From: an uncultured Planctomycetia bacterium | GTDB lineage: Bacteria > Planctomycetota > MHYJ01 > WSZJ01 | Direction: 5' to 3' | Length of the DNA stretch: 64,000 bases | Assembly (NCBI GenBank): GCA_963706735.1 | Contig: CAVPNQ010000072.1 | Location: 4,932-68,931 of the forward strand | Shown here: piece by piece, positions 1-64,000 of the stretch | Layout: every line of letters starts with the position of its first letter | Position numbering within the stretch: the first letter of the stretch is position 1 | Made by a program: the position numbers and the translations under genes | Notes under the pieces: generated by a model | Told to the model about the DNA's origin: nothing | What the model saw: the letters and a program-made list of their open reading frames with translations, nothing else | The model's database searches: none

Positions 1-11
1 AAGCCTCGGCC

Positions 12-1991
12 ATGAACCCGCGCAACGGCGGAACGCTCCAGCGCCTCCTCCAGTTCCACATCGACCACAACCAGCTCGACAAGGCCAAGGCCCTCGCGGC
101 CGACATCCTCAAGGCCCCGGCGCGGTTGATGGCCTACAGCGAAGCGACCCGCCGCTACCTCGCTTTCCTCGGCGGCGACAATGACGAGTGGACGAAGCCC
201 TGGGACATGGACGTGGCGCAGCTCGTCAAGGACGCCCCGTCCCCCGACAGCTTCGGCAAGACGCTCCACACCGCGGTGCTGTTCGAGCAGCGCCTCGTGC
301 GCGTCCTCGGCGCCGATTTCAAGTGGATCGAGGAAGACGAGCACCGCGTCGTCATGATCCTCTCCAAGGACGGCGGCGAGCAGTACGGCCAGCTCCCCCT
401 CGGCCGCGGCGACTGGGAACACTTCCGCATCCGCGAACTCCGCGTCTTCACCCCCGACGGCCGCATCCTCGAGGCCGACGACGCCCAGGACCGCGGCGGC
501 ATCCGCATGCCCGAACTCGAGCGCGGCGCCGTCCTCGAGTACCGCACGTCCCGCTCGCGCGGCCCCATCGGCGTCGATCAGCCCGCCTTCGCCGTCGAGG
601 CCCCCGGCGCTTTCCGTCACTTCAATGAGCCCGTCCGCCTCAGCCGCTACGTGGTCGTCATGCCCAAGGACGCGAACGTCCGCATGATCGCGAACCGCTT
701 CGACGAGGCCAAAGTCACCGAGACCGCGGACGCGAAGACGTACGCGTGGGAATTCCGCGACATGGCGGAGATCGAGGAAGAGCTGATGCCGGCGCCGGAG
801 GAGGAGTGGCTCCCGACGGTGCGGTTCCTGTCCGGCAAGCCGTCGATGGAAGCGGAGATCGAGGCGTTCCGGGGGCAGGCGCTCGGGTTGCCCGTGACGC
901 AGGACGTCGCGGCGAAGGCGGCGGAGCTGACGAAGGGCTGCGCGGACCGCGAGTCGAAGGTCCGGGCGATCTTCAAGTTCGTGGTGAGCGAGATCAAGGC
1001 CGGGCAGAACCGGGTCCCGAGCCACACGCTGGTCGAGAAGGAAGGCCAGGCGGACGACCTGTTCATGACGCTTCTGCGCGCTGCAGAGATCCCGTTCGGC
1101 GTCGCGTTCGCGCGCGTCCCGCGGCCGATGTGGCAGGAGTACGACCCCGAGCTCGGCCTGCCGCCGTACGGCACGCCGATCTTCCTCGTGCACCTCGACA
1201 AGTCCGACGTCTGGCTCTGGCCCAACCGCTGGAACAGCTGGGGCGCGCTTCCCAACAATCTCTACGGCGGCGACGCGATGGTCGTCGAGGGCCGTAACGT
1301 GAGCTTCAGGGACCTGCCGTCCACTTCGCTCGAGGACAAGGTGATCTCCGTGCGGCTGCACGCGAAGATCGACGAGAACGCGATGTCGGACGTCGGCGGG
1401 GCGCTCGTGTTCCGGCAGGGGATCGCCGGCATGGTGCGCAACCAGCTCGAGCAGGTCGTGGACGCCGCGCAGCTCAAGACGATCGTCCAGCAGCGCGCCA
1501 ACATGTTCTTCAAGGGCGTGACCGTCACGAGCACGAGCGTGAACGACTACGACCTCGACAACCCCGAGCTCGCGATCTCGTTCGAGGGGACCTGCAAGGG
1601 CTTCGCCCAGCGCAAGAAGGACAGCGACGTCATCACGTTCCGCGGGATGGCGCCGCCGCTCAACCTGTCGCAGCAGCTCATCCAGCAGACCGACCGCAAG
1701 CTGCCGATGAGGGCTTACTGGGCGCAGCAGGTCACGACCTACGGCACCATGACCGTCGAGCTCCCCGACTTCGCCGAAATCAAGGTCCCCGACAGCGTCT
1801 CCCTGGCCACCGAGTTCGGCACGTACAACCTCACCTACACGCTCGTCGGCCGCACGCTCACCGTCGAACGCCGCGCGCTCTTCAACTCGATGGACATCGC
1901 CCCCGCCCGCTGGAGCGCCCTGGGCGACATGCTCAAGGCGATTGATGATGCCGAGAAGCGGCAGGTGGTGTTGAGAGTGAAGGCGAAGTGA
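12..1991 (+). CDS. DUF3857/transglutaminase-like family protein (659 aa); reading frame is open to the 5' window edge, so N-terminus may be truncated
   Basis: Long ORF with ordinary amino-acid composition. The segment ...KGCADRESKVRAIFKFVV...DDLFMTLLRAAEIPFGVAFARVP resembles the Cys-containing core of transglutaminase-like/DUF3857 proteins. No stop occurs upstream in frame before position 1. Confidence 0.45.
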   Translation: MNPRNGGTLQRLLQFHIDHNQLDKAKALAADILKAPARLMAYSEATRRYLAFLGGDNDEWTKPWDMDVAQLVKDAPSPDSFGKTLHTAVLFEQRLVRVLGADFKWIEEDEHRVVMILSKDGGEQYGQLPLGRGDWEHFRIRELRVFTPDGRILEADDAQDRGGIRMPELERGAVLEYRTSRSRGPIGVDQPAFAVEAPGAFRHFNEPVRLSRYVVVMPKDANVRMIANRFDEAKVTETADAKTYAWEFRDMAEIEEELMPAPEEEWLPTVRFLSGKPSMEAEIEAFRGQALGLPVTQDVAAKAAELTKGCADRESKVRAIFKFVVSEIKAGQNRVPSHTLVEKEGQADDLFMTLLRAAEIPFGVAFARVPRPMWQEYDPELGLPPYGTPIFLVHLDKSDVWLWPNRWNSWGALPNNLYGGDAMVVEGRNVSFRDLPSTSLEDKVISVRLHAKIDENAMSDVGGALVFRQGIAGMVRNQLEQVVDAAQLKTIVQQRANMFFKGVTVTSTSVNDYDLDNPELAISFEGTCKGFAQRKKDSDVITFRGMAPPLNLSQQLIQQTDRKLPMRAYWAQQVTTYGTMTVELPDFAEIKVPDSVSLATEFGTYNLTYTLVGRTLTVERRALFNSMDIAPARWSALGDMLKAIDDAEKRQVVLRVKAK

Positions 1992-1993
1992 CC

Positions 1994-2032
1994 AGCGGCG
2001 AGCGGCGAGCGGCCAGTGGCCAGTGGCCAGTG
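1994..2032. repeat. Tandem heptamer repeat (AGCGGCG x3 then AGTGGCC x2.5) in the intergenic space
   Basis: Direct reading: agcggcg agcggcg agcggcc agtggcc agtggcc agtg, immediately after the stop codon at 1989-1991. Confidence 0.7.
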
Positions 2033-2058
2033 AAAGGCACCGCCGGGCAGAGTGACAC

Positions 2059-2385
2059 GTGGCGGAGCTGAACTACTGTCCGTATTGTTCCGGCAAATTG
2101 CTGGTTCGTGCTGACGGGGAGGGCTCGTGTTCTGTCATGGGCTCGAGATTCTCAGTCCACGCGATCGAGCGGCTGCGAGAAATCTGTGCGACGCCGGAAG
2201 TCATGGTCGTTTCCAACCCGACACCAGTGGCGTCCGGCCCCTTGTGGTTCTGTCCGGCATGCGCGAGTCGAATGATCCGTCATGGCGATCGCGACGTGTC
2301 CTGCTCGACCTGTGGCCGGAAACTCGCGTTTCAGGTGATCTACGAATTGATCGAGCGCAATCCGCACAACCTCCCCTCCAGATAA
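2059..2385 (+). CDS. Small zinc-ribbon protein (108 aa) with two Cys clusters (CPYC...C and CPAC...CSTC); atypical low-GC codon usage
   Basis: ORF MAELNYCPYCSGK...WFCPACASRM...CSTCGRKLAF. Codons such as aaa, ttg, gtt, cgt and tat are rare elsewhere in the window, and local GC is visibly lower (~57%). Confidence 0.45.
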   Translation: MAELNYCPYCSGKLLVRADGEGSCSVMGSRFSVHAIERLREICATPEVMVVSNPTPVASGPLWFCPACASRMIRHGDRDVSCSTCGRKLAFQVIYELIERNPHNLPSR

Positions 2386-2427
2386 GGCACTCCCGCGCCG
2401 CACGCGCAGCAGGCGTGGGGCCGTGCC

Positions 2428-3336
2428 TCACCGGCCGCTGGCCGCTCGCCGCTGGTCACTCGCCGTTCCCAGCTGCATCCACTGCGCGCTCTTCGCCGCG
2501 CCGAGGCGGCCTCTCGCGTCCACGCCTATGATGCCGCACTCCACGCCACGCTTCAGCGCGTACTTCGCCGTCGCGTCGAGCGCCTCCTGGCAGGGCATCT
2601 GCTTCATCAGGTCCACGGCATGGCGGCCCAGGCAGAGGCGCATCACTCCTTCGCCGTGGCCCGTCATCGAGATCGCGCCGAAGCGGTTGGCGCAGGTCCC
2701 GGCGCCGGGAATCGGCGAGTCGCCGACACGCCCGGGGAGCTTCATCCAGATGCCGCCCGTGGACGTCGCCGCGGCGAAGCGGCCGCGCCCGTCGATGGCG
2801 CACGCGCCCACCGTCTCGTACATGCCGTAGGCCTTGCGCCATTTGGCCATGCGTTTCCAGAAGCGGAAGTTGGGACCGTCGCGGCCGCAGCGGAGGTCGT
2901 CGCGGAGCTTCTTCCAGACGGCGACGCGCTCCGGGGTGCGGGGCTCGATGTCGGGGTGGCCCATGAGGCGGGCGAAGCGGGTGGCGCCGTTGCCGACGAG
3001 GAGGTGGTGGTCGGTTTTCTCCATGACGGCGCGGGCGACGGAGACGGGGTGCTGCGTCCGGCGGAGGCCGGCGACGGCGCCGACGCGGCCGTCGTCGGTC
3101 ATGAAGCAGGCATCGAGCTCGCACTGGCCCTCGAGGGTGAGGACGGAGCCGATGGCGGCGTCGAACATCGGGTGGTCCTCGAGGACGCGGATCGAGCGCT
3201 CGATCATGTCGACGGCCGTGCGGCCGCGCATTCCCTCCTGGGCAGCCCGGTCGAGCACGGACTGGCGCTCGCCTGTCGGGCCCGTGGGGCCGAGGCCGGC
3301 GCCTCCGTGGCAGATGAGGGACTTCGTGAAGCTCAT
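2428..3336 (-). CDS. Isoaspartyl peptidase / L-asparaginase (Ntn-hydrolase, asparaginase_2 family), copy 1
   Basis: HGGAG N-terminal motif, the TSTGG autoprocessing/nucleophile region and GHGE are all present. Start chosen at the internal Met (MSFTKSLICHGGAG). The ATG overlaps the stop of copy 2 (ATGA). Confidence 0.8.
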   Translation of the reverse strand: MSFTKSLICHGGAGLGPTGPTGERQSVLDRAAQEGMRGRTAVDMIERSIRVLEDHPMFDAAIGSVLTLEGQCELDACFMTDDGRVGAVAGLRRTQHPVSVARAVMEKTDHHLLVGNGATRFARLMGHPDIEPRTPERVAVWKKLRDDLRCGRDGPNFRFWKRMAKWRKAYGMYETVGACAIDGRGRFAAATSTGGIWMKLPGRVGDSPIPGAGTCANRFGAISMTGHGEGVMRLCLGRHAVDLMKQMPCQEALDATAKYALKRGVECGIIGVDARGRLGAAKSAQWMQLGTASDQRRAASGR

Positions 3337-4232
3337 GATCGCGCGGTCGGCATCCACTCGGCACATGTGGCGGCGCCCGGGCGGCCCTTCGCGTCCACCC
3401 CGATCAGCCCGGCTTCGACCCCTTCGCGACGCGCGAAGGCGATGGCGCGCTCGAGGGCTTTCTGGCAGGGAAGCGCCTTCATGAGGTCGCAGGCGTGTTT
3501 CGCGAGGCCGATGCGGAGGATTCCCTCGCCGTGGCCGGTCGCGGAGACGGCACCGTGCTCGCAGGCGTAGGTCCCGCCACCGAGCACCGCCGAATCACCG
3601 ACGCGCCCCGGGAGCTTGAGCCAGATCCCGCCGGTGGAAGTCGCCACCGCGATCCGGCCCTTCGCGTCGCACGCCACCGCGCCGATCGTGGAGTGATGCC
3701 CGCGCTCCTCGCGCGGAAGGTAGCGCTCCATCCACACGCGCGTCCGGGTCCAGTAGCGGTCTTCCGCTGCCTTTTCCCCGGCCCGCAGCTTCGCCACGAG
3801 CTCTTTCCACCGCTTCCGCCGCTCCGGCGTCCGCGGGTCGTACTTCCCGAACCCCGCGTGCCTCGCAAACGTCGTCGCTCCTTCGCCGACCAGCAGGTGA
3901 TGGTCCGTCTGCTCCATCACCGCCCGCGCGACCGACACCGGGTGCCGCACCCCCGTGATCCCGCCGACAGCGCCGGCTTGCAGGTCCCCCGTCATCACCG
4001 CCGCGTCCATCTCCACCTTCCCCTCCAGCGTCAGCACGCTTCCCGTGCCCGCGTTGAAGAAGGTCGAGTCCTCCAGGAACCGCGCCGCGCGCTCGACCAT
4101 GTCCACGGCCGTCCGGCCGCGCAGGCCTTCCACGACCGCGCGCGCCAGCGCCGCGTCCCGCCCCTCGGGCAAGACCCGCGGGCGACGGCCGCATCCGCCG
4201 TGAACGAGAAGAGTTTTCCGGGGTGTGGGCAT
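3333..4232 (-). CDS. Isoaspartyl peptidase / L-asparaginase, copy 2 (tandem paralog)
   Basis: LLVHGGCG...ATSTGGIW...ATGHGE shows the same family signatures as copy 1. Start is uncertain (Met at 4232 or 4274). The upstream part of the six-frame ORF is R-rich and unlikely to be translated. Confidence 0.75.
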   Translation of the reverse strand: MPTPRKTLLVHGGCGRRPRVLPEGRDAALARAVVEGLRGRTAVDMVERAARFLEDSTFFNAGTGSVLTLEGKVEMDAAVMTGDLQAGAVGGITGVRHPVSVARAVMEQTDHHLLVGEGATTFARHAGFGKYDPRTPERRKRWKELVAKLRAGEKAAEDRYWTRTRVWMERYLPREERGHHSTIGAVACDAKGRIAVATSTGGIWLKLPGRVGDSAVLGGGTYACEHGAVSATGHGEGILRIGLAKHACDLMKALPCQKALERAIAFARREGVEAGLIGVDAKGRPGAATCAEWMPTARS

Positions 4233-4435
4233 GGCGGAGCGGGGAGGGTAGCACCCTCCTCGTGGAAGTGTCATCGGCCGGGAGACGGGGTGATCTTGAC
4301 CCGCGCCGAGGACGTCGGCGTAAAGTCTCCGGGGGATAGCACTTCCGGCGGACCTTCGACCGCGCAAAACCCCGAAATTGGCTCCAAACCGGCCCGCCTC
4401 CATGATAAAGTGGCCCTTCCACTCCAGGAGGATCC

Positions 4436-5848
4436 ATGGTCGACCAGAATCACCTCGTAAACATCGCGCGCGCGATCGAAAAGGGAACGCGCGTGGCCAC
4501 GCTGGACGAGCTGAAGGCGAAGGGGCAGAGCTCGTTCAAGGTCATCAACGCCGCCAAGATCATGGAGCTGATCAAGGAAGCGGTGGACATGGCGGTGGAC
4601 TCCATGGCGGGGCAGAAGCTGACTGGCGAGAAGGAGAAGCTTCAGGCCCTGGCGAAGAAGGAATTTGACGACCTGTTGAAGCGGTACCAGGACACGCAGA
4701 AGACGAAGGGTGAGATCGAGGGGCAGGCCGCGAAGATGCAGGCGGAGATCGACGCGGTGGCGGCGATGCTGGCGGGCGGCGGCGGTGCGGACGCGGCGAA
4801 GATGGGGCTGGCGGGGATTTCCGGGCAGATTGCGCAGCTGGTGCAGAAGCTGCAGGCGTCGGAAAAGAGCCGGATCGACCTGGCGCTCGAGAAGAAGAAG
4901 ACGGACGACGCGCTGGAGGCACTGAAAAAGCAGTATGCCGGTCTGGAACAGGAGAAGGCGGCGGCGGTCGAGACCGGGCAGGGGATGTCGCAGGCGGTGG
5001 ACAAGGCGTACAGCAAGATCGACGCCGGGCTTGGACAGAAGGCGCGGGAGATGGGACTGGTCTCCGGCCCCGAGCCGCGGACGCCCGAGGAAAAGATGGA
5101 GCGCCTCGCGCAGATCGCGCAGGCGGCGGTCGAAGGGATCGAGAAGGAGCGGGCCGAGAAGGCGGATGCGAAGAAGCAGCTCGCCGACCTGGTCGTGAAG
5201 ATCCAGACGGCCGAGCGCGAGCTGGCGCAGGCGAAGCAGGACCTCGCGCAGGTCCGGCAGGAGCTGGCCACGACGCAGTCGAAGGGAAAACTTCTCGAGG
5301 CGGAGCTGTCCACGACGTCCGGGAACAAGTCGTCCGTCGAGAAGGAACTCTCCCAGGCGCGGCAGGAACTGGCGCAGACCAAGGGAGCCAAGCAGCAGGT
5401 CGAACAGACCCTCGCCCAGACGCAGGCCAGAAAGGCCGCTTCCGAGAAGGAACTCGGCGAGCTGCAGGAGTTCAAGAAGCAGCTCGAGGCGAAGGTCGAG
5501 GAGTCCGGCGAGCAGTACGCCGAGGTGCACCAGATGATGGCCCGCATCGGCCAGCGCGCGGACGACCTTATCCGCGAGGTCGAGAGCGGCCGCCTCAAGC
5601 ACCTGAAGCCCGAAGAAAAGAAGATCATCGTCGAGGCGATGAACGCCATCAACGAGGACCTGAAGAAGCTGCAGGACGAGCGGGCGTTCCTGGAGAAGAA
5701 GCTGTTCTACATGAGCATGACGATCGACAGCCTCGAGGCGGAGCTGCTGGCGGCCAAGGGGCTGACGCCGTCGGTCGGCGGAAGCGCCCACCTGAAGGAC
5801 GACGGGCTGCAGATCATTTTCGACGAAGCGGGAGTGGCGGCGTTGTAG
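4436..5848 (+). CDS. Coiled-coil protein (470 aa), function unknown
   Basis: GGAGG ribosome-binding site 8 nt upstream of the ATG. The protein is dominated by E/K/Q/A/L heptad-like repeats (ELAQAKQDLAQVRQELA...). It is followed by a rho-independent terminator. The antisense 626-aa ORF is R/L-rich shadow. Confidence 0.6.
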   Translation: MVDQNHLVNIARAIEKGTRVATLDELKAKGQSSFKVINAAKIMELIKEAVDMAVDSMAGQKLTGEKEKLQALAKKEFDDLLKRYQDTQKTKGEIEGQAAKMQAEIDAVAAMLAGGGGADAAKMGLAGISGQIAQLVQKLQASEKSRIDLALEKKKTDDALEALKKQYAGLEQEKAAAVETGQGMSQAVDKAYSKIDAGLGQKAREMGLVSGPEPRTPEEKMERLAQIAQAAVEGIEKERAEKADAKKQLADLVVKIQTAERELAQAKQDLAQVRQELATTQSKGKLLEAELSTTSGNKSSVEKELSQARQELAQTKGAKQQVEQTLAQTQARKAASEKELGELQEFKKQLEAKVEESGEQYAEVHQMMARIGQRADDLIREVESGRLKHLKPEEKKIIVEAMNAINEDLKKLQDERAFLEKKLFYMSMTIDSLEAELLAAKGLTPSVGGSAHLKDDGLQIIFDEAGVAAL

Positions 5849-5871
5849 GTCCCCGGAAGGTCGATCCACCA

Positions 5872-5908
5872 CCGCCCGGAGGTCTTCACGATCCGGGCGG
5901 TTTTTTTT
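5872..5908 (+). terminator. Rho-independent terminator
   Basis: Stem ccgcccgga / tccgggcgg (9 bp) with an 11-nt loop, followed by T8. It lies 24 nt after the stop of the coiled-coil gene. Confidence 0.8.
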
Positions 5909-5920
5909 CTGCGAGGGAGC

Positions 5921-6244
5921 ATGCCCGAGCACGCCGTGGTCCTGATGACCGCGCCCGACGCGGCGGCCGCCGAGCGCATAGCGCGGGCGCTGGTCGAAGA
6001 GCGGCTGGCCGCGTGCGTCAACATCGTGCCCGAGGTCCGCAGCGTCTACCGGTGGGAAGGGAAGGTCGAGGAGTCCCGCGAAGTGATGCTGGTCGCCAAG
6101 ACGCGGCAGTCGCTGTTCGCGAGGCTTGAAGCCCGCGTGCGCGAGCTTCACCCCTACGAAGTCCCCGAAATCGTCTCGATGCCTCTCACCGACGGCTCCC
6201 GTCCGTATCTTTCATGGCTGGACCAGTCGGTCCTTCCCGCGTGA
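5921..6244 (+). CDS. cutA: Divalent-cation tolerance protein CutA
   Basis: 107 aa containing the CutA1 signature ...CVNIVPEVRSVYRWEGKVEESREVMLVAKT... Confidence 0.85.
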   Translation: MPEHAVVLMTAPDAAAAERIARALVEERLAACVNIVPEVRSVYRWEGKVEESREVMLVAKTRQSLFARLEARVRELHPYEVPEIVSMPLTDGSRPYLSWLDQSVLPA

Positions 6245-8367
6245 AACACCTCCTCGCCACCGTCCTTGCCCTCGCCCTCGCCCCCGCGCTCGCCGCGGCC
6301 GACTCGGAATCCGTGTTTTTCGACGAGGAGAGCGACGTGACGGCGCTGGTGGAGAAGGGGGATGAAGCGCTGAAGAAGGGGGACTGGGAGGGGGCGATCG
6401 ACGCCTGGCAGAAAGTCCTGGGGGACTTCCCGAACTCGGTTCTGCCTGCGGAGGACGGGATCTGGCTGCCCGCGACCGTGACGTGCTCCAGGAAGCTCGC
6501 GGCGCTTCCGCCCCCGGCGATCGCAGCGTACCGCGACCGGTTTGAGGCGCAGGCGGCGCAGAAGCTGTCGCTGGGGACGCTGGAGGGGATGCGGGTCGCC
6601 GCGGAGCGCTTCTTCTGCACGGACTCGGGCGGCGTGGCGATGGAGCGGCTGGGCGGCATGTACGCCGACGCGGGATCGATCGAGCTGGCGGTGAGGTGCT
6701 GGGAAGAAGTCGTGGAGAGGCATCCGGCGAAGAAGGCGACACCCGCGACGGTGGCGCGGCTGGGGCTGGCCTACGTGCGGCTGGGGTTCAAGGAGAAGGC
6801 GAGTGGGCTTGTCGCGAGGTTCGGGGAGCTCAAGGTAAAGGCTCGGGGGGCCCCTGCGACGATCGCGGATGTGATGAAAGACGCGCGGGTGGCGAAGGCG
6901 CTGCCCCCGCGCACGTCCGTGATTCTGCCGGACCTGACGTTCGGGGACATACCGGAGTCCGCGCCGGAGCCGAAGAGCGTCAAGTGGCGGCTCGAGCTGG
7001 GGATCAAGACCGACGAGCGGGTGGCGCCCAACGTCTGGGTCCGCCGCGGCGGCGGGCTCGGATCGCTTCAGACCTACCCTTCCGTCTCGGGCGGAAACCT
7101 GTTCGTCAACCTGGGCCGCTGCCTGATTGCGCTCGACAGCGCGACGGGGGAGTTCCAGTGGCGCATCGGGGAGCCGCTGGGCGACATCGCGCCGGGGAAG
7201 GCGTTCAAGCTGCCCGAGGGGTTCTTCCAGAGCGTGACGCCGGAATTCTGGGGGCACCGGTGGTACGCGGTGATTTCCGACGGGGTCCTGTACGCAAATC
7301 TCACGAAGACGGGGAAGTGGTGCCAGCTGCGGGCGATCCGGGTGAAGGATGCGCGGCTGGCGTGGGGGCCGGAGGCGGGGATCGTGCCGGACTTCGACCT
7401 GACGGGGCCGCCGATGCCCTGGAACGACCATGTTTACGTGGGAGGCACGCCCCGGGAGGAGACGAAGCGCGGGGAGGTGTGGCTGTTCGCGTTCAACCGG
7501 AAAACGGGGGCGCTGGAGTGGAAGACGTTCATTTCGGCGTACCAGCAGCAGGGGAACCGGTGGGGCGGTGCGTCGGAGATGCCCGTCTTTGCGCCTGTGA
7601 TCGCAGCCTCCGGGAGCTACGTCTACATCTGCACGAACAACGGGGCGCTGGCGTGCGTCGGCCACACGGGCCAGATCGTGTGGGCGACCAAGTACCCCAA
7701 GCCCGTGAACTACAACCCGTGGGGCTGGATGGAGCAGGCCGTCGAGGACACCTGGGACCTGAGCCCCATCTTCGCGAGCGGGCGCGACCTGGTGTTCCTG
7801 CCGGCGGACGGGACGCACTGCTGCCGCGTGGACGCGCTGACGGGCCGGGGCTACCTCGCGCCGGCCGACACTTCCAAGCGCGTCGACTACCCGCTGAAGG
7901 CGATGTCCGTCGTCGCCCGCGAGCGCTGCCGCCATCTCGTCGCCATCCGCGGCGACGTCGCGACGCTTCTCGGCAAGGAGTGCAAGGAGTACGACCTGAA
8001 GGACCCGCACATCGTGGACAAGGCATTCGCGGATCTCCCTGACAAGGTGGCCTACTGCGGGCGCGGCCTCATCACCAGCACCCAGGTGTTCGTGCCGGTG
8101 CGCGGCGCAAAACCGCGACTGTTCGTCTACGACCGCAAGTTCGCCACGCGCCGCGAAATCCCGTGGCCGGCCGCAGGTTCCCCGGGAACGCTCATGCTCG
8201 CCGGGAAACTCCTGCTCTCCGTCTCGCCGCACGAAATCGTCGCGCTGTCCGACGAGCCGCCCAGGGAAGAGCCTGAAGCGCCCGAGGACGGGGGCAGGAA
8301 GCCGGGCGACGGGGAAATCCCGCCTCCCGATCCCGACGACACCGACCACAACGAAGACCCCCGATAA
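6241..8367 (+). CDS. Secreted protein with N-terminal TPR-like region and PQQ-like beta-propeller repeats
   Basis: Signal peptide VKHLLATVLALALAPALAAADSE (GTG start overlapping the cutA stop). Repeated motifs ...DSATGEFQWR, GALEWKT, GQIVWATKY are typical of PQQ/BamB-like propeller blades. The C-terminus is acidic and Pro-rich. Confidence 0.7.
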   Translation: MKHLLATVLALALAPALAAADSESVFFDEESDVTALVEKGDEALKKGDWEGAIDAWQKVLGDFPNSVLPAEDGIWLPATVTCSRKLAALPPPAIAAYRDRFEAQAAQKLSLGTLEGMRVAAERFFCTDSGGVAMERLGGMYADAGSIELAVRCWEEVVERHPAKKATPATVARLGLAYVRLGFKEKASGLVARFGELKVKARGAPATIADVMKDARVAKALPPRTSVILPDLTFGDIPESAPEPKSVKWRLELGIKTDERVAPNVWVRRGGGLGSLQTYPSVSGGNLFVNLGRCLIALDSATGEFQWRIGEPLGDIAPGKAFKLPEGFFQSVTPEFWGHRWYAVISDGVLYANLTKTGKWCQLRAIRVKDARLAWGPEAGIVPDFDLTGPPMPWNDHVYVGGTPREETKRGEVWLFAFNRKTGALEWKTFISAYQQQGNRWGGASEMPVFAPVIAASGSYVYICTNNGALACVGHTGQIVWATKYPKPVNYNPWGWMEQAVEDTWDLSPIFASGRDLVFLPADGTHCCRVDALTGRGYLAPADTSKRVDYPLKAMSVVARERCRHLVAIRGDVATLLGKECKEYDLKDPHIVDKAFADLPDKVAYCGRGLITSTQVFVPVRGAKPRLFVYDRKFATRREIPWPAAGSPGTLMLAGKLLLSVSPHEIVALSDEPPREEPEAPEDGGRKPGDGEIPPPDPDDTDHNEDPR

Positions 8368-8423
8368 CCGCAGCGGCCGGGAACGTTCCCCGGCGCATCC
8401 CCACCCATTCGAGGCCTACCGAC

Positions 8424-9242
8424 ATGCGACCCATCCTCGCCACCGTCACGCTTCTCGCTCTCGCCGCAACCGCTTCACTCGCCGAAGACCGCAATTCGAT
8501 CACGGTGCGCGGCAGGGGAACGGTGCGGGTGCGCCCGGACAAGCTGATCCTGGTCGTCGGCGCCACGGGCAAAGCGGAGAAGGCGACGGACGCCGTGGAG
8601 AAGCTCGGGAAGAAGCGCGCGGAGATTTCCGACGCGATCAAGAAGGTGCTGGACGGGAAGCAGGGGCTGGCCTCGAACGTGAAGGACTCGGGGCTGACGT
8701 TTGGGGGCGCCGTGGACGAGATGGCGCAGATGCGGATGCTGGGCGGCCAGCAGCAGGAAGCGGCGGGCGAGACGACGGTGACGACGGAGATGGAGATCAC
8801 CGTGGCCGGGATCGACAAGATGGCGGACGCGGACCTGGCGGCGATCATCAGCGCGCTGATCGACAAGACGTCGGAAGCGGGCGCGGAGATGAAGGCTGCG
8901 GGCAACCGGTACAACCCGTTCCTCGGCGGCGGCACGGGCACCCAGGGCGTGTTCTTCGGGTTCTCGGACTACGACGCGCAGGTCGACAAGGCGTGGGACG
9001 AGGCGGCGAAGAAGGCGAAGGAGCGCGCCGAGGCGATCGCGAAGCGGCTCGGTCTGGGCGTCGGCGATGCGGTGCGCGTGAAGGACGTGACGGGCGAGGG
9101 ATCCGCGGCCATGAAGGCGGTCAATCCGTACGCGGCGATGATGGGCCTGGGCGGCGAGGAGGACGGGCCGAAGATCAAGTCGAGCGGCGAGATGGAGCTG
9201 GCGGTGGAGATGGAAGTCGAGTTCGAGCTGAAGAAGAAGTAG
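8424..9242 (+). CDS. SIMPL-domain (DUF541) periplasmic protein
   Basis: Signal peptide followed by ITVRGRGTVRVRPD, the characteristic opening of the SIMPL fold. Size is 272 aa. Followed by a terminator. Confidence 0.65.
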   Translation: MRPILATVTLLALAATASLAEDRNSITVRGRGTVRVRPDKLILVVGATGKAEKATDAVEKLGKKRAEISDAIKKVLDGKQGLASNVKDSGLTFGGAVDEMAQMRMLGGQQQEAAGETTVTTEMEITVAGIDKMADADLAAIISALIDKTSEAGAEMKAAGNRYNPFLGGGTGTQGVFFGFSDYDAQVDKAWDEAAKKAKERAEAIAKRLGLGVGDAVRVKDVTGEGSAAMKAVNPYAAMMGLGGEEDGPKIKSSGEMELAVEMEVEFELKKK

Positions 9243-9263
9243 CGGCGGAGAGACGACCTGGAA

Positions 9264-9291
9264 GCCCGGCCAGCGTGGCCGGGCTTTTTTT
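9264..9291 (+). terminator. Rho-independent terminator
   Basis: gcccggcc-agcgt-ggccgggc followed by T7, 22 nt after the stop at 9242. Confidence 0.8.
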
Positions 9292-9292
9292 G

Positions 9293-9469
9293 TGCCTGAG
9301 TAGCTCCACGCTGATTCTGTGCCATGCAGCCGCCGCGATTTTCGCCGGCCCGCAAGGCGGAGACCGGAACCGGAGCGGAACGGAGCTCCAGTGAGGATCG
9401 ACAACGAAGCGGGACGGCGAAAGGCGCGCGGATGCATGGCACAGAATCAACGTGGAACTACTTAGCGCA
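9293..9469. repeat. Long imperfect inverted repeat (about 36-bp arms, roughly 33-35 matched positions) flanking a ~104-nt spacer between convergent genes
   Basis: Left arm tgcctgagtagctccacgctgattctgtgccatgca. Right arm tgcatggcacagaatcaacgtggaactacttagcgca, which overlaps the stop of the minus-strand gene at 9462. Confidence 0.6.
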
Positions 9470-9878
9470 TCACGGAGATGCTGCGCACGACCCAGCGGTC
9501 GCCCTTTTTGACCAGCGACACGACGAGCTTCGCCTCCTGGTCCTTCCCGTCCGCGTCCCTGTACTTGTAGTCGTAGATCGCCGAGGGGTTGTTTCCCCCG
9601 TCGTAGCCGTCCTTCTGCACCTTCAGCGACGAGGTCGGGTTGGACTCGAAGTACTTCTTGAGCCGGGCGATCGCCTGGTCGCGCGAATAGGAGCCCTTGT
9701 CGTCGAGCGCCAGCGACACCTTGGCGTCCTTGTCGAAGCTGGCGCCGACACCCTTCGCATCGCTGCCCGACCAGGCGGACTGGACGGACTCAAAGACGGC
9801 GACGGCCGCGTCTTCCGGGTCCTCGGCAAGGACCGGGAGGGCGAGGGCGATGAGAAGGAAGGGGATGAGGGTTTTCAT
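9462..9878 (-). CDS. Small secreted protein (138 aa), possible NTF2-like fold
   Basis: Signal peptide MKTLIPFLLIALALPVLA. The mature protein is hydrophilic. No motif I can name with certainty. Confidence 0.5.
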   Translation of the reverse strand: MKTLIPFLLIALALPVLAEDPEDAAVAVFESVQSAWSGSDAKGVGASFDKDAKVSLALDDKGSYSRDQAIARLKKYFESNPTSSLKVQKDGYDGGNNPSAIYDYKYRDADGKDQEAKLVVSLVKKGDRWVVRSISVMR

Positions 9879-10056
9879 GGTGTGTTGTCCGGGGCCGGAC
9901 CGCGTGTGGCGGTTCCTGCGCAGGACAAGTTTGCAAATGGAGTGCCTTGAGGCGAACCTATAACACCTTGTCCTCTAATGAGTTGCGACTTGTCCGAAAT
10001 CCACTCCCGTCCCCCGTCCCGGACAGTCCGCGCGTTTCGGGGACACTTATCTCACC

Positions 10057-11445
10057 CTACTTCAGACCGTACTTCTCGATCTTCTTGTAGAAGTTGCTTC
10101 GCGGCATATCGAGCTCTTCGGCCGTTTTCGACACGTTTCCGTCGTTCGAGCGGAGGCGTGACTCGAGGAAGAGCTTCTCGCTCATCTCCTTGAACTCCTC
10201 GTACGTCCGGCAGGCGTTGAACGGTCCCATGGGATCCGAGTCCGACGACGCCACGGCCGCGCGGGCGGCCTCGGCGAGCTGGCGCGTGCCGCCCATGGCC
10301 TTCGCCACATCGACTTCGGTGATCACGTCCCGGTCCGCGAGGATCGCCATCCGCTCGACGACGTTCTTCAGCTCGCGCACGTTCCCCGGCCACGCGTGCC
10401 CGGCCAGCCGCGTCTCCGCCGCGCCGTCCAGCCGCCGCGCCGGCAGCCCGCTCACCACGCAGAAGTCCGCGAGAAACCCCCGCGCCAGCACCGGGACGTC
10501 CGCCCGCCGCTCGCGCAACGGCGGCACCCGCACCGGGAAAACGTTCAGGCGATAGTACAGGTCCTCGCGGAACTCTCCCTTCGCAATCATCCCCGGCAGG
10601 TCCCGGTTCGTGGCCGCGACGACGCGCGCATCCACCGCCACCGTCTTCTGCCCGCCCAGCCGCCGCACCTGTCGTTCCTCGAGGACCCGCAGCACCTTGG
10701 CCTGCGCCTGGAGCGGCATATCGCCGATTTCGTCGAGGAAGAGGGTTCCGCCCCTGGCCTGTTCGAACTTCCCCGGCATCGACTTGCTGGCGCCCGTGAA
10801 CGCGCCGGGTTCGTACCCGAACAGCTCGCTCTCGATCAGCGTGTCCGGCAGCGCCGCGCAGTTGACGTCCACGAACGGCCCCTCGGCACGCGCCGACTGC
10901 TCGTGGATGAGCCTCGCAACCAGTTCCTTCCCCGATCCGTTCTCGCCGAGGATCAGGACGCGCGCCTCGGTCGTGGCGACCTTCGTGATCATCGCCCGGA
11001 CTTCCTTCATGGCGTCGCTCTCGCCCAGCATCCGCGTCCGAGACGCCACCCTCGTGCGCAGCACCCGGTTCTCCGTCGCCAGCCGCCCGTGCGCCGCCGC
11101 GTTCCTCACGGCCAGCAGCAGCCGGTCCCGGTCGAACGGCTTCTGGATGAAGTCCAGCGCCCCGCGCCGCGTCGCGTCCAGCGCGTCGTCGATCGTCCCG
11201 TGGCCGCTCATCATCACCACCGGGATGTCGATCCGCCGGTCGTGCAGCGCCGTCAGGAACTCCTTCCCGTCCATCCCCGGCATCTTCAGATCCACCAGCG
11301 CCAGGTCGAACGTGTCCCCCTCCAGCTTCTCCAGCGCCTCCTTCCCGTTCGACGCCTGCGCAGATTCATGCTTCTCGCTTGCCAGTGTCTGCGCGACCGT
11401 CTTGCGGATCGCTTCTTCGTCGTCCACGATCAGGATGCGGGGCAT
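10057..11445 (-). CDS. Sigma54-dependent response regulator (NtrC family: REC + AAA+ + Fis-type HTH)
   Basis: N-terminal REC domain (LIVDDE...D54-like DLKMPGMDG). AAA+ domain with GESGSGKE Walker A and the GAFTGA sigma54-contact motif. ESELFGYEPGAFTGA and [10 protein letters not shown] motifs. C-terminal HTH. Confidence 0.9.
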   Translation of the reverse strand: MPRILIVDDEEAIRKTVAQTLASEKHESAQASNGKEALEKLEGDTFDLALVDLKMPGMDGKEFLTALHDRRIDIPVVMMSGHGTIDDALDATRRGALDFIQKPFDRDRLLLAVRNAAAHGRLATENRVLRTRVASRTRMLGESDAMKEVRAMITKVATTEARVLILGENGSGKELVARLIHEQSARAEGPFVDVNCAALPDTLIESELFGYEPGAFTGASKSMPGKFEQARGGTLFLDEIGDMPLQAQAKVLRVLEERQVRRLGGQKTVAVDARVVAATNRDLPGMIAKGEFREDLYYRLNVFPVRVPPLRERRADVPVLARGFLADFCVVSGLPARRLDGAAETRLAGHAWPGNVRELKNVVERMAILADRDVITEVDVAKAMGGTRQLAEAARAAVASSDSDPMGPFNACRTYEEFKEMSEKLFLESRLRSNDGNVSKTAEELDMPRSNFYKKIEKYGLK

Positions 11446-11489
11446 GGCCCGATTGTAGTCGCCCCAGGCGTCGCCGCGTAACTCCCGCT

Positions 11490-12190
11490 TCAGACCCTCG
11501 CCGCTTCCACCACCATCCGCGGTCCCCGTTCCGCGTACGTCCCCTCATGCCAGTCCCCGAAGATCGCATACAGCTCGAACCCCGCATCCCGCAGTTCCGC
11601 CTCCACCCCGCGCCGGTCCAGCGCCGCCAGCCGCCGCGTCAGCGACGCGGCCGGCTGTCCCCCCGAGAACCACTCCCATTTCACTTCCACGTAACCCCCT
11701 TCCCGTCGCACGGTCTCAAATTTCGAGAAGCGCGTCCCGCCGAGCACGATTTCGCCAACGAGCCTCCTCGGGACCGACGACAGCGCCCGTGGCGAATGGT
11801 TCTCGATGTCGAGCAGGATCAGGCCGTCCGGTGCGAGCGACGCGTGCGCGCAGGCGAGGCAACGGGCCCGGGCCTCGCGGGTGGGAAGGGCCTGCCACGA
11901 CCCGTAGAGGGCGACGACGGCGCCGATGCGGCGGGCGGCGAAGCGCGAGAGGTCGGCGCGGAGGAAGGGGACGCCGGGTGCGTTGCGGCGTGCGCGGTCG
12001 AGCATTTCGGCGGAGGGATCGAGCCCGAGGTACGGGATCGCCTGCCGGCGCAGCAGGGATGCCAGGCGCCCGGTCCCGCACCCGAGTTCGAGGACGAGGC
12101 CGCGCGCCCGGGTCGCCCAGTAGCGGAGATCGCCGTCCTGCGGCGCGCGCTCGGCGTCCAGGAGATCCGCCACCCGCGCCTCCGACGTCA
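11490..12190 (-). CDS. Class I SAM-dependent methyltransferase
   Basis: Motif I VLELGCGTGRLA and motif post-I LGLDPS. GTG start overlapping the TGA of the upstream ORF (GTGA coupling). The long R-rich N-terminal extension in the six-frame ORF is rejected. Confidence 0.7.
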
Positions 12191-12634
12191 CGGCTTCTCG
12201 AGCCGCAGGGAGTCCCAGGCGCGCACAGCCCAGTCGAGATGCCCTTCGGCATCGAACGTGAACGACACGAGAGCGAGCTTCCGCCGCGAAGCCGTGAGCG
12301 TCGTGAGCGTCCAGAGCGCGCGGCCATCCTCGATTTCGCGCGTCATGTAGCCGCGTGCGAATCGACCTTCCTGCCGGAACTCCCACTCTTCCTCGGGCTT
12401 CTCCGCGGGGGAGTAGATCTCGTTCACGGAGCGTTCCGGCTCGCGGAACTGTGATTCGTAGAGGGCGATCCAGACGGTTCGACCGGTGGCGAAGAGACAG
12501 AGGTCGCCGTTCTCGACGCGTCGCCGGAAGCCGGCGCCGACGTCGATGGAACACTGGCGGGTGATGCGCTCGACGGGCACGGGGTGAATTATCTCACATC
12601 GGGGGCGGGCGTGGGAGGCGGCCGGGGAAAACAA
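12188..12634 (-). CDS. Hypothetical small protein, translationally coupled to the methyltransferase
   Basis: ORF with non-shadow composition (…WEFRQEGRFARGYMTREIEDGRALWTL…). Start is uncertain. Confidence 0.35.
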   Translation of the reverse strand: MFSPAASHARPRCEIIHPVPVERITRQCSIDVGAGFRRRVENGDLCLFATGRTVWIALYESQFREPERSVNEIYSPAEKPEEEWEFRQEGRFARGYMTREIEDGRALWTLTTLTASRRKLALVSFTFDAEGHLDWAVRAWDSLRLEKP

Positions 12635-12853
12635 GGCGGGGGGCCCGGCATTTCTGCCGAGCCCCCCGCGCCAGAGAGGGCGCCCCCCGACGGGTCCAGA
12701 GGGGGAAGTCTCCGGAGGGGAAGTTGCCGGAGGACGCCCCGTATGTCCTGAAAGTCAGCCGAAGAAGGGCTCTATATGTCCGCATCTTCGGCCCCAACAC
12801 CGGATCGAACCCGACCCGGTCCCTTCACAAGGCATCCTGCACCTTGGCCCGGC

Positions 12854-14215
12854 CTAGAAGTCGATCTGTACGCGGAAGATGAACATGTCCACGCCGTCCT
12901 CACGACGGCCGGCGATGACCAGCGGCTTCGTGTGTTCGTCGCTCTTGAATTCCTCGTGCACGTAGGCGATCGACACGCGGGTGTTCGCGTTGGGGAACCA
13001 GTTCACCCCTACTGCGTACTCGTCGACCTCGCGTGCGGAGGTGCCCTTGTTGAGAATCCCCTTATCGAACATGTCCCGGTTGAACTCGAACCGGCTGTAC
13101 CGGGCGACAACCTCGATGGCGCCGATGCCGCCGCCGCCACCAAAGAGAGGCTTGTTCGGGCGGATGCGATCCCAGGTCTTCTGGTCGCCGGTCAGGAGGC
13201 ACGACGCGCTCACGAAATACGCGGTGATGTGCGTGCGGCTGTGGCCCTTGTCCGACAAGTCCGTGTAGCCGTCGCTCGTGCGCAGGAACTCGGCCTTGAA
13301 GGACGCGGGACCGAAGAGCCAGTACAGCTCGGCCTGGACGCGGTAACGCTTCTCGTCGAACTTGATGGCGGAGCCACTCGGCCCGATATTCGCAAATGTC
13401 GTGCGCGTCATCGGGTCCGAGAACGTGTACGGCAGCGTGTTATTCTTGAGTTCGCGGCGGCCCGAGCTGGCCGACACCGCCAGGTGGAGGTTTTTGATCC
13501 AGTCGCTTTCCTGCGTGGCCAGCGGGCGGAACCAGATGCGGCCGGTGATGTCCTTGTCGCTGTTCTCGTCAGGGCCGTTACGGCCGTTGCCGTTGGTCAG
13601 GAAGAGGGCGTACCCGAAGATCTTCTCGACGATGTCTCCGTGAAGCTGGATGCCGACTTCGCGCGCTGGCACGAGGCGGTTCAGCAGGCTGCGCTCGGGC
13701 AGGTCGATGAAGCGGGTCGACGTCAGCTCTTCGAGCGACATCGGCGCCTTGAACTGGCCGACCTGCAGCTTCGCGAAGGAGAAGTGCTCGAAGCCGACGT
13801 AGCCGTCATCGAGCGCGAAGCTAGAACCGGTGGTAGAGGCTTCGACCTTGTAGGTCCAGTCCTTCCAGATCTTGCCCTGGAGGTAGATCTTCACCTGCCG
13901 GAAGTCGAACGTGTCGATCTTCTGGCGTTCGTTCATGTTGCTGTACAGCCGGGCGTGCCAGATGACGCGGCCGCCGATGGTGCCTTCGAGATTTCCGTCT
14001 CCGCTCTTGTACTTGAACCCGTCGCTGAAGAAGACGTCGATCTTCTTCGAAAGCGCCTGGGCCGCCGGAGACCCGGGCTCGGGCGCGGTGCCCTCGCTCT
14101 CCTCCTTCACCTCGAGCTTCTCCTCCAGTGCCTTCACCCGCTCCTCGATGGTCTCGGCGCAGGCGAAGCCGGCGCAGAGGGCGAGGAGTCCCAGCGTCCT
14201 GGACAGACGATTCAT
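12854..14215 (-). CDS. Phosphate-selective porin O/P family outer-membrane beta-barrel
   Basis: Signal peptide MNRLSRTLGLLALCAGFACA with an AGGAG ribosome-binding site. N-terminal coiled-coil segment, alternating amphipathic strands and a C-terminal Phe. Sits immediately downstream of phoU-pstBACS on the same strand. Confidence 0.7.
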   Translation of the reverse strand: MNRLSRTLGLLALCAGFACAETIEERVKALEEKLEVKEESEGTAPEPGSPAAQALSKKIDVFFSDGFKYKSGDGNLEGTIGGRVIWHARLYSNMNERQKIDTFDFRQVKIYLQGKIWKDWTYKVEASTTGSSFALDDGYVGFEHFSFAKLQVGQFKAPMSLEELTSTRFIDLPERSLLNRLVPAREVGIQLHGDIVEKIFGYALFLTNGNGRNGPDENSDKDITGRIWFRPLATQESDWIKNLHLAVSASSGRRELKNNTLPYTFSDPMTRTTFANIGPSGSAIKFDEKRYRVQAELYWLFGPASFKAEFLRTSDGYTDLSDKGHSRTHITAYFVSASCLLTGDQKTWDRIRPNKPLFGGGGGIGAIEVVARYSRFEFNRDMFDKGILNKGTSAREVDEYAVGVNWFPNANTRVSIAYVHEEFKSDEHTKPLVIAGRREDGVDMFIFRVQIDF

Positions 14216-14273
14216 CGTGCCTCCTGAGAAAAGGAACCTGTTCGTTTCACTGGTGCGGGAGGGTAGGAGGGGC

Positions 14274-14316
14274 GGATTCAGGCTCCACAAGCGGAGTTTT
14301 AAGAATGCGTAAAGAA
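14274..14316 (-). promoter_or_regulatory. Candidate Pho-box-like array upstream of the porin gene
   Basis: On the minus strand, TTTAC/TTAAA/TTGTG/TGAAT pentamers recur with 11-nt periodicity (tttacgcattc ttaaaactccg cttgtggagcc tgaatcc), about 60 nt upstream of the start. Confidence 0.25.
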
Positions 14317-14425
14317 TGGCCTCGCCGCCGCGAGGATTGTTCCGGACTTCACAGGGGCTTCACGCGCGCGCAACGCGCGGCGCCGATGATCTCCGCACAG
14401 GATCAACCCCTTGCGGAGGTGTTCC

Positions 14426-14815
14426 ATGACGGGACTCACGATCCGGACGGCGGTGATGGGAGACGGGCTGGTCTGCGTCGCTCTCGAGGGCGTGCTCGAC
14501 GGGCGCACGTCGGAGATGCTGGAGCGGGAAGTGCACGATCTGCTCGAACGCGGCCCCAACCGTCTCGCGTTCGACCTCGAGCGACTGAGCGTGCTGACCA
14601 GCGCCGGGGCGGGCGTCTTCGTCGGTGCGGTTGTCATGGCCCAGGAGCACGGGGGCGCGCTGGCGCTCGTCCGCCCGACCCCGCCGGTCAGGCACGTCCT
14701 CGATGTCCTCGGCCTGGGCGATGTCTTCCCGTTCGCCGATACGCTGGACGATGCCGCGACCCGCATGGAGAGGATCTGCGCCGCAAACGCCCCCCGCGTC
14801 GCCGAGACGGCGTAG
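14426..14815 (+). CDS. STAS-domain anti-sigma-factor antagonist (SpoIIAA-like)
   Basis: GGAGG ribosome-binding site. MTGLTIRT...LEGVLDGRTSEMLEREVHDLL...LAFDLERLSVLTSAGAGVF is typical STAS. Opposite orientation to the flanking pst/porin genes. Confidence 0.7.
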   Translation: MTGLTIRTAVMGDGLVCVALEGVLDGRTSEMLEREVHDLLERGPNRLAFDLERLSVLTSAGAGVFVGAVVMAQEHGGALALVRPTPPVRHVLDVLGLGDVFPFADTLDDAATRMERICAANAPRVAETA

Positions 14816-14825
14816 TCGGCGGCCC

Positions 14826-15497
14826 TCACGCGCCGGCGCGCACTCCGCGCCGGTGCCGCACGATCTCGCCCGTCACCAGGTAGATCGTGTCCTCCGCGAT
14901 GTTCGTCGCAAGGTCCGCGATGCGCTCCAGCTCCCGCCCGATCCTGTAAAGCTCAAGCGCCGCATCCACGTGCGCCGGGCCCTTCCGGAGTGTCCGCCGG
15001 GCTTCTTCCGTGATCTCCCCGTCCAGACGGTCGATCGCGTCGTCCGCCGCCACCACCGAGCGCGCTTCCTCCGCATCCTGCCGCCTCAGGGCCCGGATCC
15101 CCCGCGAGATCGCCTCCGTGACCCGCGCCGCCATCTCGCCGGCCTGGGGCGGAAGGGCGAAGGCGCGATCCTGGAGGACGGAGATCGTGAGGCGGCCGAT
15201 GTTGTTCGCGTGGTCGGCGATCCGCTCGAGGTCGTTGTTCACCTTGAGAATCGTCGTCAGGTAGCGCAGATCCCGCGCGACCGGCGCGTACAGCGCGATC
15301 ATCTTGAGGCACTCCTCCTCGATCCGCACTTCCGCCCGGTCCACTTCGCGATCCATCTCCGTCGAGCGCCGGGCCCGTTCGGCGTCGCCCGTGACGAGCG
15401 CGTGGACCGCGTCCTCGACGCAGCGCATCACGAGGTCCTCCTCGCGGGAAAGGAGCTCGTTGAGGGCGTCGACAGCCTGGGCAAAGTGCCGTGACAT
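14826..15497 (-). CDS. phoU: Phosphate transport system regulator PhoU
   Basis: Two PhoU repeats (…NDLERIADHANNI… and …ELERIADLATNIAED…). Adjacent to pstB. Confidence 0.9.
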   Translation of the reverse strand: MSRHFAQAVDALNELLSREEDLVMRCVEDAVHALVTGDAERARRSTEMDREVDRAEVRIEEECLKMIALYAPVARDLRYLTTILKVNNDLERIADHANNIGRLTISVLQDRAFALPPQAGEMAARVTEAISRGIRALRRQDAEEARSVVAADDAIDRLDGEITEEARRTLRKGPAHVDAALELYRIGRELERIADLATNIAEDTIYLVTGEIVRHRRGVRAGA

Positions 15498-15541
15498 CGT
15501 GGGGAGTCTCCTGTTGCGGGTCCGGGACCCGGGCTGGCCGA

Positions 15542-16312
15542 TTAGCCGAATTTGCCCGAGACGTAATCCTCCGTCTCGCGGTGCTTCGGTCTCTGGAAAA
15601 TCTCCGCCGTCGGGCCCTCTTCAACGAGGTCGCCGAGGAGGAAGAACGCGGTGCGGTCGCTGCAGCGGGCGGCCTGCTGCATGTTGTGCGTGACGATGAT
15701 GATCGTGTACTGCTTCCGGAGTTCGCGGAGGGTTTCTTCGATCTTGGCGGTCGAGATGGGATCGAGGGCGCTTGCGGGCTCGTCCATGAGGATGATTTCG
15801 GGATCGTTCGCGAGGGTGCGGGCGATGCAGAGGCGCTGCTGCTGCCCGCCCGACATGTCGATGGCGGAGCGGTCGAGGCGGTTCTTGGCTTCTTCCCACA
15901 TGTCGGCCTGGCGGAGGGAGCGCTCGAGGATCCGTTCGAGGGCGTCGCGGTCGCGGACGCCGGCCATGCGCGGGCCAAACGTGACGTTTTCGCGGATGGA
16001 CATGGGGAACGGGTTCGACTTCTGGAAGACCATGCCGACTTTCTTGCGAAGAGCCTCGAGGGAGACGCGGGGGTCGGCGATGTCTTCGCCGTCGACGAGG
16101 ATGCGGCCGGTCATCCTGAATCCGGTGATGACGTCGTTCATGCGGTTGAGGCAGCGCAAGAGGGTGGACTTGCCGCAGCCGGAGGGCCCGATGAACGCGG
16201 TCACCTGGCGGGCGGGGATGTGGACGGTGACGTCCTTGACGGCGTGGTGGTCGCCATAGAAAACGTCGAGGTTGTGGATGGAGACGGCGGAGGTGTCGGT
16301 AGCCGTGATCAC
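15542..16312 (-). CDS. pstB: Phosphate ABC transporter ATP-binding protein PstB
   Basis: Walker [13 protein letters not shown] signature LSGGQQQRL, Walker [12 protein letters not shown]. PstB-typical length of 256 aa. Confidence 0.95.
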
Positions 16313-17904
16313 AGGGAGGAGCCCTTGAAGCGGCGGCTGAGGCGGTTGCGGAGGATGATGGCGGCGAGGTTGAGGCCGAGGACGAGCAGGAGGAGAGCCA
16401 GGGTGCTGGCGTAGGTCATGGGCTTGGCGGCCTCGACGTTGGGGGACTGCATGGAGACGTCGTAGATGTGGAAACCCAGGTGGGTGAACTTGCGGTCGAG
16501 GTGGAAGAACGGGAAGGCGGAATCGACGAGGGGCTGGGGAGCGAGCTTGACGGCGGCGCCGAGGACCATGAGGGGCGCGACCTCTCCCGCGCCGCGGCCC
16601 ACGGCGAGGATCATGCCGGTGAGGATGCCCGGAAGGGCCTGGGGGAGGACGAGGTTACGGATGGTCTGCCAGCGTGTGGCGCCGAGTGCGAGGGCGCCGT
16701 CGCGGTAGGACTGGGGCACGGAGCGCAGGCCCTCGGACGCGGCGACGATGACGACGGGAACGGTGAGGAGCGCCAGCGTGAGGGCGCCCCAGAGGATGCC
16801 GCCGGTCCCGAACGTCGGGTGGCCCGTGCCGGGAAAGAACGCTCGGTCAACGCCGGCGCCGAGCGTGTACACGAACAGGCCGAGGCCGAAAATCCCGAAC
16901 ACGATGGAGGGCACGCCCGCGAGGTTCGCCATGGCGAGGCGGACGATCCGCAGCGGCCATCCGTCGCGCGCATATTCGTTGAGGTAGATCGCCGCGACCA
17001 CGCCGAGCGGAACCGCGGCGATGGTCATGACGATGACGAGGAAGAGGGTTCCCATGATGACCGGGAAGATTCCGCCTTCCGTGTTCGACTCGCGGGGGCT
17101 GGTGGTGAGGAAAGCCCAGGCCCCGGCCAGGTAGTGACCGATCTTGCTGAAGAAGCCCATCCGGTTCGGCTGCCACGAGCGGACGATCGTGATGGCGGGG
17201 GTGGTCGCAATCGAGCCGTCCGCCTGCCGCCAGTCGATCGTGATCGCCTTGCCGGCCTCCTCGATTTCCTTTCGCTTCTTCTCCAGCCCGGCCAGGCGGG
17301 CGGGGTCGCGGGACGAATTCATGTCCTCGCGAACGGATTCCAGCTGGTGCAGCAGCGTCAATCCGCGGGAGAGCCCTTCATCCAGCGTCGCCGCCCCGTG
17401 GACGCCGGCGAAGTAACCGTAGAGTCTTCCGTACTCGACGCGATCGAGCGTCCAGGCATCGGCGGGGGCGGATTCCGAGGAGACATCCGCATCGTCGATC
17501 CAGACGAAGTCGTTCACACCGGCGGTTTCGCGGCGTCCGGCGTAGATCAGGCGGCGGCCCAGGCCCGTGTTCCTGCCCGGTTCGCGGCGCTCTCCGCGGT
17601 CGCGAACTTCCCCGAGTGTCACCGAGCCGTCTTTACGGCGGATTTCAATGGCGCGCGACGGCCAGAACTGGGCGAATCCCTCGACGACGGTGATCCCGAG
17701 GATGAGCACGAGCATGATCCCCACGATGACGAGCCCCGCGGCCGTGGACCAGATCCAGCCGCGCCCCTGCGACCGGCCGTCGTGCCGGTAAAGCGATTCC
17801 GGCGCCGGCGACGATCCCGTCGGCGCAGGCGGCGGGTTGACGGGCGGCTCCTCCGGCTCCCCCTGCAGGCGATCCGTCTTCTCGAGCACGCTAGACCCTT
17901 CCAT
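16309..17904 (-). CDS. pstA: Phosphate ABC transporter permease PstA, long form (531 aa) with extended periplasmic loop
   Basis: C-terminal half carries the permease core including the EAA-like loop ([16 protein letters not shown]). A ~250-aa N-terminal extension precedes it. Confidence 0.9.
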
Positions 17905-20146
17905 ACTTCCTCCGGAGCCTTGAGCCGACGAGTTCGGCGACGGTGTTGAGGGACGCCGTGAAGGCGAAGAGGAGCAGGCCCGTGAGGAACAGGACGCGAT
18001 AGAGGGAGCCGTTCACGGGCGCTTCGGGAATCTCGATGGCCATGGCGGCGGAGAGGGTGCGCATGCCGTTCCAGGGGGCTGGGTCGAGAATCGGCGTGTT
18101 GCCCGCGGCCATCACCACGATCATGGTCTCGCCCGCGGCGCGGCCGAGACCGAGGATGATGGCGGCGAAGAGTCCCGAGGCGGCGGCAGGTAGGATGACG
18201 TGGCGGACGGTCTGCCAGCGGGTGGCGCCGAGGGCGAGGGCGGCGCTGGTCATCGAGGCAGGGACGTTCGCGATCGCGTCCTCGGCGATGGTGAAGATGA
18301 CGGGGATGACCGCGAAACCAAGGGCGATGCCGACGAGGAAGCCGTTGCGGATGTCGTAAGTGACGTGGAGGACGTCGAAGAGCCACTGGCGGAGGTCGCC
18401 GCGGAAGAAGATGCGCTCGACGGACCCCTGGAGCAGGGCCGCCAGCAGGCAGGTGATGAGGATGACGAGGACCGCGCCGCCGATCTCGACGCCGGCGACG
18501 GGGTGGCGATCCGGCCGGCGCGGGATGCGTCCGCTCAGCGAGACGACGGCCGCGAAGACGCAGGGGAGCAGGAGCCCGCCCACGAGGATCGCGCAGAGAA
18601 GCCTCTCGACCACCGGCGCGAGCCAGAGTGCTGCGATCATTCCCACGACCACGCTGGGAATGCCGGCCATCAGCTCAATCGACGGCTTGACCCAGGAACG
18701 GAGCTTCGCGGGCGCGAACCGCGCCACATAGATGGCCGCCGCCAGCGAAATCGGGACCGAGAACAGAAGGGCGTAGAGCGTTCCCTTGAGCGTCCCGGCG
18801 AGAAGCGGCCAGAGCGAGTACTTCGGCTCGGAGTCCTGCGTTCCCGAGCTCGACTGCCAGATCAGCTCCGGGCCCGTGTAGCTCTCGTACCAGATCGGCG
18901 CGAGAAGGGAGGCCGCCGTGACATCCGGGTGGGGGTTTCGCAGCGTCCACGAGCGGAGGCCGTCGGTCCAGGTGGAGAGCTCTTCGCCGGTCGGCCCGAA
19001 GGCGACGCGAGTGGACGGCATCGGGGCGGGAGGAGGGATGGCCAGGGAGAGATTTTCGCTGGTGGCGTGGAAGACGGAGACTCCGCCCGCGGCGTCGCCC
19101 ACGGCGAAGCACTTGTTGCGCGGGCTGACGGCGATGACGCGGGCGGCCGCAGGCAAGACGGGGAATTCGCGGGCCGGCACGAACCTGTTGCCGCCTGTGG
19201 AAATCGTGACGGGGCCGCCCTTGGGGACGTGTTTCGAGTGGTCGCGGTCGAGAACGATGACGCTTCCACCCGGCGGGATCGCGTCGCCCAGTACCCGAGC
19301 CTCCGCCGCGCCGGCGTTGGCCAGCTTGACGTGCCGCGCCTTCATCCACCCGATGACGCTTCCGCGCTCGTCCGCGGCGAGGAGGGTCTCGTCGCCGAGG
19401 AGGAATGCGAGTGCCGTGCGGGGAGCAGGTCCAGGGGGCAGGTTCTGCACCCGGAGCGGCTCCGCCGCGTCCTCGACGTTCCAGATTTCGATCTCACCCG
19501 ACTTGAGCGCGAGGGCCAGGAGCTTGCCCGATCCCGCAAGCGCGACTGCCACGACAGCCTTCGCTTCCAGCGGCGTTTCCGCCGTGCCGGCGAGCCCCGC
19601 GGGGCCGCAGACCGTCACGACATGATCCCGGAGGACTGCGATCCGGGCGTGTCCTTCGTCGTCCCTCGCCGCCGCAATCTCGCACGGCGCCGGCGGCGAC
19701 ACCGACTGCTCGTCGAGCACGGCCACGCCGACGTTGCCGTCGCGTTTCTTCTCCACCCGCACCAGCGCAATCCGACCGTCCTCAAACAGGATCGCGACCG
19801 AGCGGGAAGTCCCGGCCTGCGCCGCCGCGACGGGCCGCGCGCCGTCATACCCCGGGAGCTGGATCCGCGCAGGGCGGCCGTCTTCGCCGATCTTCCACGC
19901 GCCGTCCCGCGTCACCCACCACGGCTGCCCCAGCCCTTCAATGAAGTCCAGCGCCAGGCACCCGCCGCCGTCCTTCAACACCACTGCGGCCTTCGCCTTC
20001 GCCGGCAGGATCAGCGGAATCGTGACCGCAATCAGGAAGACCAGAATTCCCAGCACGCACGCGACGATGAGCATCCCCCCGGCCGGGATCACTTTAGAAG
20101 CGATCCGGTCGAAGACGACGGCTCGGAGATTCGGTTCGTGGGCCAT
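17891..20146 (-). CDS. pstC: Phosphate ABC transporter permease PstC, long form (751 aa) with large N-terminal periplasmic beta-rich domain
   Basis: C-terminal ~300 aa is the PstC permease (…[16 protein letters not shown]…). N-terminal TM helix plus a ~400-aa periplasmic domain. Confidence 0.85.
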   Translation of the reverse strand: MAHEPNLRAVVFDRIASKVIPAGGMLIVACVLGILVFLIAVTIPLILPAKAKAAVVLKDGGGCLALDFIEGLGQPWWVTRDGAWKIGEDGRPARIQLPGYDGARPVAAAQAGTSRSVAILFEDGRIALVRVEKKRDGNVGVAVLDEQSVSPPAPCEIAAARDDEGHARIAVLRDHVVTVCGPAGLAGTAETPLEAKAVVAVALAGSGKLLALALKSGEIEIWNVEDAAEPLRVQNLPPGPAPRTALAFLLGDETLLAADERGSVIGWMKARHVKLANAGAAEARVLGDAIPPGGSVIVLDRDHSKHVPKGGPVTISTGGNRFVPAREFPVLPAAARVIAVSPRNKCFAVGDAAGGVSVFHATSENLSLAIPPPAPMPSTRVAFGPTGEELSTWTDGLRSWTLRNPHPDVTAASLLAPIWYESYTGPELIWQSSSGTQDSEPKYSLWPLLAGTLKGTLYALLFSVPISLAAAIYVARFAPAKLRSWVKPSIELMAGIPSVVVGMIAALWLAPVVERLLCAILVGGLLLPCVFAAVVSLSGRIPRRPDRHPVAGVEIGGAVLVILITCLLAALLQGSVERIFFRGDLRQWLFDVLHVTYDIRNGFLVGIALGFAVIPVIFTIAEDAIANVPASMTSAALALGATRWQTVRHVILPAAASGLFAAIILGLGRAAGETMIVVMAAGNTPILDPAPWNGMRTLSAAMAIEIPEAPVNGSLYRVLFLTGLLLFAFTASLNTVAELVGSRLRRKYGRV

Positions 20147-20195
20147 GGATTGAAAAGGCGCGGGGGCCGGGACGATGTCCCGGCCCCCGGACCGC

Positions 20196-21185
20196 CTACT
20201 TCGCTTCCAGCTTGACCAGTTCCTTCGTGACCATCGCGGGCGTCAGCGGCATGTAGCCGTCCTTCACCACGATCTCCTGGCCTTCCTTCGACAGCACGAA
20301 CCTCACGAACTCCCTCACCACCGGGTCCGGGCCCTTGGAGGGCACGTTCTCGACGTAGAGCATGAGGAAGCGCGCCAGGGGGTACTTGCCGTTCAGGCAG
20401 TTTTCGTAGGTCGGCTTGTAGACGTTCGCCTGGAAGGTTTTCGCGAGGGGCACGGCGCGGACACCCGGGGTGATGTACCCGATGCCGCCGTAGCCGATGC
20501 CGTACAGGTCCTCGGCGATGCCCTGCACCACCGCGGCGGTGCCGGGCTGCTCCTTGACGCTGGACTTGAAGTCGCCCTTGTAGAGCGCCTTCTCCTTGAA
20601 GTACCCGTAGGTGCCGCTCGCGCTGTTACGGCCGTAGAGGCTGATCGGCTTGTTCGCCCATTCGCCCGTCAGGCCCAGCTGGCCCCAGGTCGTGATGTCC
20701 TCGTGGTGCCCGCTCTTGCGGGTCTTCGAGAAGATCGCGTCCACGAGCTCGAGCGTCAGGTTCTGGACCGGGTTGTCCTTGTGCACCACGATCGCCAGCG
20801 CGTCGATCGCCATGTTCACGCCCGTCGGCTGGTAGCCCCACTTTGCGGCCACCGTGTCGATTTCCTCCGCCTTCATGGGGCGGCTCATCGGGCCGACGTT
20901 TGCCGTGCGGCTCGCCAGCGCCGGCGGCGCCGTCGCCGAACCCTTCGCCTCGACGCTGACGTTCACCTCCGGGTAGACCTTCTTGAACCCCTCGCCCCAC
21001 AGCGTGTCGAGGTTGGCGCACGAATCCGACCCGATGATGTTGACGTTGCCGCGGACCCCGTCGACCTTGGTGTAGGCCGCAATTGCGGGATCGACTTTCA
21101 CTTCCGTGCTGTCGGCCACGACCGCGACCGTCAGGGCCGCCGAACCGACGAGCGATGCCAGCCAGAAACGACCGTTGAAGTTCAT
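20196..21185 (-). CDS. pstS: Phosphate-binding protein PstS
   Basis: Signal peptide followed by the PBP fold motifs (…SASGTYGYF…, …GYGGIGY…). Confidence 0.9.
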   Translation of the reverse strand: MNFNGRFWLASLVGSAALTVAVVADSTEVKVDPAIAAYTKVDGVRGNVNIIGSDSCANLDTLWGEGFKKVYPEVNVSVEAKGSATAPPALASRTANVGPMSRPMKAEEIDTVAAKWGYQPTGVNMAIDALAIVVHKDNPVQNLTLELVDAIFSKTRKSGHHEDITTWGQLGLTGEWANKPISLYGRNSASGTYGYFKEKALYKGDFKSSVKEQPGTAAVVQGIAEDLYGIGYGGIGYITPGVRAVPLAKTFQANVYKPTYENCLNGKYPLARFLMLYVENVPSKGPDPVVREFVRFVLSKEGQEIVVKDGYMPLTPAMVTKELVKLEAK

Positions 21186-21224
21186 CGGGCTCTCCTTTTC
21201 CGTTTGTTGGTGAGCGGAAAGGTA

Positions 21225-21262
21225 GGAGAGCGGCTTAAAGGCCCGATGAGCGGCGGGTTAAG
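21225..21262 (-). promoter_or_regulatory. Candidate Pho-box-like repeats upstream of pstS
   Basis: Minus strand reads cTTAACccgccgctcatcgggccTTTAAGccgct, with TTAAC/TTTAAG cores spaced 22 nt (two helical turns). Confidence 0.2.
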
Positions 21263-21935
21263 GTCCGGTAAATTCGGCCCCCGGCTCAGGGCCGCAAACG
21301 GCTGCCAGCTGGCGGTCGTGCAGGCGCGACAGCGACACCTGCGCACACAGCGCCCCGATCAGCGCCAGGAACATGTCCCACTGTGAATCCCAGATGTCCC
21401 CCTGCGTCCCCAGGAACGCCTCCGCCGCCGTCCCCGTCGCCATCGCCGTCCACCACTCCAGGAACTCGTAGAACGCGCTGAATGCCAGGCACACCGACGT
21501 CACAAGGAAGAACAGCCACTTCCCCTGCCTCAGCGGCGACGTCCGCAGCAGCACTTCGCGCGCCAGGATCGCCGGCACGAACCCCTGCGCAAAATGCCCG
21601 AGCCGGTCGTAGTGGTTCCGCGACATGTGAAACAGGTCCCGCACCCAGTTTCCCGGCGGCACCTCCGCATACGTGTAGTGACCCCCCACCATCAGGATCA
21701 CCCCGTGCAGGAACAGCAGCACGTACAGGAGGGGGGTAAGCGGGAAGCGCTTCCAGGTCGCCATCAGCACCGGGGCCCCGATCAGGACCGGCCCGACTTC
21801 GAGGAACCACGTGAAGCGGTCCTTCGGCGCGATGCCGGACCAGACGAGGACAGCCAGCGTGGCCAGGAGCACGGCCACGGGCAATCGGGGACTCTGCTTC
21901 ACGCCGCGAAATGCTACCCGTAGACTCGAACGCAT
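21258..21935 (-). CDS. DUF2238 (YjdF-like) integral membrane protein
   Basis: Start taken at MRSSLRVAF. Multiple TM helices with …HFAQGFVPAILAREV… and …FYEFLEWWTAM…. The R/S-rich upstream part of the six-frame ORF is rejected. Confidence 0.6.
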   Translation of the reverse strand: MRSSLRVAFRGVKQSPRLPVAVLLATLAVLVWSGIAPKDRFTWFLEVGPVLIGAPVLMATWKRFPLTPLLYVLLFLHGVILMVGGHYTYAEVPPGNWVRDLFHMSRNHYDRLGHFAQGFVPAILAREVLLRTSPLRQGKWLFFLVTSVCLAFSAFYEFLEWWTAMATGTAAEAFLGTQGDIWDSQWDMFLALIGALCAQVSLSRLHDRQLAAVCGPEPGAEFTGP

Positions 21936-23802
21936 GAGCGGAAAATGGGAAGAGCGGTTCCGGGCGCGGAGCGTGTCGCCCGCGGAGGCGGTGAGGTGCG
22001 TGAAGCGCGGCAGCCGGGTGTTCGTGGGCTCGGGCTGCGCGGAGCCGGTGCTGCTGGTGGAGGCGCTGGGCGCGCGGCCGGACCTCGAGGACGTCGAGGT
22101 CATCCACATCATGACGGTCGGCCACGCGCCGTACGCGAAGGCCGAGCAGACGCGGCGCTTCCGCGCGAACGCCTTCTTCATCGGCTCGAACGTCCGCGAG
22201 GCGGTCGCGCACGGGGCGGCGGACTACACGCCGATCTTTCTTTCTGAGATCCCGGGGTTGTTCCGTTCGCGGCGGGCGCGGCTCGACGTCGCGCTCGTCT
22301 CGACGACGCTTCCCGACGCGCACGGGTTCGTCTCGCTCGGCGTCTCGGTGGACGTGGTGAAAGCGGCCGTCGAGTCCGCGGACATCGTCGTGGCCGAGGT
22401 CAATCCCACGATGCCCCGCACGCACGGCGCGAGCTTCGTCCACGTCTCGGACATCGACATGTTCGTGCGGAACGACGCCCCCATCCTCGAATCCGCTCCC
22501 GAGAAGCCCGACGCGATCGCGCTGGGAATCGGCCGCTTCTGCGCCAGCCTCATCGAGAACGGCGCCACGCTCCAGATGGGGATCGGCGACATCCCCAACG
22601 CGGTGCTCGCGAACCTGGGCGACAAGCAGGACATCGGCATCCACACGGAAATGTTCTCGGACGGCATCATCGAGCTGATCGAGAACGGGGTCATCACGGG
22701 GAAGCGCAAGACGCTCCATCCGAGAAAGGTCGTGACCTCGTTCTGCAAGGGCTCGCGCCGCCTGTACGACTACGTTCACGACAACCCGTTCTTCGAATTC
22801 CTCCCGAGCGAGTTCGTGAACGACCCCTTCGTGATCGCGAAGAACGACCGCATGGTCTCGATCAACTCCGCTCTCCAGGTCGACCTCACGGGGCAGGTCT
22901 GTGCCGACTCCATAGGCACGCGTTTTTACTCGGGCATCGGCGGGCAGGTCGACTTCATCCGCGGCGCCGCACGTTCGGCCGGCGGGCGGAGCATCATCGC
23001 GATCGAGTCCACGGCGAAGAAGGGGACCCTGTCGCGCATCGTCCCCACGCTCGCGGAGGGCGCCGGGGTGGTCACGACCCGCGGGGACGTCCACACGGTC
23101 CTCACGGAGTACGGGATTGCGGAGCTCAAGGGCCGCACGGTCCGGGAGCGCGCGCTTTCGCTGATCAGCATCGCCCACCCGGATTTCCGCGCGGAGCTCC
23201 TCGCCGCGGCACGCAACCGGCACATCGTGGCGGCGGACCAGGTGCCGTGGCCCGAGAAGGGCCGTCCGTATCCCGTCGAGCTGGAGGCGCGCGAGCGTTT
23301 CGGCGACTCCGACGTCTTCTTCCGTCCCTTGCGCCCGGCGGACGAACGCCTCCTGCGGGCGTTCTTCTACTCCCACTCGCCCGAGACGGTTTACCAGCGC
23401 TACGGCGCCCCGCTGAAATCCCTGACGCCCCAGCAGATCCAGGACCAGTGCGCGCTCGACTACGACGCGGAAATCGCCCTCGCGGGGTTCGTGAGCGACG
23501 GCGAAGGCGAGCGCATCGTCGCCCTGGGCCGCTACGAGCTCGACCGCGCTTCCGGCTTCGCCGAAATCACCTTCACCGTCTCCGAGTCCTTCCAGGGGCG
23601 CGGCCTCGGCACCTGGCTCTTCAAGCGTCTCTGCCGCGTCGCCCGCGAAAGGGGCATCCGCGGATTCACGGGCACCGTGCTGGCCGAAAACGTGAAGATG
23701 ATGGGAATCTTCCACAAGAGCGGCGAGCCCGTCGAATCCCGCCTGGACGGAGGGAAGTACCGCGTGACCGTGAAATTCGGCGAAAAACCCCCTCCCGGGT
23801 AG
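21934..23802 (+). CDS. Acetyl-CoA hydrolase/transferase (4-hydroxybutyrate CoA-transferase-like) fused to a C-terminal GNAT N-acetyltransferase domain
   Basis: N-terminal 430 aa carry the CoA-transferase signatures (…GSGCAEP…, …IGIHTEMFSDG…, …GGQVDF…). C-terminal ~180 aa is GNAT (…QGRGLGTWLFKRL…). Start codon overlaps the divergent DUF2238 start by 2 nt. Confidence 0.8.
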   Translation: MSGKWEERFRARSVSPAEAVRCVKRGSRVFVGSGCAEPVLLVEALGARPDLEDVEVIHIMTVGHAPYAKAEQTRRFRANAFFIGSNVREAVAHGAADYTPIFLSEIPGLFRSRRARLDVALVSTTLPDAHGFVSLGVSVDVVKAAVESADIVVAEVNPTMPRTHGASFVHVSDIDMFVRNDAPILESAPEKPDAIALGIGRFCASLIENGATLQMGIGDIPNAVLANLGDKQDIGIHTEMFSDGIIELIENGVITGKRKTLHPRKVVTSFCKGSRRLYDYVHDNPFFEFLPSEFVNDPFVIAKNDRMVSINSALQVDLTGQVCADSIGTRFYSGIGGQVDFIRGAARSAGGRSIIAIESTAKKGTLSRIVPTLAEGAGVVTTRGDVHTVLTEYGIAELKGRTVRERALSLISIAHPDFRAELLAAARNRHIVAADQVPWPEKGRPYPVELEARERFGDSDVFFRPLRPADERLLRAFFYSHSPETVYQRYGAPLKSLTPQQIQDQCALDYDAEIALAGFVSDGEGERIVALGRYELDRASGFAEITFTVSESFQGRGLGTWLFKRLCRVARERGIRGFTGTVLAENVKMMGIFHKSGEPVESRLDGGKYRVTVKFGEKPPPG

Positions 23803-23868
23803 TTCGCGAGTTTCCGCCGGCTCTGCTAGATTCCGGGTTCGAGCCCCATTCCCGTGGAGTTCCCGCGC

Positions 23869-24732
23869 ATGAAGCACCTCCTGTCCCGGATGAGCCTTGC
23901 CCTCGCCATCGCGGCCTTCGCCGGCGACGCTTCCGCCCAGCTCGTGACCGAGAACGCCGGAGTGGTGTCACCGGAGACGCCGATGGCGCGGCTGACGATC
24001 CGGGGAAGCCAGTGGCGGCACGTGGACGAGGCGCAGGCGGTCGGGGAGTTTCGTTACTCCTTCCACCCGAGGTTCGAGGGCGCGGCATTTGTCCCGCTCA
24101 TCACGCGCCGCTTCGAGCTCGGAGGCGACCACGAACGCATCACCGGCATCGGCGACGTCGCGGTGCAGGGCAAGGTCAACATCCTCAAACAGGACGCCGT
24201 CATGTCCTCGATGCGCGCGGCGGTGTTCGGCGGAATCGAGTTCCCGACCGGCGAGTGGGACGACACCATCGGGAATGCCACTTTGCCGTATACGCGCAAA
24301 CTGCAGCTGGGAAGCGGGACGTTCGACTTCAAGCTGGGCGCGGTCTTCACGTACATCGCCGACCGGCACCGCTTCTCCATCGACGCCTGGGGGCAGGCGA
24401 GCACGTCGCGCGGCGAGGTCAGCCCGGGGCCGATCATTCGCGTTGACGCCTCGTACTGGTTCCGTCTGTTTCCGGCAGTTTTCGAGCCGGGGGAGGCGGG
24501 AATGGAACTCCGGCTGGTGGTGGACGCGTGGTACCTGCACCGCTATCACACGCGCGGCGAATCGGTCGATGACAGTGCCGACCAGGTCTGGGTCGCGCCC
24601 GGCGTGCAGTTCCACGTGACGAAGTGGCTGACCCTGGAAGCGAGCATCGGTTTCAATCTCGCCGACAGCTCCGACGACGAGTACGGCCGGGCGCAATGGA
24701 CCGGGTTCGTGGCGGCCAGCATCCACTTTTGA
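23869..24732 (+). CDS. Outer-membrane beta-barrel protein (~290 aa; MetA/phenol-degradation-like transporter family candidate)
   Basis: Signal peptide MKHLLSRMSLALAIAAFAGDASA. Alternating beta-strand pattern. C-terminal …AASIHF. Confidence 0.6.
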   Translation: MKHLLSRMSLALAIAAFAGDASAQLVTENAGVVSPETPMARLTIRGSQWRHVDEAQAVGEFRYSFHPRFEGAAFVPLITRRFELGGDHERITGIGDVAVQGKVNILKQDAVMSSMRAAVFGGIEFPTGEWDDTIGNATLPYTRKLQLGSGTFDFKLGAVFTYIADRHRFSIDAWGQASTSRGEVSPGPIIRVDASYWFRLFPAVFEPGEAGMELRLVVDAWYLHRYHTRGESVDDSADQVWVAPGVQFHVTKWLTLEASIGFNLADSSDDEYGRAQWTGFVAASIHF

Positions 24733-24743
24733 CCGGAGGTCCC

Positions 24744-25187
24744 GTGCGTCGCGCGACGTACTTTGCCCTCCTCCTCTCCGGTTGCGCCGTGGCGCCGCCC
24801 GCGCCGGTCACGGCCCCGGCGGAGGGACTGCTTCGGATGATCGTCGAGGTCTCCGGGATGGAGTGAAGTCCCTGAGTGAAGGGCGTCGAGGACGCCCTGG
24901 GACGCCTGGATGGCGTCGCGGCCGTGACGGTGGATCTGCAGGCAGGGCGGGCGACGGTCACGCCGAGGGTCGGGGCGCGCATCGAACCCGAAGTCGTATT
25001 TGCAGCCCTGCGGAACGCGGGTTTCCGTCCCGACGCGGTGAACATCGAGGCGACCGGAGAGATCAGGCGGAGCAACGGCGTGGCAAGGCTGTTCCTGCCC
25101 GGGCAGCCCGACGCCTGGATTGCCGTGCCCGAACCGGCTCCCCCCGACGGGCAGGCCCGCATCGAGCTGCGGATCACGCCGCGCTAG
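24744..25187 (+). CDS. Periplasmic HMA (heavy-metal-associated) domain lipoprotein with two in-frame TGA codons at the CxxC positions (candidate UxxU selenoprotein, or a pseudogene)
   Basis: GGAGG then GTG start. Lipoprotein signal MRRATYFALLLSGC. One continuous frame from 24744 to 25187, interrupted only by TGA at 24864-24866 and 24873-24875, reads …VEVSGME-U-SP-U-VKGVEDALGRLDGVAAVTVDL…. This matches the HMA consensus GMxCxxCxxxVExAL with both Cys replaced by TGA. A 8-bp hairpin (24880-24898) follows. Confidence 0.5.
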
Positions 25188-25540
25188 CTGCCGAACCGCG
25201 CCGCGTACGCCTGCTTCGCTTCTCCCATGAACGCCTGAAGCGCGAGCAAGCGCAGGATGCCGCCCTTCGCGCGTACGGCGCCGGTCGCCGCGGCCTGCGC
25301 GGGGGGCAGCCGGCCGGAAAGGAGCTCGTGCGCCGCGGCGACGGTGAGGGTCAGCTCGACGCCGGGTTGGGCGTGCTCGTCCCCGGATACGGAGAAGGGC
25401 TCGAGCGAGAGATCCAGCACCACGAAGGATGCCGGCGCCAGCAGCCGGAACTGCAGCACGACGCCGGACTTCTTCGCCGCGGCGCGGGCGTCCGCGCTCG
25501 CCTTCAGGTCCTCGAACAGGGCGATGAACTCGGCGCTCAT
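25184..25540 (-). CDS. SCP2 sterol-carrier-like domain protein (118 aa)
   Basis: MSAEFIALFEDLK…LLSGRL…GGILRLLALQAF carries the SCP2 pattern. ATG overlaps the cysS stop. Confidence 0.65.
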   Translation of the reverse strand: MSAEFIALFEDLKASADARAAAKKSGVVLQFRLLAPASFVVLDLSLEPFSVSGDEHAQPGVELTLTVAAAHELLSGRLPPAQAAATGAVRAKGGILRLLALQAFMGEAKQAYAARFGS

Positions 25541-26946
25541 CTGCGGGACCGCCGGGGGCGCTGTCCGCGCGGCGAGTCCTCGATCACCACGCCCTTCGCC
25601 TCCAGCTCCTTGCGGAGCCGGTCGCTCTCGGGCCAGTTCTTGGAAGCGCGGGCCGTCGCGCGCGCGTCGATCAGCTTCTGCTCGTCGTCCGTGAACACGT
25701 CCGGCGGCGCGCTCCCGATGTTGAACACCGTGTCGAGCTTGTCGAACGCGTCCCTCACGTAGATCGCCGCCGCAGGGTCCGGGTCGAGCCGGTTGACCTC
25801 GCGCGCCATCGTGAAGAGCGCCGCGGTCGCCTCGGAGACGTTCAGGTCGTCGTCCATCCCCTTCTCGAAATCCTTCCGGGCCTTCTCGACGATCGGCTTG
25901 ACCGCATCCAGCGGCGCCTTGCCGTGCGCGTCCGACAGCCGCCGACGGAACTCGATCAGCTTGTCCACGGACCCCTGCGCCGCCTGCATCCCTTCCCACG
26001 AGAAGTTCATCTGCTGCCGGTAGTGCGACGTGGCGAGGCCCCAGCGGAGCGCGGGCGCCGAGACGCCGTGCTTGAAGACGTCCTCGACGGTGTAGAAGTT
26101 GCCCTTCGACTTGGACATCTTCTCCCCGTCGACGAGCAGGAAGCGCGCATGCATCCACATGTTGCAGAACGGCTTGCCGTTGGCGGCCTCGCTCTGCGCG
26201 ATTTCGCATTCGTGGTGCGGGAAGATGTTGTCCTCGCCGCCCGTGTGGATGTCGAGCGTCTCGCCGAGGAACTTCATCGCCATCGCGGAGCACTCGATGT
26301 GCCAGCCGGGGAAGCCGCGTCCCCAGGGCGAGTCCCACTGCATGATGTGCTTCGGGTCGTGCTTCCAGAGCGCGAAATCGCGCGGGTCCTTCTTGTCGGG
26401 GTGCGGCTCGATGCGCGCGCCCGACTCGAGATCGTCGAGGAGGTTCCCCGAGAGCTGCCCGTACTTCGGGAACGTCGCGACGGAGAAGTACACGTTGTTC
26501 CCCACGACGTACGCATTCCCCTTCGCGACCAGCTTCTCGATGATCGCGATCATCTCCGGGATGTGTTCCGTCGCCTTCGGGTGCGCCAGCGCGTCCGCGA
26601 ACCCGAGCTGCTTGCGCAGGTCGAGGAAGATCCCCCCATAGTGCGCCGCGATCTGCCAGGGGTCCTTCTTCTCCTTCCTGGCCTGCGCTTCCATCTTGTC
26701 CTCGCCGTCGTCCGCATCCGCCGTGATGTGGCCCACGTCGGTGATGTTCATCACCTGCTTCACCTCGTACCCGCGGTACTCGAGGTAGCGCCTCAGCACG
26801 TCCGCGAACGCGAACGACCGGAAGTTCCCGATGTGCGGGTACGAGTACACCGTCGGCCCGCAGTTGTACATGCGGACCACGCCCTTTTCCTGGGGGACGA
26901 ACTCTTCCTTGTGCTTGGTCAGCGTGTTGTAGAACTGGATCGCCAC
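25537..26946 (-). CDS. cysS: Cysteinyl-tRNA synthetase
   Basis: HIGH motif (PHIGN), zinc-binding and KMSKS motifs. Size 469 aa. Confidence 0.95.
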   Translation of the reverse strand: MAIQFYNTLTKHKEEFVPQEKGVVRMYNCGPTVYSYPHIGNFRSFAFADVLRRYLEYRGYEVKQVMNITDVGHITADADDGEDKMEAQARKEKKDPWQIAAHYGGIFLDLRKQLGFADALAHPKATEHIPEMIAIIEKLVAKGNAYVVGNNVYFSVATFPKYGQLSGNLLDDLESGARIEPHPDKKDPRDFALWKHDPKHIMQWDSPWGRGFPGWHIECSAMAMKFLGETLDIHTGGEDNIFPHHECEIAQSEAANGKPFCNMWMHARFLLVDGEKMSKSKGNFYTVEDVFKHGVSAPALRWGLATSHYRQQMNFSWEGMQAAQGSVDKLIEFRRRLSDAHGKAPLDAVKPIVEKARKDFEKGMDDDLNVSEATAALFTMAREVNRLDPDPAAAIYVRDAFDKLDTVFNIGSAPPDVFTDDEQKLIDARATARASKNWPESDRLRKELEAKGVVIEDSPRGQRPRRSRR

Positions 26947-27058
26947 GGGTGTCTCCGGGTGTTCATCGCTCTGTGGGAAGCGGCGGTTCGGCGAAGGTAG
27001 CCGAAAGGGGCGGGGAATTGAAGAAGCGGCGGGTGGGCCGCAGCGGTGACGCAGACTC

Positions 27059-27574
27059 TCAGGACCGCCCGCGGGGCTTCTTCACGGGCCTGGGCGTTTC
27101 TTCGAGAACGACCAGCACCTGCGCTGCGATCGCCTCGCCCGCGCCGATGGCGCCGAGGCCCTCCATCGTCTTCGCCTTCACGCAGGCCGCCGTTTTCGGG
27201 ATCCCGAGCAGCCGCGCGAGTTCCGCTGCCAGCTCCGGCTTGCGCTTCTTCAGCTTCGGCAGCTCCAGGAACACGGTCGCGTCCACCTGCGCCGGCTTCC
27301 AGCCCTTCGCCGCCACGAGTGCGAGTGCTTTCCTGACGAAGACCTCGCCAGCGGTGCCCTTCCATTTCGGGTCGGTATCGGGAAAGTGATCGCCGATGTC
27401 GCCGAGCGCCGCGGCGCCGAGGAGGGCGTCCACGAGGGCGTGGAGGAGGACATCGCCGTCGGAATGCCCCGACGGGCCGCGCGGGTGGTCGAACGTGAGC
27501 CCGCCGAGGATGAACGGCCGTCCGGGGACGAGGCGGTGGATGTCGAAGCCGAGGCCGTGGCGCATGGGCGTCAC
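27059..27574 (-). CDS. ispF: 2-C-methyl-D-erythritol 2,4-cyclodiphosphate synthase
   Basis: GFDIHRL…GHSDGDVLLHAL…DIG motifs. Size 171 aa. Confidence 0.9.
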   Translation of the reverse strand: MTPMRHGLGFDIHRLVPGRPFILGGLTFDHPRGPSGHSDGDVLLHALVDALLGAAALGDIGDHFPDTDPKWKGTAGEVFVRKALALVAAKGWKPAQVDATVFLELPKLKKRKPELAAELARLLGIPKTAACVKAKTMEGLGAIGAGEAIAAQVLVVLEETPRPVKKPRGRS

Positions 27575-27614
27575 ATTAATCCGCGCAGCGTACGAAGGCG
27601 GAGGGAAATCGGGG

Positions 27615-29120
27615 TCAGAACCCCACGTTCAGCTGCACGCCGCCCACGAAGGCCCTTCGCGTCCGCGTATTGAACGCCTCGCGCGCCGCGAGCCACTGCG
27701 AGTCGAGGAGAGCGCCGGCGAAGATCGAGAAGGAGGCGTGCTCGGAGAAATCGAACTTCACGCGGAGGTCGATTTCGTGGCCGAGGTTGCGGCCGGGGTT
27801 GCGGCGGGTGGGGCCGCCGGCGTAGTCGGGTTCGCGGTAGAAGCGGAACCAGGCGTAGAGAAGTTCGAAGTGGAGGTCGTCGGGGTTGAGGACCTTGGCG
27901 GTGGCGGTGGCCTTGAGGCGCGGGGAGAAGTAGTTGGAATCGATGTCGAGGCCGTAGAGGGCGTCCTCGACGACGAGGGCTTCGTTGATGTTCTCGTAGG
28001 AGACGAAGTCGCGGTTGGTGTGGTCGCCCGGGTTGCCGTGATCGCCGGAGAGGAGCCAGACGGAGCCCTCGAGCGTCGGCTTGAGCGGCAGCGGAAGGGG
28101 GATTTTCGCGCCGACGCGGCCGGCGAACGCGCGCTGGCGGACGCCGTGGTCGGGCGTGTCGGCGTAGCGGCCCCACTGGCCGTAGAGCTCGAGGTAGATG
28201 TCGAGGTTCTCGGGGGTCATGGGCGAGAAGTCGAGGCCGAGGCCGGCGGTCCAGATCTGCGAGCCGGTGCGGTGGTTGTCGATGCCGGCGATCAGGACGT
28301 TCACGAGCGACGGCCGTTCCTCCGTCAGCGGGATGAGGAGGTCGGCGTTGATGCCGAAGAAGCGTTCGTCCGCGTGGCGGACTCCGCCCTCGAGCGTGGT
28401 GAAGAAGAAGGCATCGACGAAGAGGAGGGATTTTTTCGCGACGTTCCAGGTCACGCGGGCGCCGCCGGCGTCGGTGCGGTCGCGGAAGACGCCATCGGTG
28501 GCGGGCGTCGTCCCTTCAGGCGCGCGCATGCCGTAGAGGCTCCCCGGAACAACCGCTTCAGCGACGGGCGAGACCAGCGCGAACTCGCTCTCCTGCAGGT
28601 CCGCGAAGAACGAATCGCCCGGGCCGCGCAGCGCCAGCGCGAAATCCTGGAGGCCGATCTTCACGGACAGCTGGTCCCAGAAGAGGTTGTCCACGCGGAG
28701 GTAGGCCTGCTCGAGGAGGGCGCGGAACTCGTCGGCGCGCCCCGGGACGACGTGGTTGGCGCCGGTCCCCCAGGTGTCGCTGTCGAACAGGTCCGAACGC
28801 AGGCGGGCGTTCTCGATCTCGACGACCACCTCGACCGACTTCGGCAGGCGGGCCTCGGCGCGGAGGGTGAAGCGCGGCGCGAGGAATGCCTCGGAGTGCC
28901 GCGAAGGGTCGCGGTCGAGGACGCGGGTGATCGCGCGGCTTCGGTACGCGCCGGGGAGCTCGGCGTCGAGGAAGAAGTCGATGCGGAGGCGGTCGGCCGC
29001 CTTCTGCTTCGCCTCGGGAGTCTGGCCGGAAGCGGGAATCGCACCGAGAGCCGCCAGCGCGACGAGCGTCGCGAGCCTCAGGAAGCGGGGTAGGGCCAGG
29101 AGCGGAAAGGGCAACTTCAA
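27615..29120 (-). CDS. Outer-membrane beta-barrel, alginate-export (AlgE-like) family candidate, paralog 1
   Basis: TTG start with AAGGTG ribosome-binding site, directly after the stop of paralog 2. Signal peptide. C-terminal …VQLNVGF. About 40% identity to paralog 2 (…RDFISLEGNNELVVLEDDVLGLDVDSNY… versus …RDFVSYENINEALVVEDALYGLDIDSNY…). Confidence 0.6.
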   Translation of the reverse strand: MKLPFPLLALPRFLRLATLVALAALGAIPASGQTPEAKQKAADRLRIDFFLDAELPGAYRSRAITRVLDRDPSRHSEAFLAPRFTLRAEARLPKSVEVVVEIENARLRSDLFDSDTWGTGANHVVPGRADEFRALLEQAYLRVDNLFWDQLSVKIGLQDFALALRGPGDSFFADLQESEFALVSPVAEAVVPGSLYGMRAPEGTTPATDGVFRDRTDAGGARVTWNVAKKSLLFVDAFFFTTLEGGVRHADERFFGINADLLIPLTEERPSLVNVLIAGIDNHRTGSQIWTAGLGLDFSPMTPENLDIYLELYGQWGRYADTPDHGVRQRAFAGRVGAKIPLPLPLKPTLEGSVWLLSGDHGNPGDHTNRDFVSYENINEALVVEDALYGLDIDSNYFSPRLKATATAKVLNPDDLHFELLYAWFRFYREPDYAGGPTRRNPGRNLGHEIDLRVKFDFSEHASFSIFAGALLDSQWLAAREAFNTRTRRAFVGGVQLNVGF

Positions 29121-29136
29121 CGTTTCACCTTCCACG

Positions 29137-30660
29137 CTAAAACGTAACTCCCACCTCAAACGTCCAGACCCACATCGTCCGGTTCCCGGTCTTGAACCCG
29201 AGCGCATCGGCGTGCGACCTCCGCGTGCCGAAGAACTTCGCGTCCCACAGCACCCCGAACCCCGTCCCGAACGTCACGAGTTCCGACTGGTGCCAGCGCA
29301 GCTTGACGTCCACTTCGTGCCCGAGCTGCCGGTGCGTGTCAGCTCCGCCGATCCCGAAGTTCACGGTCTTGAGGACGCGGTTGTACGCGTACATCGCCCC
29401 GATCTCGAAGTCCGCCGGCGAGAGCAGGCTCAGGCGCACGCCGCCGCCGGCCCGCAGCGACCAGTAGTTCGAGTCCACGTCCAGCCCCAGCACGTCGTCC
29501 TCCAGCACCACCAGCTCGTTGTTCCCTTCCAGGCTGATGAAATCGCGGTTCGTGCGGCGCTTGGGCGAATTCCCCGTCGCGTCCGCGATCGCGTCCTTGC
29601 CGTTGTCGCCGCTGACGGCCCGCGCGCTGAACGAGAAGAACGGCACGAGAACCTTGGCGTCCTGCGCTTCCGCCGTGACCTCGGGGCGGTAATGCACGCC
29701 CAGGATCCCGGCCCACGCGCGCTGGTTCACGACGTCCTCGTCCGTGGCCGATTCGAACCTGCCGAACTGCCCGAACTGCCCGTACGCCTCGAGCTGGAAC
29801 GTGAAGTCCTTCACGCGCAGCCCCGTCCCGCCCCCGTACGTGTACACCCGGTAGGCGTTCCCGTGATTCGACAGCACGCTCGCCAGCAGCACGAGGTTCG
29901 AGGGCTTGTCCTTGTCGAGGAAGTTCATGTCAAAGCGTGCGCCGTAGAGCATCTGGTCGCGGTGCGCCACGCCCCGTTCGAACGTCGTGAACCAGAACCC
30001 CGAGATCTCCACGTTCTCGTTCAGCGCATACCCGACCTTGAACCCTCCCGCGTCGTACTGGCGGTCCTTGACCAGCCCGTCCGTAGACGCCTGCCCGTCG
30101 TACCCCGCCGCCGCATTCCCCTGCACCAGCTGCCCTTCCTGCACGCTCGACCAGAACGCCGACTCGCTCCGCCGCAGGTCGATGAAGAACGGGTTTCCTG
30201 TCCCCGCAGGGTCCACTTTGAAATTCTGGATCCCCGCCCGGAAGTTGAACCCGGTGATGAACACGTCCTGGATGTTCACGTACGCCTGCCCGTACCGCAC
30301 CTCGAAGTCCGCGTTCCGCTCCCCGCCCCACAGGCTCGCCACCGCCTGCGTCCCCTCGCCCTCCCGGTTCAACTCGCGGTTCTCCACCTCCAGCACGACC
30401 GACACCCGCTTCTCCAGCAGCACCCTCAGCCCGATCCGCGCCGTCAGGTAGCTCCCGTTGTCGCTCGCCGAGTCGTTCCCCCCCACGTTCTGCCGGTCCA
30501 GCACCTCGTTCAGCATCCGGTTCCGCCCGAACGTCTTGATGAATAAGTCCCCGTACACCTCCACGCCCTGCGCGGCCGGCGCCTTGATGTTGGTCGCGCT
30601 TTCGGCGGCGGCGGGAAGTGCTGCGGCGAGAACGGCCAGGGCGACGAACGGGAAGCGCAT
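29137..30660 (-). CDS. Outer-membrane beta-barrel, alginate-export family candidate, paralog 2
   Basis: Signal peptide MRFPFVALAVLAAALPAAA. C-terminal …FEVGVTF. Confidence 0.6.
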   Translation of the reverse strand: MRFPFVALAVLAAALPAAAESATNIKAPAAQGVEVYGDLFIKTFGRNRMLNEVLDRQNVGGNDSASDNGSYLTARIGLRVLLEKRVSVVLEVENRELNREGEGTQAVASLWGGERNADFEVRYGQAYVNIQDVFITGFNFRAGIQNFKVDPAGTGNPFFIDLRRSESAFWSSVQEGQLVQGNAAAGYDGQASTDGLVKDRQYDAGGFKVGYALNENVEISGFWFTTFERGVAHRDQMLYGARFDMNFLDKDKPSNLVLLASVLSNHGNAYRVYTYGGGTGLRVKDFTFQLEAYGQFGQFGRFESATDEDVVNQRAWAGILGVHYRPEVTAEAQDAKVLVPFFSFSARAVSGDNGKDAIADATGNSPKRRTNRDFISLEGNNELVVLEDDVLGLDVDSNYWSLRAGGGVRLSLLSPADFEIGAMYAYNRVLKTVNFGIGGADTHRQLGHEVDVKLRWHQSELVTFGTGFGVLWDAKFFGTRRSHADALGFKTGNRTMWVWTFEVGVTF

Positions 30661-30697
30661 GGGGTGCCTCCAGGGGAGCGAAAGGGAAGCGGGCACT

Positions 30698-31348
30698 CTA
30701 CCCGCGGGGGCGGGCTTTCAGTAGTTTCCAGTCCGAGGGAGTGGTGACCTTGACGTTGCGTGGATCGCCCTCGACGACGGCGACCGGCCGGCCGGCTTTC
30801 TCGAGGAGCATCGCCTCGTCCGTCACCTCCCAGTGCTCCCGCGCCGCCCGCGCGAACGCCTCGAAGAGCCAGTCGGCGCGCGCCCCCTGCGGCGTCTGCA
30901 CGCGCCAGAGCCCTTCGCGCGACACCGTCTCCGCGACCAGGCCGCCCTTCACGCGCTTCAGCGTATCCGCCACCGCCAGCCCCGGGATCGCCGCTCCCAC
31001 CTTCAGCGTCGCCTCCATCACGCGCATCACCGTCTCCCTCCCGGGAAACGGCCGCGCGGCATCATGCACCAGCACGTGCGTCGGCTCCTCGGCCGCGACC
31101 AGCGCCCGCTCGACCGAGTCCTGCCGCCGCGCGCCGCCCTCGACGTAGGTCGCCTCGATCCCGAGCAGCTTCTTCCAGCGCGTCGTCTCGCCGGGCGGTA
31201 CCGCAATCACGATGTCCACGATCCCGCGGAACGCCGCGAGCGCGTGGACGATCAGCGGCTTGCCGTCGATGCGGAGAAGGGGCTTCTTCTTTCCGCCCAT
31301 GCGGCTGCCGGAACCGGCGGCGGGGATCAGGAGGGACCAGCGGGGCAT
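30698..31348 (-). CDS. ispD: 2-C-methyl-D-erythritol 4-phosphate cytidylyltransferase
   Basis: LIPAAGSGSRMG (the P-loop-like motif of IspD). Size 216 aa. Confidence 0.85.
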   Translation of the reverse strand: MPRWSLLIPAAGSGSRMGGKKKPLLRIDGKPLIVHALAAFRGIVDIVIAVPPGETTRWKKLLGIEATYVEGGARRQDSVERALVAAEEPTHVLVHDAARPFPGRETVMRVMEATLKVGAAIPGLAVADTLKRVKGGLVAETVSREGLWRVQTPQGARADWLFEAFARAAREHWEVTDEAMLLEKAGRPVAVVEGDPRNVKVTTPSDWKLLKARPRG

Positions 31349-31384
31349 CGGGACGGAATACCAGATCGGGCGGGTGAGCGGGAG

Positions 31385-31777
31385 CTAAACCTTGGGACCC
31401 TCGGGCAGGGACGAAGCCTCCTTCTCCCTCAGTTCGGCGTCCCGGGCGACCAGCTGGACGGCCTTGACGAACAGGATCGCCGGGAGAATGGCCATGACGA
31501 GCGCGAACATGGAGTCCGCCGGGCGCCCAGGGAGCAGTCGTCCGACTGAGATCCCCCACAGCACCAGGCCCAGCAGCGGGTAGACGAATCGCTCCCGGCC
31601 TTCCACCCGCTCCATCCCGGCCGAGAGCGCGGCGTACACCAAGATGCTCGCCGCGATCGCAATCGCCACGAACCGCGTCGGATCGTATCGGGGAAGCGAA
31701 TGGTCCTGCAGCCAGAACGCTTGGGCTGCCCAGGCGATCACCGCGAGTGAAAGGACCGCGAGAGTTGTGCGCATCAC
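31385..31777 (-). CDS. Small integral membrane protein (130 aa, ~4 TM), unknown function
   Basis: Hydrophobic segments throughout. No recognisable motif. Confidence 0.45.
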   Translation of the reverse strand: MMRTTLAVLSLAVIAWAAQAFWLQDHSLPRYDPTRFVAIAIAASILVYAALSAGMERVEGRERFVYPLLGLVLWGISVGRLLPGRPADSMFALVMAILPAILFVKAVQLVARDAELREKEASSLPEGPKV

Positions 31778-31830
31778 CCTTTCATTGTAGCGCGAGACCG
31801 TCTCCGTCGGATGCGGCTACACTGCGCTGG

Positions 31831-32919
31831 ATGACTCCCGCCACTGTCACCTCCCACGACCGCGACAGCCTCCGCGACGCCTTCGTCACGATGGGCGAGA
31901 AGGCGTTCCGGGCGGACCAGGTGCTGCGCCACGTCTACAAGCGCTGCGCGACGTCGTACGACGAGATGACGGACCTCGGGGCGGCGTTGCGGGAAAAGCT
32001 GAAGGTCGAGCTGCCGATCATGGCGACGGGGGAGCCCGAGGAGAACAAGTCGAAGGACGGGACGGCGAAGCTGCTGGTGCCGTGCGCGGACGGGCAGCCG
32101 GTGGAGTGCGTGCTGATCCCGGAGCCGCCGGGGAAGTCGCCGCCGGAGCGGCGGACGGTGTGCGTCTCGACGCAGGCCGGGTGTCCCGTGGGGTGCGTCT
32201 TCTGCGCGAGCGGGCTGGCCGGGCTCGCCCGCAACCTCTCCGCAGCCGAGATCGTCGAGCAGGCGATCCGCGTCGGGCGATTCGTGCGCCGGCGCTGGGA
32301 CGACATGGACCACCCGATCTCCAACGTCGTCTTCATGGGCATGGGCGAGCCGTTCTACAACCTCGACCGCGTCATCGCCGCCATCGAGCGCCTCAACGCC
32401 GACTGGGGCATGGGCATCGGCCTCAACCGCATGACCGTCTCCACCGTCGGTGTCGAGGGGGGCGTCATGAAGCTCGCCGCCCACCCGCTCGCCCCCAATC
32501 TCGCCCTCTCCCTCCACGCCCCCAACGACGAAATCCGCGCCCGCGTCGTGCCGTTCCCCAGGGCGCTTCCCGTCTCCGAGTGCATCTCCGAGGGCGTGAA
32601 GTACCAGCAGAAGACGGGCAAGGAAGTCACCTGCGAGTACGTGATGCTGGGAGGCATCAACTCGGCGCCGGAGCACGCGCGGGAGCTGGCGAAGCGGCTT
32701 TCCGGGCGGGGGCTGAAGGTGAACCTGATTCCGTACAACGGTGTGGAAGGGCTGCCCTACGAGGCGCCGGGGGCGAAGGACGTCGCGGAGTTCTCGCGGA
32801 TTCTCGAGGCGGCGGGGATCCCGGCGCCGGTGCGGCGGGCGCGCGGCGACCGGATTGCGGCGGCGTGCGGGCAGCTGAGGCTGAGGAAGATCGAAGGGAA
32901 GAGCCCGGCGCCGGCGTAG
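31831..32919 (+). CDS. rlmN: 23S rRNA/tRNA adenine C2-methyltransferase RlmN (radical SAM)
   Basis: CPVGCVFC radical-SAM cluster motif and the RlmN-typical …GMGEP…. Length 362 aa. Confidence 0.9.
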   Translation: MTPATVTSHDRDSLRDAFVTMGEKAFRADQVLRHVYKRCATSYDEMTDLGAALREKLKVELPIMATGEPEENKSKDGTAKLLVPCADGQPVECVLIPEPPGKSPPERRTVCVSTQAGCPVGCVFCASGLAGLARNLSAAEIVEQAIRVGRFVRRRWDDMDHPISNVVFMGMGEPFYNLDRVIAAIERLNADWGMGIGLNRMTVSTVGVEGGVMKLAAHPLAPNLALSLHAPNDEIRARVVPFPRALPVSECISEGVKYQQKTGKEVTCEYVMLGGINSAPEHARELAKRLSGRGLKVNLIPYNGVEGLPYEAPGAKDVAEFSRILEAAGIPAPVRRARGDRIAAACGQLRLRKIEGKSPAPA

Positions 32920-32928
32920 TTCGTGGTT

Positions 32929-33711
32929 CTACCTCGGCGGCGGCGCGCCGAAGCGGCGCGTCTTGTGCTCGCGCTTCCTTTGAGACAGGTGCTGGTCGGC
33001 GGCCATGATGAGCTCGGAGAAAGACCGGCCATTTTCGCCGCTGACGGCGATCCCGGAGCTGATGGTGTGACCGGTGCGATCCTCGACCGCCCGGCGGGCA
33101 CGCTCGCTGACGGCGTCCGCGCCTTCCCTGCCCCCGGGCGCGACGATCAGGAACTCGTCGCCGCCGTAACGGCCGAGGGTGTCCCCGCGCCGAAGCGCTT
33201 CTTTCAGGGCGCCTGCGACGTCGCGGAGGAGCTTGTCCCCGGCGAGGTGCCCCTGGGTGTCGTTGACCTCCTTGAAATTATCCATGTCCATGAGGATGAC
33301 GGACACGGGCTCGATCGACCGCTCGGAACGGGCGAGGGCGCGCTCAAGCTCCTCGAGGACAAATCGCCGGGAACTGGCGCCGGTGAGGGAGTCGGTGGTC
33401 GCCTCGATCTCGAGCCTCGAGATGAGGTCGCGGTTGTGCGTGCTGAGGTCCTCGAGGATGGTGCCGATCGCGCCGAAGACGATGGCGAACAGCGGAGGGT
33501 GGGCGAGGAAGAGGATGTGCCAGGGGTGCTCCAGGAGGATGGTGAAGAGGGAGCGGTGTTCCCAGTCGTCCAGAAGCATGTGGTCAATCGAGAGCGAGAA
33601 GATGGGAATGGGGAGGCCCCAGAAGAGCCCGAACCATGCGAAGGGGTTACGCCTGAGGTTATAGGTGTGAGGGCGCGCGAGGGCGCGAAAGAAACTGGCC
33701 AGGGTCTTCAT
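32929..33711 (-). CDS. Membrane-anchored diguanylate cyclase (GGDEF domain)
   Basis: …RYGGDEFLIV… active-site motif. Hydrophobic N-terminus. Confidence 0.8.
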   Translation of the reverse strand: MKTLASFFRALARPHTYNLRRNPFAWFGLFWGLPIPIFSLSIDHMLLDDWEHRSLFTILLEHPWHILFLAHPPLFAIVFGAIGTILEDLSTHNRDLISRLEIEATTDSLTGASSRRFVLEELERALARSERSIEPVSVILMDMDNFKEVNDTQGHLAGDKLLRDVAGALKEALRRGDTLGRYGGDEFLIVAPGGREGADAVSERARRAVEDRTGHTISSGIAVSGENGRSFSELIMAADQHLSQRKREHKTRRFGAPPPR

Positions 33712-33863
33712 CGCACCGAAAAAGGCTGCAAAGGGGAGACCGCAGGAGGAAGTCCCTGCGGGATCGGATCGGAAGAAGCCGCGCGAACATGTGAAATTCC
33801 CCACTTGTGCGTAAAATCACGATTCGAAAGTGTCCCATCCCCCAGATTTCCGCGTGTTTGCGG

Positions 33864-33880
33864 CGGCACTTCCCTTGCAT
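33864..33880 (+). promoter_or_regulatory. Sigma54 (-24/-12) promoter
   Basis: cGGCACttcccTTGCAt shows GG and GC at the canonical 12-nt spacing. The -12 TTGCA ends 31 nt upstream of the regulator start codon. Confidence 0.6.
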
Positions 33881-33910
33881 ATCAGTTCCCACCCTAATCG
33901 CGGTGAATCC

Positions 33911-35308
33911 ATGAACATCCTTGTCGTCGACGACGAAAAACTCATCCGCTGGTCGCTCAAGGAGCGCCTCACGCGCGAGGGCCACTCCGTCACGGAAGCC
34001 GAGGACGGCAAGTCCGCCCTCGAGGCCTTCCACCGCGAGACGCCCGAACTCGTGCTGCTCGACATGAAACTGCCCGACACCGACGGGCTCAGCATCCTCC
34101 GCGCGATCCAGAAGGAATCCCAGGGCGGCCCCGAAATCCCGGTCATCGTGATCACGGCCTATTCGACCGTCGATACCGCCGTCGAGGCGATGAAACTCGG
34201 CGCCTTCGACTACGTCGCCAAGCCGTTCAACATGGACGAACTCGCCATCACCGTCCGCCGCGCCCTCGAGACCAGCTCCCTCAAGCGCGACGTCCGCGCC
34301 CACGTCTCCGAGCGCCGCTCTTCGTTCGGCGTCCACAACCTCGTCGGCAAATCGAAGTCGATGCGCGACGTCATCGAGCTCGTCCGCCGCGTCTCCCAGA
34401 GCGGCGCCTCCACCGTCCTCGTCCGTGGCGAAAGCGGCACCGGCAAGGACGTCATCGCCAAGGCCATCCACTACGAGTCCAACCGCAGCGACAAGCCCTT
34501 CATGAACATCACCTGCACCGCCCTCCAGGACACGCTGCTCGAGAGCGAATTGTTCGGGCACGAAAAGGGAAGCTTCACGGACGCAAAGATGCAGAAGAAG
34601 GGCCTCTTCGAGCTCGCCAACGGCGGCACCCTCTTCCTCGACGAAATCGGCGACATGTCGCCCACGCTCCAGTCCAAGGTGCTGCGCGCCCTGGAGGAAA
34701 AGGCGTTCCGGCGGATCGGCGGCACGGTGGACATCAAGGTCGATGTGCGCGTGATCGCGGCGACCAACAAGGACCTGGAGAAGGCGATCGCCGAAGGCCG
34801 CTTCCGCGAGGACCTGTACTACCGGCTCAACATCATCACGATCCTGGTGCCGCCGCTGCGCGCCCGCAAGGAGGACGTTCCGCTGCTGGTGCAGCATTTC
34901 CTGAAGCGCTTCGCGGAGGAATTCCGCAAGGAAGTGAAGGACCTGACGAAGGAAGCGTACGACAAGCTGTCGGGGTACGACTGGCCCGGGAACGTGCGCG
35001 AGCTGAAGAACGCGATCGAGCGCGCGGTGCTGCTGGGGCAGGGGCCGACGATGGGGGCGGACGACCTGGCGCTGGGGAGGCCGGGGCCGGCATCGACGGG
35101 GGAGGAGGGCGCGAGGCTCCTGAAGCTGCCCTCGAAGGGGATCGTGCTGGAGGACCTGGAGAAGGACCTGGTGGTGCAGGCGCTGGAGCGGACGGCGGGG
35201 AACCAGACGCGGGCCGCGGACCTGCTGGGGATCACGCGGGACCAGATCCGGTACCGGATGGAGAAGTTCGGGTTGATGAAGGGCGAAGAGGCGCACCATA
35301 ACAGCTAG
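33911..35308 (+). CDS. Sigma54-dependent response regulator (NtrC family)
   Basis: REC domain, AAA+ ([14 protein letters not shown] sigma54-contact variant of GAFTGA) and C-terminal HTH. Preceded by a sigma54 promoter. Confidence 0.9.
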
Positions 35309-35342
35309 CTTCCGTGCCGGCCGGCGGCGAGCATGGTGATTC

Positions 35343-36191
35343 ATGGAACAGCCGACCGGGGTTGACGCGTACGCTCCCGCCGAGATGGCGGCGAGGGTCG
35401 AAGACACGGGGGTGAAGAAGGCCGCCCTCGGGATGGGCTCGATGCTGGCGCTGGCGGTGCTCGCCGGGGCGTTCATCGGCCTGGGCGCGGCGTTCTCGAC
35501 GGTGGCCGCGACGGACACGCGGATGGGATACGGGCCGACGAAGCTGCTCTCGGGGCTCGCGTTCTCGCTCGGGCTGATCCTCGTCGTCGTCGCAGGCGCG
35601 GAGCTCTTCACCGGAAACGTCCTGGTCATCATGGCCTGGGCGAGCCGCCGCGTGACGACGGCGCGGCTGCTGCGCAACTGGGTGTGCGTCTACGCGGGGA
35701 ACTTCGCGGGCGCCGCCGCGACGGCAGCCGCCTTCTACGCCTCTCATCGCTGGGCCGATGCCGGCGCCCAGCCCGGCGCGACGGCTCTTCGCATCGCCCT
35801 CGCCAAGTGCACCCTGCCGTTCGGGACGGCGTTCGTGCTGGGTGCGCTGTGCAACGCGCTCGTGTGCCTCGCCGTCTGGCTGTGTTTCAGCGCCCGCAGC
35901 ACGACGGACAAGATCCTGTCGATCCTGTTTCCCATCACGGCGTTCGTGGCCCTCGGCCTCGAGCACAGCGTCGCCAACATGTACTTCATCCCGCTGGGAA
36001 TGATGCTCCGGTCGGAGCCCGCGGTGCTCGCCGCGGGCGGGTGGACGCCCGACGCCCTCGCGCCGGTCGGCTGGGCCGGGCTCGCCGCCAACCTCGTCCC
36101 CGTCACCCTCGGCAACATCGCCGGCGGCGGACTCATGGTGGCCGCCATCTACTGGTACGTCTACCTGCGCGAGGGCCGTCGCAGCCCCTGA
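35343..36191 (+). CDS. Formate/nitrite transporter family channel (FocA/NirC-like)
   Basis: FNT signatures (…LSGLAFSLGLILVVVAGAELFTGN…, …LCNALVCLAVW…). Length 282 aa. Lies 34 nt downstream of the regulator. Confidence 0.8.
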   Translation: MEQPTGVDAYAPAEMAARVEDTGVKKAALGMGSMLALAVLAGAFIGLGAAFSTVAATDTRMGYGPTKLLSGLAFSLGLILVVVAGAELFTGNVLVIMAWASRRVTTARLLRNWVCVYAGNFAGAAATAAAFYASHRWADAGAQPGATALRIALAKCTLPFGTAFVLGALCNALVCLAVWLCFSARSTTDKILSILFPITAFVALGLEHSVANMYFIPLGMMLRSEPAVLAAGGWTPDALAPVGWAGLAANLVPVTLGNIAGGGLMVAAIYWYVYLREGRRSP

Positions 36192-36315
36192 GAGCGCGAG
36201 AAGCACTCGCCCTGCGGCACGCGCCACCAGCCCGTCCGGCGCGCGAGGTGGTGTGGAGGAAAAATTGTGGTTTTCGAGGCGCGCCGGACGTGCCGGCGCC
36301 GGTCGAACCGCGCGC

Positions 36316-36343
36316 CCCGACGTCGAGCCGTTACGACGTCGGG
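36316..36343 (+). promoter_or_regulatory. Perfect 10-bp inverted repeat (cccgacgtcg-N8-cgacgtcggg) in the intergenic region upstream of the globin-coupled kinase
   Basis: Read directly. Lies 125 nt after the transporter stop. Followed by two GAATTTT(T)CA-type direct repeats. Confidence 0.35.
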
Positions 36344-36462
36344 CGTGCGCGGTGAGACCGGTGACGGCGCTCGAATTTTTCACGCGCTCTGAGCGGCGCC
36401 GCGGGAATTTTCAATGCCCGCAGGCTGTGCATTCGTCCCCCGCCGGATAGAATCCGCCCGCC

Positions 36463-37674
36463 ATGCTCTCCCTGACCGATCGCGATATCCAGTCCCGCAA
36501 AGCCTTCGTGCAGCTCACCGCCGAAGACGAACGGCTGCTCCGCGAAGTCCACTCGCTGCTCTCACAGCACGCCGACACGATCATCAACCGGTTCTACGAG
36601 TTCCTCCTGTCCCACGATCGGACGCGCAGGATGCTCGAGGCCCCCGGCCAGGTAGAGCGGCTCAAGGCCCTTCAGCGCACCTACTTCAACCGCCTGACTG
36701 CGGGGAACTACGACGCCGAGTATTTCCGGGAGAGGGTCCGGGTCGGTCTCACCCACGAAAGGGTCGGGCTGCCCCCGGAGATGTACCTGGGCGCCTATCA
36801 CCGTTACTTCCAGATCGCTTCCGATGTGCTTCGCGGCGCCTTCCCGCCCGGCGACGCGCGCTACCACCGCACCGTGGCCGCCCTAGGCAAGATCATCACG
36901 CTCGACATGAGCCTCGCGATCGATTCCTACATCGACCAGGCCCACTCCACCCTCCACAACCGCAACGCCGAGCTCGTCCGCCTCCAGGGCGCCAAGCGCA
37001 TCCTGAGCGACATGATCATCCACGACCTCCAGAACCCCCTCGCCGGCATCCGCGCGTTCCTCGAGCTCCTCTCCACCCGCGAGCAGGGACTGAGCCCCAA
37101 CGAGGACGAAGCGCTCACCGAGGCCCTCCGCCGCTGCGACGATCTCGGCCAGATGATCATGAACGTCCTCCAGGTCAGCCGCGCCGAGGCGGGAAGCCTC
37201 GAGGTCAATGTCGAGAATTTCGACGTGGCGGAACTCGCGCGGCGAAGCGTCGCAGCGTTCGACCTGCATGCAGGACAGGAAGGGCGCTCAATTGAGCTGG
37301 AAGCTCCAGGGTCGCTGACCCTCCGGTCGGACCAGTCGCTTCTCAAGAGAGTGTTTTACAACCTCATCCGCAACGCGGTCAGGCATACCCCGCGCGGGAC
37401 GAAGATCCTGGTGCGCGTCACGGAGGCGGCGGAAGGGAAGGCGGAGATCTCCGTGGTGGACGACGGGCCGGGAATCCCGAAGAACGTGCAGCATCTGTTG
37501 TTCGAGCGGTACGGCGGGCAGGCCCTGCGCGAAGCGGGATTGCGGGTGGACACCGGGCTCGGGCTGTCGTTCTGCCGCTCCGCCGTGGAGGCCATGGGCG
37601 GCACGATTGCCGTCGAAAGCGACGGCCGCTGCGGGACCGCGTTCCGGCTCGTGGTCGGGCAACCGACGGTCTAG
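36463..37674 (+). CDS. Globin-coupled sensor histidine kinase (protoglobin sensor domain + HisKA + HATPase)
   Basis: N-terminal globin-coupled-sensor pattern (…INRFYEFLLSH…LKALQRTYFNRL…YFRERVRVGLTHERVGL…YLGAYHRY…). H-box IIHDLQNPL. G-boxes in the C-terminus. Confidence 0.85.
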   Translation: MLSLTDRDIQSRKAFVQLTAEDERLLREVHSLLSQHADTIINRFYEFLLSHDRTRRMLEAPGQVERLKALQRTYFNRLTAGNYDAEYFRERVRVGLTHERVGLPPEMYLGAYHRYFQIASDVLRGAFPPGDARYHRTVAALGKIITLDMSLAIDSYIDQAHSTLHNRNAELVRLQGAKRILSDMIIHDLQNPLAGIRAFLELLSTREQGLSPNEDEALTEALRRCDDLGQMIMNVLQVSRAEAGSLEVNVENFDVAELARRSVAAFDLHAGQEGRSIELEAPGSLTLRSDQSLLKRVFYNLIRNAVRHTPRGTKILVRVTEAAEGKAEISVVDDGPGIPKNVQHLLFERYGGQALREAGLRVDTGLGLSFCRSAVEAMGGTIAVESDGRCGTAFRLVVGQPTV

Positions 37675-37678
37675 ATCT

Positions 37679-38530
37679 CTACTTCGACCGCACCACGAGC
37701 ATCGGCACCGTCGCCGAACGCAGCACCTTCTCCGTCACGCTTCCCATCACCCACCGCGACGGCCCGCTGCGACCGTGCGTGCTCATCGCGAGCAGGTCCA
37801 CTCCGTGACGCTTCGTCGCGTCCAGGATCTCCGAGGCGGGATCCCCGAGCCGGATGACCGGGTCCACGGGGATGCCGGCCTGCGCGAGGTCCTTCACCGC
37901 GATCCGCACCAGCGGCTCGCCTTCGCCCGCCTTGCCCTCCGAGGTGGGCTCGACCACCCCGAGCACCAGCACGCTCGCCCCGACTGCCTTCGCGAACGTC
38001 TTCACGTACGGAAGCACCGCCAGCGACTTCTCGCTGCCGTCGATCGGGACGAGGATCTTCTTGAAGGGGATTTCCTGGACCGGCGTCCGATCGGCGCCGA
38101 CGGCGCTGTCCTTGTAGGAGCGCACCATGAGAACGGGAACCTCGCTGGCCCGCATGACTTTCTCCGCGACGCTGCCGAACACGAACCGCGAGAAACCGCT
38201 GCGGCCGTGAGTCGCCATGGCGATCATGGTCGCTTTTTCCTCCTTTGCCGCGTCGAGGATCGCGGTCGCCTCGCCGCCGACCCGGACGACACCGCGGGAC
38301 TTGACTCCCTCCTTCGCGAGCTGGCGCTCGAGCGCCGCGATGTAGCGTTCGGCTTCCGCCTTGAGGTCAGACAGCAGAGGCGCGAATTCGACCCCGGGCT
38401 GAACGGGGACGGGGACCGCTTCAAAGAGGATCACGCTGGAGTCATTCAGGCGGAGCAGCCGGCAGACCTGCCCGAGGATGGCCTCTGCGATTTCCGAACC
38501 GTCGAGCGGGACGAGGATGCGTTCGAGCAT
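37679..38530 (-). CDS. Tandem universal stress protein (2x UspA domain)
   Basis: Two …ILVPLDGSE…ATHGRSG…VLRSATVPMLVV… units. Confidence 0.85.
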   Translation of the reverse strand: MLERILVPLDGSEIAEAILGQVCRLLRLNDSSVILFEAVPVPVQPGVEFAPLLSDLKAEAERYIAALERQLAKEGVKSRGVVRVGGEATAILDAAKEEKATMIAMATHGRSGFSRFVFGSVAEKVMRASEVPVLMVRSYKDSAVGADRTPVQEIPFKKILVPIDGSEKSLAVLPYVKTFAKAVGASVLVLGVVEPTSEGKAGEGEPLVRIAVKDLAQAGIPVDPVIRLGDPASEILDATKRHGVDLLAMSTHGRSGPSRWVMGSVTEKVLRSATVPMLVVRSK

Positions 38531-38727
38531 GGCTCACCTCTTGAATTGGAAGGCCGATCAGGACTCCGGTCGACGCACCTGCGCCCGGAATATACCCGCA
38601 CAAGGTGTGCCGTGGAGTCCTGCATGGAAACGCGGCCAGCGAATCACCAACAGGGGAAAATTACGCTCTTCCCGGTAGAATCTACCTCCTGATCGGGCCG
38701 GATGCGGGGATTTCCCACTCTTCAGGC

Positions 38728-38743
38728 GGCCCTGCGTTTGCGC
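38728..38743 (+). promoter_or_regulatory. Sigma54-type promoter upstream of the USP gene
   Basis: cGGCCCtgcgtTTGCg shows GG and GC at the 12-nt spacing. The -12 GC lies ~46 nt upstream of the ATG. Confidence 0.45.
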
Positions 38744-38788
38744 TTCCGTTCATCCCCCCCTTACTCTCACTCAGCCGCGGAGGGCCCC

Positions 38789-39694
38789 ATGTACCGGACC
38801 ATTCTCGTTCCCATCGACGGCTCCACCCTGTCCGAGCACGCGATTCCCTTCGCCATCGAAATCGCCCGCCGAGCCAAGGGACGCGTCAGGCTCCTGCGGG
38901 CCCTTCCAGAGTCGCTCATCGTCACGGACATCCCCGTCTCGGTCCAGGCCTCCGCCCGCAAGCTCGCCCACGCCGAGGTCGACCGGCTCGTGAAGACCTA
39001 CAACTCGGCCGAGGTTCCCGTCGAGGCCGAAGTCCGTATCGGATTCCCCCTCGAGGAAATCAATCGCGCCGCCACCAAGGCCGACCTCGTCGTCATGACC
39101 ACCCACGGCCGCGGTGGAGTCCAGAGATGGGTCATGGGAAGCGTGGCCGACAAAGTCATCCGCCTCGCCGCGACCCCGGTTCTCGTCATTCACCCGCCGC
39201 AGAAGCGGACCCGCGCGATGGCCGAGGCAGGCGCGCTCCGCATGTTCCGCGACGCCATGGTTTCCCTCGACGGTTCTCCCCTCTCCGCCCAGGCCCTCCG
39301 CGAACTCCGCCAGTTCGCCGAAGGCGGCACCCGCATCCACCTCCTTCGGGTCGTCGCCAGCGACGCTTCCCCCGCCTCGGTTGACCTCGCCGCCAACCAG
39401 CTCAAGGACGCCGCCAGTGATCTTGTCGCCCGCGGCGTGAACGTGGTGCAGGCGGTGGCGAAGAGCGACAGCCCGGCGGAGGCGATCGTGGAGTACGCGC
39501 TGCAGAAGGGCTGCGGCGTGATCGTGATGACGACGCGCGGCGCCGGGGGGATCGAGCGGTGGATGCTGGGCGGGATCACTGACAAGGTGGTCCGGCATGG
39601 TCCGACGCCGGTCCTCGTCATCCGCGCTTCGAGGGCACTCTGGAAGGGCGGCAAGCGGCCGCTCGGCGGCAGGCGGAATATCCGGGTGATCTGA
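38789..39694 (+). CDS. Tandem universal stress protein
   Basis: GGAGGG ribosome-binding site. Two UspA units (…TTHGRGG… and …TTRGAGG…). Confidence 0.85.
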   Translation: MYRTILVPIDGSTLSEHAIPFAIEIARRAKGRVRLLRALPESLIVTDIPVSVQASARKLAHAEVDRLVKTYNSAEVPVEAEVRIGFPLEEINRAATKADLVVMTTHGRGGVQRWVMGSVADKVIRLAATPVLVIHPPQKRTRAMAEAGALRMFRDAMVSLDGSPLSAQALRELRQFAEGGTRIHLLRVVASDASPASVDLAANQLKDAASDLVARGVNVVQAVAKSDSPAEAIVEYALQKGCGVIVMTTRGAGGIERWMLGGITDKVVRHGPTPVLVIRASRALWKGGKRPLGGRRNIRVI

Positions 39695-39723
39695 GCGGGG
39701 ACGGCCCACGAGAAGAGGTTGCC

Positions 39724-40560
39724 ATGCTGAAGCACATCCTGGTCCCGCTCGATGCCTCGCCGGCGGCGGAGTCGGTGATCGACCGGCTGCTGCCGCTTCT
39801 GGCTCGCGCCGGAACGGACGTCGTGCTGCTTCACGTCGCCGAACCGCCGCTGGCCGCTTCGCTCGAGCCCGGCCGTGCGGACGATGCGCGGGCCGAGGCA
39901 CAGGGATATGTGAGGGACCTGGCGAAGCGTGTTTCGGGGAAGGGAGTGCGTTGTCGCGGGATCGTGAAGCCGGCTCCGGCGGCGGAGGCGATTGTGGCGG
40001 AGGCGGCGGCGAGGCCCAACGGGATGATTGCGATGGCGACGCACGGGCGGAAGGGTCTGGCGCGGCTGGCGTACGGGAGCATTGCCGAGAGTGTGCTTCG
40101 GGCGAGTCCGGTGCCGGTGCTGCTGGTGCGGACGGCGGGGGAGCCGAAGAAGCCCGAGCCGCTCGTGATCCGGAGGATCGTCGTTCCGGTGGATGGAAGC
40201 ACGCACGCGCTGGGGATCGCGCCGCACGTCACGGAGCTTGTCACGGCGTTTCACGCGCAGGTCACGCTCGTGCACGTCCTGCCGCCCCGGCCGGCGCTGG
40301 GGGAAACGGTGGCCCATGCAGAACGAGTCATCGAGACGGCCAAGGCTGTCTTTGCGGATGCCGGAGTGACGTGCGACAGCCTGATCAGCACGGGGGATGC
40401 GGCGGAGGAGATTCTTGAAGCGGCGGCAGGGAAGAAGGCGGACCTGATCGCCTGTTCCACGCATGGACGGACCGGGATCGTGAGGGCCGTGATGGGGAGC
40501 ATCGCGGAGAATGTGTTGCGTTCGGGCAACCTGCCGATGCTGGTGGTCCGGAGCGCCTGA
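39724..40560 (+). CDS. Tandem universal stress protein
   Basis: Two UspA units (…ATHGRKG… and …STHGRTG…). Confidence 0.85.
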   Translation: MLKHILVPLDASPAAESVIDRLLPLLARAGTDVVLLHVAEPPLAASLEPGRADDARAEAQGYVRDLAKRVSGKGVRCRGIVKPAPAAEAIVAEAAARPNGMIAMATHGRKGLARLAYGSIAESVLRASPVPVLLVRTAGEPKKPEPLVIRRIVVPVDGSTHALGIAPHVTELVTAFHAQVTLVHVLPPRPALGETVAHAERVIETAKAVFADAGVTCDSLISTGDAAEEILEAAAGKKADLIACSTHGRTGIVRAVMGSIAENVLRSGNLPMLVVRSA

Positions 40561-40701
40561 GACCGCGAGCAAAATCCTCCCTGCGGCGCACGGCACGGGT
40601 CCGACCGGCGCGCGACGAGGGATTGGGCGGTGCCGAGGCTTGAGGCGCGCGCCGACCGGACCCGCGCCGCGCGTCCTCGGTCGGGTTTTGCTCGCGGTCT
40701 C
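40559..40701. repeat. Inverted repeat with 16-19-bp arms (gagaccgcgagcaaaa / ttttgctcgcggtctc) enclosing ~110 nt of GC-rich near-palindromic sequence
   Basis: Read directly. The left arm begins inside the TGA of the USP gene. Confidence 0.55.
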
Positions 40702-40785
40702 AAGGTTCCCGGTGAGCGGCTTGCGGCTTCCGGGGAGAGGTTCAGGCCTGCGCGAGCAATCTGAGCGCGTTGTAAGCGATCGAGG

Positions 40786-40827
40786 CTGCCCATGCGCTGG
40801 CCCGGACTGCCCATGCGCTGGCCCGGA
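40786..40827. repeat. Exact 21-nt tandem duplication (tgcccatgcgctggcccggac x2)
   Basis: Read directly. Confidence 0.7.
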
Positions 40828-41250
40828 CGCGGGTGCCGTCCTGCGCGACGCGCTTGAGTTCGACGGCGTCGTGGCGCAGAAGCGCCGCGAGGACCTGGGT
40901 CATCATGTCGTCCAGAGCTTCCTTGTGGTCGACGCGGAAATCGGACAGCGTGTGCGGGCAGACCGCAACCCCGCCGAGCAGCCCATCCAGCTATGTCGGC
41001 GTGAGCAGTACCTGGTTTCTCGCCGCCCGAAGAAGCTTCGCCGGCCCTTGCTTCCTCGTGCGCTCCACCGCAGGTCTCGACTCCGCTGATTCATCGAACA
41101 GATTCGCTTCTTTCACGCGCTCTGACAGGGGGGGGGATTTCCGCGGGCGAGGGGAATTGTCCGCAAAGCGGACCTCGTCATCCGCATTTCCTCGATTTCC
41201 CGAGTGGCATCCGATTCGCGACTGTTCCGTCACCCTCTGGAGACCGTGCC

Positions 41251-41805
41251 ATGAAGCTGATTGCGTTCTGCGGACCGTCGGATTCCGGCAAGACCTGGAT
41301 GATCGAGCGCCTGGTGCGGCTCTGGACCTCGCGTGGTCTCAAGGTCGGGGTCGTCAAGCACTGCTCCAAGGGCTACCAGCTGGACCGCGAGGGGAAAGAC
41401 TCGAGCCGCTTCTGGGAAGGAGGGGCCGCGGCCGTCGCGGTCGTCGGGCCCGGCGAGTGGGCGGTCCGCCGTCGCGAACCCGAGGCCGACCCGGTTCGCA
41501 TTGCCGAAGAGGCGTTTCCCGGAGTCGACGTGGCCATCGTGGAAGGATTCCGCGACGTCGCGATCCCGCGCGTCCGGGTCTTCGGGGCGAGCGAGCTGCC
41601 CTCATGCACGGACGCGGACCACGACATCATCGCCGCAGTGTCCCGCACCCCGGGTACGGCCCAGAACATTCCCATCTTCGCGCTGACCGACGCCGACGGG
41701 CTCTCGGACTTTCTCGCACACAGGCTCGGGCTGAATCTCGCCCTCTCCACGGATCCGGAGGCCGCCGTGCTGAGACACGAAAGAGCGGGCGCTCGTCCGG
41801 CTTAG
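41251..41805 (+). CDS. mobB: Molybdopterin-guanine dinucleotide biosynthesis adapter protein MobB
   Basis: P-loop GPSDSGKT, …VVKHC… and size 184 aa are typical for MobB. Confidence 0.8.
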   Translation: MKLIAFCGPSDSGKTWMIERLVRLWTSRGLKVGVVKHCSKGYQLDREGKDSSRFWEGGAAAVAVVGPGEWAVRRREPEADPVRIAEEAFPGVDVAIVEGFRDVAIPRVRVFGASELPSCTDADHDIIAAVSRTPGTAQNIPIFALTDADGLSDFLAHRLGLNLALSTDPEAAVLRHERAGARPA

Positions 41806-43436
41806 CGCAGTCCGCCGATGCCCGTCCGCGCCGCCGCGTTCTCGAGCGGAAGCGAGATCTTCACCTCGGTCCCCTTGCCCAGCTCGCTGTCGATCTCCAC
41901 CCGCCCGCCGTGCGCTTCGATCATCCTCTTCGAAATCGCCAGCCCGAGCCCCGTGCCGCGGGTCTTGGTCGTGAAGAACGGCGAGAAGAGTCGCGGAATG
42001 TGATCCGGGGCGATTCCGCTTCCGGTATCGCGGACCCGGATGACGGCCATTCCCGGGGTCTCCTTGATGTCCACGCGGATCTCGCCGCCGTGCGGCATCG
42101 CATCGACGGCATTCTGGAGGATGTTGAAGAAGACCTCCTGGACGAGCCTGGGGTCGGCCGAAAGCATGAGTGAAGCGGGTGTGTCGCAGCGAAGAGCAAT
42201 CGTGGACATCCGCTCCTGCTGCTTCAGGATCCGCGTGACCCTGCCGAGGAGCTCGACCAGGTCGGTCGTCTGCGGCTCCGGCGTCCACGGGCGTGCGAAG
42301 ACCAGCAGGTCCCGCACCGTCTCGTCGAGCCGCTGCACCTGCGCCAGGATTTCCGACACGATTTCGCGCCGCGGGTCCGTCGAGGGAATCGCGTCCGCGA
42401 TCACCTGGATCGCCCCGCTGATCCCCGCCAGCGGGTTCTTGATCTCGTGCGCCACCGTCGCCGCCAGCTCGCCCACCGCGGCCAGGCTCTGCGACCGCAC
42501 CAGGTCCGTTTGCAGCCGCTTCACCTTCGTCATGTCCCGCAGGATCGCGCTTCGGCCCACGATCTTTCCCGACTTGTCCCGGATGGCGGTGCTTGTGATG
42601 CTCATCGCCAGCCGGCGTCCGTCGCGGGAGACGCGGACCGTTTCGTAACCCTCGAGAAACCCCTCGCGTTCGACTTCCGTGCGGATGCGGCGCAACTCGC
42701 CCGCGTCGCGGAGCTCCTCCGGGATCAGCGCTTCGATCGGCTGGCCGATGATCTCGGTCGCCGGCCATCCGAACATCCGCTCGGCGCCGCGATTCCAGCT
42801 CCGGATCAGGTCGGACTGGTCCACCGTCACGATCGCGTCCGCCGAGTTCTCGAGGATGTTCTCCAGGTGCTCCTTGCTCTTGCGGAGCTCTTCGACGAGA
42901 AGCGACCGTTCGAGGGCGACAGAGATGTGTCCGGCGACGTTGCGTGTGAAAGTGGCGTGATCGGCGGTGTAGGCGTCGCGGTGGCGGGACGAGATGAAGA
43001 GCACGCCGAAGGGGTTGCCGCGGGCGATGAGGGGGAGGGAGAGGGAGGAGAGCATGCCTTCCCGGACGATGAGACGCGTGGCCTCGGAAGTGGGGTGGGC
43101 GCGGACGTAGGCGTCGAGGTCGGGGATGATGCGGGGTTCGCCGGTGCGAAGGAGCGGCTCGAGGCTGGAACCCCGGAGGCGCGCGCTGTACCCCTCGTGG
43201 AGGAGGATCGGGCCGTCGCTGCGGCAGGCGTGGATGGTGAGCGAGTCGCGCGCGGGATCGTAGACGGACACGGCCAGCCGGTTGCACGGCAGGTGGCCGC
43301 GCATCCGCGCATAGATGGAGTCGAGGATGTCCTGGAAGCCGCGGCCGGCGTTCAGGTCCTGGACGATTTCGTTGAGGATGTCGCTGCTCACGGCTCCCTG
43401 GTCAGCTATGGAGGCACTTCCGAGGAAGCAAGCCAC
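41802..43436 (-). CDS. GAF-PAS sensor histidine kinase
   Basis: N-terminal GAF-like region. PAS (…IVTVDQSDLIRSWNRGAERMFGW…). H-box VAHEIKNPL. HATPase_c N/G1/G2 boxes. Confidence 0.85.
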   Translation of the reverse strand: MACFLGSASIADQGAVSSDILNEIVQDLNAGRGFQDILDSIYARMRGHLPCNRLAVSVYDPARDSLTIHACRSDGPILLHEGYSARLRGSSLEPLLRTGEPRIIPDLDAYVRAHPTSEATRLIVREGMLSSLSLPLIARGNPFGVLFISSRHRDAYTADHATFTRNVAGHISVALERSLLVEELRKSKEHLENILENSADAIVTVDQSDLIRSWNRGAERMFGWPATEIIGQPIEALIPEELRDAGELRRIRTEVEREGFLEGYETVRVSRDGRRLAMSITSTAIRDKSGKIVGRSAILRDMTKVKRLQTDLVRSQSLAAVGELAATVAHEIKNPLAGISGAIQVIADAIPSTDPRREIVSEILAQVQRLDETVRDLLVFARPWTPEPQTTDLVELLGRVTRILKQQERMSTIALRCDTPASLMLSADPRLVQEVFFNILQNAVDAMPHGGEIRVDIKETPGMAVIRVRDTGSGIAPDHIPRLFSPFFTTKTRGTGLGLAISKRMIEAHGGRVEIDSELGKGTEVKISLPLENAAARTGIGGLR

Positions 43437-43682
43437 GGGCCGTAGCGCAAATCAGCGGGATGCGGCGTTCGTCCAGGTGCTCTGGGTCAATTCCCAACGA
43501 TTTCTGTCTAATCTCGCAGTGACCCGTGTGTCCGGGTTCCGCATTCCCCGGACTAAAGCGCATCCGGTGCGGGTTTCCGGGCATCTGTGGTAAAGATACG
43601 GTGGCAGGGGAATTGGAAGCAGCCGCAGTCAGGCGCGGTGAGGCGCGAGGATCAGTTGCCGCGCCGGGCGACGTGACAGGGC

Positions 43683-43724
43683 AAAAAAAAAGCGGAGTCG
43701 GCGCCCGCCACAGACGCCGACTCC
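43683..43724 (-). terminator. Rho-independent terminator of the oxidoreductase operon
   Basis: On the minus strand: stem ggagtcggcg, 11-nt loop, stem cgccgactcc, then T9. Begins 16 nt after the chaperone stop (43740). Confidence 0.8.
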
Positions 43725-43739
43725 TGAAGCGACCGTGGT

Positions 43740-44504
43740 CTACACACCGCAGTCGCTGCTTTCGTTTTCTTCGGGACCGTCTTCGGGCTCGGCAGCCGGT
43801 TCGGGCGGAATCGCAATCGGTTCCGCGCTGACTTCCCCCGGCGTCACTTCCAGACGGGAAGCATCAGATTGCAAAACAGAGGCCAGAAGCGCGCCCAAGG
43901 CGCGATGCAGGGTGTTAGGGGCCTTTTTCGCGAGAATTTCCCCAAACACTGGGCCCCATCGCCCAATGTGGTCCTTCAAGAACGCCCGCGCGGCCTCCAG
44001 CGTCCGTTCCGCGCCCTCCACTTCTCCACGCTCCAGCGCCACGAGCTGCTTCACCGCGAGAAAGTGCACGAATTCCAGCTCAAGCCAGGCATGGTCAGCC
44101 CGTTCTCCGGTTCCTCCGCGAACCTGCAGCCCGAACGCCCTGTAAAACGCAGTAACGTCCGCCAGGTCCTGGGTCTCCTGGAACGGATGGGCGCTGCCGT
44201 ATCGCGTCTCGTGCGGCGGGAACGTCTCGGAAATCGTGTGGCCGTACGTCGCGAGGTGCATCGACTCCATGCCCCCGTCCGTCAGCCCCTGCAGCACCGC
44301 CTTCACCTCCGCCAGTCTTCCTTTCACGCAGTCGCCAGCCTTCCCCCAGAGTTCCGCCGTGTCGGAATCAGGAAGCTCATTCCGAAGCGCTTCCGCCGTG
44401 CCAGCGCTCGGGTACGCGAAGGCGCGAGCAAGGAACCGGTAATACCCGGCGCGAACGAACGCAAGTTCCGAGTCCATCGTCAGTTCCGGAAGAGTGGCTG
44501 GCAT
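43740..44504 (-). CDS. TorD/NarJ-family redox-enzyme maturation chaperone with extended acidic C-terminus
   Basis: Start at MPATLPEL. …YRFLARAFAYP…LEFVHFLAV… matches the TorD/NarJ delta-subunit pattern. Lies 10 nt downstream of the beta subunit. Confidence 0.75.
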   Translation of the reverse strand: MPATLPELTMDSELAFVRAGYYRFLARAFAYPSAGTAEALRNELPDSDTAELWGKAGDCVKGRLAEVKAVLQGLTDGGMESMHLATYGHTISETFPPHETRYGSAHPFQETQDLADVTAFYRAFGLQVRGGTGERADHAWLELEFVHFLAVKQLVALERGEVEGAERTLEAARAFLKDHIGRWGPVFGEILAKKAPNTLHRALGALLASVLQSDASRLEVTPGEVSAEPIAIPPEPAAEPEDGPEENESSDCGV

Positions 44505-44514
44505 CCGTGTTCCC

Positions 44515-45789
44515 CTAGATGGAGTTGGCGTGCTTGTCGGGCCGGATGTGGAATGGCTCCTCAACTGCCGTCCGGAACAGCTCCTGCCGGTCCTTCCCGA
44601 AGGCGATAATCGTGTCGTTGAAGAGCTCAAATTTCTTCCCGCGGATGGTCGTTTCGAAGCGCTTCTCTCCCGGTTCGATCTCGTAGCTGTAGATGATCCG
44701 CTGGTCTTTGCGGAAGAGCTGGAGGACAGCGAGGAGTTCGCGGTTGGGGATGGTGTAGTTCTCGATCGCGTCGTCGACGCCCGGCCCGAACATCTGCTTC
44801 AGGTACTCGCGAGGAACCCACCGCGGCGGGATGTAGAAACCGTTGGGCTCCGTCCCGAACTGCGGGTAGAGCGGCAGGGCGACTTTTGCCACCTTGACGA
44901 GGTGGTAGAGAGGGCTCTTCTTGTTTTCCGTCCACGACCCGTCCTTCTCGACCTTCACGAGTCCCTGCAGGCGGATCTGGCCGACGCAGCTCGTCATGCA
45001 CCGCGTTTCCATCGGCACGCCGCCGCACTGGGGGTCCTTGCCCTCGATGCGCGGGAAGCAGGCCACGCACTTTTCCGAAGTCCGCGTCGAAGGCCGGTAC
45101 ATCGCCTTCTTGTAAGGGCACGCTTCGACGCACCGGCGGTACCCGCGGCAGCGTTCCTGGTCGATGAGCACGATCCCGTCTTCGGGACGCTTGTAGATCG
45201 CCTTGCGCGGACATGCCGCGAGGCAGCCGGGATAGGTGCAGTGGTTGCAGATGCGCTGGAGGTAGAAGAACCAGGTCTTGTGTTCGGGGAGCGAGGCGCC
45301 GTCCCTGGAGAGGCCGAACGGACCGCCCTCGTAGGGGGTCGCGTTGTCTTCGAAGATGTTCGGGGCGGTCCACTCGGACTCGGTGGGGAGGTACCCGAGG
45401 ACGCGCTGCTGCGAATCGGGATTCAGCGCCTTCTTTGCCGCTTCGAAGATCGTCATGCCCTTGTACTGGCCGTAGACGGCCCTGTCCGACTTCTTGCCCG
45501 CCCAAGCCATTTCCTCGCCGGCGCGGGCATGAGCCTGATCGAGGAGCTGGAGGATTTTCGAATCCCAGTTCTGCGGGTAGCCGCCGTAGGGTTTTGTCTC
45601 GACGTTGTTCCACCACATGAGTTCCTGGCCCTTGGAAAACGTCCAGGTGGACTTGCAGCTCATGGTGCACGTCTGGCACGCGATGCAGCGGTTCGTGTTG
45701 AACACGAACGCAAACTGGTGATCGGGGTGGTGCTCCTCGTACGGGTATTCCATCTGCCGCCCGAGTTGCCAGTTATAGACCTGGGACAT
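44515..45789 (-). CDS. Fe-S beta subunit of a type II DMSO-reductase-family enzyme (NarH/NxrB-like, 424 aa)
   Basis: MSQVYNWQLGRQMEYPYEE…FVFNTNRCIACQTCTMSCKSTW…WWNNVETKPYGGYP is the NarH/NxrB N-terminal signature. Multiple Cys ferredoxin motifs. The 424-aa length matches Nitrospira/anammox-type NxrB rather than the 512-aa NarH. Confidence 0.9.
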   Translation of the reverse strand: MSQVYNWQLGRQMEYPYEEHHPDHQFAFVFNTNRCIACQTCTMSCKSTWTFSKGQELMWWNNVETKPYGGYPQNWDSKILQLLDQAHARAGEEMAWAGKKSDRAVYGQYKGMTIFEAAKKALNPDSQQRVLGYLPTESEWTAPNIFEDNATPYEGGPFGLSRDGASLPEHKTWFFYLQRICNHCTYPGCLAACPRKAIYKRPEDGIVLIDQERCRGYRRCVEACPYKKAMYRPSTRTSEKCVACFPRIEGKDPQCGGVPMETRCMTSCVGQIRLQGLVKVEKDGSWTENKKSPLYHLVKVAKVALPLYPQFGTEPNGFYIPPRWVPREYLKQMFGPGVDDAIENYTIPNRELLAVLQLFRKDQRIIYSYEIEPGEKRFETTIRGKKFELFNDTIIAFGKDRQELFRTAVEEPFHIRPDKHANSI

Positions 45790-45802
45790 GCGTGAAGCCT
45801 CC

Positions 45803-46075
45803 TTAGTTGCCCGCCTGCGGAGACGGGCTCCACTCGCGGAGCACGTCGTCGATCACCCGTTCCACGAACTGTTGACCGTGCTGGGCCCAGACCCTGTGGG
45901 TGCCGGCGTAGAACGGGTCCTTGAAGAGCCGCACGAGGCGCTCCCTGTCGAACCCGTTCAGCAGGAACTCCTCGACGACCGCGCGGGTCATGTCTTCGTC
46001 CGCCTGCGGCCCGGCCGGGATCGCCATACCGACGAACTCCAGCGGGTCGTCCTGTTCGCTTTCTTTTTCCGGCAT
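45803..46075 (-). CDS. Small acidic hypothetical protein (90 aa) encoded between the alpha and beta subunits
   Basis: ORF with normal composition (MPEKESEQDDPLEFVGMAIPAG…FLLNGFDRERLVRLFKDPFY…). Tight 14-nt and 28-nt spacing to its neighbours. Confidence 0.5.
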   Translation of the reverse strand: MPEKESEQDDPLEFVGMAIPAGPQADEDMTRAVVEEFLLNGFDRERLVRLFKDPFYAGTHRVWAQHGQQFVERVIDDVLREWSPSPQAGN

Positions 46076-46103
46076 CGTTTCCTCCTGGTCCCGGGACGGT
46101 CGT

Positions 46104-49100
46104 CTAACCTCTGGTGACCTTGCCCTGCATGTACTTCTTCATGAAGTCGTTCTCGCCGCCTGGCGCGAACCCGCTGGCAGCCGGCGCCCACACGCCCACG
46201 CCGTTCAACCCGCCGTTTTCGGCCTTCGTAATCTTGACCAGCGTCTCCTTCGGCGTTGTGTTTACTGCGTGGTTGTCAGCTTCGCCGCCGAAGAGGAATC
46301 CCATGCGGGCCTTGGTCTTGTGGAAGAGCGAGTCGAGCTGGTGCATCGGCATGAGCCAGCCGCGTGTGACGGACTGCTGCGAGCCGTAACGGAAGCTCGA
46401 CTGGTAGCCGGTTCCCTCGGACTGCGCCCGTCCGTCTTCGCGCGACTCGTGCGCCTTGACCGACTTCTCCGTCGCAATGAAGGGCGCGTGTTTCATCATC
46501 ACGGCGCTATACGGGTAGGCGGCGTTGTACTTCGCCCGCAGCATGAGCCTCCCGACCTTGTAGTGCGGGTCATCCGGTTTCCACCCGATATACGGACGAT
46601 CCGCGGGATTCGCATCGACGTACACGTAGTCCCCGTCCGCGATCCCCATGTCCTTCGCAGCCGCCGGGTTGATGTGAATCTGGTGCTCACCCACCCCCGC
46701 CTGGCGCTTGTCGCGCCGGTACGGGTCGCCGAACTGGTTGTTCCAGATGAACTGCCAGTCCGTGACCTGCCACTGCGAGTGCGTCGAGTGCCGCGACTTC
46801 GGTGTAATGCAGTAGAACTTGAAGCCCGCTTCCCAGAGCGGGTTCTTCGTGTTCTTCACCTCGCTCCAAGGTTTCTTGATGTTGCGAACCTGCCGCTCCT
46901 CGACCCCCATGGCGTCCTCCGGGATGCCATAGGACTCCGGGCGGACCCAGGGGTTCGAACTCACGATCACGTTCGGCAGGTACGGCGTCGCTTCCGGCCC
47001 CTCGCGATGGACGATGAAGTTCTCGCCGTACTCGATGACCTCGTCCTCATCGTTGTACGACTGCAGCCGGCCCGTGGGGGTGTAGAAGGGGAGGTTGTCC
47101 TTGATCTGCTCATAGAACGGAACCCGCGGGTACGTCCGGAACAGGAAGAGCGCCGCCCCGGGTTCGCCGTATTTTCCGTCGTTGATGTCCTTGACCTTGT
47201 AGCCGCGCGTCGTCGTCGAGGCGTCCAGCAGGCGCTGGATATAGACCTCCGTCTTCCCCTCGTGCGTGAACTTCCAGAGATCCGTGAGACGCGGTTCCCC
47301 GATCAGCTCGCCGACGGCTTTCGAGGCATTCGCCAGGATCACCGGGTCGTCCATCGTGTCGTATACCGGCTTGATCCCGCGCCCCCAGATCTGCAGGAAC
47401 GGGTTCGAACACGACCCCGTCACCTCGTACTGCTGGAACTCCATCCAGCAGTTCGCCGCAAACACCAGGTCGCTGTACTCGACGCTCGAAGTCATCTCGA
47501 TGTCCGTCGAACAGATCATCTCGATCTTCGTGTTCGTCTTCATCAACATCTGGTAGGCCCACTTCGCGTTATTGAAGAGATTCACGTTGGTGAACCAGAG
47601 GAACTTGGTCGGCGTGGGCATGTGCGACTTCCCTGTGAAGCACTTGTGTCCCTTGCCGGGCGTCTCGACCAGGAGAGGCTTGTCGTCGTAGTTCCAGTAG
47701 GCCGGCTCTTCATCCTGTGTGAAGGCGTGGGCATGGATGTCTTTGCCGTCTGCGTTCTCGTCCAGGTTCAGGTGCCAGGGATCTTCCGCGACCCAGCCCT
47801 TGAAGCCGGGGCCTGTCCACGTGGAGCCCTGGAACAGCGCGGCCTTGTAGTTGCCGGCCCACGTGTGGGAACCGGCGCCCGGAAGACCGATGTTTCCCGT
47901 CAGCATGAGCGGCAGGTAGCTCGCCCGGTTCGCTTCCGTCGCGTGGAACCAGTGGTTGATTCCTTCACCCTGGTGGATCGCGACCGGCTTGATCGTCGCG
48001 ATGTCGTCCGTCAGCCGGCGGATCAGTTCCTTCGGGGCGCGCGTGATCTCGTGAACTGTGTCGAGGTCGTAGTCCTTCAGGTGGATGTTCTTGTAGAGGT
48101 CGAAAAGCGGACGAACGACGATTTCCTTCCCGTCCACCGTCTTCACCTTGAACGTGCCCTTGAGCGCCGCATCCAGGCCGAGGCTGTCGAAGAGCCCGCC
48201 GACGGCGTCCCGCGTCACCACCTTCGGCCCGTTCGTCTTCGTGTCCCAGACCATGAAGTCGCCGATGCGGTCCCGCTGTTCCTTCGTCATGCCGTGGATC
48301 TGGAAGGATGCCCCCGCGGACAGGTCCGGCGCCGCGTAGCCCTTGATCACGTCCTTCGCCTGCAGTCGCTTGAGGTTGTCCTCGCGCACGAGCAGGGGGA
48401 AATCCGTGAAGCGCTTCACGAAGTCCGCGTCGTATTTGTTCTCGTCCATCATGAGCTTCGTGATGCCGAGGAGGAGCGCCGTGTCGCTGTTCGGGCGGAT
48501 CGGGATCCAGTAGTCGGCCTTGGACGCCGGCGGCGAGTACTCCGGCGTGATGACGACGATTTTGGCGCCGCGCTCCATGCACTCCGTGAAGAAGTGATTG
48601 TCGGCGCGCTTGTTCTCGATGAGGTTCTTGCCCATCTGGATATGGAGCTTGGAGTACCGGAAATCGTTCAGGTCGCAGTCCGAGGCCTGAAGTCCGTGTA
48701 CGAACGGGTGGCCGGGGGCCTGGTCGCCGTGCCAGGTGTAGTTCGACCAGATGCGCGAGCCCTTCGCATCATGCTCCCCGACGCCGCGGATCTTGGCATC
48801 GGCGAGGGCGAGGCCCTGGCCGAAGCGGTACATGCCGTATTTGCCCATGACGCCGAGGAGGCCCATGCCGCCGCGGACCTTGCAGACGCGGGCGCCGGAA
48901 TTCTCGTGGTAGAGGAGCATTTCCTCGGGGTAGCCCTCGTCGACCAGGCGCTTGCGCCCCTGCTCCCCCGAGTACTTCTTCATGATGTGGACGACGCCCT
49001 TCGCCAGGTACTTGAACGCGTCGTCCCAGGCGATCTTCACGAGCTCGTCCGTCCCGCGCGAGTCGAACTTGTACTTCTTGTGGTTGTCGGGGGTGAGCTC

Positions 49101-49544
49101 GGGGAAGCCGTCGTCGGCCCACTGCTTCCACATTTTGCGGATCATGGGGTAGCGGAGGCGGTACGGGCCGTACATGCGGCGCTGCATCGTGAACCCGTTG
49201 GAGCAGCCACGCGGGTTCCAGTTGACCGTGGCCTTGTTGCCGTAGAGGTCGCCGACGCGCCCGCTGTCGTAGTTCTGCTCGCTGCGGAGCACGACGCCAT
49301 TGCGGACGTACGCTCTCATGCGGCACGAGTGCGTGCAGTTCGGGGAGCACACCCAGGCGAAGCTCGAGTCGTACCGATACTGTTCGCGGTACACCTCTTC
49401 CCAGTCGCGCGCCGGGTAGGCCGCCAGCGGGTCGACGTCGGGAAACGGTTCGAAAGCCCCGAGCCTCAGGCCGCCCGAGGCCAGCCACGCGGCGCTTCCC
49501 GCAATTCCTGCGGACTTCAGGAAGTCGCGACGGTTAATGGCCAT
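46104..49544 (-). CDS. Molybdopterin (bis-MGD) catalytic alpha subunit of a periplasmic type II DMSO-reductase-family enzyme (NxrA/NarG-like, 1146 aa from the Tat-signal Met)
   Basis: Twin-arginine signal MAINRRDFLKSAGIAGSAAWLASG. NarG/NxrA-like N-terminus …WEEVYREQYRYDSSFAWVCSPNCTHSCRMRAYVRNGVV… with a C-x3-C-x3-C FS0-type motif. Size matches Nitrospira/Kuenenia NxrA (~1146 aa). Confidence 0.9.
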   Translation of the reverse strand: MAINRRDFLKSAGIAGSAAWLASGGLRLGAFEPFPDVDPLAAYPARDWEEVYREQYRYDSSFAWVCSPNCTHSCRMRAYVRNGVVLRSEQNYDSGRVGDLYGNKATVNWNPRGCSNGFTMQRRMYGPYRLRYPMIRKMWKQWADDGFPELTPDNHKKYKFDSRGTDELVKIAWDDAFKYLAKGVVHIMKKYSGEQGRKRLVDEGYPEEMLLYHENSGARVCKVRGGMGLLGVMGKYGMYRFGQGLALADAKIRGVGEHDAKGSRIWSNYTWHGDQAPGHPFVHGLQASDCDLNDFRYSKLHIQMGKNLIENKRADNHFFTECMERGAKIVVITPEYSPPASKADYWIPIRPNSDTALLLGITKLMMDENKYDADFVKRFTDFPLLVREDNLKRLQAKDVIKGYAAPDLSAGASFQIHGMTKEQRDRIGDFMVWDTKTNGPKVVTRDAVGGLFDSLGLDAALKGTFKVKTVDGKEIVVRPLFDLYKNIHLKDYDLDTVHEITRAPKELIRRLTDDIATIKPVAIHQGEGINHWFHATEANRASYLPLMLTGNIGLPGAGSHTWAGNYKAALFQGSTWTGPGFKGWVAEDPWHLNLDENADGKDIHAHAFTQDEEPAYWNYDDKPLLVETPGKGHKCFTGKSHMPTPTKFLWFTNVNLFNNAKWAYQMLMKTNTKIEMICSTDIEMTSSVEYSDLVFAANCWMEFQQYEVTGSCSNPFLQIWGRGIKPVYDTMDDPVILANASKAVGELIGEPRLTDLWKFTHEGKTEVYIQRLLDASTTTRGYKVKDINDGKYGEPGAALFLFRTYPRVPFYEQIKDNLPFYTPTGRLQSYNDEDEVIEYGENFIVHREGPEATPYLPNVIVSSNPWVRPESYGIPEDAMGVEERQVRNIKKPWSEVKNTKNPLWEAGFKFYCITPKSRHSTHSQWQVTDWQFIWNNQFGDPYRRDKRQAGVGEHQIHINPAAAKDMGIADGDYVYVDANPADRPYIGWKPDDPHYKVGRLMLRAKYNAAYPYSAVMMKHAPFIATEKSVKAHESREDGRAQSEGTGYQSSFRYGSQQSVTRGWLMPMHQLDSLFHKTKARMGFLFGGEADNHAVNTTPKETLVKITKAENGGLNGVGVWAPAASGFAPGGENDFMKKYMQGKVTRG

Positions 49545-50517
49545 GAATGCCCTCCTGAACCAGGTTGGAAGAGCGGGTCGCCACGGTCGGCGCGAACCGC
49601 GTGCGGAAGACGTAGGAGTCGAGGCACTGGCGGCACGCGCCATCGGCCGTATTCCAGGTCGGGGAATCCGCCTGGACCATGGCGAGGGTGGTGGCGGGAA
49701 GAGCGGCGGGGTTCTCGTGCCACTCGAAAGTGGGGAAGCTGCAGAGCGGGCAGAGGGATCCCGGGCCGCGCGGGCTCTCGTCCTGCCGGATCCCCGAGAA
49801 ACGAAGGAGTTTCCTGGGATCGAGGGCCAGTTCGATGAGCTGCGGCCAGGTCGCCTCGGGTGTTTCCCAGAGCCGGGTCAGGATGCGGTCGCGAGTGGCA
49901 GGGGGAAAGCCAGGGTAATTCCGCATGACCATCGTGCCCCATTCCTCGAGCGTCGCCGCGCCGAGCTTTCCCGAACGGGCGATGGCGCCGGCGGCGACGA
50001 GGTTCCAGAGGAGGCGGAGACGGGCCCGGACGAGATTCTCTTCGGCTGGCCGAGAGGCGATCCGGCCGAGCGCGCGGTAGACGAAGGCGGGCCGGAGCAT
50101 GTCCTCGACGTGGCGGAGCTCGTGGCGCAGGAATCCGGCGAGCGCGACTGGATCGTCGAACCGCTGGACGCGGATGCGAATGCGAACGTGAGGCTTGCCT
50201 CCGTCGCGCACGAGAAGGTCTGCCTCCTCGTCCGTCGCCGCCGCGCCGCGGTCGAGAATCAGCTCGTCAATCTGCGGTGCAATCGACGGGTAATCGGCGA
50301 CGGCGGTCTCGATCGGCCGGGCCAGGCCAAGGTGCCGGAAGAAAACGGCGTGGGCGTCGCGGAAGCGCGCCTCGCGCTCGGTGCCCTGGAGCGAGTAGAT
50401 CGGGTCGGACACGGCGTGCAGGTCTCGGGACGACGAAGCGTCCCCGGCGGCTTCGCGGCGAAGCACCTCGCGCGCGACCGCTTCTTCGAGCAACTCGGGG
50501 GCGAATCGAAGTTCCAC
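49537..50517 (-). CDS. Hypothetical protein (327 aa) with C-terminal CxxC…CxxC zinc-ribbon, encoded between the gamma and alpha subunits
   Basis: …CPLCSFPTFEWHE…ACRQCLDSY…. Stop abuts the alpha start. Confidence 0.55.
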
Positions 50518-50529
50518 GTTTGATCTCCC

Positions 50530-52185
50530 TTATTTCAGGATGAGCCGATACCAGGTTGTGACGGACTTCTGGCCGGCACGGTCGCCCGCGGCGCCGTCCC
50601 ATACGGCGAAGGCCATCGGGATTTCCGTCCCCGCCTTCAAGGCGATGCAGCACGGGTCCGGCGGAGCGAAGGATCGGCCCATCTGCACCGTCCAGAGCCC
50701 TTCCTTCCAGGCGCCTTTGCCGGTGACCGACTGCTTGTCCGCCGCGAGGCTCGTGAGCGTGCCGAAGCCCGCCGCGACCGCGTCCTCGACGGGGGACTTG
50801 CGGTCGGGGTTGGAGAACGGATTGCCCGCGGCGCGCCCCGACTGGTACGCGGGGTCGTGGTTCGGCATCGCCGAAGGGTTGTTCCCCTTGTTCTCGTTCG
50901 TCCTGTCGCCCTTCTCGAACGGGTACATCTCCACCGACATCCCGGGGTGAATCCCCTCGACGTCCTGCCACTTCGCGAGGTCGATCTGCCAGTCCGCTTT
51001 CCACTGCCACAGGTTTACCGGCATCTTGGCCGAGCCCATCGTGACCGGCGTGTCGATCCCTTCGAGCGCAAACATCAGGGCGACGGCATCGCGGAAGTCC
51101 TCGGCGCGGAGCGGCGCGTGATTGTCGGCGCCGTCGAGCCAGGAGAGCTGGAACGCCACGGCGCTTCCGTCGTGCGCGGCCCGGACTTTCAGGAGGCGCG
51201 GCGCGGCGATGCGGCTGAAGAGCAGCTGGAGCGGCACCTCGACGGCCGGAATCGCGTCCCATGCGGGATCGGTCGGGTCCTTGGGAAGAGCCGCGACCTT
51301 CGTGGCGGGGAGCTGGCTTCCCGACGGAAGTGCGGCGGCGAAGTGCTTCGGCGCGTCGCCCGAGAGGCTCATGACGTAGTGAACGAGGCCCCAGCGTTCC
51401 TTGTCGGACATCTGGTCGGGGCCGTAAGCGGGCATCGGCGTGCCGGAGAGACCCGTGGCAAAGCGGAGGTAGACGTCCTTGGGGGTCGAGCCGCCGCGGA
51501 AGATACCCTGCGTGAAATCGTTCGGGCGGATCGGCTGGTCCGCGTCGTCCTTGAGATCGGCGGCCGAGGGGCCGTCAGCCCGGCCGGTTTCGCCGTGGCA
51601 CTTGACGCAGCTCATCTTGATGTACATGTCCTTGCCGATGGCGCGGGACTTGTCGTCATCGGCCGGCTCAGCGGGGACGGCGAGCGACTTGCCCTGGCCG
51701 CGCTCTTTGAAGTAGTTGTAGGGCGCGTCCATGTCCGGGTCCTGGAACTGGCTGAGATCCTTGATGTAGGCGATGAGCGCCTTGCGGTCGGCTTCGGGGA
51801 AGTGTCGCCAGGCCGGCATCGCTGTGCCCGGCATGCCGTTTACGAGAACGGCCATGATGTCTTCGTCGGTGGGGAGAGCCCCGCTCTCGGTTGAGCGGAT
51901 CTTGAACTTGCCTTTGGAGAAGTCGCGTGGGCGGGGCCAGAGAAGGTAGGCCGCCGTGCCGTCGCCGAGGCCCTTGAGCCCGTGGCAGACGGCGCAATTG
52001 GCCTCGAAGAGGAATTTGCCGGTGGCGTTCGCGTCGCCGCCCGGGTCGCCGCCGGCCCCATCACCACCGAGCGCCGACGGGACCGTTTTTTGCGGATCCC
52101 GAGGCTGGCAGGCGGACAGAGTGACGATGCAGAGAGCGCAGGCGGCGAAGGCCGCCAGTTTCCAGGCGTGAGTTCGACAGGGCAT
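50530..52185 (-). CDS. Lipoprotein diheme cytochrome c fused to an EB_dh-type heme-b domain (candidate gamma subunit of the oxidoreductase)
   Basis: Lipoprotein signal MPCRTHAWKLAAFAACALCIVTLSAC. Two CxxCH motifs (CAVCHG, CVKCHG). C-terminal ~250 aa resembles the ethylbenzene-dehydrogenase gamma / DOMON-like heme-b domain (…AFAVWDGAAGDRAGQKSVTTWYRL…). Confidence 0.75.
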   Translation of the reverse strand: MPCRTHAWKLAAFAACALCIVTLSACQPRDPQKTVPSALGGDGAGGDPGGDANATGKFLFEANCAVCHGLKGLGDGTAAYLLWPRPRDFSKGKFKIRSTESGALPTDEDIMAVLVNGMPGTAMPAWRHFPEADRKALIAYIKDLSQFQDPDMDAPYNYFKERGQGKSLAVPAEPADDDKSRAIGKDMYIKMSCVKCHGETGRADGPSAADLKDDADQPIRPNDFTQGIFRGGSTPKDVYLRFATGLSGTPMPAYGPDQMSDKERWGLVHYVMSLSGDAPKHFAAALPSGSQLPATKVAALPKDPTDPAWDAIPAVEVPLQLLFSRIAAPRLLKVRAAHDGSAVAFQLSWLDGADNHAPLRAEDFRDAVALMFALEGIDTPVTMGSAKMPVNLWQWKADWQIDLAKWQDVEGIHPGMSVEMYPFEKGDRTNENKGNNPSAMPNHDPAYQSGRAAGNPFSNPDRKSPVEDAVAAGFGTLTSLAADKQSVTGKGAWKEGLWTVQMGRSFAPPDPCCIALKAGTEIPMAFAVWDGAAGDRAGQKSVTTWYRLILK

Positions 52186-52246
52186 GCAGTGCCTCCTCGG
52201 GTAGTCCCTCGCGCCGCCGGGCGCGAACGGGACTCGAGCGCTGTGC

Positions 52247-52263
52247 GCAAACTTCGCACCCGC
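52247..52263 (-). promoter_or_regulatory. Possible sigma54-type promoter for the oxidoreductase operon
   Basis: Minus strand gGGtgcgaagtTTGCg shows GG/GC at the 12-nt spacing. The start codon is ~62 nt downstream. Weak -24 region. Confidence 0.3.
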
Positions 52264-52333
52264 TGAAATCATCGAATTCGAATAACGGACAGGGAAGTCC
52301 GTGGCAATTCGCGCTGGAGGTGCGCGAATTTAC

Positions 52334-52346
52334 TTAATGTCATTAA
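52334..52346. promoter_or_regulatory. AT-rich perfect palindrome TTAATG-T-CATTAA, flanked by GCGAATTCGC palindromes, in the divergent control region
   Basis: Read directly. The only strongly AT-rich patch in the region. Lies between the two divergent operons. Confidence 0.4.
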
Positions 52347-52668
52347 CTAAAGCGCTGTGCGAATTCGCGGCGCTTCGCGGAAATAACCAGCCTGTCCCCG
52401 ACCCCAACGCAGCCTTTCAAAAAAAAATAGCCCGGCGCCCCCGACCGGCGGGATCGGAAGCGCAGGGCCGGGCGGGAGGTCCCGCCCACGACTTTCCCCG
52501 GCCCGGAGGCCAGGGAGGGGTACCGAGGGCAATCCCGACGCCAACGCAAATCCAGTTCCCCGGCTCCTACGCTTGAAGGCGCTCTCAATACTGGGAAATT
52601 TTCCGCGCCCACTGCGGACAGCTCCATGCCGTTCTTCTCGAATCCACCTTTCTGTCGCGTGTGACCCG

Positions 52669-52684
52669 TGGTCCCTCGTTTGCG
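52669..52684 (+). promoter_or_regulatory. Possible sigma54-type promoter for the cupredoxin/oxidase operon
   Basis: tGGtccctcgtTTGCg shows GG/GC at the 12-nt spacing. The -12 GC lies ~50 nt upstream of the ATG at 52734. Confidence 0.35.
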
Positions 52685-52733
52685 GGACTGCCTTCGTCCT
52701 TTTCCTCGCTCGTTCCATTTCCGGAGCTGCGTG

Positions 52734-53501
52734 ATGCCACTCAAGTTCCTCGCTGTATCCCTCGCACTGCTCGCGGCCGCCGGATGCGGCGCCCCGGCTT
52801 CCCAAGGCGGTCCTGCTTCGCCGCAAGGTTCGAAAGGCGGCGACTTCCTGTGCGATGGAAGTGCCGGGGGGAGTGCGATCAAGGGCAAGATCACCTTCGA
52901 GGGTCCCGTGCCCGAGCCCAGGAAACTGGTTGTGGACAGCGACGCCCTCTGCGCTTCCCTCCACAAGGACGGACTGCTGGCCGAGGACATCAAGGTGAAG
53001 GACGGCGCGCTCGCGAACGTCTTCCTGTGGGTCAAGAAGGGCGTGACGGGGAGCTATCCCGCGCCCGCGGAAGCAAAGATCCTCACCCAGAAGGCCTGCC
53101 GTTACGAACCGCACGTCCTCGGCGTGCAGGTCGGGCAGCCGCTCGCGATCCACAACGAAGACGAGACGATGCACAACGTGCATTCGCTTCCGAAGCTGAA
53201 CGAAGAATTCAACTTTGCGCAGACGAAGAAGGGCGACGTCGCGACGAAGAAGTTCAGCTCGGCGGAGACGATGGTGAAGTTCAAGTGCGACGCGCACGGC
53301 TGGATGAGCGCCTGGGTCGGGGTGGTGAAGCATCCGTTTTATGCGGTGAGCGCCGAGGACGGGACGTTCGAGATCAAGGGGTTGCCGGCGGGCGAGTACG
53401 TGCTGGGCGCGTGGCACGAGAAGTTCAGGGCGCAGGAACTCACGCTCAAGGTCGGGGACAAGGACACGCAGACCGCGAACTTCACGTTCAAGGCCGAGTA
53501 G
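52734..53501 (+). CDS. Cupredoxin-like (amicyanin-type C-x2-H-x2-M) copper lipoprotein, copy 1
   Basis: Lipobox LAAAGCG. Ligand set H(NVH)…38 aa…CDAHGWM. C-terminal beta-sandwich extension. 50-55% identity to copy 2. Confidence 0.7.
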   Translation: MPLKFLAVSLALLAAAGCGAPASQGGPASPQGSKGGDFLCDGSAGGSAIKGKITFEGPVPEPRKLVVDSDALCASLHKDGLLAEDIKVKDGALANVFLWVKKGVTGSYPAPAEAKILTQKACRYEPHVLGVQVGQPLAIHNEDETMHNVHSLPKLNEEFNFAQTKKGDVATKKFSSAETMVKFKCDAHGWMSAWVGVVKHPFYAVSAEDGTFEIKGLPAGEYVLGAWHEKFRAQELTLKVGDKDTQTANFTFKAE

Positions 53502-53555
53502 GCCATTCCCTGGGAATCAGCCGGGGAATCCCGGCGCATTGCGAGGAGACCGGAA

Positions 53556-53852
53556 ATGTCGGGACACGCGCAGTCGGCGGCGCCTGCAGCGCACGGAGCG
53601 TCCAGCTACAAGACCTACTGGTTTGCGTGGCTGCTGCTCCTCATCCTGACGGTGCTCATGGTGCAGATTCACAACAAGGCCCTGTTGCTCACCGGCATCG
53701 GGATCAAGTCCACGATCATCTGCCTGTGGTTCATGCACCTGAAGCACGAGTCGAAGCTGCTTCTGTTCAGCGTGGCGCTCGGATTCGGGTTCGCCGTGTT
53801 CCTGTTCTTCCTGATCCAATTTGACGTGAAGGTCCTGACGGGGATCGCGTAG
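53556..53852 (+). CDS. Prokaryotic cytochrome c oxidase subunit IV family protein, copy 1 (98 aa)
   Basis: …YKTYWFAWLLLLILTV…FMHLKHE…. Two TM helices. Paralog of the gene at 59093. Confidence 0.7.
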   Translation: MSGHAQSAAPAAHGASSYKTYWFAWLLLLILTVLMVQIHNKALLLTGIGIKSTIICLWFMHLKHESKLLLFSVALGFGFAVFLFFLIQFDVKVLTGIA

Positions 53853-54205
53853 CCCGGAATGCCCGGCGAACACCAGCCCGGCGGGGGTGCGGCATTGTGG
53901 TCGCCCCCGGAGCAGGATCAGCGGACCCGCGAGTCCGCCGAAGCGTTCGAAACGGCCGGAACTTCCGGCGCCGCTGACGCCGCAAGTCCCTTTGTCACCA
54001 AGGGGAACGGGCGTTTCCGCGCGCGGTGCGGCATCCTTCGCAACCCTTCGGTCCGTTATGGTCCCGGGTTTGCGATTTTTCCTTGCCGTTCCGAGGCGGA
54101 TGTTGTCTTGTGACCCGCCCGTAACCATGCGGCGGACCTCAAAAACCAGCGGCTCGGCTTGCCGGAAAGCACCGGGCTTTTCCCCATCCAAGGAGGACGA
54201 TTTTC

Positions 54206-55009
54206 ATGCTTAAGACACCTCTTCTCGTGGCCTCGATTGTCCTGAGCGCTCTGCTCGTGGCGGGCTGCGGCGACAGCAAGAAGCCCGATGCTAACGGCAA
54301 TACCGGTGCGGGTGGCGGCGGTGGCGAAGGCGGCGGCGGCGGCGGCGCGGTGAAGACGGCCGACATGGCCAATGGCGCGGTCGTCAAGGGCGTCATCAAG
54401 TTCGACGGCACTCCTCCGACCGAGAAGGCCCTCGGCATCGACGGCGACGACTTCTGCAAGGGCCAGCACCCGGAAGGCCTCAAGACCGAGTACTACAAGG
54501 TCAAGGACGGCAAGGTCGCCAACTGCCTCGTCTACGTGAAGGATGGCCTCTCCGGCAAGTACGCGCCGGTCAACCCCAGCCCGGTGATCGACCAGAAGGG
54601 CTGCCAGTACCTCCCGCACGTCATCGGCGTCGTTGCGGGCCAGGACGTCATCATCAAGAACAGTGACTCGATCGCGCACAACATCCATGCGCTTCCCAAG
54701 AAGAGCCAGGAGTTCAACTTCGCGCAGACGAAGGCCGGGGAAGAGACGAAGAAGTCGTTCTCGTCGGCGGAAGTGCCTGTGAAAGTGAAGTGCGACATTC
54801 ACGGCTGGATGGGCTGCGTGGTCGGGGTGTTCAACCACCCGTTCTTCGCGGTGACGGGGGAAGACGGCTCGTTTGAGATCAAGGGTCTTCCGGCCGGGAA
54901 GTACAAGCTCGAGGTCTACCACGAGAAGTTCGGGACGCAGACGGTGGATGTCGAGGTGAAGGAGAAGGAGACGAAGTCCGTCGATTTCCCGGCCCTGAAG
55001 AGCGAATAA
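54206..55009 (+). CDS. Cupredoxin-like copper lipoprotein, copy 2
   Basis: Lipobox LVAGCG. Gly-rich linker. H(NIH)…CDIHGWM ligand set. Confidence 0.7.
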   Translation: MLKTPLLVASIVLSALLVAGCGDSKKPDANGNTGAGGGGGEGGGGGGAVKTADMANGAVVKGVIKFDGTPPTEKALGIDGDDFCKGQHPEGLKTEYYKVKDGKVANCLVYVKDGLSGKYAPVNPSPVIDQKGCQYLPHVIGVVAGQDVIIKNSDSIAHNIHALPKKSQEFNFAQTKAGEETKKSFSSAEVPVKVKCDIHGWMGCVVGVFNHPFFAVTGEDGSFEIKGLPAGKYKLEVYHEKFGTQTVDVEVKEKETKSVDFPALKSE

Positions 55010-55022
55010 GCAGCGAGGATTC

Positions 55023-55859
55023 ATGCACCGACGCAACAGGGGAGCGGTGACGCCGGTATTGCTGGCGTCGTTCATGCTGGTTTTCACCGTGATCACGGTG
55101 TGGATGTGGTTTGCCCGGGAGTGGCGGCCCGCCCAGATGAGCGTGCACTCCAAGGGCGTGGACAAGATGATCACGTACATCGTCGGCGCCGCGGGGTTCA
55201 TCTTCATTGTCGGGCACCTGGTGCTGTCGAAGTTCATCATGAACCGTTCGAAGCCGGACGGGCAGCCCTGGAAGCCGATGTCCCACGGGGCCGAGACGTT
55301 CTTCACGGTGGCGCCGGTGATCCTCATGGTGCTGGTCTCGGAAATCGGGACGATCGTGATCGGCGCGCCGGTGTGGAACGAGGTGTACACGCACGAGGCG
55401 GGCGACGTTGAGGTTGAGATCACGGGGATGCAGTACGAATGGGTGGCCCGCTATGCCGGGGCAGACGGCAAGTGGGGGAAGCGGGTGGTCGAGAAATTCG
55501 ACTCCGCGGACAATCCGCTCGCGCTGGACCCGAAGGACAAGGACGGGAAGGACGACATCGTGAGCCGCGGCGTGGTGGTCCTGCCCGCGGGCAAGCCGGT
55601 CTGGTTCAACATCCGCTCGTGGGACGTGCTGCACAGCTTCAACATCCCCGAGTTCCGCACGAAGCAGGATGCGGTGCCGGGCATCTACACGCACACGCGG
55701 GTCACGCCGCTCAAGCCGACCGAGAACGGGAAACCGATCGAGGTTGCCTGCGCGGAGATCTGCAACTTCGGCCACTACAAGATGAAGGCGAAGGTGATCG
55801 TGAAGACGCCCGAGGATTTCGCGAAGTGGCTGGAAACGACAACGAAGTTCGGCGACTAA
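55023..55859 (+). CDS. coxB: Heme-copper oxidase subunit II (CuA; no fused cytochrome c domain)
   Basis: Two N-terminal TM helices. …WDVLHSFNIPEFRTKQDAVPG…. CuA motif ACAEICNFGHYKM. Confidence 0.9.
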   Translation: MHRRNRGAVTPVLLASFMLVFTVITVWMWFAREWRPAQMSVHSKGVDKMITYIVGAAGFIFIVGHLVLSKFIMNRSKPDGQPWKPMSHGAETFFTVAPVILMVLVSEIGTIVIGAPVWNEVYTHEAGDVEVEITGMQYEWVARYAGADGKWGKRVVEKFDSADNPLALDPKDKDGKDDIVSRGVVVLPAGKPVWFNIRSWDVLHSFNIPEFRTKQDAVPGIYTHTRVTPLKPTENGKPIEVACAEICNFGHYKMKAKVIVKTPEDFAKWLETTTKFGD

Positions 55860-56008
55860 GCCGGGCCGCGGAAGAGTCTTCTGGAGTCTATGCCCGTCTC
55901 GGCCCGGCTTATCCTGAGCGAGCCCGTAGGGCGAGTCGAAGGATGCTGTTGAAGTAAGCGGGTGGCAAGGTAAGAGACTTACCCTTGTTCGCTTAGGGAG
56001 AGATCATC

Positions 56009-57769
56009 TTGGCGATCACGCATACGCACGGCTCGGACGCGTCGCACACGCACGACGACCATGGCCACGGACATGGCGACGGGCATGGGCACGACCACCA
56101 CACGCCCGGGTTCATCGGGAAGTACATCTTCAGCTTCGACCACAAGACGATCGGCATCCAGTACCTGCTGCTGGCGATGTTCATGAGCCTGATCGGCGTG
56201 GGACTGTCGTTCTGGTTCCGCGCGCAGCTGGCGTGGCCGGGCAAGGAGATGATGACTCCCGAGCAGTACGTCATGGCCGTCACGATGCACGGCACGATCA
56301 TGATCTTCTTCGTCGTGTCGGCGGCGCTCTCCAGCGGCCTGGGTAACCTGGCGATCCCGCTCCAGATCGGCGCGCGCGACATGGCGTTCCCGCTGCTGAA
56401 CATGCTGTCGTTCTGGACGAACGTCCCCGGTGCGATCCTGATGATCGCGTCGTTCTTCGTCGAAGGCGGCGCTTCCGCCGGCGGCTGGACGGCCTACCCG
56501 CCGCTCTCCGCGCTGCGCAACGCCGGCGCCGGGACCCACCTGGGCACGACGCTCTGGCTCCTCGGCATCGCGATGTTCATCGTGTCCTTCACCCTGGGCG
56601 GCCTGAACTACACGGCCACGATCCTGAACCTGCGCGCCCGCGGCATGAACCTCATGAAGATGCCGCTGTCCGTCTGGACCTGGTTCATCGCGACGCTGCT
56701 CGGCCTGCTCAGCTTCCCGGCCCTCACCGCCGGGGCGATCATGCTCCTCCTCGACCGCCACGGCGGGACGAGCTTCTTCCTCCCGAGCGGCCTGATCGTG
56801 TCCGGCACCCCGATGGCCAACGTCGGCGGAACCCCCCTCCTGTTCCAGCACCTGTTCTGGTTCCTCGGCCACCCCGAGGTGTACGTCCTCGTGCTGCCGG
56901 CCATCGGCATCGCCTTCGAGGTCATCCCCGCGTTCGGCCGCCGACCCGTCCACGGCTACAAGTGGAGCGTCTACGGGCTCATCATCATCGCCTTCCTCGG
57001 CATGATCGTGTGGGGCCACCACATGTTCGTGTCCGGCATGAACCCGTTCCTCGGCAAATACTTCTCCATCTCCACCCTGCTCATCACCGCGCCGTTCGCC
57101 ATCCTCGGCGTGAACCTCGTCGCCTCCCTCTGGAAGGCGCGCATCCGCTTCACGACCCCCATGCTCTTCGCCCTCGCCCTCGTCTCCGCCGTCGGCACCG
57201 GCGGCATCGGCGGCCTGTTCCTCGCCACCTCCGCCGCCGACCTCCACTTCCACGACACTTACTTCGTCGTCGGCCACTTCCATCTCATGATCGGCGTCGT
57301 CACCCTGACCGGGACCTTCGCCGGGATCTACTACTGGTTCCCCAAGATGTTCGGGCGCACCATGAACGACACCCTCGGCAAGCTCCACTTCTGGCCCACC
57401 ATGATCGGTACCTTCATGGTCTTCACCATCCAGCACTTCCAGGGCCTCGGAGGCATGACACGCCGCTACTTCGAGTACGGCCACGAGGTCTTCAAGCCCG
57501 TCGTCGCCCTCAACCACATGGTCACGATGTTCGCCTTCCTCGCAGGCGCAGGCCAGATCGTGTTCTTCGTGAACTTCTTCTGGAGCGCCTTCCGCGGACC
57601 CAAGGCTTCGCAGAATCCGTGGGAAGCGACCGGCATGGAGTGGACGACGGCGTCGCCCCCGGGGCACGGCAACTGGCAGGGCCCGATTCCTCCCGCGCCC
57701 GGGATTCCGTACCAGTACGCCACCGGCGCTGACGGGAACGGTTTCCGCATGCAGACCGAGAAGGATTAG
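56009..57769 (+). CDS. ctaD: Heme-copper oxidase subunit I with His-rich N-terminal extension
   Basis: TTG start with AGGGAGAG ribosome-binding site. 12 TM core with canonical His ligands (…HHMF…, …GHFHLMIG…, …WAHHMF-type). N-terminus THTHGSDASHTHDDHGHGHGDGHGHDHH. Confidence 0.95.
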   Translation: MAITHTHGSDASHTHDDHGHGHGDGHGHDHHTPGFIGKYIFSFDHKTIGIQYLLLAMFMSLIGVGLSFWFRAQLAWPGKEMMTPEQYVMAVTMHGTIMIFFVVSAALSSGLGNLAIPLQIGARDMAFPLLNMLSFWTNVPGAILMIASFFVEGGASAGGWTAYPPLSALRNAGAGTHLGTTLWLLGIAMFIVSFTLGGLNYTATILNLRARGMNLMKMPLSVWTWFIATLLGLLSFPALTAGAIMLLLDRHGGTSFFLPSGLIVSGTPMANVGGTPLLFQHLFWFLGHPEVYVLVLPAIGIAFEVIPAFGRRPVHGYKWSVYGLIIIAFLGMIVWGHHMFVSGMNPFLGKYFSISTLLITAPFAILGVNLVASLWKARIRFTTPMLFALALVSAVGTGGIGGLFLATSAADLHFHDTYFVVGHFHLMIGVVTLTGTFAGIYYWFPKMFGRTMNDTLGKLHFWPTMIGTFMVFTIQHFQGLGGMTRRYFEYGHEVFKPVVALNHMVTMFAFLAGAGQIVFFVNFFWSAFRGPKASQNPWEATGMEWTTASPPGHGNWQGPIPPAPGIPYQYATGADGNGFRMQTEKD

Positions 57770-57771
57770 CG

Positions 57772-58323
57772 ATGGCCCAGGCCTGGAAAGAGGACGGTTG
57801 GGAACGCGCGGTCGCCGCCGAGCGGCGCATCGACACGTTCCAGACCCTCACTTTCTTCATGGTCGGCGGCGCCATCATGCTGTTCACCTGCTTCACCGCT
57901 TCCTACCTCGTCCGGCGCGAAAGCGCCGACTGGGTCAAGCTCGCCCTTCCCCCCATCCTCTGGGTGAATACCGCCGTGATCGTCCTGAGCAGCCTGACGC
58001 TCGAGGCCGCACGGCTCGTCAAGCCCGCCGCGTCGCGCCGCTGGGTCGGCGTCACGATCGGGCTCGGCGTGGCGTTCGTCGCCGGGCAGGTCCTGGCGTG
58101 GCGGGAGCTGGCCCTGAAGGGCGTCTTCGCCACGACGGATCCGCACGCGTCATTCTTCTACATGTTGACGGGGGTCCACGCGGTGCACATCGCCGCGGGA
58201 ATCGCCGTGCTCGCGTACGCGTTCAGGCGCGCCGGAAGGGCCCCCCTGGGGCTCTGCGCGGCGTGGTGGCATGTCGTGGGGGCCGCGTGGGTCTGGGTGG
58301 CGGTCCTGATCTCGGTCCTCTAG
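57772..58323 (+). CDS. Cytochrome oxidase subunit III-like protein (short, 183 aa)
   Basis: …FYMLTGVHAVHIAAG…WWHVVGAAWVWV… matches COX3-family motifs. Confidence 0.7.
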   Translation: MAQAWKEDGWERAVAAERRIDTFQTLTFFMVGGAIMLFTCFTASYLVRRESADWVKLALPPILWVNTAVIVLSSLTLEAARLVKPAASRRWVGVTIGLGVAFVAGQVLAWRELALKGVFATTDPHASFFYMLTGVHAVHIAAGIAVLAYAFRRAGRAPLGLCAAWWHVVGAAWVWVAVLISVL

Positions 58324-58462
58324 AAAGTGACAGGCCGGGGGAGATCGAGTGTGCCCCTGGAGAAGAGATCCTTCGACTCGCTTCGCTCGCTCAGGATAAG
58401 CCGGGCCTGAGTGGGGCTTGTGGAAGTCGAAGGGCGGTTCCCGGCCCGGCTTAGGAGCGGCG

Positions 58463-59080
58463 ATGAGCACGACGGCAGTGGCGGAACATCATCACGATGC
58501 GGCGGACGAATCCGAACCCGGGTTTTACGGGACGTCGTGGCAGAAGCTGATGATGTGGTGGTTCATCATCGGCGACGCGATCCTGTTCGGGTCGTTCCTG
58601 GCCGCCTACGGGTTCGCGCGGATGTCGGTCACCAACTGGCCGGATCCCGCGAAGGTCTTCAGCATGAACTTCATCACCGTGATGACCTTCGTGCTGATCA
58701 CGTCGAGCGCCACGATGGCGACCGCGGTCGGCGCTTCCCGCGCCGGCAATCACAAGATGGCGTGCAACTTCACGATCCTCACCGCGATCGGCGGCCTGGT
58801 GTTCCTCGGGATGCAGGTCGTGGAGTGGTCGCACATGATCCACGACGGCGCCCGCCTGAACACGAACCCCTGGGGCGCGCCCGCCTTCTCGGCGTTCTTC
58901 TTCACCATCACCGGCTTCCACGGCTCGCACGTCCTCTCGGGCGTCGTCATCCTGCTCATCACGGCCATCAACGCCCTTCGCGGAAAATCCGGACCCGAAG
59001 GCGTCGAGCTCGCCGGGCTATACTGGCACTTCGTCGACCTCGTCTGGGTCTTCGTCTTCGGCACCTTTTACCTGCTCTAG
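58463..59080 (+). CDS. ctaE: Cytochrome c oxidase subunit III
   Basis: AGGAG ribosome-binding site. …FFFTITGFHGSHVLSG…LYWHFVDLVWVFVF…. Confidence 0.85.
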   Translation: MSTTAVAEHHHDAADESEPGFYGTSWQKLMMWWFIIGDAILFGSFLAAYGFARMSVTNWPDPAKVFSMNFITVMTFVLITSSATMATAVGASRAGNHKMACNFTILTAIGGLVFLGMQVVEWSHMIHDGARLNTNPWGAPAFSAFFFTITGFHGSHVLSGVVILLITAINALRGKSGPEGVELAGLYWHFVDLVWVFVFGTFYLL

Positions 59081-59092
59081 GAACCGCCACCC

Positions 59093-59374
59093 ATGAGCGA
59101 ACAGCACGCTGAGCACGCTTCACACGGATACAAGGGCTACTGGATCGCCTGGTTGCTCCTGCTGATCCTGACCGTGGTCATGATCAGCATCCACAACAAG
59201 ACCGTCCTCCTCGCCGGGATCGCGGTGAAGTCGATCGTGATCTGCATGTTCTTCATGCACCTGAAGTTCGAGCGCAAGATGCTCGTCTACAGCGTCGCGC
59301 TGGGATTCATTGCGGTGTTCGCGCTGTTCTTCTTCATCCAGTACGACGCGCAGCTCGGGAAGATCGGGCTTTAA
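59093..59374 (+). CDS. Prokaryotic cytochrome c oxidase subunit IV family protein, copy 2 (93 aa)
   Basis: …YKGYWIAWLLLLILTV…FMHLKFE…. About 60% identical to copy 1. Confidence 0.7.
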   Translation: MSEQHAEHASHGYKGYWIAWLLLLILTVVMISIHNKTVLLAGIAVKSIVICMFFMHLKFERKMLVYSVALGFIAVFALFFFIQYDAQLGKIGL

Positions 59375-59385
59375 GCCGCGGCTCC

Positions 59386-59673
59386 ATGAAGCGCCTCCTC
59401 TACCGGACGGCCCTCGCCTTCGCGCTGCTCCTGGCGTTCGCGCCGGCGGTGTACGCGGCGGACTGCTGAAAGCAGGCGCAGCCGGGTGCGGATCAGGTTG
59501 ATCCGAAGCGGACGCCGGGCTTCAAGCAGGGGACGGCGCTGATGATGGCGGTGCCGTACTTGCTGATGGCCGGCCTCGGGACGCTCGCGTGGCGCCAGTA
59601 CCGGCGCAAGCTCCGCTTCGAGGAGCGGGGCGGGTGGACGGATCCTGTCCCGGTGCGGCCGGACGCAGAGTAG
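59386..59673 (+). CDS. Small signal-peptide/C-terminal-TM protein with in-frame TGA directly after Cys (candidate Cys-Sec selenoprotein, 95 aa)
   Basis: ATG 12 nt after the subunit IV stop. MKRLLYRTALAFALLLAFAPAVYA-ADC-TGA-KQAQPG… continues in frame to TAG at 59671. TM helix AVPYLLMAGLGTLAW then a basic tail. Hairpin cggatc-aggtt-gatccg lies 20-38 nt after the TGA. Confidence 0.4.
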
Positions 59674-59682
59674 CCGCTCGGG

Positions 59683-62472
59683 CTATCGGGAAGCGCGCCG
59701 CGAGACCAGGAACAGCGCGAGCGCCCTTCCGGCCCCGACCTGGATCGCGCGGGCGCGGAGCTGGGTCGCCTTGCTGAGCTGGCGGCGGCCGGCGAAGACC
59801 TCGGCCATGAGCAGGTAGAGCTCCGCGGCGAGGTTCGGGGACATGCTGGTCGCGAAGGACCACAGCGACTCGAGCGGTTCCGAACCTGCGATGACCCCCG
59901 CGACGGGCGACCACTCGGGCACCGCCGCCACCGTCTCGGCCAGCCGCGAGATCGCTTCCTCTTGGCGGTTCATCCCCGCCAGCGCGGCGCATTCGAGCAG
60001 CACGCGGAACAGTTCCTGAAGCGACTTGCTGGCGGTGTACGCCGCCGCTTCGCGTTCGAGAATGGAGAGGCACTCCGTCGGGTTGCCGTCGAGAAGCGCG
60101 ACGAGGGCGAGCCAGTTGCGCGCCCAGGCGCCCTCGTTGGAGGGGTGGGTGGCGCCGCCCATGACGACGGTGAGGGAAGCGCGTGCGGCGCGGAGGTCGC
60201 CCTCGGCGACCTGGGTTTCCGAGAGGCGGAGCATGGTGAGCCAGCGGTCGCGGGCGGCGAGGTTGACGCTGAGCTGAAGGGTTTCCTGGAGTTCCAGGCG
60301 GCAGCGAGCGATCAGGTCCGGCGTGACGCCGGCCCGCGCGAGCGCCGCGTGGCACTCCATGCGCACCTCGACCGCGAATTTCTCGCGTCCCAGCTGCCGC
60401 ATCGCTTCGTCGCGCACGCGCGCCGGCCCGCCCAGCGTCCCGCAGAGCCGCAGCATTTCCGCGCACACCTGCGCCGCTTCCGTCGCGTCGAGCCACCGCT
60501 GGCGCAGCAGTTCCTGGTACATCGCCGCGGCCTTGTCGGCGGACTCGCGCTCCATGCGGTCGATCGTTTCGAGGAGCAGCGTCCAGAGCTCGATGCGGAC
60601 GGGATCGCCGGGGTACCGCTGGCAGCCTTCCTGGAGCGCGACGACGGCGTCGTACGTGTTTCCCGCCTTGAGCTCCAGGCGCGCCTGGCCGAGCGGGATC
60701 ACGGCTTCGAGCGGCGTCCCGTCGAGCTTCCTCAGCGCCTCGAGCGCCTCCAGCCGTTCGCCGAGTTCGATCGAGCACAGCGCCGCCTTGTAGTGCGCGA
60801 GCAGCCCTTCCTCGCGGTCCGGGTGCGTCTCTCCCATCTCCCGGTACATTTCGCGCGCTTCCGAGATCTTCCCGAGCTGGTAGAGCTTGTCTGGAAGCGC
60901 GAGGAAGGTGAGCTGGAGGGGGGCGCCGCGTCCCTCGAGCTTGACGTCGCGGAACGAAGCGCCTTCGTCGTCGCAGGAGAGGCCGACGCGGTCGCCGCGG
61001 AGGGGGAAGAGGTCGCGGTATTCGAGGGCGCGGACGCCGTTGATGGTGAGGCTGATGCGGTCGCCTTCGCGGAGGACGAGGATGCGGTAGCGCGTGCGTG
61101 CGGCGAGGCGGATATCGAGGCGGCGGACGGCGGCGACGCCGTGGCGGATGAGCTCGACGCGGCCTTCGGGGCCGGCGGCGAGGCGGACCTGGTAGCCCTC
61201 GAGGGAGAATCCGCCGCGGATGGCGAGCCAGACGGAGGCTTCCCATGTGCTGCGATCGACGTCGGCGGACAGCGTGAACTCGAGGCGGATGTCGCCGGTG
61301 ACGCGCGGCACGGCGACGACGCGCGCGGACTGTCCGCCGCCGCAGACGAGGTCGCGGCCTTTGCGCGACCAGCGGCCGCTCACCTGGTCCCAGGCTTCGG
61401 CGCCCTTGCCCTCGGACACGTCGCGCCACGGCACGCGCCCGGCGAGGAACTCATCCACCGCACGCGCCAGCTCGCGCGCCGTCGGGTAGCGCCTCGCGGG
61501 GTCCGCGTCCATCGCGTGCTCCACGATCTGGCAGAGCGCGCGGGGTGCGAAGCGCCCCGGGCCGCGCTTGTGGACGGGGGTGATTTCGCCCTTGAGGGTG
61601 GCGCGAAGGGCCTCGTCGGGGTCGCTGGTATCGACGGGGGGCTGGAGGGTGAGGATTTCGTAGAGGATGGTGCCGAGGGAGTAGACGTCGCTGGGGGGGC
61701 CGACGAGCGTGCCCATGCCGGCGGCCTGCTCGGGGGACATGTAGCCGGGGGTTCCCACGATGATTCCGTCGCGCGTCAGGCCGCCCTCCGCCGGCGCGAT
61801 GACCTGCTTCGTCTCCCCGCGCTTGCGCTTCTCCCCCAGCGTCCGCGCCAGCCCCCAGTCGAGGACGAGCACTTCGCCGAACTCTCCCAGCATGATGTTG
61901 CCGGGCTTGAGGTCGCGGTGGACGACGTCATTGAAGTGCGAGAACGCGATGGCCTCGCAGACGCGGGCGAACGCACTCAGAAGGGCATTGAGCGGCCAGG
62001 TTTCCTCTTCGCGCGGCTTGCGCTCGCGCAGTCCCTCGAGGATGTCGGAGAGGGGGCGGCCCTGGACGAGCTTCATGGTGTACCACGGTCCCCAGGTCTT
62101 GTCGTAGCCGAGCTGGTGGACGGGGACGATGCCGGGGTGGGCGAGGCGGCCGGTGACGATGGCTTCCTCGGCAAGGCGCTCGGCGAATTCGGCGGAGAAC
62201 ACGTCGGGGCGGAGGACCTTGAGGGCGACGTCGCGGTCGAGGACGGGGTCGTGGGCGAGGTAGACCGTGCCCATGCCGCCTTCGCCGAGGACGGAGAGGA
62301 TGTCGTACGTGCCGATCCGCGAGGGCTGGCCCTGCGGCATGGCCGCGCCCATGGCCTGCACGGTCGCGGGTTTCAGCGAGGACGGCGGCTGGCAGGTGTC
62401 GCACAGGCGCGACGGCTCGCCAGCCGGAAGCTCGGCGCCGCACTGCGGACAGCATGGGACGGCTTCGGGCAA
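59683..62472 (-). CDS. Hanks-type Ser/Thr protein kinase with N-terminal zinc-ribbon and C-terminal jelly-roll (DUF1080/LamG-like candidate) plus TPR-like helical repeats
   Basis: Putative TTG start before PEAVPCCPQCGAEL…CDTC. Kinase subdomains (VALKVLRP, HRDLKPGNIML, DWGLA, GTPGYMSPE). The R/P-rich upstream part of the six-frame ORF is rejected because the upstream paralog ends at 62547. Confidence 0.8.
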   Translation of the reverse strand: MPEAVPCCPQCGAELPAGEPSRLCDTCQPPSSLKPATVQAMGAAMPQGQPSRIGTYDILSVLGEGGMGTVYLAHDPVLDRDVALKVLRPDVFSAEFAERLAEEAIVTGRLAHPGIVPVHQLGYDKTWGPWYTMKLVQGRPLSDILEGLRERKPREEETWPLNALLSAFARVCEAIAFSHFNDVVHRDLKPGNIMLGEFGEVLVLDWGLARTLGEKRKRGETKQVIAPAEGGLTRDGIIVGTPGYMSPEQAAGMGTLVGPPSDVYSLGTILYEILTLQPPVDTSDPDEALRATLKGEITPVHKRGPGRFAPRALCQIVEHAMDADPARRYPTARELARAVDEFLAGRVPWRDVSEGKGAEAWDQVSGRWSRKGRDLVCGGGQSARVVAVPRVTGDIRLEFTLSADVDRSTWEASVWLAIRGGFSLEGYQVRLAAGPEGRVELIRHGVAAVRRLDIRLAARTRYRILVLREGDRISLTINGVRALEYRDLFPLRGDRVGLSCDDEGASFRDVKLEGRGAPLQLTFLALPDKLYQLGKISEAREMYREMGETHPDREEGLLAHYKAALCSIELGERLEALEALRKLDGTPLEAVIPLGQARLELKAGNTYDAVVALQEGCQRYPGDPVRIELWTLLLETIDRMERESADKAAAMYQELLRQRWLDATEAAQVCAEMLRLCGTLGGPARVRDEAMRQLGREKFAVEVRMECHAALARAGVTPDLIARCRLELQETLQLSVNLAARDRWLTMLRLSETQVAEGDLRAARASLTVVMGGATHPSNEGAWARNWLALVALLDGNPTECLSILEREAAAYTASKSLQELFRVLLECAALAGMNRQEEAISRLAETVAAVPEWSPVAGVIAGSEPLESLWSFATSMSPNLAAELYLLMAEVFAGRRQLSKATQLRARAIQVGAGRALALFLVSRRASR

Positions 62473-62546
62473 GTCTCGTTCCCCCAGGGGCCTCTCCGTG
62501 TGGCGCGGATTATCGCATTCCGCCCCGCGGAATTCAGACTGCGCTG

Positions 62547-64000
62547 CTACCGTGCACTGGCGAGTCTCCGGACGAACTCCCTTTCTCCGCCGATCGACAG
62601 CGCCTGCCGGCGGAGGCTCGTCGCGGAAGCATCCCGCTGCCGGGCCATCTGCAGCTCGGCGCCCGCGATGTAGAACTCGGCCTGGAGGTTCGGGGTGAGG
62701 CCGGCCGCGTACTTGTTGAACGCATCCATCGGCTCGCGGCCCGAGAGCGCGTCCATCACGGCCTTCCACTCCGGGTGCGCGCCTTCGCCCTCGAGCGACG
62801 GCACCAGGCGGTCGCGCATCCCCATCCACGAAAGCGCCGCCGCCTCGAGAATCGCGCCGATCAGGTGCTGCGGCTGCGGCGTCGCCGAATACTCCTTCGA
62901 GTGCGACGCCAGCGACGTCAGCGCCTCCTGCGGGCCGCTTCCCACGATCCAGCACAGCGCGAGCCAGTTGCGCGCCCAGGCGCCCTCGACGGACGGGTGC
63001 GGCGTCTCCTTCATGACGACGGAGAGCCAGCGGCGGGCGTTCTCGAGTTCGCCGGAAGCGATCAGGGTTTCGCAGAGCCAGAGGATGACGCGCCAGCGGT
63101 CGCGCTTGCCGAGGCGTGCGCCGAGGGCGAGGGTGGCGTGGAGCGCGAGCCGCGAGCCCTGGACGAGCGCGGGGGTCATGCCGGCGCGCGCGAGCGCCGT
63201 GTGGCACTCGAGGCGGACGGGGACGTTGTGCGGGTAGACGGAGAGGATGCGAAGCGACTCGGCGCGGATCTTCGGCTTGCCGCCCATGAGGCCGGCGAGC
63301 GCCATGAGTTCGGAGATGACTTGGCCGGTCTCGTGCGGCTCGAGCCAGGGCTCGCGGAGGAGCTGTTCGTAGAGGGAAGCGCCGAGCTCGGCGGACTCGC
63401 GGCTGACGCGGTCGGCCGTGGTCATGAGCAGCGTCCAGATCTCGACGCGGACGGGGGCGTCCACGAAGCGGCGGCAGCCGTCGCGCAGCGCTTCCCAGGC
63501 TTCCATGATGTTCTTGGAGCGGAAGCCGAGGCGGGCGCGGCCGAGGGCGGAGAGGGCTTCGAGCGTGGTGCCCTCGAGCTGGCGGAGTTCCTCGAGGGCG
63601 GCGTCGTTTTCGCCGAGCTCGATGGAGCAGAGGGCGGACTTGTATCGGGCGATGAGGCCTTCGTCGCGGTCGGGGTGGGAGAGGGCGAGTTCGCGGTAGA
63701 GCTCGCGGGCCTCGGTGAGCTGGCCGAGCTGGAAGAGCTTGTCGGGGAGGGCGAGGAACGCGAGCTGGAGCGGGGCGCCGCGGGTTTCGACCATGACGCG
63801 GCGGAGGAAGATCCCGGGCCCGTCGGCGGCGATGGCGACGCGGTTGCCGCGGAGGGGGAAGACGTCGCGGTATTCGAGGGCGCGTGCGCCGTTGATGAAG
63901 AGCGAGATGCGGTCTCCTTCGCGCATGACGAGGAGCTCGTAATCGGCGCCGGCGGACAGGCGCAGGTCGAGGCGGCGGATCGCGATCACGCCGTCCCGCA
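62547..64000 (-). CDS. Paralog of the kinase C-terminal region (jelly-roll + TPR-like), 3' part of a gene whose start lies beyond the window
   Basis: About 60% identity to the C-terminal half of the adjacent kinase (…PLQLAFLALPDKLFQLG…HPDRDEGLIARYKSALCSIELGE…). Frame is open to the window edge. Confidence 0.7.
   Translation of the reverse strand, partial: RDGVIAIRRLDLRLSAGADYELLVMREGDRISLFINGARALEYRDVFPLRGNRVAIAADGPGIFLRRVMVETRGAPLQLAFLALPDKLFQLGQLTEARELYRELALSHPDRDEGLIARYKSALCSIELGENDAALEELRQLEGTTLEALSALGRARLGFRSKNIMEAWEALRDGCRRFVDAPVRVEIWTLLMTTADRVSRESAELGASLYEQLLREPWLEPHETGQVISELMALAGLMGGKPKIRAESLRILSVYPHNVPVRLECHTALARAGMTPALVQGSRLALHATLALGARLGKRDRWRVILWLCETLIASGELENARRWLSVVMKETPHPSVEGAWARNWLALCWIVGSGPQEALTSLASHSKEYSATPQPQHLIGAILEAAALSWMGMRDRLVPSLEGEGAHPEWKAVMDALSGREPMDAFNKYAAGLTPNLQAEFYIAGAELQMARQRDASATSLRRQALSIGGEREFVRRLASAR

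Follow-up and report, generated by a model that had tools for sequence, protein, structure and literature searches.

Can two TGA codons standing three codons apart in one reading frame both be read as amino acids, and if so, what kind of protein is made? The question is raised by a gene on a 64-kb stretch of DNA from an uncultured member of the Planctomycetota, which was analysed over its full length and is called the window in the following (GC 67%). A first-pass annotation of the window had proposed that the gene encodes a lipoprotein with an HMA domain in which both metal-binding cysteines are replaced by selenocysteine (Sec), i.e., a UxxU selenoprotein. The public gene calls contain the stretch 24876-25187 only, as a 103-aa protein without a name (P0001), and this record omits the signal peptide and the metal site. 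When the full-length protein was used as query against 5.8 billion proteins only four matches were obtained, all of 103-109 aa and all starting just past the second TGA.

The reading frame and its signals

The coding sequence lies on the forward strand from 24744 to 25187. It has 147 codons followed by TAG (25185-25187), and when the frame is read directly the only stop codons found in it are the two TGAs, at 24864-24866 and 24873-24875 on the same strand, which occupy the first and the second Cys position of a CxxC motif. The start codon is a GTG at 24744 preceded at a distance of 4 nt by a GGAGG ribosome-binding site (24735-24739, forward strand, read directly), and purine-rich sites are likewise found 5' of the orthologous starts. 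The peptide reads VRRATYFALLLSGC…MIVEVSGME-TGA-SP-TGA-VKGVEDALGRLDGV….

It begins with a signal peptide (24744-24785, forward strand, read directly) which ends in the lipobox LLLSG/C. Residues 11-14, L-S-G-C, fit the pattern [LVI][ASTVI][GAS]C by inspection, and Cys14 (24783-24785) is predicted to carry the lipid and to begin the mature protein. The part of the gene before the TGAs encodes a signal peptide in all 11 orthologs described below, and in 10 of them a lipobox (LAGC, AAGC, LLGC or LAAC; pattern [LA][AS][GA]C) was recognised by inspection. It should be noted that everything listed for this frame in the first-pass annotation, the GTG, the GGAGG, the LLLSGC, the two TGAs and the 147 open codons, is present in the sequence.

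Conservation of the two TGA codons

Ortholog DNA was taken from short protein matches and from loci retrieved with a query alignment limited to the part behind the TGAs, which favours neither Cys nor Sec forms. This gave 11 further distinct sequences from independent assemblies, thus 12 including the window; the four orthologs which carry organism names (L004-L007) are all Planctomycetota MAGs. Identity to the window protein is 43-71% where it was measured. The motif G-[ML]-E-TGA-x-P-TGA is found at identical codons in 10 of the 11 other sequences, so that the first position is TGA in 12 of 12 distinct sequences and the second in 11 of 12. The remaining sequence, L014, is a natural variant, U-T-P-C, in which TGA is followed by TGC (Cys) at the second position.

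A decaying pseudogene would be expected to carry the same TGAs together with frameshifts in relatives, a test put forward in the first-pass annotation, and neither TAA, TAG nor a frameshift was found in the 11 orthologs. Pairwise dN/dS is 0.22-0.75 upstream of the TGAs and 0.23-0.69 downstream of them, at a dS of about 0.5-2. Since dN/dS stays below 1 at nearly saturated silent sites, selection at the protein level acts on both halves of the gene. The 11 more concordant assemblies and dN/dS below 1 rule out a sequencing error as well as a pseudogene.

A restart of translation right behind the second TGA is impossible in L005, L006 and L007, because the codon following it is ACG, GTC or GCG, none of which is a start codon. 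The conserved peptide KGVxDALGRLDGV nevertheless runs on in these three orthologs. The comparison of orthologs shows both TGAs to be translated and not terminating.

Relatives with cysteine at both positions

An exhaustive profile search in 1.84 billion representatives gave 467 matches. Among the best 145 of these, which are single-domain-sized representatives of 50%-identity clusters, 77 are secreted and full-length, with about 155-190 aa, and nearly all of these 77 have CxxC at the aligned site. The motif among these full-length proteins is mostly G[ML]xCPFC, and GMDCAPC and ELSCPSC are found as well; the C-terminal extension is common to them. The other 68 of the best 145 start at the motif or just past it, as truncated TGA forms would. 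Since about 68 of 145 related clusters start at the same place as the 103-aa record, a sizeable number of secreted selenoproteins may be systematically mis-annotated.

When the Sec orthologs were set against the Cys family in hhalign, the probability was 99.9% (E=7e-32, 109 columns), and in this profile-profile comparison the U positions land on both invariant Cys columns. As aligned, the two sets carry the signature of a classical Sec/Cys pair. The alignment to homologs, which had been suggested as a check on the original proposal, came out in its favour: there is TGA in the close orthologs, CxxC in the distant full-length relatives and TGC in L014.

Two hairpins downstream of the TGAs

A single 8-bp hairpin had been noted behind the TGAs in the first-pass annotation. 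This hairpin (hairpin 1, 24880-24898, forward strand, stem AGGGCGUC/GACGCCCU, loop GAG) holds up well, and a second one, the better SECIS candidate, had been missed (hairpin 2, 24901-24917, forward strand, 6-bp stem GACGCC/GGCGUC, loop UGGAU in the window). The stem of hairpin 1 begins 13 nt past the first UGA and 4 nt past the second, and its loop begins 21 nt past the first UGA. The 81-nt region of hairpin 1 folds with -38.5 kcal/mol (z=-3.4), and none of 200 shuffled sequences folds as well; 4 of the 8 pairs change on both sides, and the loop sequence is not conserved. In hairpin 2, two of the six pairs change on both sides. Its loop, which begins 31 nt past the second UGA and 40 nt past the first, is UGGAN without exception in the 12 sequences.

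Both hairpins were recovered independently by RNAalifold from the 12 distinct sequences. For the two-hairpin structure as a whole 97% of the cells in these sequences are paired and 6 of the 14 pairs change on both sides. This was reached by none of 500 shuffles, and slid controls gave 30-48% paired cells and 0-1 double changes. Some of the compensations are nonsynonymous, in hairpin 2 for L011 and L014 and in hairpin 1 for L013. The stretch from Pro59 to Val74 is the only one with frozen silent sites; 6 of 8 codons are invariant there, compared to 1 of 16 outside it (Fisher p=0.0013).

Which of the two hairpins resembles a bacterial SECIS element can be judged from published consensus criteria (PMC13188914), the usual distance from UGA to loop being 16-37 nt. 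Hairpin 2 follows the published bSECIS rules in loop, stem and energy as well as in its spacing to the second UGA (31 nt), and the 40 nt to the first UGA are just beyond the usual range. The spacing of hairpin 1 to the first UGA (21 nt) is within the range, and the first two loop positions are without a G in 4 of the 12 sequences. Of the two, hairpin 2 is closer to the consensus. A strict scheme with one hairpin for each UGA was set aside, because L014, the UxxC variant with a single UGA, keeps both hairpins. Rfam has no family that reaches its gathering score anywhere in the window and none at E<=10 on 24700-25000; no SECIS family of Rfam matches the gene region even at E<=10.

TGA as a stop codon and the Sec machinery

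TGA terminates 13 of the 49 GC3-called genes of the window, including the gene immediately upstream, and it is therefore not reassigned genome-wide. The earlier statement that TGA is a normal stop nearby is borne out by these numbers. The stop codon of the upstream gene, a barrel gene described below, is TGA in the window and TAG in L003. No selA, selB or selD is present among the genes of the 64-kb window, and ARAGORN found no tRNA and no tRNA-Sec in it; full sets of Sec-insertion genes have been documented in several Planctomycetes (PMC4807772).

The window and the related loci were scanned for other frames bridged by TGA. This left only the HMA gene and a small candidate at 59467, and the other flagged sites were rejected as low-complexity off-frame or antisense artefacts by the look of their translations. 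The small candidate (59386-59673) is an ORF located just past the caa3 oxidase genes, with a signal peptide, a C-TGA and an in-frame continuation with high GC3. A hairpin with the loop GGU lies 26 nt downstream of the TGA (z=-3.45), and a homolog search found no homologs. The candidate lends weak support to Sec decoding.

Architecture of the protein

The HMA domain is encoded by 24843-25025 (forward strand) and has the ferredoxin-like order beta-alpha-beta-beta-alpha-beta with the metal loop G-M-E-U-S-P-U. When C is written for U the Pfam model HMA (PF00403) matches residues 34-94 with E=1.8e-12 and 47.8 bits compared to a cutoff of 24.8. In an alignment with ATP7B and CopZ domains the TGAs fall on the CxxC that binds Cu(I). 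The HMA fold has its GMxCxxC loop between beta1 and alpha1, and the window family can be assigned to it by the profile alignment given above, with U on the invariant Cys columns. The Pfam match and this alignment agree with the original assignment of the TGAs to the Cys positions of HMA.

A beta-rich C-terminal extension of about 53 aa (25026-25184, forward strand) continues the long beta4 of the HMA domain. A structure model of the 103-aa fragment, which is without beta1 and the loop, has a pLDDT of 82 and four extra strands. For a Cys-form relative, a model built with 50 sequences reached a pLDDT of 93.4 and a pTM of 0.85, and in this model the long beta4 joins the HMA domain to a second, OB-like domain. 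The counterpart of the extension in the Cys-form relatives is the initial part of their second domain, which is OB-fold-like. The mature window protein would consist of a lipid-anchored HMA domain and a C-terminal beta extension.

The paired barrel gene and the gene neighbourhood

The co-oriented gene directly upstream encodes a beta-barrel of the outer membrane which belongs to the Phenol_MetA_deg family (PF13557/COG4313; 23854-24732, forward strand; Pfam PF13557 E=1.2e-05). Its TGA and the start of the HMA gene are 11 nt apart. Where the barrel gene itself starts is uncertain; the counterpart called on L009, a contig from the same sample, has 287 aa. Wherever the flank was readable a barrel gene is found directly upstream of the Sec form (the window, L003-L007, L009, L011, L012 and L014), with the proviso that in several loci the upstream gene has no Pfam match and was recognised solely from its size and position. 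In the Cys form P0026 (L015/L016) the barrel gene is directly downstream, with a 4-nt overlap. Because the two genes are adjacent in the Sec loci and in the Cys form, they can be considered a conserved two-gene module.

The neighbours shared by close relatives are acetyl-CoA hydrolase/GNAT, SCP2, CysS and IspF, and in the window itself pst, CysS and IspF, all housekeeping genes, surround the pair, and no metal-resistance genes adjoin it. A heavy-metal RND pump of the CusA/CzcA type (TIGR00914, E=2e-181) precedes the pair in L007. In L003 the pair and the genes for an ArsR/SmtB regulator and ACR3 are divergently oriented, and in L012 an ArsR-type regulator comes after the pair. The Cys form adjoins FeoAB. 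Across the loci the neighbour genes point to handling of soft metals or metalloids at the outer membrane.

A model for the gene product

The model that we propose is that 24744-25187 encodes a UxxU selenoprotein of about 147 aa, a periplasmic lipid-anchored binder of soft metals which acts together with the outer-membrane barrel; we give this model a probability of about 0.78. The UxxU reading, which goes back to the first-pass annotation, has now gained support from the conserved TGAs, the Cys in relatives, the purifying selection, the covarying stem-loops and the use of TGA as a stop in other genes. Judging from the sequence, the signal peptide would be cleaved before Cys14 and this residue lipidated, to give a membrane-anchored periplasmic product composed of a Pro/Ala linker, the HMA domain and the small C-terminal beta domain. 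Recoding would be directed by the in-frame downstream stem-loops, presumably read by SelB together with Sec-tRNA(Sec). Hairpin 2 with its UGGAN loop is most likely the SECIS to which SelB binds, and hairpin 1 may be a conserved helper or spacer, or else the SECIS of the first UGA.

By homology to CopZ, ATP7B and MerP the two selenolates are predicted to hold a soft metal, e.g., Cu(I), Hg(II), Ag(I) or Cd(II), in low coordination. Going by established selenol chemistry, such groups should remain deprotonated and be regenerated more readily after oxidation, properties which would suit the oxidising periplasm. The gene linkage suggests that the HMA protein and the adjacent barrel, which are probably co-transcribed, hand the metal to or from an outer-membrane channel, where detoxification or export would be a likelier direction than uptake.

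A far wider interpretation is offered here as a tentative one, and we think it is more apt to be wrong than right in its full extent. It states that the protein is the first to be recognised from a large, annotation-hidden family of extracytoplasmic metal carriers built of an HMA and an OB-like domain, with a bis-selenolate UxxU site in the Sec forms; that it constitutes, together with the COG4313/Phenol_MetA_deg barrel, an undescribed outer-membrane module for trafficking of soft metals; and that its two UGAs are decoded by way of tandem conserved hairpins.

Alternative explanations

The most conservative explanation is that the TGAs are true stops, in which case the locus would be a pseudogene, an error, or a pair of ORFs encoding a 40-aa lipopeptide and a 103-aa protein that starts at GTG 24876. 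Gene callers do annotate separate ORFs, a GGAG (from the ATG-GAG codons) is located upstream of GTG 24876, and the window is without Sec machinery. Still, we regard this explanation as highly improbable and as largely refuted already. Both TGAs are found in 11 independently assembled sequences without a frameshift or another stop, with dN/dS below 1 upstream as well as downstream of them. The two-ORF version is at variance with the three orthologs in which ACG, GTC or GCG replaces the restart codon, and the 103-aa fragment alone would have neither signal peptide, strand beta1 nor metal loop. The Cys-form relatives are single full-length proteins, and the covarying hairpins are left unexplained if translation stops before them.

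If the UGAs are recoded, the amino acid inserted might be another one than assumed in our model. SECIS/SelB recoding would still operate, and a tRNA-ReC (selC*-type) would read one or both UGAs as Cys, so that the product is CxxC, UxxC or CxxU. It is known that tRNA-ReC decodes a SECIS-linked UGA as Cys, and a significant enrichment of it has been reported for genomes with the UxxU motif, about 56% compared to 2.3% (PMC13582414), and the UxxC variant L014 indicates that Cys is tolerated at position 2. Two costly UGAs have, on the other hand, been kept in 11 sequences with TGC only one mutation away, which is easier to understand if Sec is wanted at both positions, and we find Cys insertion unlikely. 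Somewhat less likely again is that the UxxU diselenol is a redox centre, and the protein a periplasmic selenenyl-selenide oxidoreductase instead of a metal carrier, which might for instance reduce a substrate or a partner protein. According to the reviews, redox enzymes with UxxC or CxxU motifs make up most of the bacterial selenoproteins known, and a redox role would go well with the window context without metal genes and with the thiol-rich, SCP2-flanked housekeeping locus conserved among close relatives. It goes less well with the fold and the loop, which are those of HMA metal sites and not of thioredoxin, with the CusA/CzcA, ArsR/SmtB and ACR3 neighbours found in independent contexts, and with the classification of every known HMA selenoprotein as metal-binding. 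We thus prefer the metal-binding UxxU selenoprotein to a Cys-containing product and to a redox enzyme.

What the locus may be used for

An extracytoplasmic metal site made of two selenols, with a membrane tether and a genetic link to an outer-membrane channel, would, if predicted correctly, be a new context for Sec in metal handling. The natural series UxxU, UxxC and CxxC together with the two covarying hairpins makes the decoding of close UGAs testable, and if the model is true the tandem hairpins are a natural system for asking how SelB serves UGAs three codons apart. Practical use lies in the repair of annotation and in the study of how two adjacent UGAs are decoded.

Comparison with known systems

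A UxxU protein of the HMA type has a place in the databases already. The family NF041115, 'UxxU_metal_bind', is curated in NCBIfam, and in reviews it goes by the name 'putative mercuric reductase', with UxxU and 2 Sec (PMC9312934, PMC13188914), attributed to the Olavius symbiont study; reviews name a metal-binding protein with UxxU and two Sec as well as a UxxC cation ATPase. The first-pass annotation, which regarded UxxU HMA proteins as nearly unreported, overstated the novelty, because such selenoproteins are curated in NF041115, and NF045683 exists as well. NF041115 resembles the window protein in being an HMA-type domain with both Cys of the CxxC loop changed to Sec and with predicted binding of soft metals. 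The profile has 74 positions and covers one HMA domain, whereas the window protein has 147 residues and differs by its lipoprotein signal, its linker, its C-terminal beta domain, its pairing with a barrel and its occurrence in Planctomycetota. The window protein scores 32.3 bits with this profile compared to a cutoff of 95, and the Cys-form relatives score 22-66 bits.

MerP binds Hg(II) in the periplasm and is encoded in mer operons. The window protein is unlike MerP in its lipid anchor, its extra domain and its Sec ligands; its score with the MerP model (TIGR02052) is 25.7 bits compared to a cutoff of 92.55, and no merR, merT or merA is found among the annotated genes of the window. The best matches in sequence and structure are the CopZ/Atx1 chaperones and the metal-binding domains of the P-type ATPases for Cu(I) (ATP7B, CopA, PacS). 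These are cytoplasmic Cys proteins which pass metal to ATPases, whereas the window protein is extracytoplasmic, and it misses the cutoffs of all CopZ models (NF047957, NF033795, NF033794 and TIGR00003), the best score being 45.9 bits compared to 85. Sec in an HMA-type loop of a component for metal transport is likewise found in NF045683 (MerT_CopZ_Se), a MerT/CopZ fusion-like selenoprotein of heavy-metal transport, and in a Sec cation-transporting ATPase (UxxC), but these are membrane-transporter fusions, and the window protein scores 20.4 bits with NF045683 compared to a cutoff of 375. Membership of NF041115, MerP, CopZ and MerT_CopZ_Se was rejected, every curated cutoff being missed. CusF is a small periplasmic Cu(I)/Ag(I) chaperone of CusCBA which has an OB fold and a gene adjoining that of a CusA-type pump. 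Similarity to it is seen in the pair of L007, which comes after a CusA/CzcA gene, and in the OB-like second domain of the HMA family.

Prx-like proteins and Group 4 hydrogenases are further proteins for which UxxU motifs have been reported (PMC13582414 for the hydrogenases). In the Group 4 [NiFeSe] hydrogenases, too, two UGAs stand three codons apart in a CxxC that serves as metal ligand, with the same natural variation between UxxU, UxxC and CxxC and the same question of how one SECIS region serves two UGAs. Their fold and function are unrelated to those of the window protein, and a single SECIS has been suggested for them (PMC13582414), in contrast to the two covarying hairpins found here. 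In the literature and the public records we found no description of the lipoprotein HMA family, neither in its Cys nor in its Sec form. UxxU HMA selenoproteins as such are already known; the lipoprotein HMA family is a new family with a new architecture.

Variants and neighbourhood of the HMA gene

A natural UxxC form of the HMA lipoprotein is found in L014, one of the loci carrying a relative of the HMA gene, where positions 3989-4000 read TGA-ACC-CCC-TGC. Compensatory changes in this variant preserve both downstream hairpins, the counterparts of those at 24880-24898 and 24901-24917 in the window, and it offers a natural control for the assignment of hairpins to UGA codons.

The HMA gene (24744-25187, +) is convergent with a small SCP2 sterol-carrier-like gene (25184-25540, -), and the last 4 nt of the HMA gene lie within this neighbour. 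Conservation of the SCP2-like gene at the matching position covers L001, L006, L009 and L014 and does not extend to the more distant loci.

Some 30 representative clusters of related proteins (P0022, P0031, P0047, P0059, P0060, P0067, P0069 and others) have an identical start point, [MV][RS]VA…, which lies three residues past the expected second Cys/Sec site. This uniform truncation point suggests an additional, more distant clade of HMA proteins interrupted by TGA.

A possible second selenoprotein

An ORF at 59386-59673 (+), directly 3' of the genes for caa3 oxidase subunits III and IV, is possibly a second selenoprotein gene in the window. Its translation reads MKRLLYRTALAFALLLAFAPAVYAADC-TGA(59467)-KQAQPG… and the C-terminal part of the product is a TM helix. 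High GC3 is maintained beyond the in-frame TGA, and a 7-bp hairpin with the loop GGU begins 26 nt past it (z=-3.45). A preprint (bioRxiv 10.1101/2022.07.06.499078) describes CU dipeptides as motifs that contact heavy metals.

Other loci in the window

Roughly 18 kb separate a CutA1 divalent-ion tolerance protein gene (5921-6244, +) from the HMA gene, and no link between the two is evident. Two slightly overlapping tandem paralogs of Asparaginase_2 (Ntn-hydrolase type) occupy 2428-4403 (-). The phosphate uptake locus at 14826-21185 (-), with PhoU, PstB, PstS and two permease-like subunits whose lengths, 531 and 751 aa, are unusually great, is accompanied by a phosphate-selective porin O/P (12854-14290).

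Each of three genes side by side at 37679-40560 encodes two universal-stress-protein (Usp) domains in tandem. The neighbours of this trio are a sigma-54 response regulator (33830-35308) and a protoglobin-histidine kinase (36463-37674). Close to the cluster described next are genes for a formate/nitrite transporter (35343-36191) and MobB (41251-41805). That cluster, at 44515-52272 (-), is similar to a type II DMSO-reductase-family enzyme, for which nitrate/nitrite, selenate and chlorate would be among the candidate substrates. It encodes a 4Fe-4S subunit (44515-45789), a molybdopterin oxidoreductase of 1179 aa (46104-49643) and a protein combining two cytochrome c domains with an ethylbenzene-dehydrogenase-type haem domain (50530-52272).

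Follow-up and report, generated by a model that had tools for sequence, protein, structure and literature searches.

A gene island in the 64,000-nucleotide stretch of planctomycetal DNA analysed here (the window) is, on balance, best read as a heme-based gas-sensing two-component system running a small sigma-54 regulon. Related to an oxygen-sensing pathway already known from myxobacteria, it is simpler and probably wired directly, and it is not a new kind of system; the closest characterised system is NmpRSTU of Myxococcus xanthus. The predicted promoters of the island are four conserved sigma-54 elements that form two divergent pairs, P_ggdef with P_ntrC and P_usp1 with P_usp2.

Genes, promoters and a common upstream motif

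The initial annotation had proposed an NtrC regulator, an FNT channel, a kinase and three tandem universal stress protein (USP) genes, a domain content that Pfam bears out. The NtrC-type sigma-54 activator (EBP; 33911..35308, plus strand), assigned from Pfam, NCBIfam, its sequence and motif conservation, combines REC, Sigma54_activat and HTH_8 domains (Pfam, on the mechanical open reading frame 33830-35308, plus strand); its true start is ATG 33911, the exact 465-aa product existing on record as a called protein. It has a receiver Asp51, an AAA+ domain and a Fis-type HTH, and its sigma-54 contact loop reads GSFTDA instead of GAFTGA, a departure that counts against the proposed role. The protein scores under every NCBIfam equivalog cut-off and far below that of NorR (298 bits, cut-off 476). 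The gene for an FNT-family anion channel (35343..36191, plus strand; Form_Nir_trans, 3.7e-74), with a central His (EHSVAN) by sequence, starts 34 nt past the EBP stop, and the two are probably one transcript; synteny keeps this order in loci L002, L003, L006 and L020. The channel scores 241 bits against the FocA model (cut-off 290) and 85 bits against the NirC model (NCBIfam).

As initially described, a GGDEF protein is encoded divergently, P_ggdef being paired with P_ntrC. This membrane diguanylate cyclase (32929..33711, minus strand; Pfam GGDEF, 1.2e-37; synteny in L002, L003, L007 and L020) likely starts at ATG 33711, the mechanical reading frame (32929-33804, minus strand) extending to 33804. 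Its translation has two to three hydrophobic helices at the N-terminus and an intact GGDEF motif; no REC domain was found in it by translation or Pfam. On the other side of the channel gene lies the globin-coupled histidine kinase (GcHK; 36463..37674, plus strand; Pfam Protoglobin, HisKA and HATPase_c, with matches to PDB sequences). The three genes announced as double-UspA genes downstream of it do encode two Usp domains each, but the first, USP1 (37679..38530, minus strand; Pfam Usp twice, 2.3e-58), is convergent with the kinase across a 4-nt gap; this convergent pair is kept in six of seven close relatives and also in Binatia-type loci. USP2 (38789..39694, plus strand; two Usp domains by Pfam) starts at 38789 and not at 38702, a 301-aa gene being called on an independent contig, and USP3 (39724..40560, plus strand; two Usp domains by Pfam, with synteny) begins 29 nt past its end, so placed that the two probably share one transcript. 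A second kinase of the island, of GAF-PAS type (41802..43391, minus strand; Pfam, sequence and synteny in L002-L007; likely start GTG 43391), is a rival candidate partner of the EBP. MobB is also encoded inside the island.

Where two sigma-54 promoters had been reported, four are conserved in the island and a fifth, P_gafpas, precedes the GAF-PAS kinase. P_ggdef (CGGTCTCCCCTTTGCA; 33727..33742, minus strand), a -24/-12 element, lies about 15 nt ahead of the GGDEF start codon and has counterparts in L002 (CGGTCTCCCCTTTGCA), L003 (CGGTCTCAGGTTTGCA), L007 (TGGTCCCCGGTTTGCG) and L020 (CGGTCCC-N5-TTTGCG). P_ntrC (CGGCACTTCCCTTGCA; 33864..33879, plus strand), the GGCAC-N5-TTGCA site already described as strong, stands 32 nt ahead of ATG 33911. 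P_usp1 (CGGCACACCTTGTGCG; 38597..38612, minus strand) lies about 65 nt ahead of the USP1 start, and P_usp2 (CGGCCCTGCGTTTGCG; 38727..38742, plus strand) 46 nt ahead of ATG 38789; their patterns, CGGCAC[GA]C-N3-GTGCG and GG[CT]CC-N5-TTTGC respectively, are each conserved in eight genomes. In a single sequence such matches are at chance level (3 found versus 3.2 expected; at 9 bits or more, 29 versus 27), and the P_ntrC site is credible only because its GGCAC-N5-TTGC is conserved in all six orthologous regions while the flanks diverge. Indeed, all four promoters are conserved between diverging flanks in five to eight related Planctomycetota genomes. P_gafpas (CGGCCCGTGGCTTGCT; 43427..43442, minus strand) is conserved in L002-L006. 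Conserved sigma-54 promoters also precede two small structured RNAs and a lipoprotein gene situated before the cytochrome oxidase genes; like the GAF-PAS kinase, these may form part of this regulon or of one that overlaps it.

Both promoter pairs have an AT-core motif in common, which is likely the binding site (UAS) of the activator. Two adjacent sites, TGTGAAATTCCCCACT and CGTGATTTTACGCACA (33790..33821; 14.7 and 22.2 bits), lie between P_ggdef and P_ntrC, and one, CGTAATTTTCCCCTGT (38650..38665; 22.6 bits), between P_usp1 and P_usp2, with weaker sites at about 38680-38692 and 38703-38721. Found by EM over promoter-upstream regions and then scanned, the 16-nt motif is present in 16 of 16 such regions, with a log-likelihood of 109 versus 56 +/- 3 for shuffles and 56.7 for control intergenic DNA, a score to which shared ancestry contributes, the motif being derived from related genomes. 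Matches of at least 13 bits number 26 in 196 kb, of which 21, mostly training sites, have a sigma-54 site at most 250 nt downstream; counted from the -24 GG, matches fall at 46-52, 67-73 or 88-93 nt, in keeping with helical phasing. Outside the training set, matches were found in the window (52590-52605) and in L003 (18359-18374, before P_gafpas), both 64-72 nt ahead of a sigma-54 promoter, and a match in L086 (1326-1341) lies between another divergent promoter pair. The region upstream of P_gafpas in the window has a weak motif (6.4 bits), and the window scan found none at the sigma-54 promoter P_54060.

The globin-coupled sensor and its signal

The kinase had been assigned to the AfGcHK type, and this assignment holds. 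Its sensor matches the PDB sequences 5ohe, 2w31 and 1or4, with Tyr45 and His98 aligned to Tyr45 and His99 of AfGcHK (5ohe, E 2.7e-15, residues 12-157). The distal Tyr45, Leu67 and the proximal His98 of a protoglobin sensor are kept, as is the phospho-acceptor His187 in HisKA; Tyr45 and His98 are invariant in 20 homologues. An AF2 model (pLDDT 85) is all-helical over residues 1-160. Nine nucleotides ahead of the kinase ATG, a -10-like TAGAAT box (36448..36453, plus strand), with TAGAAT or TATAAT in the equivalent position in L002, L003, L006 and L007, may be a sigma-70 promoter of the kinase's own, giving a near-leaderless mRNA.

By homology, the cytoplasmic GcHK would bind heme through His98, and ligand binding or oxidation of the heme, with Tyr45 touching the ligand as in AfGcHK, would alter autophosphorylation of His187. 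The conserved gene neighbourhood suggests that the phosphoryl group would then pass to Asp51 of the activator two genes upstream. The activated EBP would assemble on the AT-core sites midway between the back-to-back promoters, which are themselves supported, like the motif, by conservation, and open them. Its outputs would be its own operon (activator and FNT channel, in positive autoregulation), the membrane diguanylate cyclase, USP1 and USP2-USP3.

The signal would most likely be O2 or the heme redox state. The same wiring could instead answer NO, nitrite-derived nitrosative stress or heme redox state and not O2, a tentative alternative that we consider somewhat unlikely. Globin sensors bind several diatomic gases, the island adjoins an NXR-type nitrite/nitrate enzyme, MobB and an FNT channel, and AfGcHK, active as Fe(III), Fe(II)-O2 and Fe(II)-CO and inactive as five-coordinate Fe(II), is also activated by CO and heme oxidation (PMC8697598). 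However, Tyr45 and Leu67 of the distal pocket are the O2-recognition residues of AfGcHK, the kinase-EBP-USP module also occurs in genomes or loci without NXR, and the characterised homologous pathway answers hypoxia (PMC11841059).

Probable partner and targets of the kinase

The initial annotation had noted no cognate regulator gene beside the kinase. This is literally so, as the FNT gene intervenes, but to infer an orphan kinase from it would be wrong: of 46 loci, drawn from several phyla, 28 carry a full-length EBP no more than 1.3 kb from GcHK. These comprise 22 of the 27 distant loci and 6 of the 19 close ones, and the NtrC-type gene two genes upstream is therefore the likely partner of GcHK. 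In distant loci the EBP is usually 32-140 bp from the kinase, operon-like or divergent, and no other kinase lies between in any of the 22; EBP orthologues (64% and 54% identity) directly adjoin GcHK in L009 and L022. Distant GcHK-linked EBPs are 40-44% identical to the island EBP versus 38-41% to the second EBP of the window, a marginal gap, and HTH regions differ, so that cross-phylum orthology is at most tentative. Sigma-54-driven USP and CBS genes often adjoin the pair: after the kinase in Binatia-type loci come a USP gene in convergent and a CBS gene in divergent orientation, each with a strong sigma-54 promoter, and in L020 a CBS-pair gene lies behind a P_usp1-type promoter. This content agrees with that of the NmpR regulon (PMC11841059).

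A wiring as indirect as that of Nmp, in which the GAF-PAS kinase drives the EBP and GcHK signals to an unlinked receiver or merely modulates, is in our estimation unlikely. In M. xanthus, NmpS and not the globin kinase NmpU phosphorylates the NtrC-like NmpR (PMC6211767). Within the island the GAF-PAS kinase is a conserved member with a sigma-54 promoter of its own; GcHK, USPs and sigma-54 promoters are retained in L004 and L005 with no EBP within 10 kb of GcHK, no adjacent EBP was found at GcHK in the close homologues L008, L010, L011, L014 and L018, and stand-alone receiver genes lie 2-3 kb from GcHK in L011 and L014. Against this, Pfam searches of all supported reading frames of the window found neither an NmpS-like REC-HisKA hybrid nor an NmpT-like double receiver, the EBP and GcHK of distant loci are mostly adjacent without an intervening kinase, and some 6 kb separate the GAF-PAS kinase from the EBP, the former being paired divergently with the oxidase cluster in relatives.

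That the clustering is incidental, the USP, GGDEF and FNT promoters being served by another sigma-54 activator and the kinase unrelated, is improbable: the genome has other EBPs, such as the unrelated one at 10057-11445, and many sigma-54 promoters of the window lack the motif (none at P_54060, weak at P_gafpas), yet that second EBP already has an adjacent sigma-54 target, P_ntrC and the USP promoters have a common motif and architecture, and the convergent GcHK/USP pair with adjacent EBP recurs across phyla.

The physical link to a nitrite/nitrate enzyme was correctly seen, the adjoining molybdoenzyme being of the true NXR type (1774 bits to Kuenenia NxrA, 7b04_B). Direct gas-responsive control of this module, along the lines suggested initially, is not supported: no sigma-54 promoter was found ahead of nxrC by promoter scan, and AT-core matches there are weak (about 10 bits). 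In relatives without NXR the island adjoins a cytochrome oxidase cluster, and the NXR linkage therefore looks secondary.

In Mycobacterium tuberculosis, the heme-based kinases DosS and DosT sense gas or redox state and, through DosR, induce a regulon rich in tandem USPs. As a functional analogy, the proposed likeness to a DosS/DosT-type dormancy regulon built from sigma-54 parts is reasonable; membership is not supported, a GAF-heme sensor and a NarL-type regulator both being absent. Indeed, the DosS/DosT sensor is a GAF-heme domain and that of the island a globin, DosR is a NarL/LuxR-type regulator at sigma-70 promoters whereas the island uses a sigma-54 activator, and the signalling parts are non-homologous beyond the kinase core. 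A DosR-like switch directly controlling the NXR operon is highly doubtful: NXR linkage is conserved in L002, L004 and L005, MobB lies within the island and weak motif-like sites occur at 52298-52338 ahead of nxrC, but the nxr operon has a different conserved palindrome (ACTTAATGnCATTAAC) ahead of it and no sigma-54 promoter, in L087 and a JGI contig, where NXR is missing, it is the oxidase cluster that the island adjoins, and a DosR-type regulator is absent.

Relation to characterised pathways

Like the island, NmpRSTU combines a protoglobin/heme kinase homologous to AfGcHK, lying upstream in M. xanthus, with an NtrC-like sigma-54 activator, which is autoregulated and acts at targets with paired upstream sites and a sigma-54 promoter (PMC11841059, PMC6211767). 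The NmpR regulon in hypoxia, experimentally defined, includes USP genes, as in the island, and also genes for CBS-domain proteins and a terminal oxidase (PMC11841059, PMC6211767). The NmpR motif is GCGCA-N5-TGCGC, whereas the AT-core motif spans about 14-16 nt; the island adds the FNT channel, the membrane diguanylate cyclase and three tandem USPs as outputs, and its host belongs to Planctomycetota, not Myxococcota.

AfGcHK (Anaeromyxobacter sp. Fw109-5; PDB 5ohe/5ohf/6otd) has the same order of globin, HisKA and HATPase_c, with residues corresponding nearly position for position (GcHK/AfGcHK: Tyr45, Leu67/68, His98/99, His187/183), His99 and Tyr45 filling the roles assumed for His98 and Tyr45 here (PMC8697598). 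Its cognate regulator is a double receiver with no output domain, in contrast to the sigma-54 transcription activator neighbouring GcHK. FixL/FixJ also relies on a heme kinase, with respiratory genes as targets, but through a PAS-heme sensor and a FixJ-type regulator. NorR is likewise a sigma-54 activator answering a diatomic gas; it senses NO itself via a non-heme iron GAF domain, with no kinase.

The inverter NmpS (REC-HisKA) and the double receiver NmpT are absent from the island, and kinase and activator are neighbours, so that transfer from GcHK to the EBP is probably direct and the oxygen sign probably inverted. With no NmpS-type inverter kinase, a sensor acting like AfGcHK, active when O2-bound, would have the regulon on with oxygen, the reverse of the Nmp response in Myxococcus.

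Gene content of the island and its globin-coupled kinase

Open reading frames of the window (67% G+C) were filtered by third-position G+C (GC3) and then scanned with Pfam. After the RlmN gene (31747-32919, +), they encode a GGDEF protein with an N-terminal membrane region and an intact GGDEF motif, without a receiver domain (32929-33711, −), an NtrC-type activator made of REC, sigma-54 AAA+ and HTH_8 domains (EBP; 33911-35308, +), an FNT channel (35343-36191, +), the protoglobin-HisKA-HATPase_c kinase GcHK (36463-37674, +) and the tandem Usp proteins USP1 (37679-38530, −), USP2 (38789-39694, +) and USP3 (39724-40560, +). USP3 is followed by MobB, an accessory protein of molybdopterin-guanine dinucleotide synthesis (41251-41805), a GAF-PAS histidine kinase (41802-43391, −) and a NarJ-like chaperone (43740-44504, −), beyond which are found the operon of a nitrite oxidoreductase-type enzyme (NXR), two CarboxypepD_reg lipoproteins and an aa3-type oxidase. 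The gene list of the initial annotation was correct, except that USP1, which had been placed in a row with the two other USP genes, is read from the minus strand and lies tail to tail with the kinase gene, 4 nt apart. The nearest homologues are found in Planctomycetota metagenome-assembled genomes.

Each of the three USP proteins contains two PF00582 stretches and retains, as read by eye, the ATP loop x-2x-G-9x-G-S with its first Gly substituted. The FNT protein is a PF01226 family member (3.7e-74) with a central His in EHSVAN, and its subfamily scores are 241 bits for FocA (cut-off 290) and 85 bits for NirC (cut-off 293). MobB is a conserved island member in six related loci (L002-L007), including relatives without an adjacent NXR, and in the window the MobB stop codon falls within the 3' end of the GAF-PAS kinase gene, which converges on it. 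Directly 3' of USP3, a 150-nt near-perfect hairpin (40556-40705; −109 kcal/mol, z = −7.65 vs shuffles), part of which recurs near MobB in L003, could act as a terminator or represent a REP/MITE-like element; USP3 and MobB are 690 bp apart in the window vs ~137 bp in L002. A repeated element suspected after the FNT and USP3 genes was not confirmed by blastn, the FNT-GcHK spacer folds no better than shuffles (z = 0.29), and a simple intrinsic-terminator scan gave no convincing terminators within the island.

Regarding the kinase, its sensor (PF11563, 4e-38, residues 6-159) matches in sequence the AfGcHK globin of Anaeromyxobacter (5ohe, E 2.7e-15), a Geobacter globin-coupled sensor (2w31) and HemAT (1or4). 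The initial annotation of an AfGcHK-like architecture withstood inspection of the proximal His: in the alignment, His98 occupies the position of the proximal His99 of AfGcHK and Tyr45 that of its distal Tyr45, two residues whose roles have been described (PMC8697598). An alignment of 20 homologues (47-78% identity) shows no variation at Tyr45, Leu67, His98 or the H-box His187, and the kinase core comprises PF00512, with His187 inside the H-box IIHDLQNP, and PF02518. In the AlphaFold (AF2) model (pLDDT 85), residues 1-160 are all-helical, after which come a long DHp helix and a domain of the Bergerat fold; a Foldseek search with the full-length model returned only kinase-core matches (HK853, ZraS, CusS) and was uninformative for the globin domain. 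By its sequence, GcHK is of the AfGcHK/NmpU type, having a globin sensor, the heme-pocket residues, the HisKA His and a HATPase_c domain, and it is predicted to bind heme.

A TAGAAT/TATAAT box at 36448-36453, conserved in five genomes, lies only 9-12 nt before the kinase start codon, a proximity which suggests that the gene has its own sigma-70 promoter and a near-leaderless mRNA. The promoter of the GGDEF gene is likewise only ~15 nt from the start codon.

Sigma-54 promoters, their shared motif and the activator

For comparison, 80 loci encoding kinase relatives were fetched and the window proteins mapped onto all of them; the island is common to seven Planctomycetota loci (L002-L007, L020). 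Since sigma-54 matches in the single sequence occurred at the chance rate of shuffles, with no enrichment, conservation was used as evidence instead. On this basis the promoter initially proposed ahead of the activator gene, CGGCACTTCCCTTGCA at 33864-33879, is real: GGCAC-N5-TTGC is retained in all six loci having that gene, with the surrounding DNA diverged. Equally, CGGCAC[GA]C-N3-GTGCG precedes USP1 (minus strand) and GG[CT]CC-N5-TTTGC precedes USP2, both in 8/8 genomes, and a conserved promoter of its own, CGGTCTCCCCTTTGCA (33727-33742, −), lies ahead of the GGDEF gene. These four conserved -24 GG/-12 GC promoters within the island form two back-to-back pairs, the GGDEF and activator promoters being 121 bp apart and those of USP1 and USP2 114 bp apart. 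A further conserved sigma-54 promoter (43427-43442, −) stands before the GAF-PAS kinase gene. Promoters of this kind also precede the genes inserted in relatives, namely two small membrane-protein genes (L004, L005) and a CBS-pair gene (L020).

Such additional sigma-54-driven cargo is repeatedly found between USP1 and USP2, which makes this interval a hot spot (L004 12116-13140, L005 3330-5051, L020 16081-16713). The two small membrane-protein genes of L004 and L005 have no Pfam match, and L005 also contains a 279-aa ORF on the other strand. Promoters like that of USP1 precede the CBS-pair gene of L020 and the membrane-protein block of L005, the copy in L004 having been seen by eye.

Expectation-maximisation on 16 promoter-upstream regions yielded a 16-nt motif, approximately (G)CGTGATTTTCCGCA, with GC-rich arms and an A/T core. 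Its log-likelihood of 109, part of which stems from shared ancestry, compares with 56 +/- 3 for dinucleotide-type shuffles and 56.7 for 16 other intergenic regions of the window. Among 26 matches of at least 13 bits in 196 kb, 21, most of them training sites, lie no more than 250 nt upstream of a sigma-54 site. The motif centres group at 46-52, 67-73 and 88-93 nt from the -24 GG, in steps of about two helical turns, and the best sites of the window (33790-33821 and 38650-38665) are located midway between the divergent promoters. This AT-core motif is, as judged from sequence, a candidate binding site of the activator. Upstream of the lipoprotein gene at 52734, a possible further member of the regulon, it is strong only in the window and in L086. 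An 18.7-bit match accompanied by a sigma-54-like site at 43870-43946, taken as intergenic, proved to be inside the NarJ-like ORF and the motif match was dismissed; the promoter-like site was re-read as part of a candidate small RNA.

The activator itself (PF00072, PF00158 at 7.2e-70, PF25601, PF02954) has its phospho-acceptor Asp51 within LVLLDM. Its sigma-54 contact loop reads GSFTDA and not GAFTGA, with Phe and Thr retained and Asp for Gly at the fifth residue. G[AS]FTDA is fixed throughout the Planctomycetota clade, and distant GcHK-linked activators have GAFTGA or GSFTGA; the occurrence of the GSFTDA loop alongside conserved -24/-12 promoters speaks for its functionality. The protein corresponds to no named equivalog (NtrC, AtoC, ZraR, NorR and others), all being below cut-offs and the best, AtoC, scoring 493 bits vs 714. 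Presence of rpoN in the genome is presumed.

A second NtrC-type activator (10057-11445) lies just upstream of a DUF4783 gene (9462-9878; region 9462-11445, −) which has the best sigma-54 match of the whole window, AGGCACTCCATTTGCA at 9932-9947. The two genes, neighbours of the Pst phosphate transporter genes, probably form a small regulon of their own.

Probable pairing of kinase and activator and comparison with known systems

The initial annotation noted the lack of an adjacent cognate response regulator, a reading as an orphan kinase that is not borne out by the comparison: across the 46 loci with a full-length GcHK, a full-length sigma-54 activator is encoded within 1.3 kb of it in 28. This holds for 22/27 loci of the distant group (30-36% identical; Binatia, Myxococcales, 'Deltaproteobacteria' and Thermodesulfobacteriota metagenome-assembled genomes), usually 32-140 bp upstream on the same strand or divergently, and for 6/19 of the close group. 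In two loci (L009 and L022), orthologues of the window's activator (64% and 54% identity) directly abut the kinase, which suggests, from sequence comparison, that the FNT gene was inserted between a regulator and its kinase. Binatia-type loci have, after the kinase, a convergent USP gene and a divergent CBS gene, both under strong sigma-54 promoters, a layout which is the same in the window. The comparative data indicate that kinase and activator more commonly occur in nature as a simple pair whose nearest targets are USP and CBS genes, and GcHK and EBP are likely phosphotransfer partners.

L004 and L005 keep the kinase, the USP genes and their promoters with no activator within 10 kb, and five other close homologues are also without an adjacent one. 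The distant activators are barely closer to the window's EBP than to its unrelated second EBP; given this small bit-score margin, orthology across phyla could not be demonstrated. An apparent fusion of the two proteins (P0094), an N-terminally cut EBP fragment in frame with GcHK on a 3-kb contig, was set aside as it may be an assembly or deletion artefact.

Among known systems, the resemblance to DosS/DosT-DosR of Mycobacterium raised by the initial annotation is the weaker one. That system combines GAF-heme sensor kinases with a NarL/LuxR-type regulator; because the sensor of the window is a globin and its regulator a sigma-54 AAA+ activator, the likeness survives as a functional analogy, not as membership. 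NmpRSTU of Myxococcus xanthus comes closer: its sensor and its regulator belong to the same classes as those of the island, and the targets overlap. In this organism, NmpU, which is homologous to AfGcHK, passes phosphoryl groups to NmpT and to the hybrid kinase NmpS, and so keeps NmpS off; under hypoxia, NmpS phosphorylates the NtrC-like NmpR, which activates the genes for CBS-domain and USP proteins, cbb3 oxidase and HemN/hemerythrin from their sigma-54 promoters (PMC6211767, PMC11841059). In this only system tested, the globin kinase does not directly phosphorylate the NtrC-like regulator (PMC6211767). Among the GC3-supported ORFs of the 64-kb window, Pfam detected neither an NmpS (REC-HisKA-CA hybrid) nor an NmpT (double receiver), so that the island appears to work like Nmp and not to be a member of the Nmp architecture. 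The window motif also differs from the NmpR site, GCGCA-N5-TGCGC.

Biochemical work (AfGcHK) and genetic work (Nmp) on globin-coupled kinases has, to our knowledge, been confined to a single branched pathway of four proteins. The island probably represents a directly wired globin-kinase/sigma-54-activator pair with a USP-centred regulon. AfGcHK is active in its Fe(III), Fe(II)-O2 and Fe(II)-CO forms and inactive as five-coordinate Fe(II) (PMC8697598). If phosphotransfer is direct and the sensor AfGcHK-like, oxygen, and not the lack of oxygen, would induce the regulon; the nature of the signal, like its sign, is inferred.

The NXR operon, candidate small RNAs and biological meaning

The linkage of the island to a nitrite/nitrate enzyme was found to be correct for the window, and MobB is part of the island itself; in some relatives, NXR is missing beside it. 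The alpha subunit scores 1774 bits vs Kuenenia NxrA (7b04_B), and the enzyme is by sequence a genuine NXR type. The region 44515-59374 of this 67% G+C Planctomycetota genome contains an NXR of the Kuenenia/Nitrospira type, with NxrB-like, EB_dh/cytochrome c and NarJ-like genes, and next to it the aa3-type heme-copper oxidase. In relatives without NXR, the GAF-PAS kinase gene is directly divergent from the lipoprotein-oxidase operon, which makes the NXR operon look like a later arrival in an older, oxygen-related neighbourhood. Ahead of the oxidase, each CarboxypepD_reg/'plastocyanin'-like lipoprotein gene has a sigma-54-type promoter: that of the gene at 52734 (52669-52684, +) is conserved in L082, L084 and L086, and that of the gene at 54206, a sigma-54-type match (54059-54074, +), has a homologous site only in L006.

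Direct control of NXR by the island, as initially suggested, finds no support: nxrC has no sigma-54 promoter before it, and the motif matches there are weak, at ~10 bits. The first gene of the NXR operon starts at 52272 (minus strand), and ~60 nt upstream of this start there is instead a palindrome, ACTTAATGTCATTAAC (52332-52347). L082 and L084 conserve it, L086 has a slightly changed copy, and it is probably the operator of some regulator of the operon.

Between the NXR operon and the lipoprotein/oxidase genes, a candidate sigma-54-dependent small RNA (52419-52560, −) consists of a promoter-like GGGAACTGGATTTGCG (52545-52560) followed by ~115 nt with three hairpins and a terminal U-run. The window, L082, L084 and L086 share one invariant 27-nt core of it, although the neighbouring proteins are only 54% (L084) and 58% (L086) identical, and relatives have GGGCCC- or CGGTCC-type sigma-54 sites at the place equivalent to 52545-52560. 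This promoter and that of gene 52734 form a third divergent sigma-54 pair with a motif site (52590-52605) in between. A second candidate sigma-54-dependent structured RNA (~43690-43885, −) has TGGCCTCTGTTTTGCA (43870-43885), a hairpin and a strong terminator (43694-43724), with compensatory changes in both stems (window, L002, L003, L006, L087). In the window and L002 this element coincides in part with the low-complexity end of the NarJ-like ORF; it is retained in L003, L006 and L087, where no NXR genes were detected nearby. Rfam gave no match, the first candidate included, at gathering or relaxed thresholds, and a metagenome scan for the small-RNA core found nothing. Indirect control of NXR via both RNAs is possible, if speculative.

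We propose, as a tentative reading and one rather unlikely to hold in all its parts, that direct globin-kinase/sigma-54-activator systems lacking the Nmp inverter may be a widespread, undescribed oxygen switch of uncultured Planctomycetota, Binatia, Myxococcota and relatives. In this lineage the switch would be oxygen-on and not hypoxia-on, with a compact regulon of tandem USPs, a c-di-GMP cyclase, an anion channel and possibly two sigma-54-dependent small RNAs flanking the NXR operon. The plain kinase-activator pair to which the compared loci point offers a simpler model for globin-coupled kinases and a clearly testable sign-inversion prediction. For the surroundings of the NXR and terminal oxidase genes, the resulting promoter/operator map lists seven sigma-54 promoter candidates (five conserved ones in the island or before the GAF-PAS kinase gene, the remaining two close to the oxidase genes), one binding motif and two candidate small RNAs; it could guide metatranscriptome analysis of oxic/anoxic responses in uncultured NXR-bearing Planctomycetota. 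If the proposal is true, oxygen sensing would be tied post-transcriptionally to nitrite/nitrate respiration in these bacteria.

Follow-up and report, generated by a model that had tools for sequence, protein, structure and literature searches.

Gene content and operon layout

The window, by which we mean the whole stretch of 64,000 nucleotides analysed here, carries an intact gene set for NXR, a periplasmic nitrite/nitrate-converting enzyme, in an uncultured planctomycete and beside an oxygen-respiring oxidase. The initial annotation described a six-gene operon on the minus strand, and all six ORFs are indeed present, flanked by a sigma54-like promoter and a strong terminator. The genes are tightly packed, to the point that the alpha subunit gene is overlapped over 11 nt by the gene for a 327-aa protein (p327), an overlap that recurs in the related locus L001.

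The last gene (43740..44504, minus strand) encodes a cytoplasmic TorD/NarJ-family, NxrD-like chaperone (Pfam Nitrate_red_del, 4.7e-15), which also matches the NCBIfam type II DMSO reductase chaperone model at 8e-18, under that model's cut-off. Of the 81 related loci, 69 carry a homologue of it. The operon closes with an intrinsic terminator (43694..43724, minus strand) that lies 15 nt past the chaperone stop codon and consists of a 14-bp stem with 10 GC pairs, a 3-nt loop, and T8.

The three enzyme subunits

NxrA, the molybdopterin catalytic subunit (46104..49544, minus strand; 1146 aa), begins with the Tat signal MAINRRDFLK, whose motif RRDFLK is conserved. It matches Kuenenia NXR-A (PDB 7B04_B) with 1774 bits over residues 1-1143, that is, over its full length, at about 65% identity to anammox NXR-A. 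The corresponding scores are 196 bits for perchlorate reductase PcrA, 166 for ethylbenzene dehydrogenase EbdA, and 124 for NarG, and we therefore rejected both a cytoplasmic NarGHI and a chlorate, selenate, or ethylbenzene enzyme; the view that this is a periplasmic NXR type and not NarGHI holds.

The two features that the initial annotation proposed to look for, the Asp ligand of Mo and the FS0 motif, can both be found. D274 corresponds to Kuenenia Asp275, the Mo ligand, and N69 to Asn70, the substrate Asn; both are invariant in our alignment A1. The FS0 motif reads C66-x3-C70-x3-C74 and provides four Cys ligands to the cluster nearest the Mo site. Because Kuenenia NXR-A has Asp71 where Cys70 stands here (PMC8387239), FS0 is all-Cys rather than 3Cys/1Asp in this enzyme; a Nitrospinaceae MAG (L082) likewise has an all-Cys FS0. 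In a midpoint-rooted neighbour-joining tree that carries no support values and leaves out cultured Nitrospira and Nitrospina sequences, NxrA shares a subclade with sequences from Nitrospinaceae MAGs, which are also among its closest named relatives beyond Planctomycetota.

NxrB, the iron-sulfur beta subunit (44515..45789, minus strand; 424 aa; N-terminus VYNWQLGR...WWNNVETKPYGGYP), aligns along its entire length with Kuenenia NXR-B (7B04_A) at 616 bits. Its 15 Cys, arranged 4+4+3+4, are kept in 66-67 of 67 relatives, a pattern that would fit three [4Fe-4S] clusters and one [3Fe-4S] cluster.

The first gene of the operon (50530..52185, minus strand) encodes an alternative NxrC, a lipoprotein in which a diheme cytochrome c (Pfam Cytochrom_C, in two stretches) is joined to an EB_dh heme-b domain. 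The start is likely MPCRTHAW..., followed by the lipobox LSAC (IAAC or FSGC in the closest relatives). Its N-terminal half matches the diheme cytochrome 6H5L_B with 184 bits, and its two CxxCH motifs are found in all 38 fused gamma homologues. Its C-terminal half matches Kuenenia NXR-C (7B04_C) with 106-109 bits, and the heme-b ligands of that protein, Met155 and Lys305, align to a Met and a Lys here. The lipid anchoring of gamma is, together with the all-Cys FS0 and the link to an oxidase, among the more particular features of this system. A profile search of the operon revealed no quinol-oxidising membrane subunit among its genes.

Assignment to the periplasmic NXR type of the Nitrospira, Nitrospina, and anammox clade is well supported, since the matches of all three subunits, the Tat signal, the Mo Asp, the substrate Asn, the 15 Cys, and the heme-b Met/Lys pair point the same way. 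One could also argue that this is a member of the type II DMSO-reductase family with a different reaction (on chlorate, perchlorate, selenate, or dimethylsulfide, or an ethylbenzene/steroid-type hydroxylation), because the NCBIfam models of that subfamily match alpha, beta, gamma, and the chaperone, and because the EB_dh domain is common to Ebd, Ser, Clr, and Ddh enzymes. NarGHI, PcrAB, EbdABC, SerABC, and ClrABC share with the present enzyme a Mo-bisMGD alpha subunit with FS0, a four-cluster beta subunit, and a NarJ/TorD chaperone. However, all of the NCBIfam matches lie far under the curated cut-offs (353 bits against 985 for alpha), and this reading is very improbable given the bit scores, the identity to anammox NXR-A, and the retained Asn and Asp described above. 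NarG, for its part, differs in having no Tat signal, a His at FS0, and the membrane subunit NarI, of which there is no counterpart gene here.

Two conserved accessory genes

Between alpha and beta lies the gene for p90 (45803..46075, minus strand), a conserved 90-aa protein with no signal peptide, and ahead of alpha lies that for p327 (49534..50517, minus strand), a conserved cytoplasmic protein with an HExxH motif and a C-terminal zinc ribbon (CPLC...CRQC plus a conserved RHExxHxxD). Searches gave no Pfam or NCBIfam match for p327 and no curated-family match for p90. As the window is 67% GC and full of long spurious ORFs, frames that match no curated family could be suspected of having arisen by chance. 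The conservation data rule this out, leaving it a negligible probability: in-frame GC3 is above 0.8 for both, homologues whose positions are fixed and whose motifs are conserved occur across phyla in 64 loci (p90) and 50 loci (p327), p90 is represented by 415 representative clusters, and the AF2 models of both proteins are confident in their cores. The p90 gene sits between alpha and beta in all 63 loci in which both were found. We identify p327 as the "putative zinc finger protein" known from NXR clusters. Their position and the absence of signal peptides suggest that both proteins probably help NxrA to mature.

How common the gene set is

The initial annotation regarded the composition of the operon as non-canonical and undescribed. 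This view is not supported: the complete six-gene set is present in at least 26 of the 81 related loci that were fetched, from many phyla (a lower bound, since many contigs are cut), and relatives are encoded in at least 598 GTDB species. All six recur in the Nitrospinaceae MAG in the order ZnF-A-p87-B-TorD-cytc/EB_dh, with the fused gamma gene last rather than first. Moreover, conserved companions of NXR in Nitrospina, Nitrospira, and Kuenenia were described by Lücker et al. 2013 (PMC3578206): two cupredoxin-like proteins, a putative zinc-finger protein, a TorD-like chaperone, and an alternative NxrC that has two sites for heme c. This is the usual gene set of a widespread NXR family, many of whose hosts (Omnitrophota, Anaerolineae, Elusimicrobia) appear to be anaerobes. 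Our literature searches found no earlier description of this particular lineage.

Comparison with Kuenenia stuttgartiensis NXR-ABC (PDB 7B04; Chicano et al. 2021, PMC8387239) is instructive. The two systems are homologous along the whole of alpha, beta, and the heme-b domain of gamma, and they share Tat export, the Mo Asp, the substrate Asn, a beta subunit with four Fe-S clusters, and the Met/Lys heme b, as well as a zinc-finger protein, a TorD-like chaperone, and cupredoxins as companions. Kuenenia gamma, however, is soluble and contains heme b only, whereas here it carries a fused diheme cytochrome c and a lipid anchor. No counterpart of the 90-aa gene was seen in the loci of Brocadia or Kuenenia, and the annotation of the window contains no NXR-T gene. 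The Kuenenia cluster has 15 genes and an anammoxosome context; here there is a compact six-gene operon with an aerobic oxidase adjacent.

The set of Nitrospina gracilis, Nitrospira defluvii, and Kuenenia (PMC3578206) shares with the present locus NxrA, NxrB, and the alternative NxrC, along with the chaperone, the zinc-finger protein, and the two cupredoxins. The present cluster differs in having no separate heme-b-only NxrC, multicopper oxidase, or bd-like oxidase; its neighbouring oxidase is of the aa3 type (A1), whereas the Nitrospina/Nitrospira cluster includes a bd-like oxidase gene. Putative Nxr-type enzymes strongly resembling Kuenenia NxrA, poorly annotated as "molybdopterin oxidoreductase", have been reported from MAGs of non-anammox Planctomycetota and others; like the present one, they co-occur with oxygen reductases, and their hosts were proposed as potential novel nitrite oxidisers (PMC10732223, PMC9562985, PMC11009272). 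The non-anammox Planctomycetota MAGs are described in PMC10732223.

Neighbouring genes

Across the spacer, on the plus strand, lie two cupredoxin-like lipoproteins with C-terminal CarboxypepD_reg domains. The first (52734..53501; lipobox AAGC) has the type-1 copper pattern H...C-x2-H-x2-M (HNVH...CDAHGWM) and matches Cupredoxin_1 and Copper-bind, both below threshold; its homologues adjoin NXR genes in 19 of the 81 loci, including those of the anammox genera Brocadia and Kuenenia. The second (54206..55009; lipobox VAGC; HNIH...CDIHGWM) matches Copper-bind at a sub-threshold E of 0.011 and, weakly, the blue copper protein 5FC9. Between them is an extra copy of a small COX4_pro-like membrane protein (53556..53852, plus strand; Pfam COX4_pro 4.6e-5, under the cut-off), which was not found at the equivalent position in L001 or L084.

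The oxidase genes follow on the same strand: cytochrome c oxidase subunit II (55023..55859; Pfam COX2) with an intact CuA site, H...CAEICNFGHYKM; an A1-type heme-copper oxidase subunit I (56009..57769; Pfam COX1 1.4e-131; GHPEV motif), with a TTG start after the ribosome-binding site GGGAGAG; and a COX3-like protein with COX3 and COX4_pro oxidase subunits (57772..59374; COX3 5e-16, COX4_pro 2.9e-7). The 196-aa protein in this last interval matches COX3 weakly.

Directly downstream of the nxr operon is a cytoplasmic GAF-PAS histidine kinase (41802..43436, minus strand; Pfam GAF, PAS, HisKA, HATPase_c), and next to it MobB, for molybdopterin guanine dinucleotide synthesis (41251..41805, plus strand; Pfam MobB 2e-28); both are found in the same context in L001 and L084. 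With an FNT channel at 35340-36191, the neighbourhood is as initially described, the cupredoxins being sub-threshold profile matches. Three Usp genes and a protoglobin histidine kinase also lie near the locus and suggest a low-oxygen regulon. Nothing in the 64-kb window bears on CO2 fixation or reverse electron transport.

The promoter and the divergent spacer

About 60 nt ahead of the NxrC ATG is a candidate sigma54 (-24/-12) promoter (52247..52261, minus strand), gGGtgC-GAAGT-TTGC, GGGTGCGAAGTTTGC. A sigma54 consensus search allowing up to two mismatches found no site. The candidate is a GG-N10-GC element with an exact TTGC, whose position is conserved in L001 and L084, where it reads cGGCgC-ACCAT-TTGC. 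The region yielded no sigma70-like site.

Further into a spacer that is otherwise diverged and GC-rich, an AT-rich block, TTAGTTAATGACATTAAGTAAA (52329..52350, minus strand), is near-invariant in the window, L001, and L084, and is possibly an IHF-type bending site. Beyond it, a GC-rich element (52419..52487, minus strand) combines a perfect palindrome of 18 bp, GGGCGGGA-CC-TCCCGCCC, with another hairpin and a T-run. About 60 nt of it are almost identical in the three genomes while the flanks diverge; it is single-copy in the window, and an Rfam search gave no match. It might serve to bind an activator, or it might be a terminator-like element.

The nxr operon is divergent from the operon for the cupredoxins and the CuA-containing A1-type oxidase in the window, L001, L084, and L085. 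This adjacency is limited to one narrow lineage, being absent from the next relatives (L086 and L083) and from 80 of the 81 loci. Shared by four contigs, the conserved divergent spacer suggests that nxr is regulated together with aerobic respiration.

Proposed mechanism and direction of catalysis

The best explanation, towards which we lean slightly, is that a complete NXR with its maturation factors serves to oxidise nitrite with O2 through the adjacent oxidase. NxrA would receive Mo-bisMGD and FS0 in the cytoplasm with the aid of the TorD-like chaperone, and probably of p327 and p90, and would then be exported by Tat with NxrB and its four Fe-S clusters carried along. In the periplasm, the AB dimer would dock onto lipid-anchored gamma, whose Met/Lys-ligated heme b would hand electrons to its two c hemes; these could exchange electrons with soluble or lipid-anchored carriers, presumably the two cupredoxin lipoproteins. 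Nitrite would thus most likely become nitrate along the route Mo, FS0-FS4, heme b, hemes c, cupredoxin, CuA of the A1-type oxidase, and O2. Transcription is probably sigma54-dependent, under the flanking GAF-PAS kinase and an NtrC-type regulator. Published proposals have electrons travel from NXR to a terminal oxidase on cytochrome c or cupredoxins (PMC8387239, PMC3578206), and a comparable argument from NXR and an A1-type oxidase was made for Ca. Nitrosediminicolota (PMC11009272).

It is important to remember, as the initial annotation rightly cautioned, that sequence does not give the direction of the reaction. In vitro, Kuenenia NXR works in both directions, with nitrate reduction about 25 times faster than nitrite oxidation (PMC8387239), and Nitrospira, according to work cited in PMC10839748, can run NXR in reverse. 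The same enzyme might therefore serve dissimilatory periplasmic nitrate reduction under low oxygen, with electrons from the quinol pool reaching the gamma c hemes by way of a bc-type complex followed by cytochrome c or cupredoxin, and with the oxidase merely co-located. This is quite possible, though we would not expect it. Phylogeny alone cannot separate NXR from NAR, and enzymes of this kind outside Nitrospinia were judged likely nitrate reductases (PMC10839748); the Usp genes, the protoglobin kinase, and the FNT nitrite channel flank the locus, the family is widespread in likely anaerobes, and nearly all related loci have no oxidase adjacent. However, the operon is without a quinol dehydrogenase subunit, the conservation of the spacer between it and a low-affinity A1-type oxidase suggests aerobic co-regulation, and the closest named relatives outside Planctomycetota include Nitrospinaceae MAGs. 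Under the preferred reading, nitrite oxidation, the enzyme is still expected to be reversible, so that nitrate reduction under hypoxia would be possible. Compared with the Nxr-type enzymes reported from other MAGs, this lineage stands apart in that nxr is directly linked to a cupredoxin/cox operon and the linkage is conserved.

The operon and its boundaries

Six closely packed genes occupy 43740-52185 of the minus strand, as the initial annotation had described. In transcription order they encode gamma (NxrC; 551 aa, 50530-52185), with a lipoprotein signal ending in …IVTLSAC, two CxxCH motifs and a Pfam EB_dh domain (9e-27); p327 (327 aa, 49534-50517), which is without a curated family match and overlaps the next gene by 11 nt; alpha (NxrA; 1146 aa, 46104-49544), the molybdopterin subunit, with the N-terminus MAINRRDFLK; p90 (90 aa, 45803-46075), also without a family match; beta (NxrB; 424 aa, 44515-45789), a four-cluster ferredoxin subunit; and a TorD/NarJ-type chaperone (43740-44504). 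The clean terminator that had been proposed is indeed present, as a 14-bp GC-rich hairpin followed by T8, 15 nt past the final stop codon.

In this 67% GC DNA, an in-frame GC3 of 0.81-0.87 supports five of the six ORFs as genes, and chance ORFs were rejected as an explanation; the chaperone gene lies outside the thresholds of the GC3 filter. The remaining genes of the window are housekeeping genes (pst, ispDF, cysS, rlmN). With such flanks and an even composition, a mobile element or island was likewise rejected.

Identity of the enzyme

The operon very probably encodes an NXR-family enzyme of the Nitrospira/Nitrospina/anammox-type periplasmic clade. In a search of all PDB sequences, alpha matched Kuenenia NXR-A (7B04_B) with 1774 bits over residues 1-1143; the next matches were PcrA (196 bits), ethylbenzene dehydrogenase EbdA (166 bits) and Escherichia coli NarG (124 bits). 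This gap places alpha firmly within the NXR clade, a nitrogen clade, and an Ebd/Pcr/Ser-type enzyme was rejected on the score ratios. Beta matched NXR-B (7B04_A) with 616 bits. In gamma, the C-terminal half matches NXR-C and the N-terminal half a diheme cytochrome c of Kuenenia (6H5L_B); a Met and a Lys in gamma align with Met155 and Lys305, the heme-b ligands of NXR-C in the Kuenenia stuttgartiensis structure (Chicano et al., PMC8387239).

The individual residues agree with this assignment. Alpha carries a Tat signal, MAINRRDFLKSAG, whose R6 is invariant in an alignment of 20 alpha sequences. The Asp Mo ligand that the initial annotation suggested looking for is D274, equivalent to Kuenenia Asp275, and N69 is equivalent to Asn70, a substrate-positioning residue (PMC8387239); the numbering offset comes from the alignment of alpha with 7B04, and both residues are invariant in 20/20 sequences. 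Beta has 15 Cys in a 4+4+3+4 pattern, kept in 66-67 of 67 relatives, which fits three [4Fe-4S] clusters and one [3Fe-4S] cluster.

Against the NCBIfam models for type II DMSO reductases (TIGR03479/03478/03477/03482), all operon scores fall under the curated cut-offs (in bits against cut-off: alpha 354/985, beta 255/481, gamma 115/170, chaperone 65/152), and matches to the Ebd models are likewise far under cut-off. Similarly, narG gave 159 bits against a cut-off of 1084 and narH 182 against 524. The low NCBIfam scores arise because the NXR clade lies outside the coverage of those models. Cytoplasmic NarGHI was ruled out by the narG and narH scores, the presence of the Tat signal and the lack of a NarI-like gene among the operon genes, so that the original preference for a periplasmic NXR-type enzyme over NarGHI held up well. 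Membership of the archaeal-type pNar group (Haloferax/Pyrobaculum-type NarG) appears unlikely, since alpha is about 65% identical to anammox NXR-A.

An all-Cys FS0 motif

At FS0, the iron-sulfur cluster nearest the Mo site, the window's alpha departs from the Kuenenia enzyme. The FS0 motif, which had also been marked for inspection, reads C66-x3-C70-x3-C74, with a fourth Cys, C114, invariant in the 20-sequence alignment. The middle ligand is thus Cys70, whereas Kuenenia NXR-A has Asp71 and a 3Cys/1Asp cluster; with Cys at this position, alpha falls outside the anammox-like Asp-FS0 subgroup. The sole types named for NXRs and NARs are 3Cys/1Asp and 3Cys/1His (PMC8387239). Of the 117 nearest database proteins whose motif can be read, Asp occurs in 62 and Cys in 55.

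In a neighbor-joining tree of 82 alpha sequences, the window sits in an all-Cys subclade together with Planctomycetota MAGs, Archangiaceae, Rokubacteria, a Bacteroidetes MAG, Neomarinimicrobiota and Nitrospinaceae MAGs. Asp is found in every anammox sequence, all Omnitrophota and nearly all Chloroflexota, and the only two Cys forms outside this subclade (a Dehalococcoidia MAG and the unclassified bacterium UCB2) form a separate pair. This tree is indicative only, as it was built without support values and cultured Nitrospira and Nitrospina are not represented in it. The natural change of Asp to Cys could be used to probe FS0 tuning versus catalytic bias.

How widespread is the gene set?

In a scan with each GTDB species represented by one genome, relatives of alpha occur in at least 598 species, and the best 80 loci, at 62-84% identity, come from more than a dozen phyla. 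We compared the window proteins by tblastn with these 80 loci and one Hainich aquifer locus (81 in all). A chaperone homologue was found in 69/81 loci, a p90 homologue in 64 (lying between alpha and beta in 63/63 loci where both were found), a p327 homologue in 50 (directly upstream of alpha in 27) and a fused diheme-c/EB_dh gamma, at more than 80% coverage, in 38. All six genes occur together in at least 26/81 loci, a lower bound because many contigs are cut. The gene order of a groundwater Planctomycetota MAG at 70% identity is identical to that of the window, and a Nitrospinaceae MAG has the order ZnF-A-p87-B-TorD-cytc/EB_dh. In the anammox bacteria Brocadia and Kuenenia, p327, the chaperone and the cupredoxins are retained and the fused gamma is present as a separate copy; p90 was undetected by tblastn in their fetched loci.

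Much of this set has been described. An alternative NxrC with two heme-c sites is conserved in Nitrospina, Nitrospira and Kuenenia, as are a TorD-like chaperone, a putative zinc-finger protein, two cupredoxin-like proteins and cytochromes c (Lücker et al. 2013, PMC3578206). Given this precedent and the recurrence across phyla, the earlier suggestion that the operon is not of a described type is unsupported: its gene set is not unusual. NXR-type genes are reported across many groundwater phyla (PMC9562985), alongside oxygen reductases in non-anammox Planctomycetota MAGs (PMC10732223) and with an A1-type oxidase in a proposed new nitrite-oxidising phylum (PMC11009272). The locus is therefore a further member of an already large set of uncultured NXR carriers, and it is of modest interest for its compact operon, its all-Cys FS0, the conservation of the nxr/cox spacer and two uncharacterised companion families. 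As a separate observation, one Chloroflexia genome has a second, distant alpha/beta pair (20470-23439 of its locus, 27-29% identity), some 5 kb beyond the downstream end of its NXR-type operon.

Two companion protein families

The p327 protein combines a conserved RHExxHxxD motif with a CPLC…CxxC zinc ribbon, both of which are also found in the anammox homologues, so the "zinc-finger" companion of NXR carries a zincin-like HExxH(xxD). Its AlphaFold model is confident (pLDDT 86) and shows weak similarity to metallopeptidases. In the p90 model, a four-helix core is predicted with confidence, and the invariant DP motif lies in a disordered N-terminus; structure comparison returned no structural relative. 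Profile searches of PDB sequences with p90 and p327 gave spurious designed-repeat matches or none.

Word-indexed homologue searches returned 14 matches for p327 and 4 for p90, and the families became visible only by tblastn on fetched loci and by exhaustive HMMER search; the latter yielded 415 representative clusters of the p90 family at 50% identity, with lengths of 66-186 aa in all 150 members listed. A signal peptide is absent from both proteins, and from this topology and their position in the operon our guess is that they act in the cytoplasm on NxrA and NxrB before Tat export. They constitute two conserved, unnamed families and candidate NXR assembly factors.

The divergent spacer and a candidate promoter

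The nxr and cox operons diverge from a 548-bp spacer in which three blocks are near-invariant in three genomes, the remainder having diverged. On the minus strand, the first is a GC-rich element of about 60 nt (52487-52419) that includes a perfect 18-bp palindrome, GGGCGGGA-CC-TCCCGCCC, as well as a T-run and another hairpin. The window has a single copy of this element, Rfam has no match for it, and it could bind a regulator or act as a terminator-like or small-RNA element. An AT-rich block (52350-52329) follows, and then a GG-N10-GC element with an exact TTGC (52261-52247), about 60 nt upstream of the start codon.

In this arrangement the blocks look like an activator site, a bending site and a sigma54 promoter, which makes the sigma54-type promoter of the initial annotation plausible. 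The candidate was spotted by eye and by cross-genome conservation only: GG-N10-GC with TTGC is kept in the three genomes, yet the window's -24 hexamer matches only 3/6 bases, and a consensus search allowing up to two mismatches found no site upstream of the operon (its 25 matches in the window, against 18 expected, are at chance level). A sigma70 scan of the upstream region found none, and Rfam gave nothing credible over 43000-54500. A gene for an NtrC-type sigma54 activator lies 17 kb from the candidate promoter.

The oxidase operon and the direction of the reaction

Beyond the spacer, the plus strand encodes two lipoproteins that match cupredoxin models below threshold and carry the type-1 copper pattern H…C-x2-H-x2-M, an additional COX4-like protein, COX2 with its CuA motif intact, A1-type COX1 with GHPEV, COX3 and COX4. 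The adjacent heme-copper oxidase, with its putative cupredoxin donors, is thus confirmed, as are the FNT channel and mobB in the neighbourhood. The two cupredoxin-CarboxypepD_reg lipoprotein genes (52734-55009) have an extra COX4_pro-like gene in between; the loci of two related genomes have a single cupredoxin gene, which makes this a local duplication in the window. The predicted COX1 starts with TTG and has a His-rich N-terminal tail, THTHGSDASHTHDDHGHGHGDGHGHDHH, before the first transmembrane helix (56009-56100).

The divergent nxr/cox arrangement recurs in the Hainich MAG, in GCA_009773755.1 and in one further read-set contig, and the downstream GAF-PAS kinase, MobB and Usp genes are conserved in the same relatives; the arrangement is absent from the next relatives and from 80/81 loci. 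Farther out in the window are three Usp genes, a protoglobin kinase, the FNT channel and the NtrC-type activator. The protoglobin-sensor histidine kinase followed by three tandem-domain Usp genes (36451-40560) keeps its synteny in the Hainich MAG and suggests that a regulon responsive to oxygen or redox state adjoins nxr/cox. On the other side, synteny with related MAGs stops at a long minus-strand ORF (59683-63207), which lies in DNA of 71% GC and encodes TPR repeats and a Ser/Thr protein kinase domain.

NxrABC would be a periplasmic, lipid-anchored complex in which electrons pass from the heme b of gamma to its own c hemes and on to cupredoxin or cytochrome carriers; the operon contains no quinol-oxidising subunit. 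We consider it somewhat probable that this NXR/cupredoxin/oxidase module couples nitrite oxidation to O2, a reading favoured by the conserved linkage with cupredoxins and a CuA oxidase and by the grouping of alpha with Nitrospinaceae sequences. Both points weigh against nitrate respiration as the main role of the enzyme, which nevertheless keeps an appreciable, if minority, probability: the Kuenenia NXR is biased towards nitrate reduction in vitro, the neighbouring genes are of a hypoxia type, many hosts in the enzyme family appear to be anaerobic, and the oxidase link is narrowly distributed.

Implications

Nearly all nitrate on Earth is the product of NXR, and to our knowledge the companions of this enzyme and its physiological direction are little understood beyond a few cultured groups. 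A bolder and rather doubtful proposal from these sequences is that the non-anammox planctomycete lineage made up of the window, the Hainich groundwater MAG and GCA_009773755.1 represents unrecognised aerobic nitrite oxidisers, with a self-contained, co-regulated module of a lipid-anchored, all-Cys-FS0 NXR, cupredoxin lipoproteins and an aa3-type oxidase, and with p327 and p90 as obligatory maturation factors. If the last part were true, it would account for the difficulty of heterologous NXR production, and the six genes, with one candidate promoter and one terminator, are a possible minimal set for heterologous expression. The link of nxr to a cupredoxin/aa3-oxidase operon provides an argument, open to test, for aerobic nitrite oxidation in a planctomycete, which, if true, would give the nitrite oxidisers a further host at phylum level.
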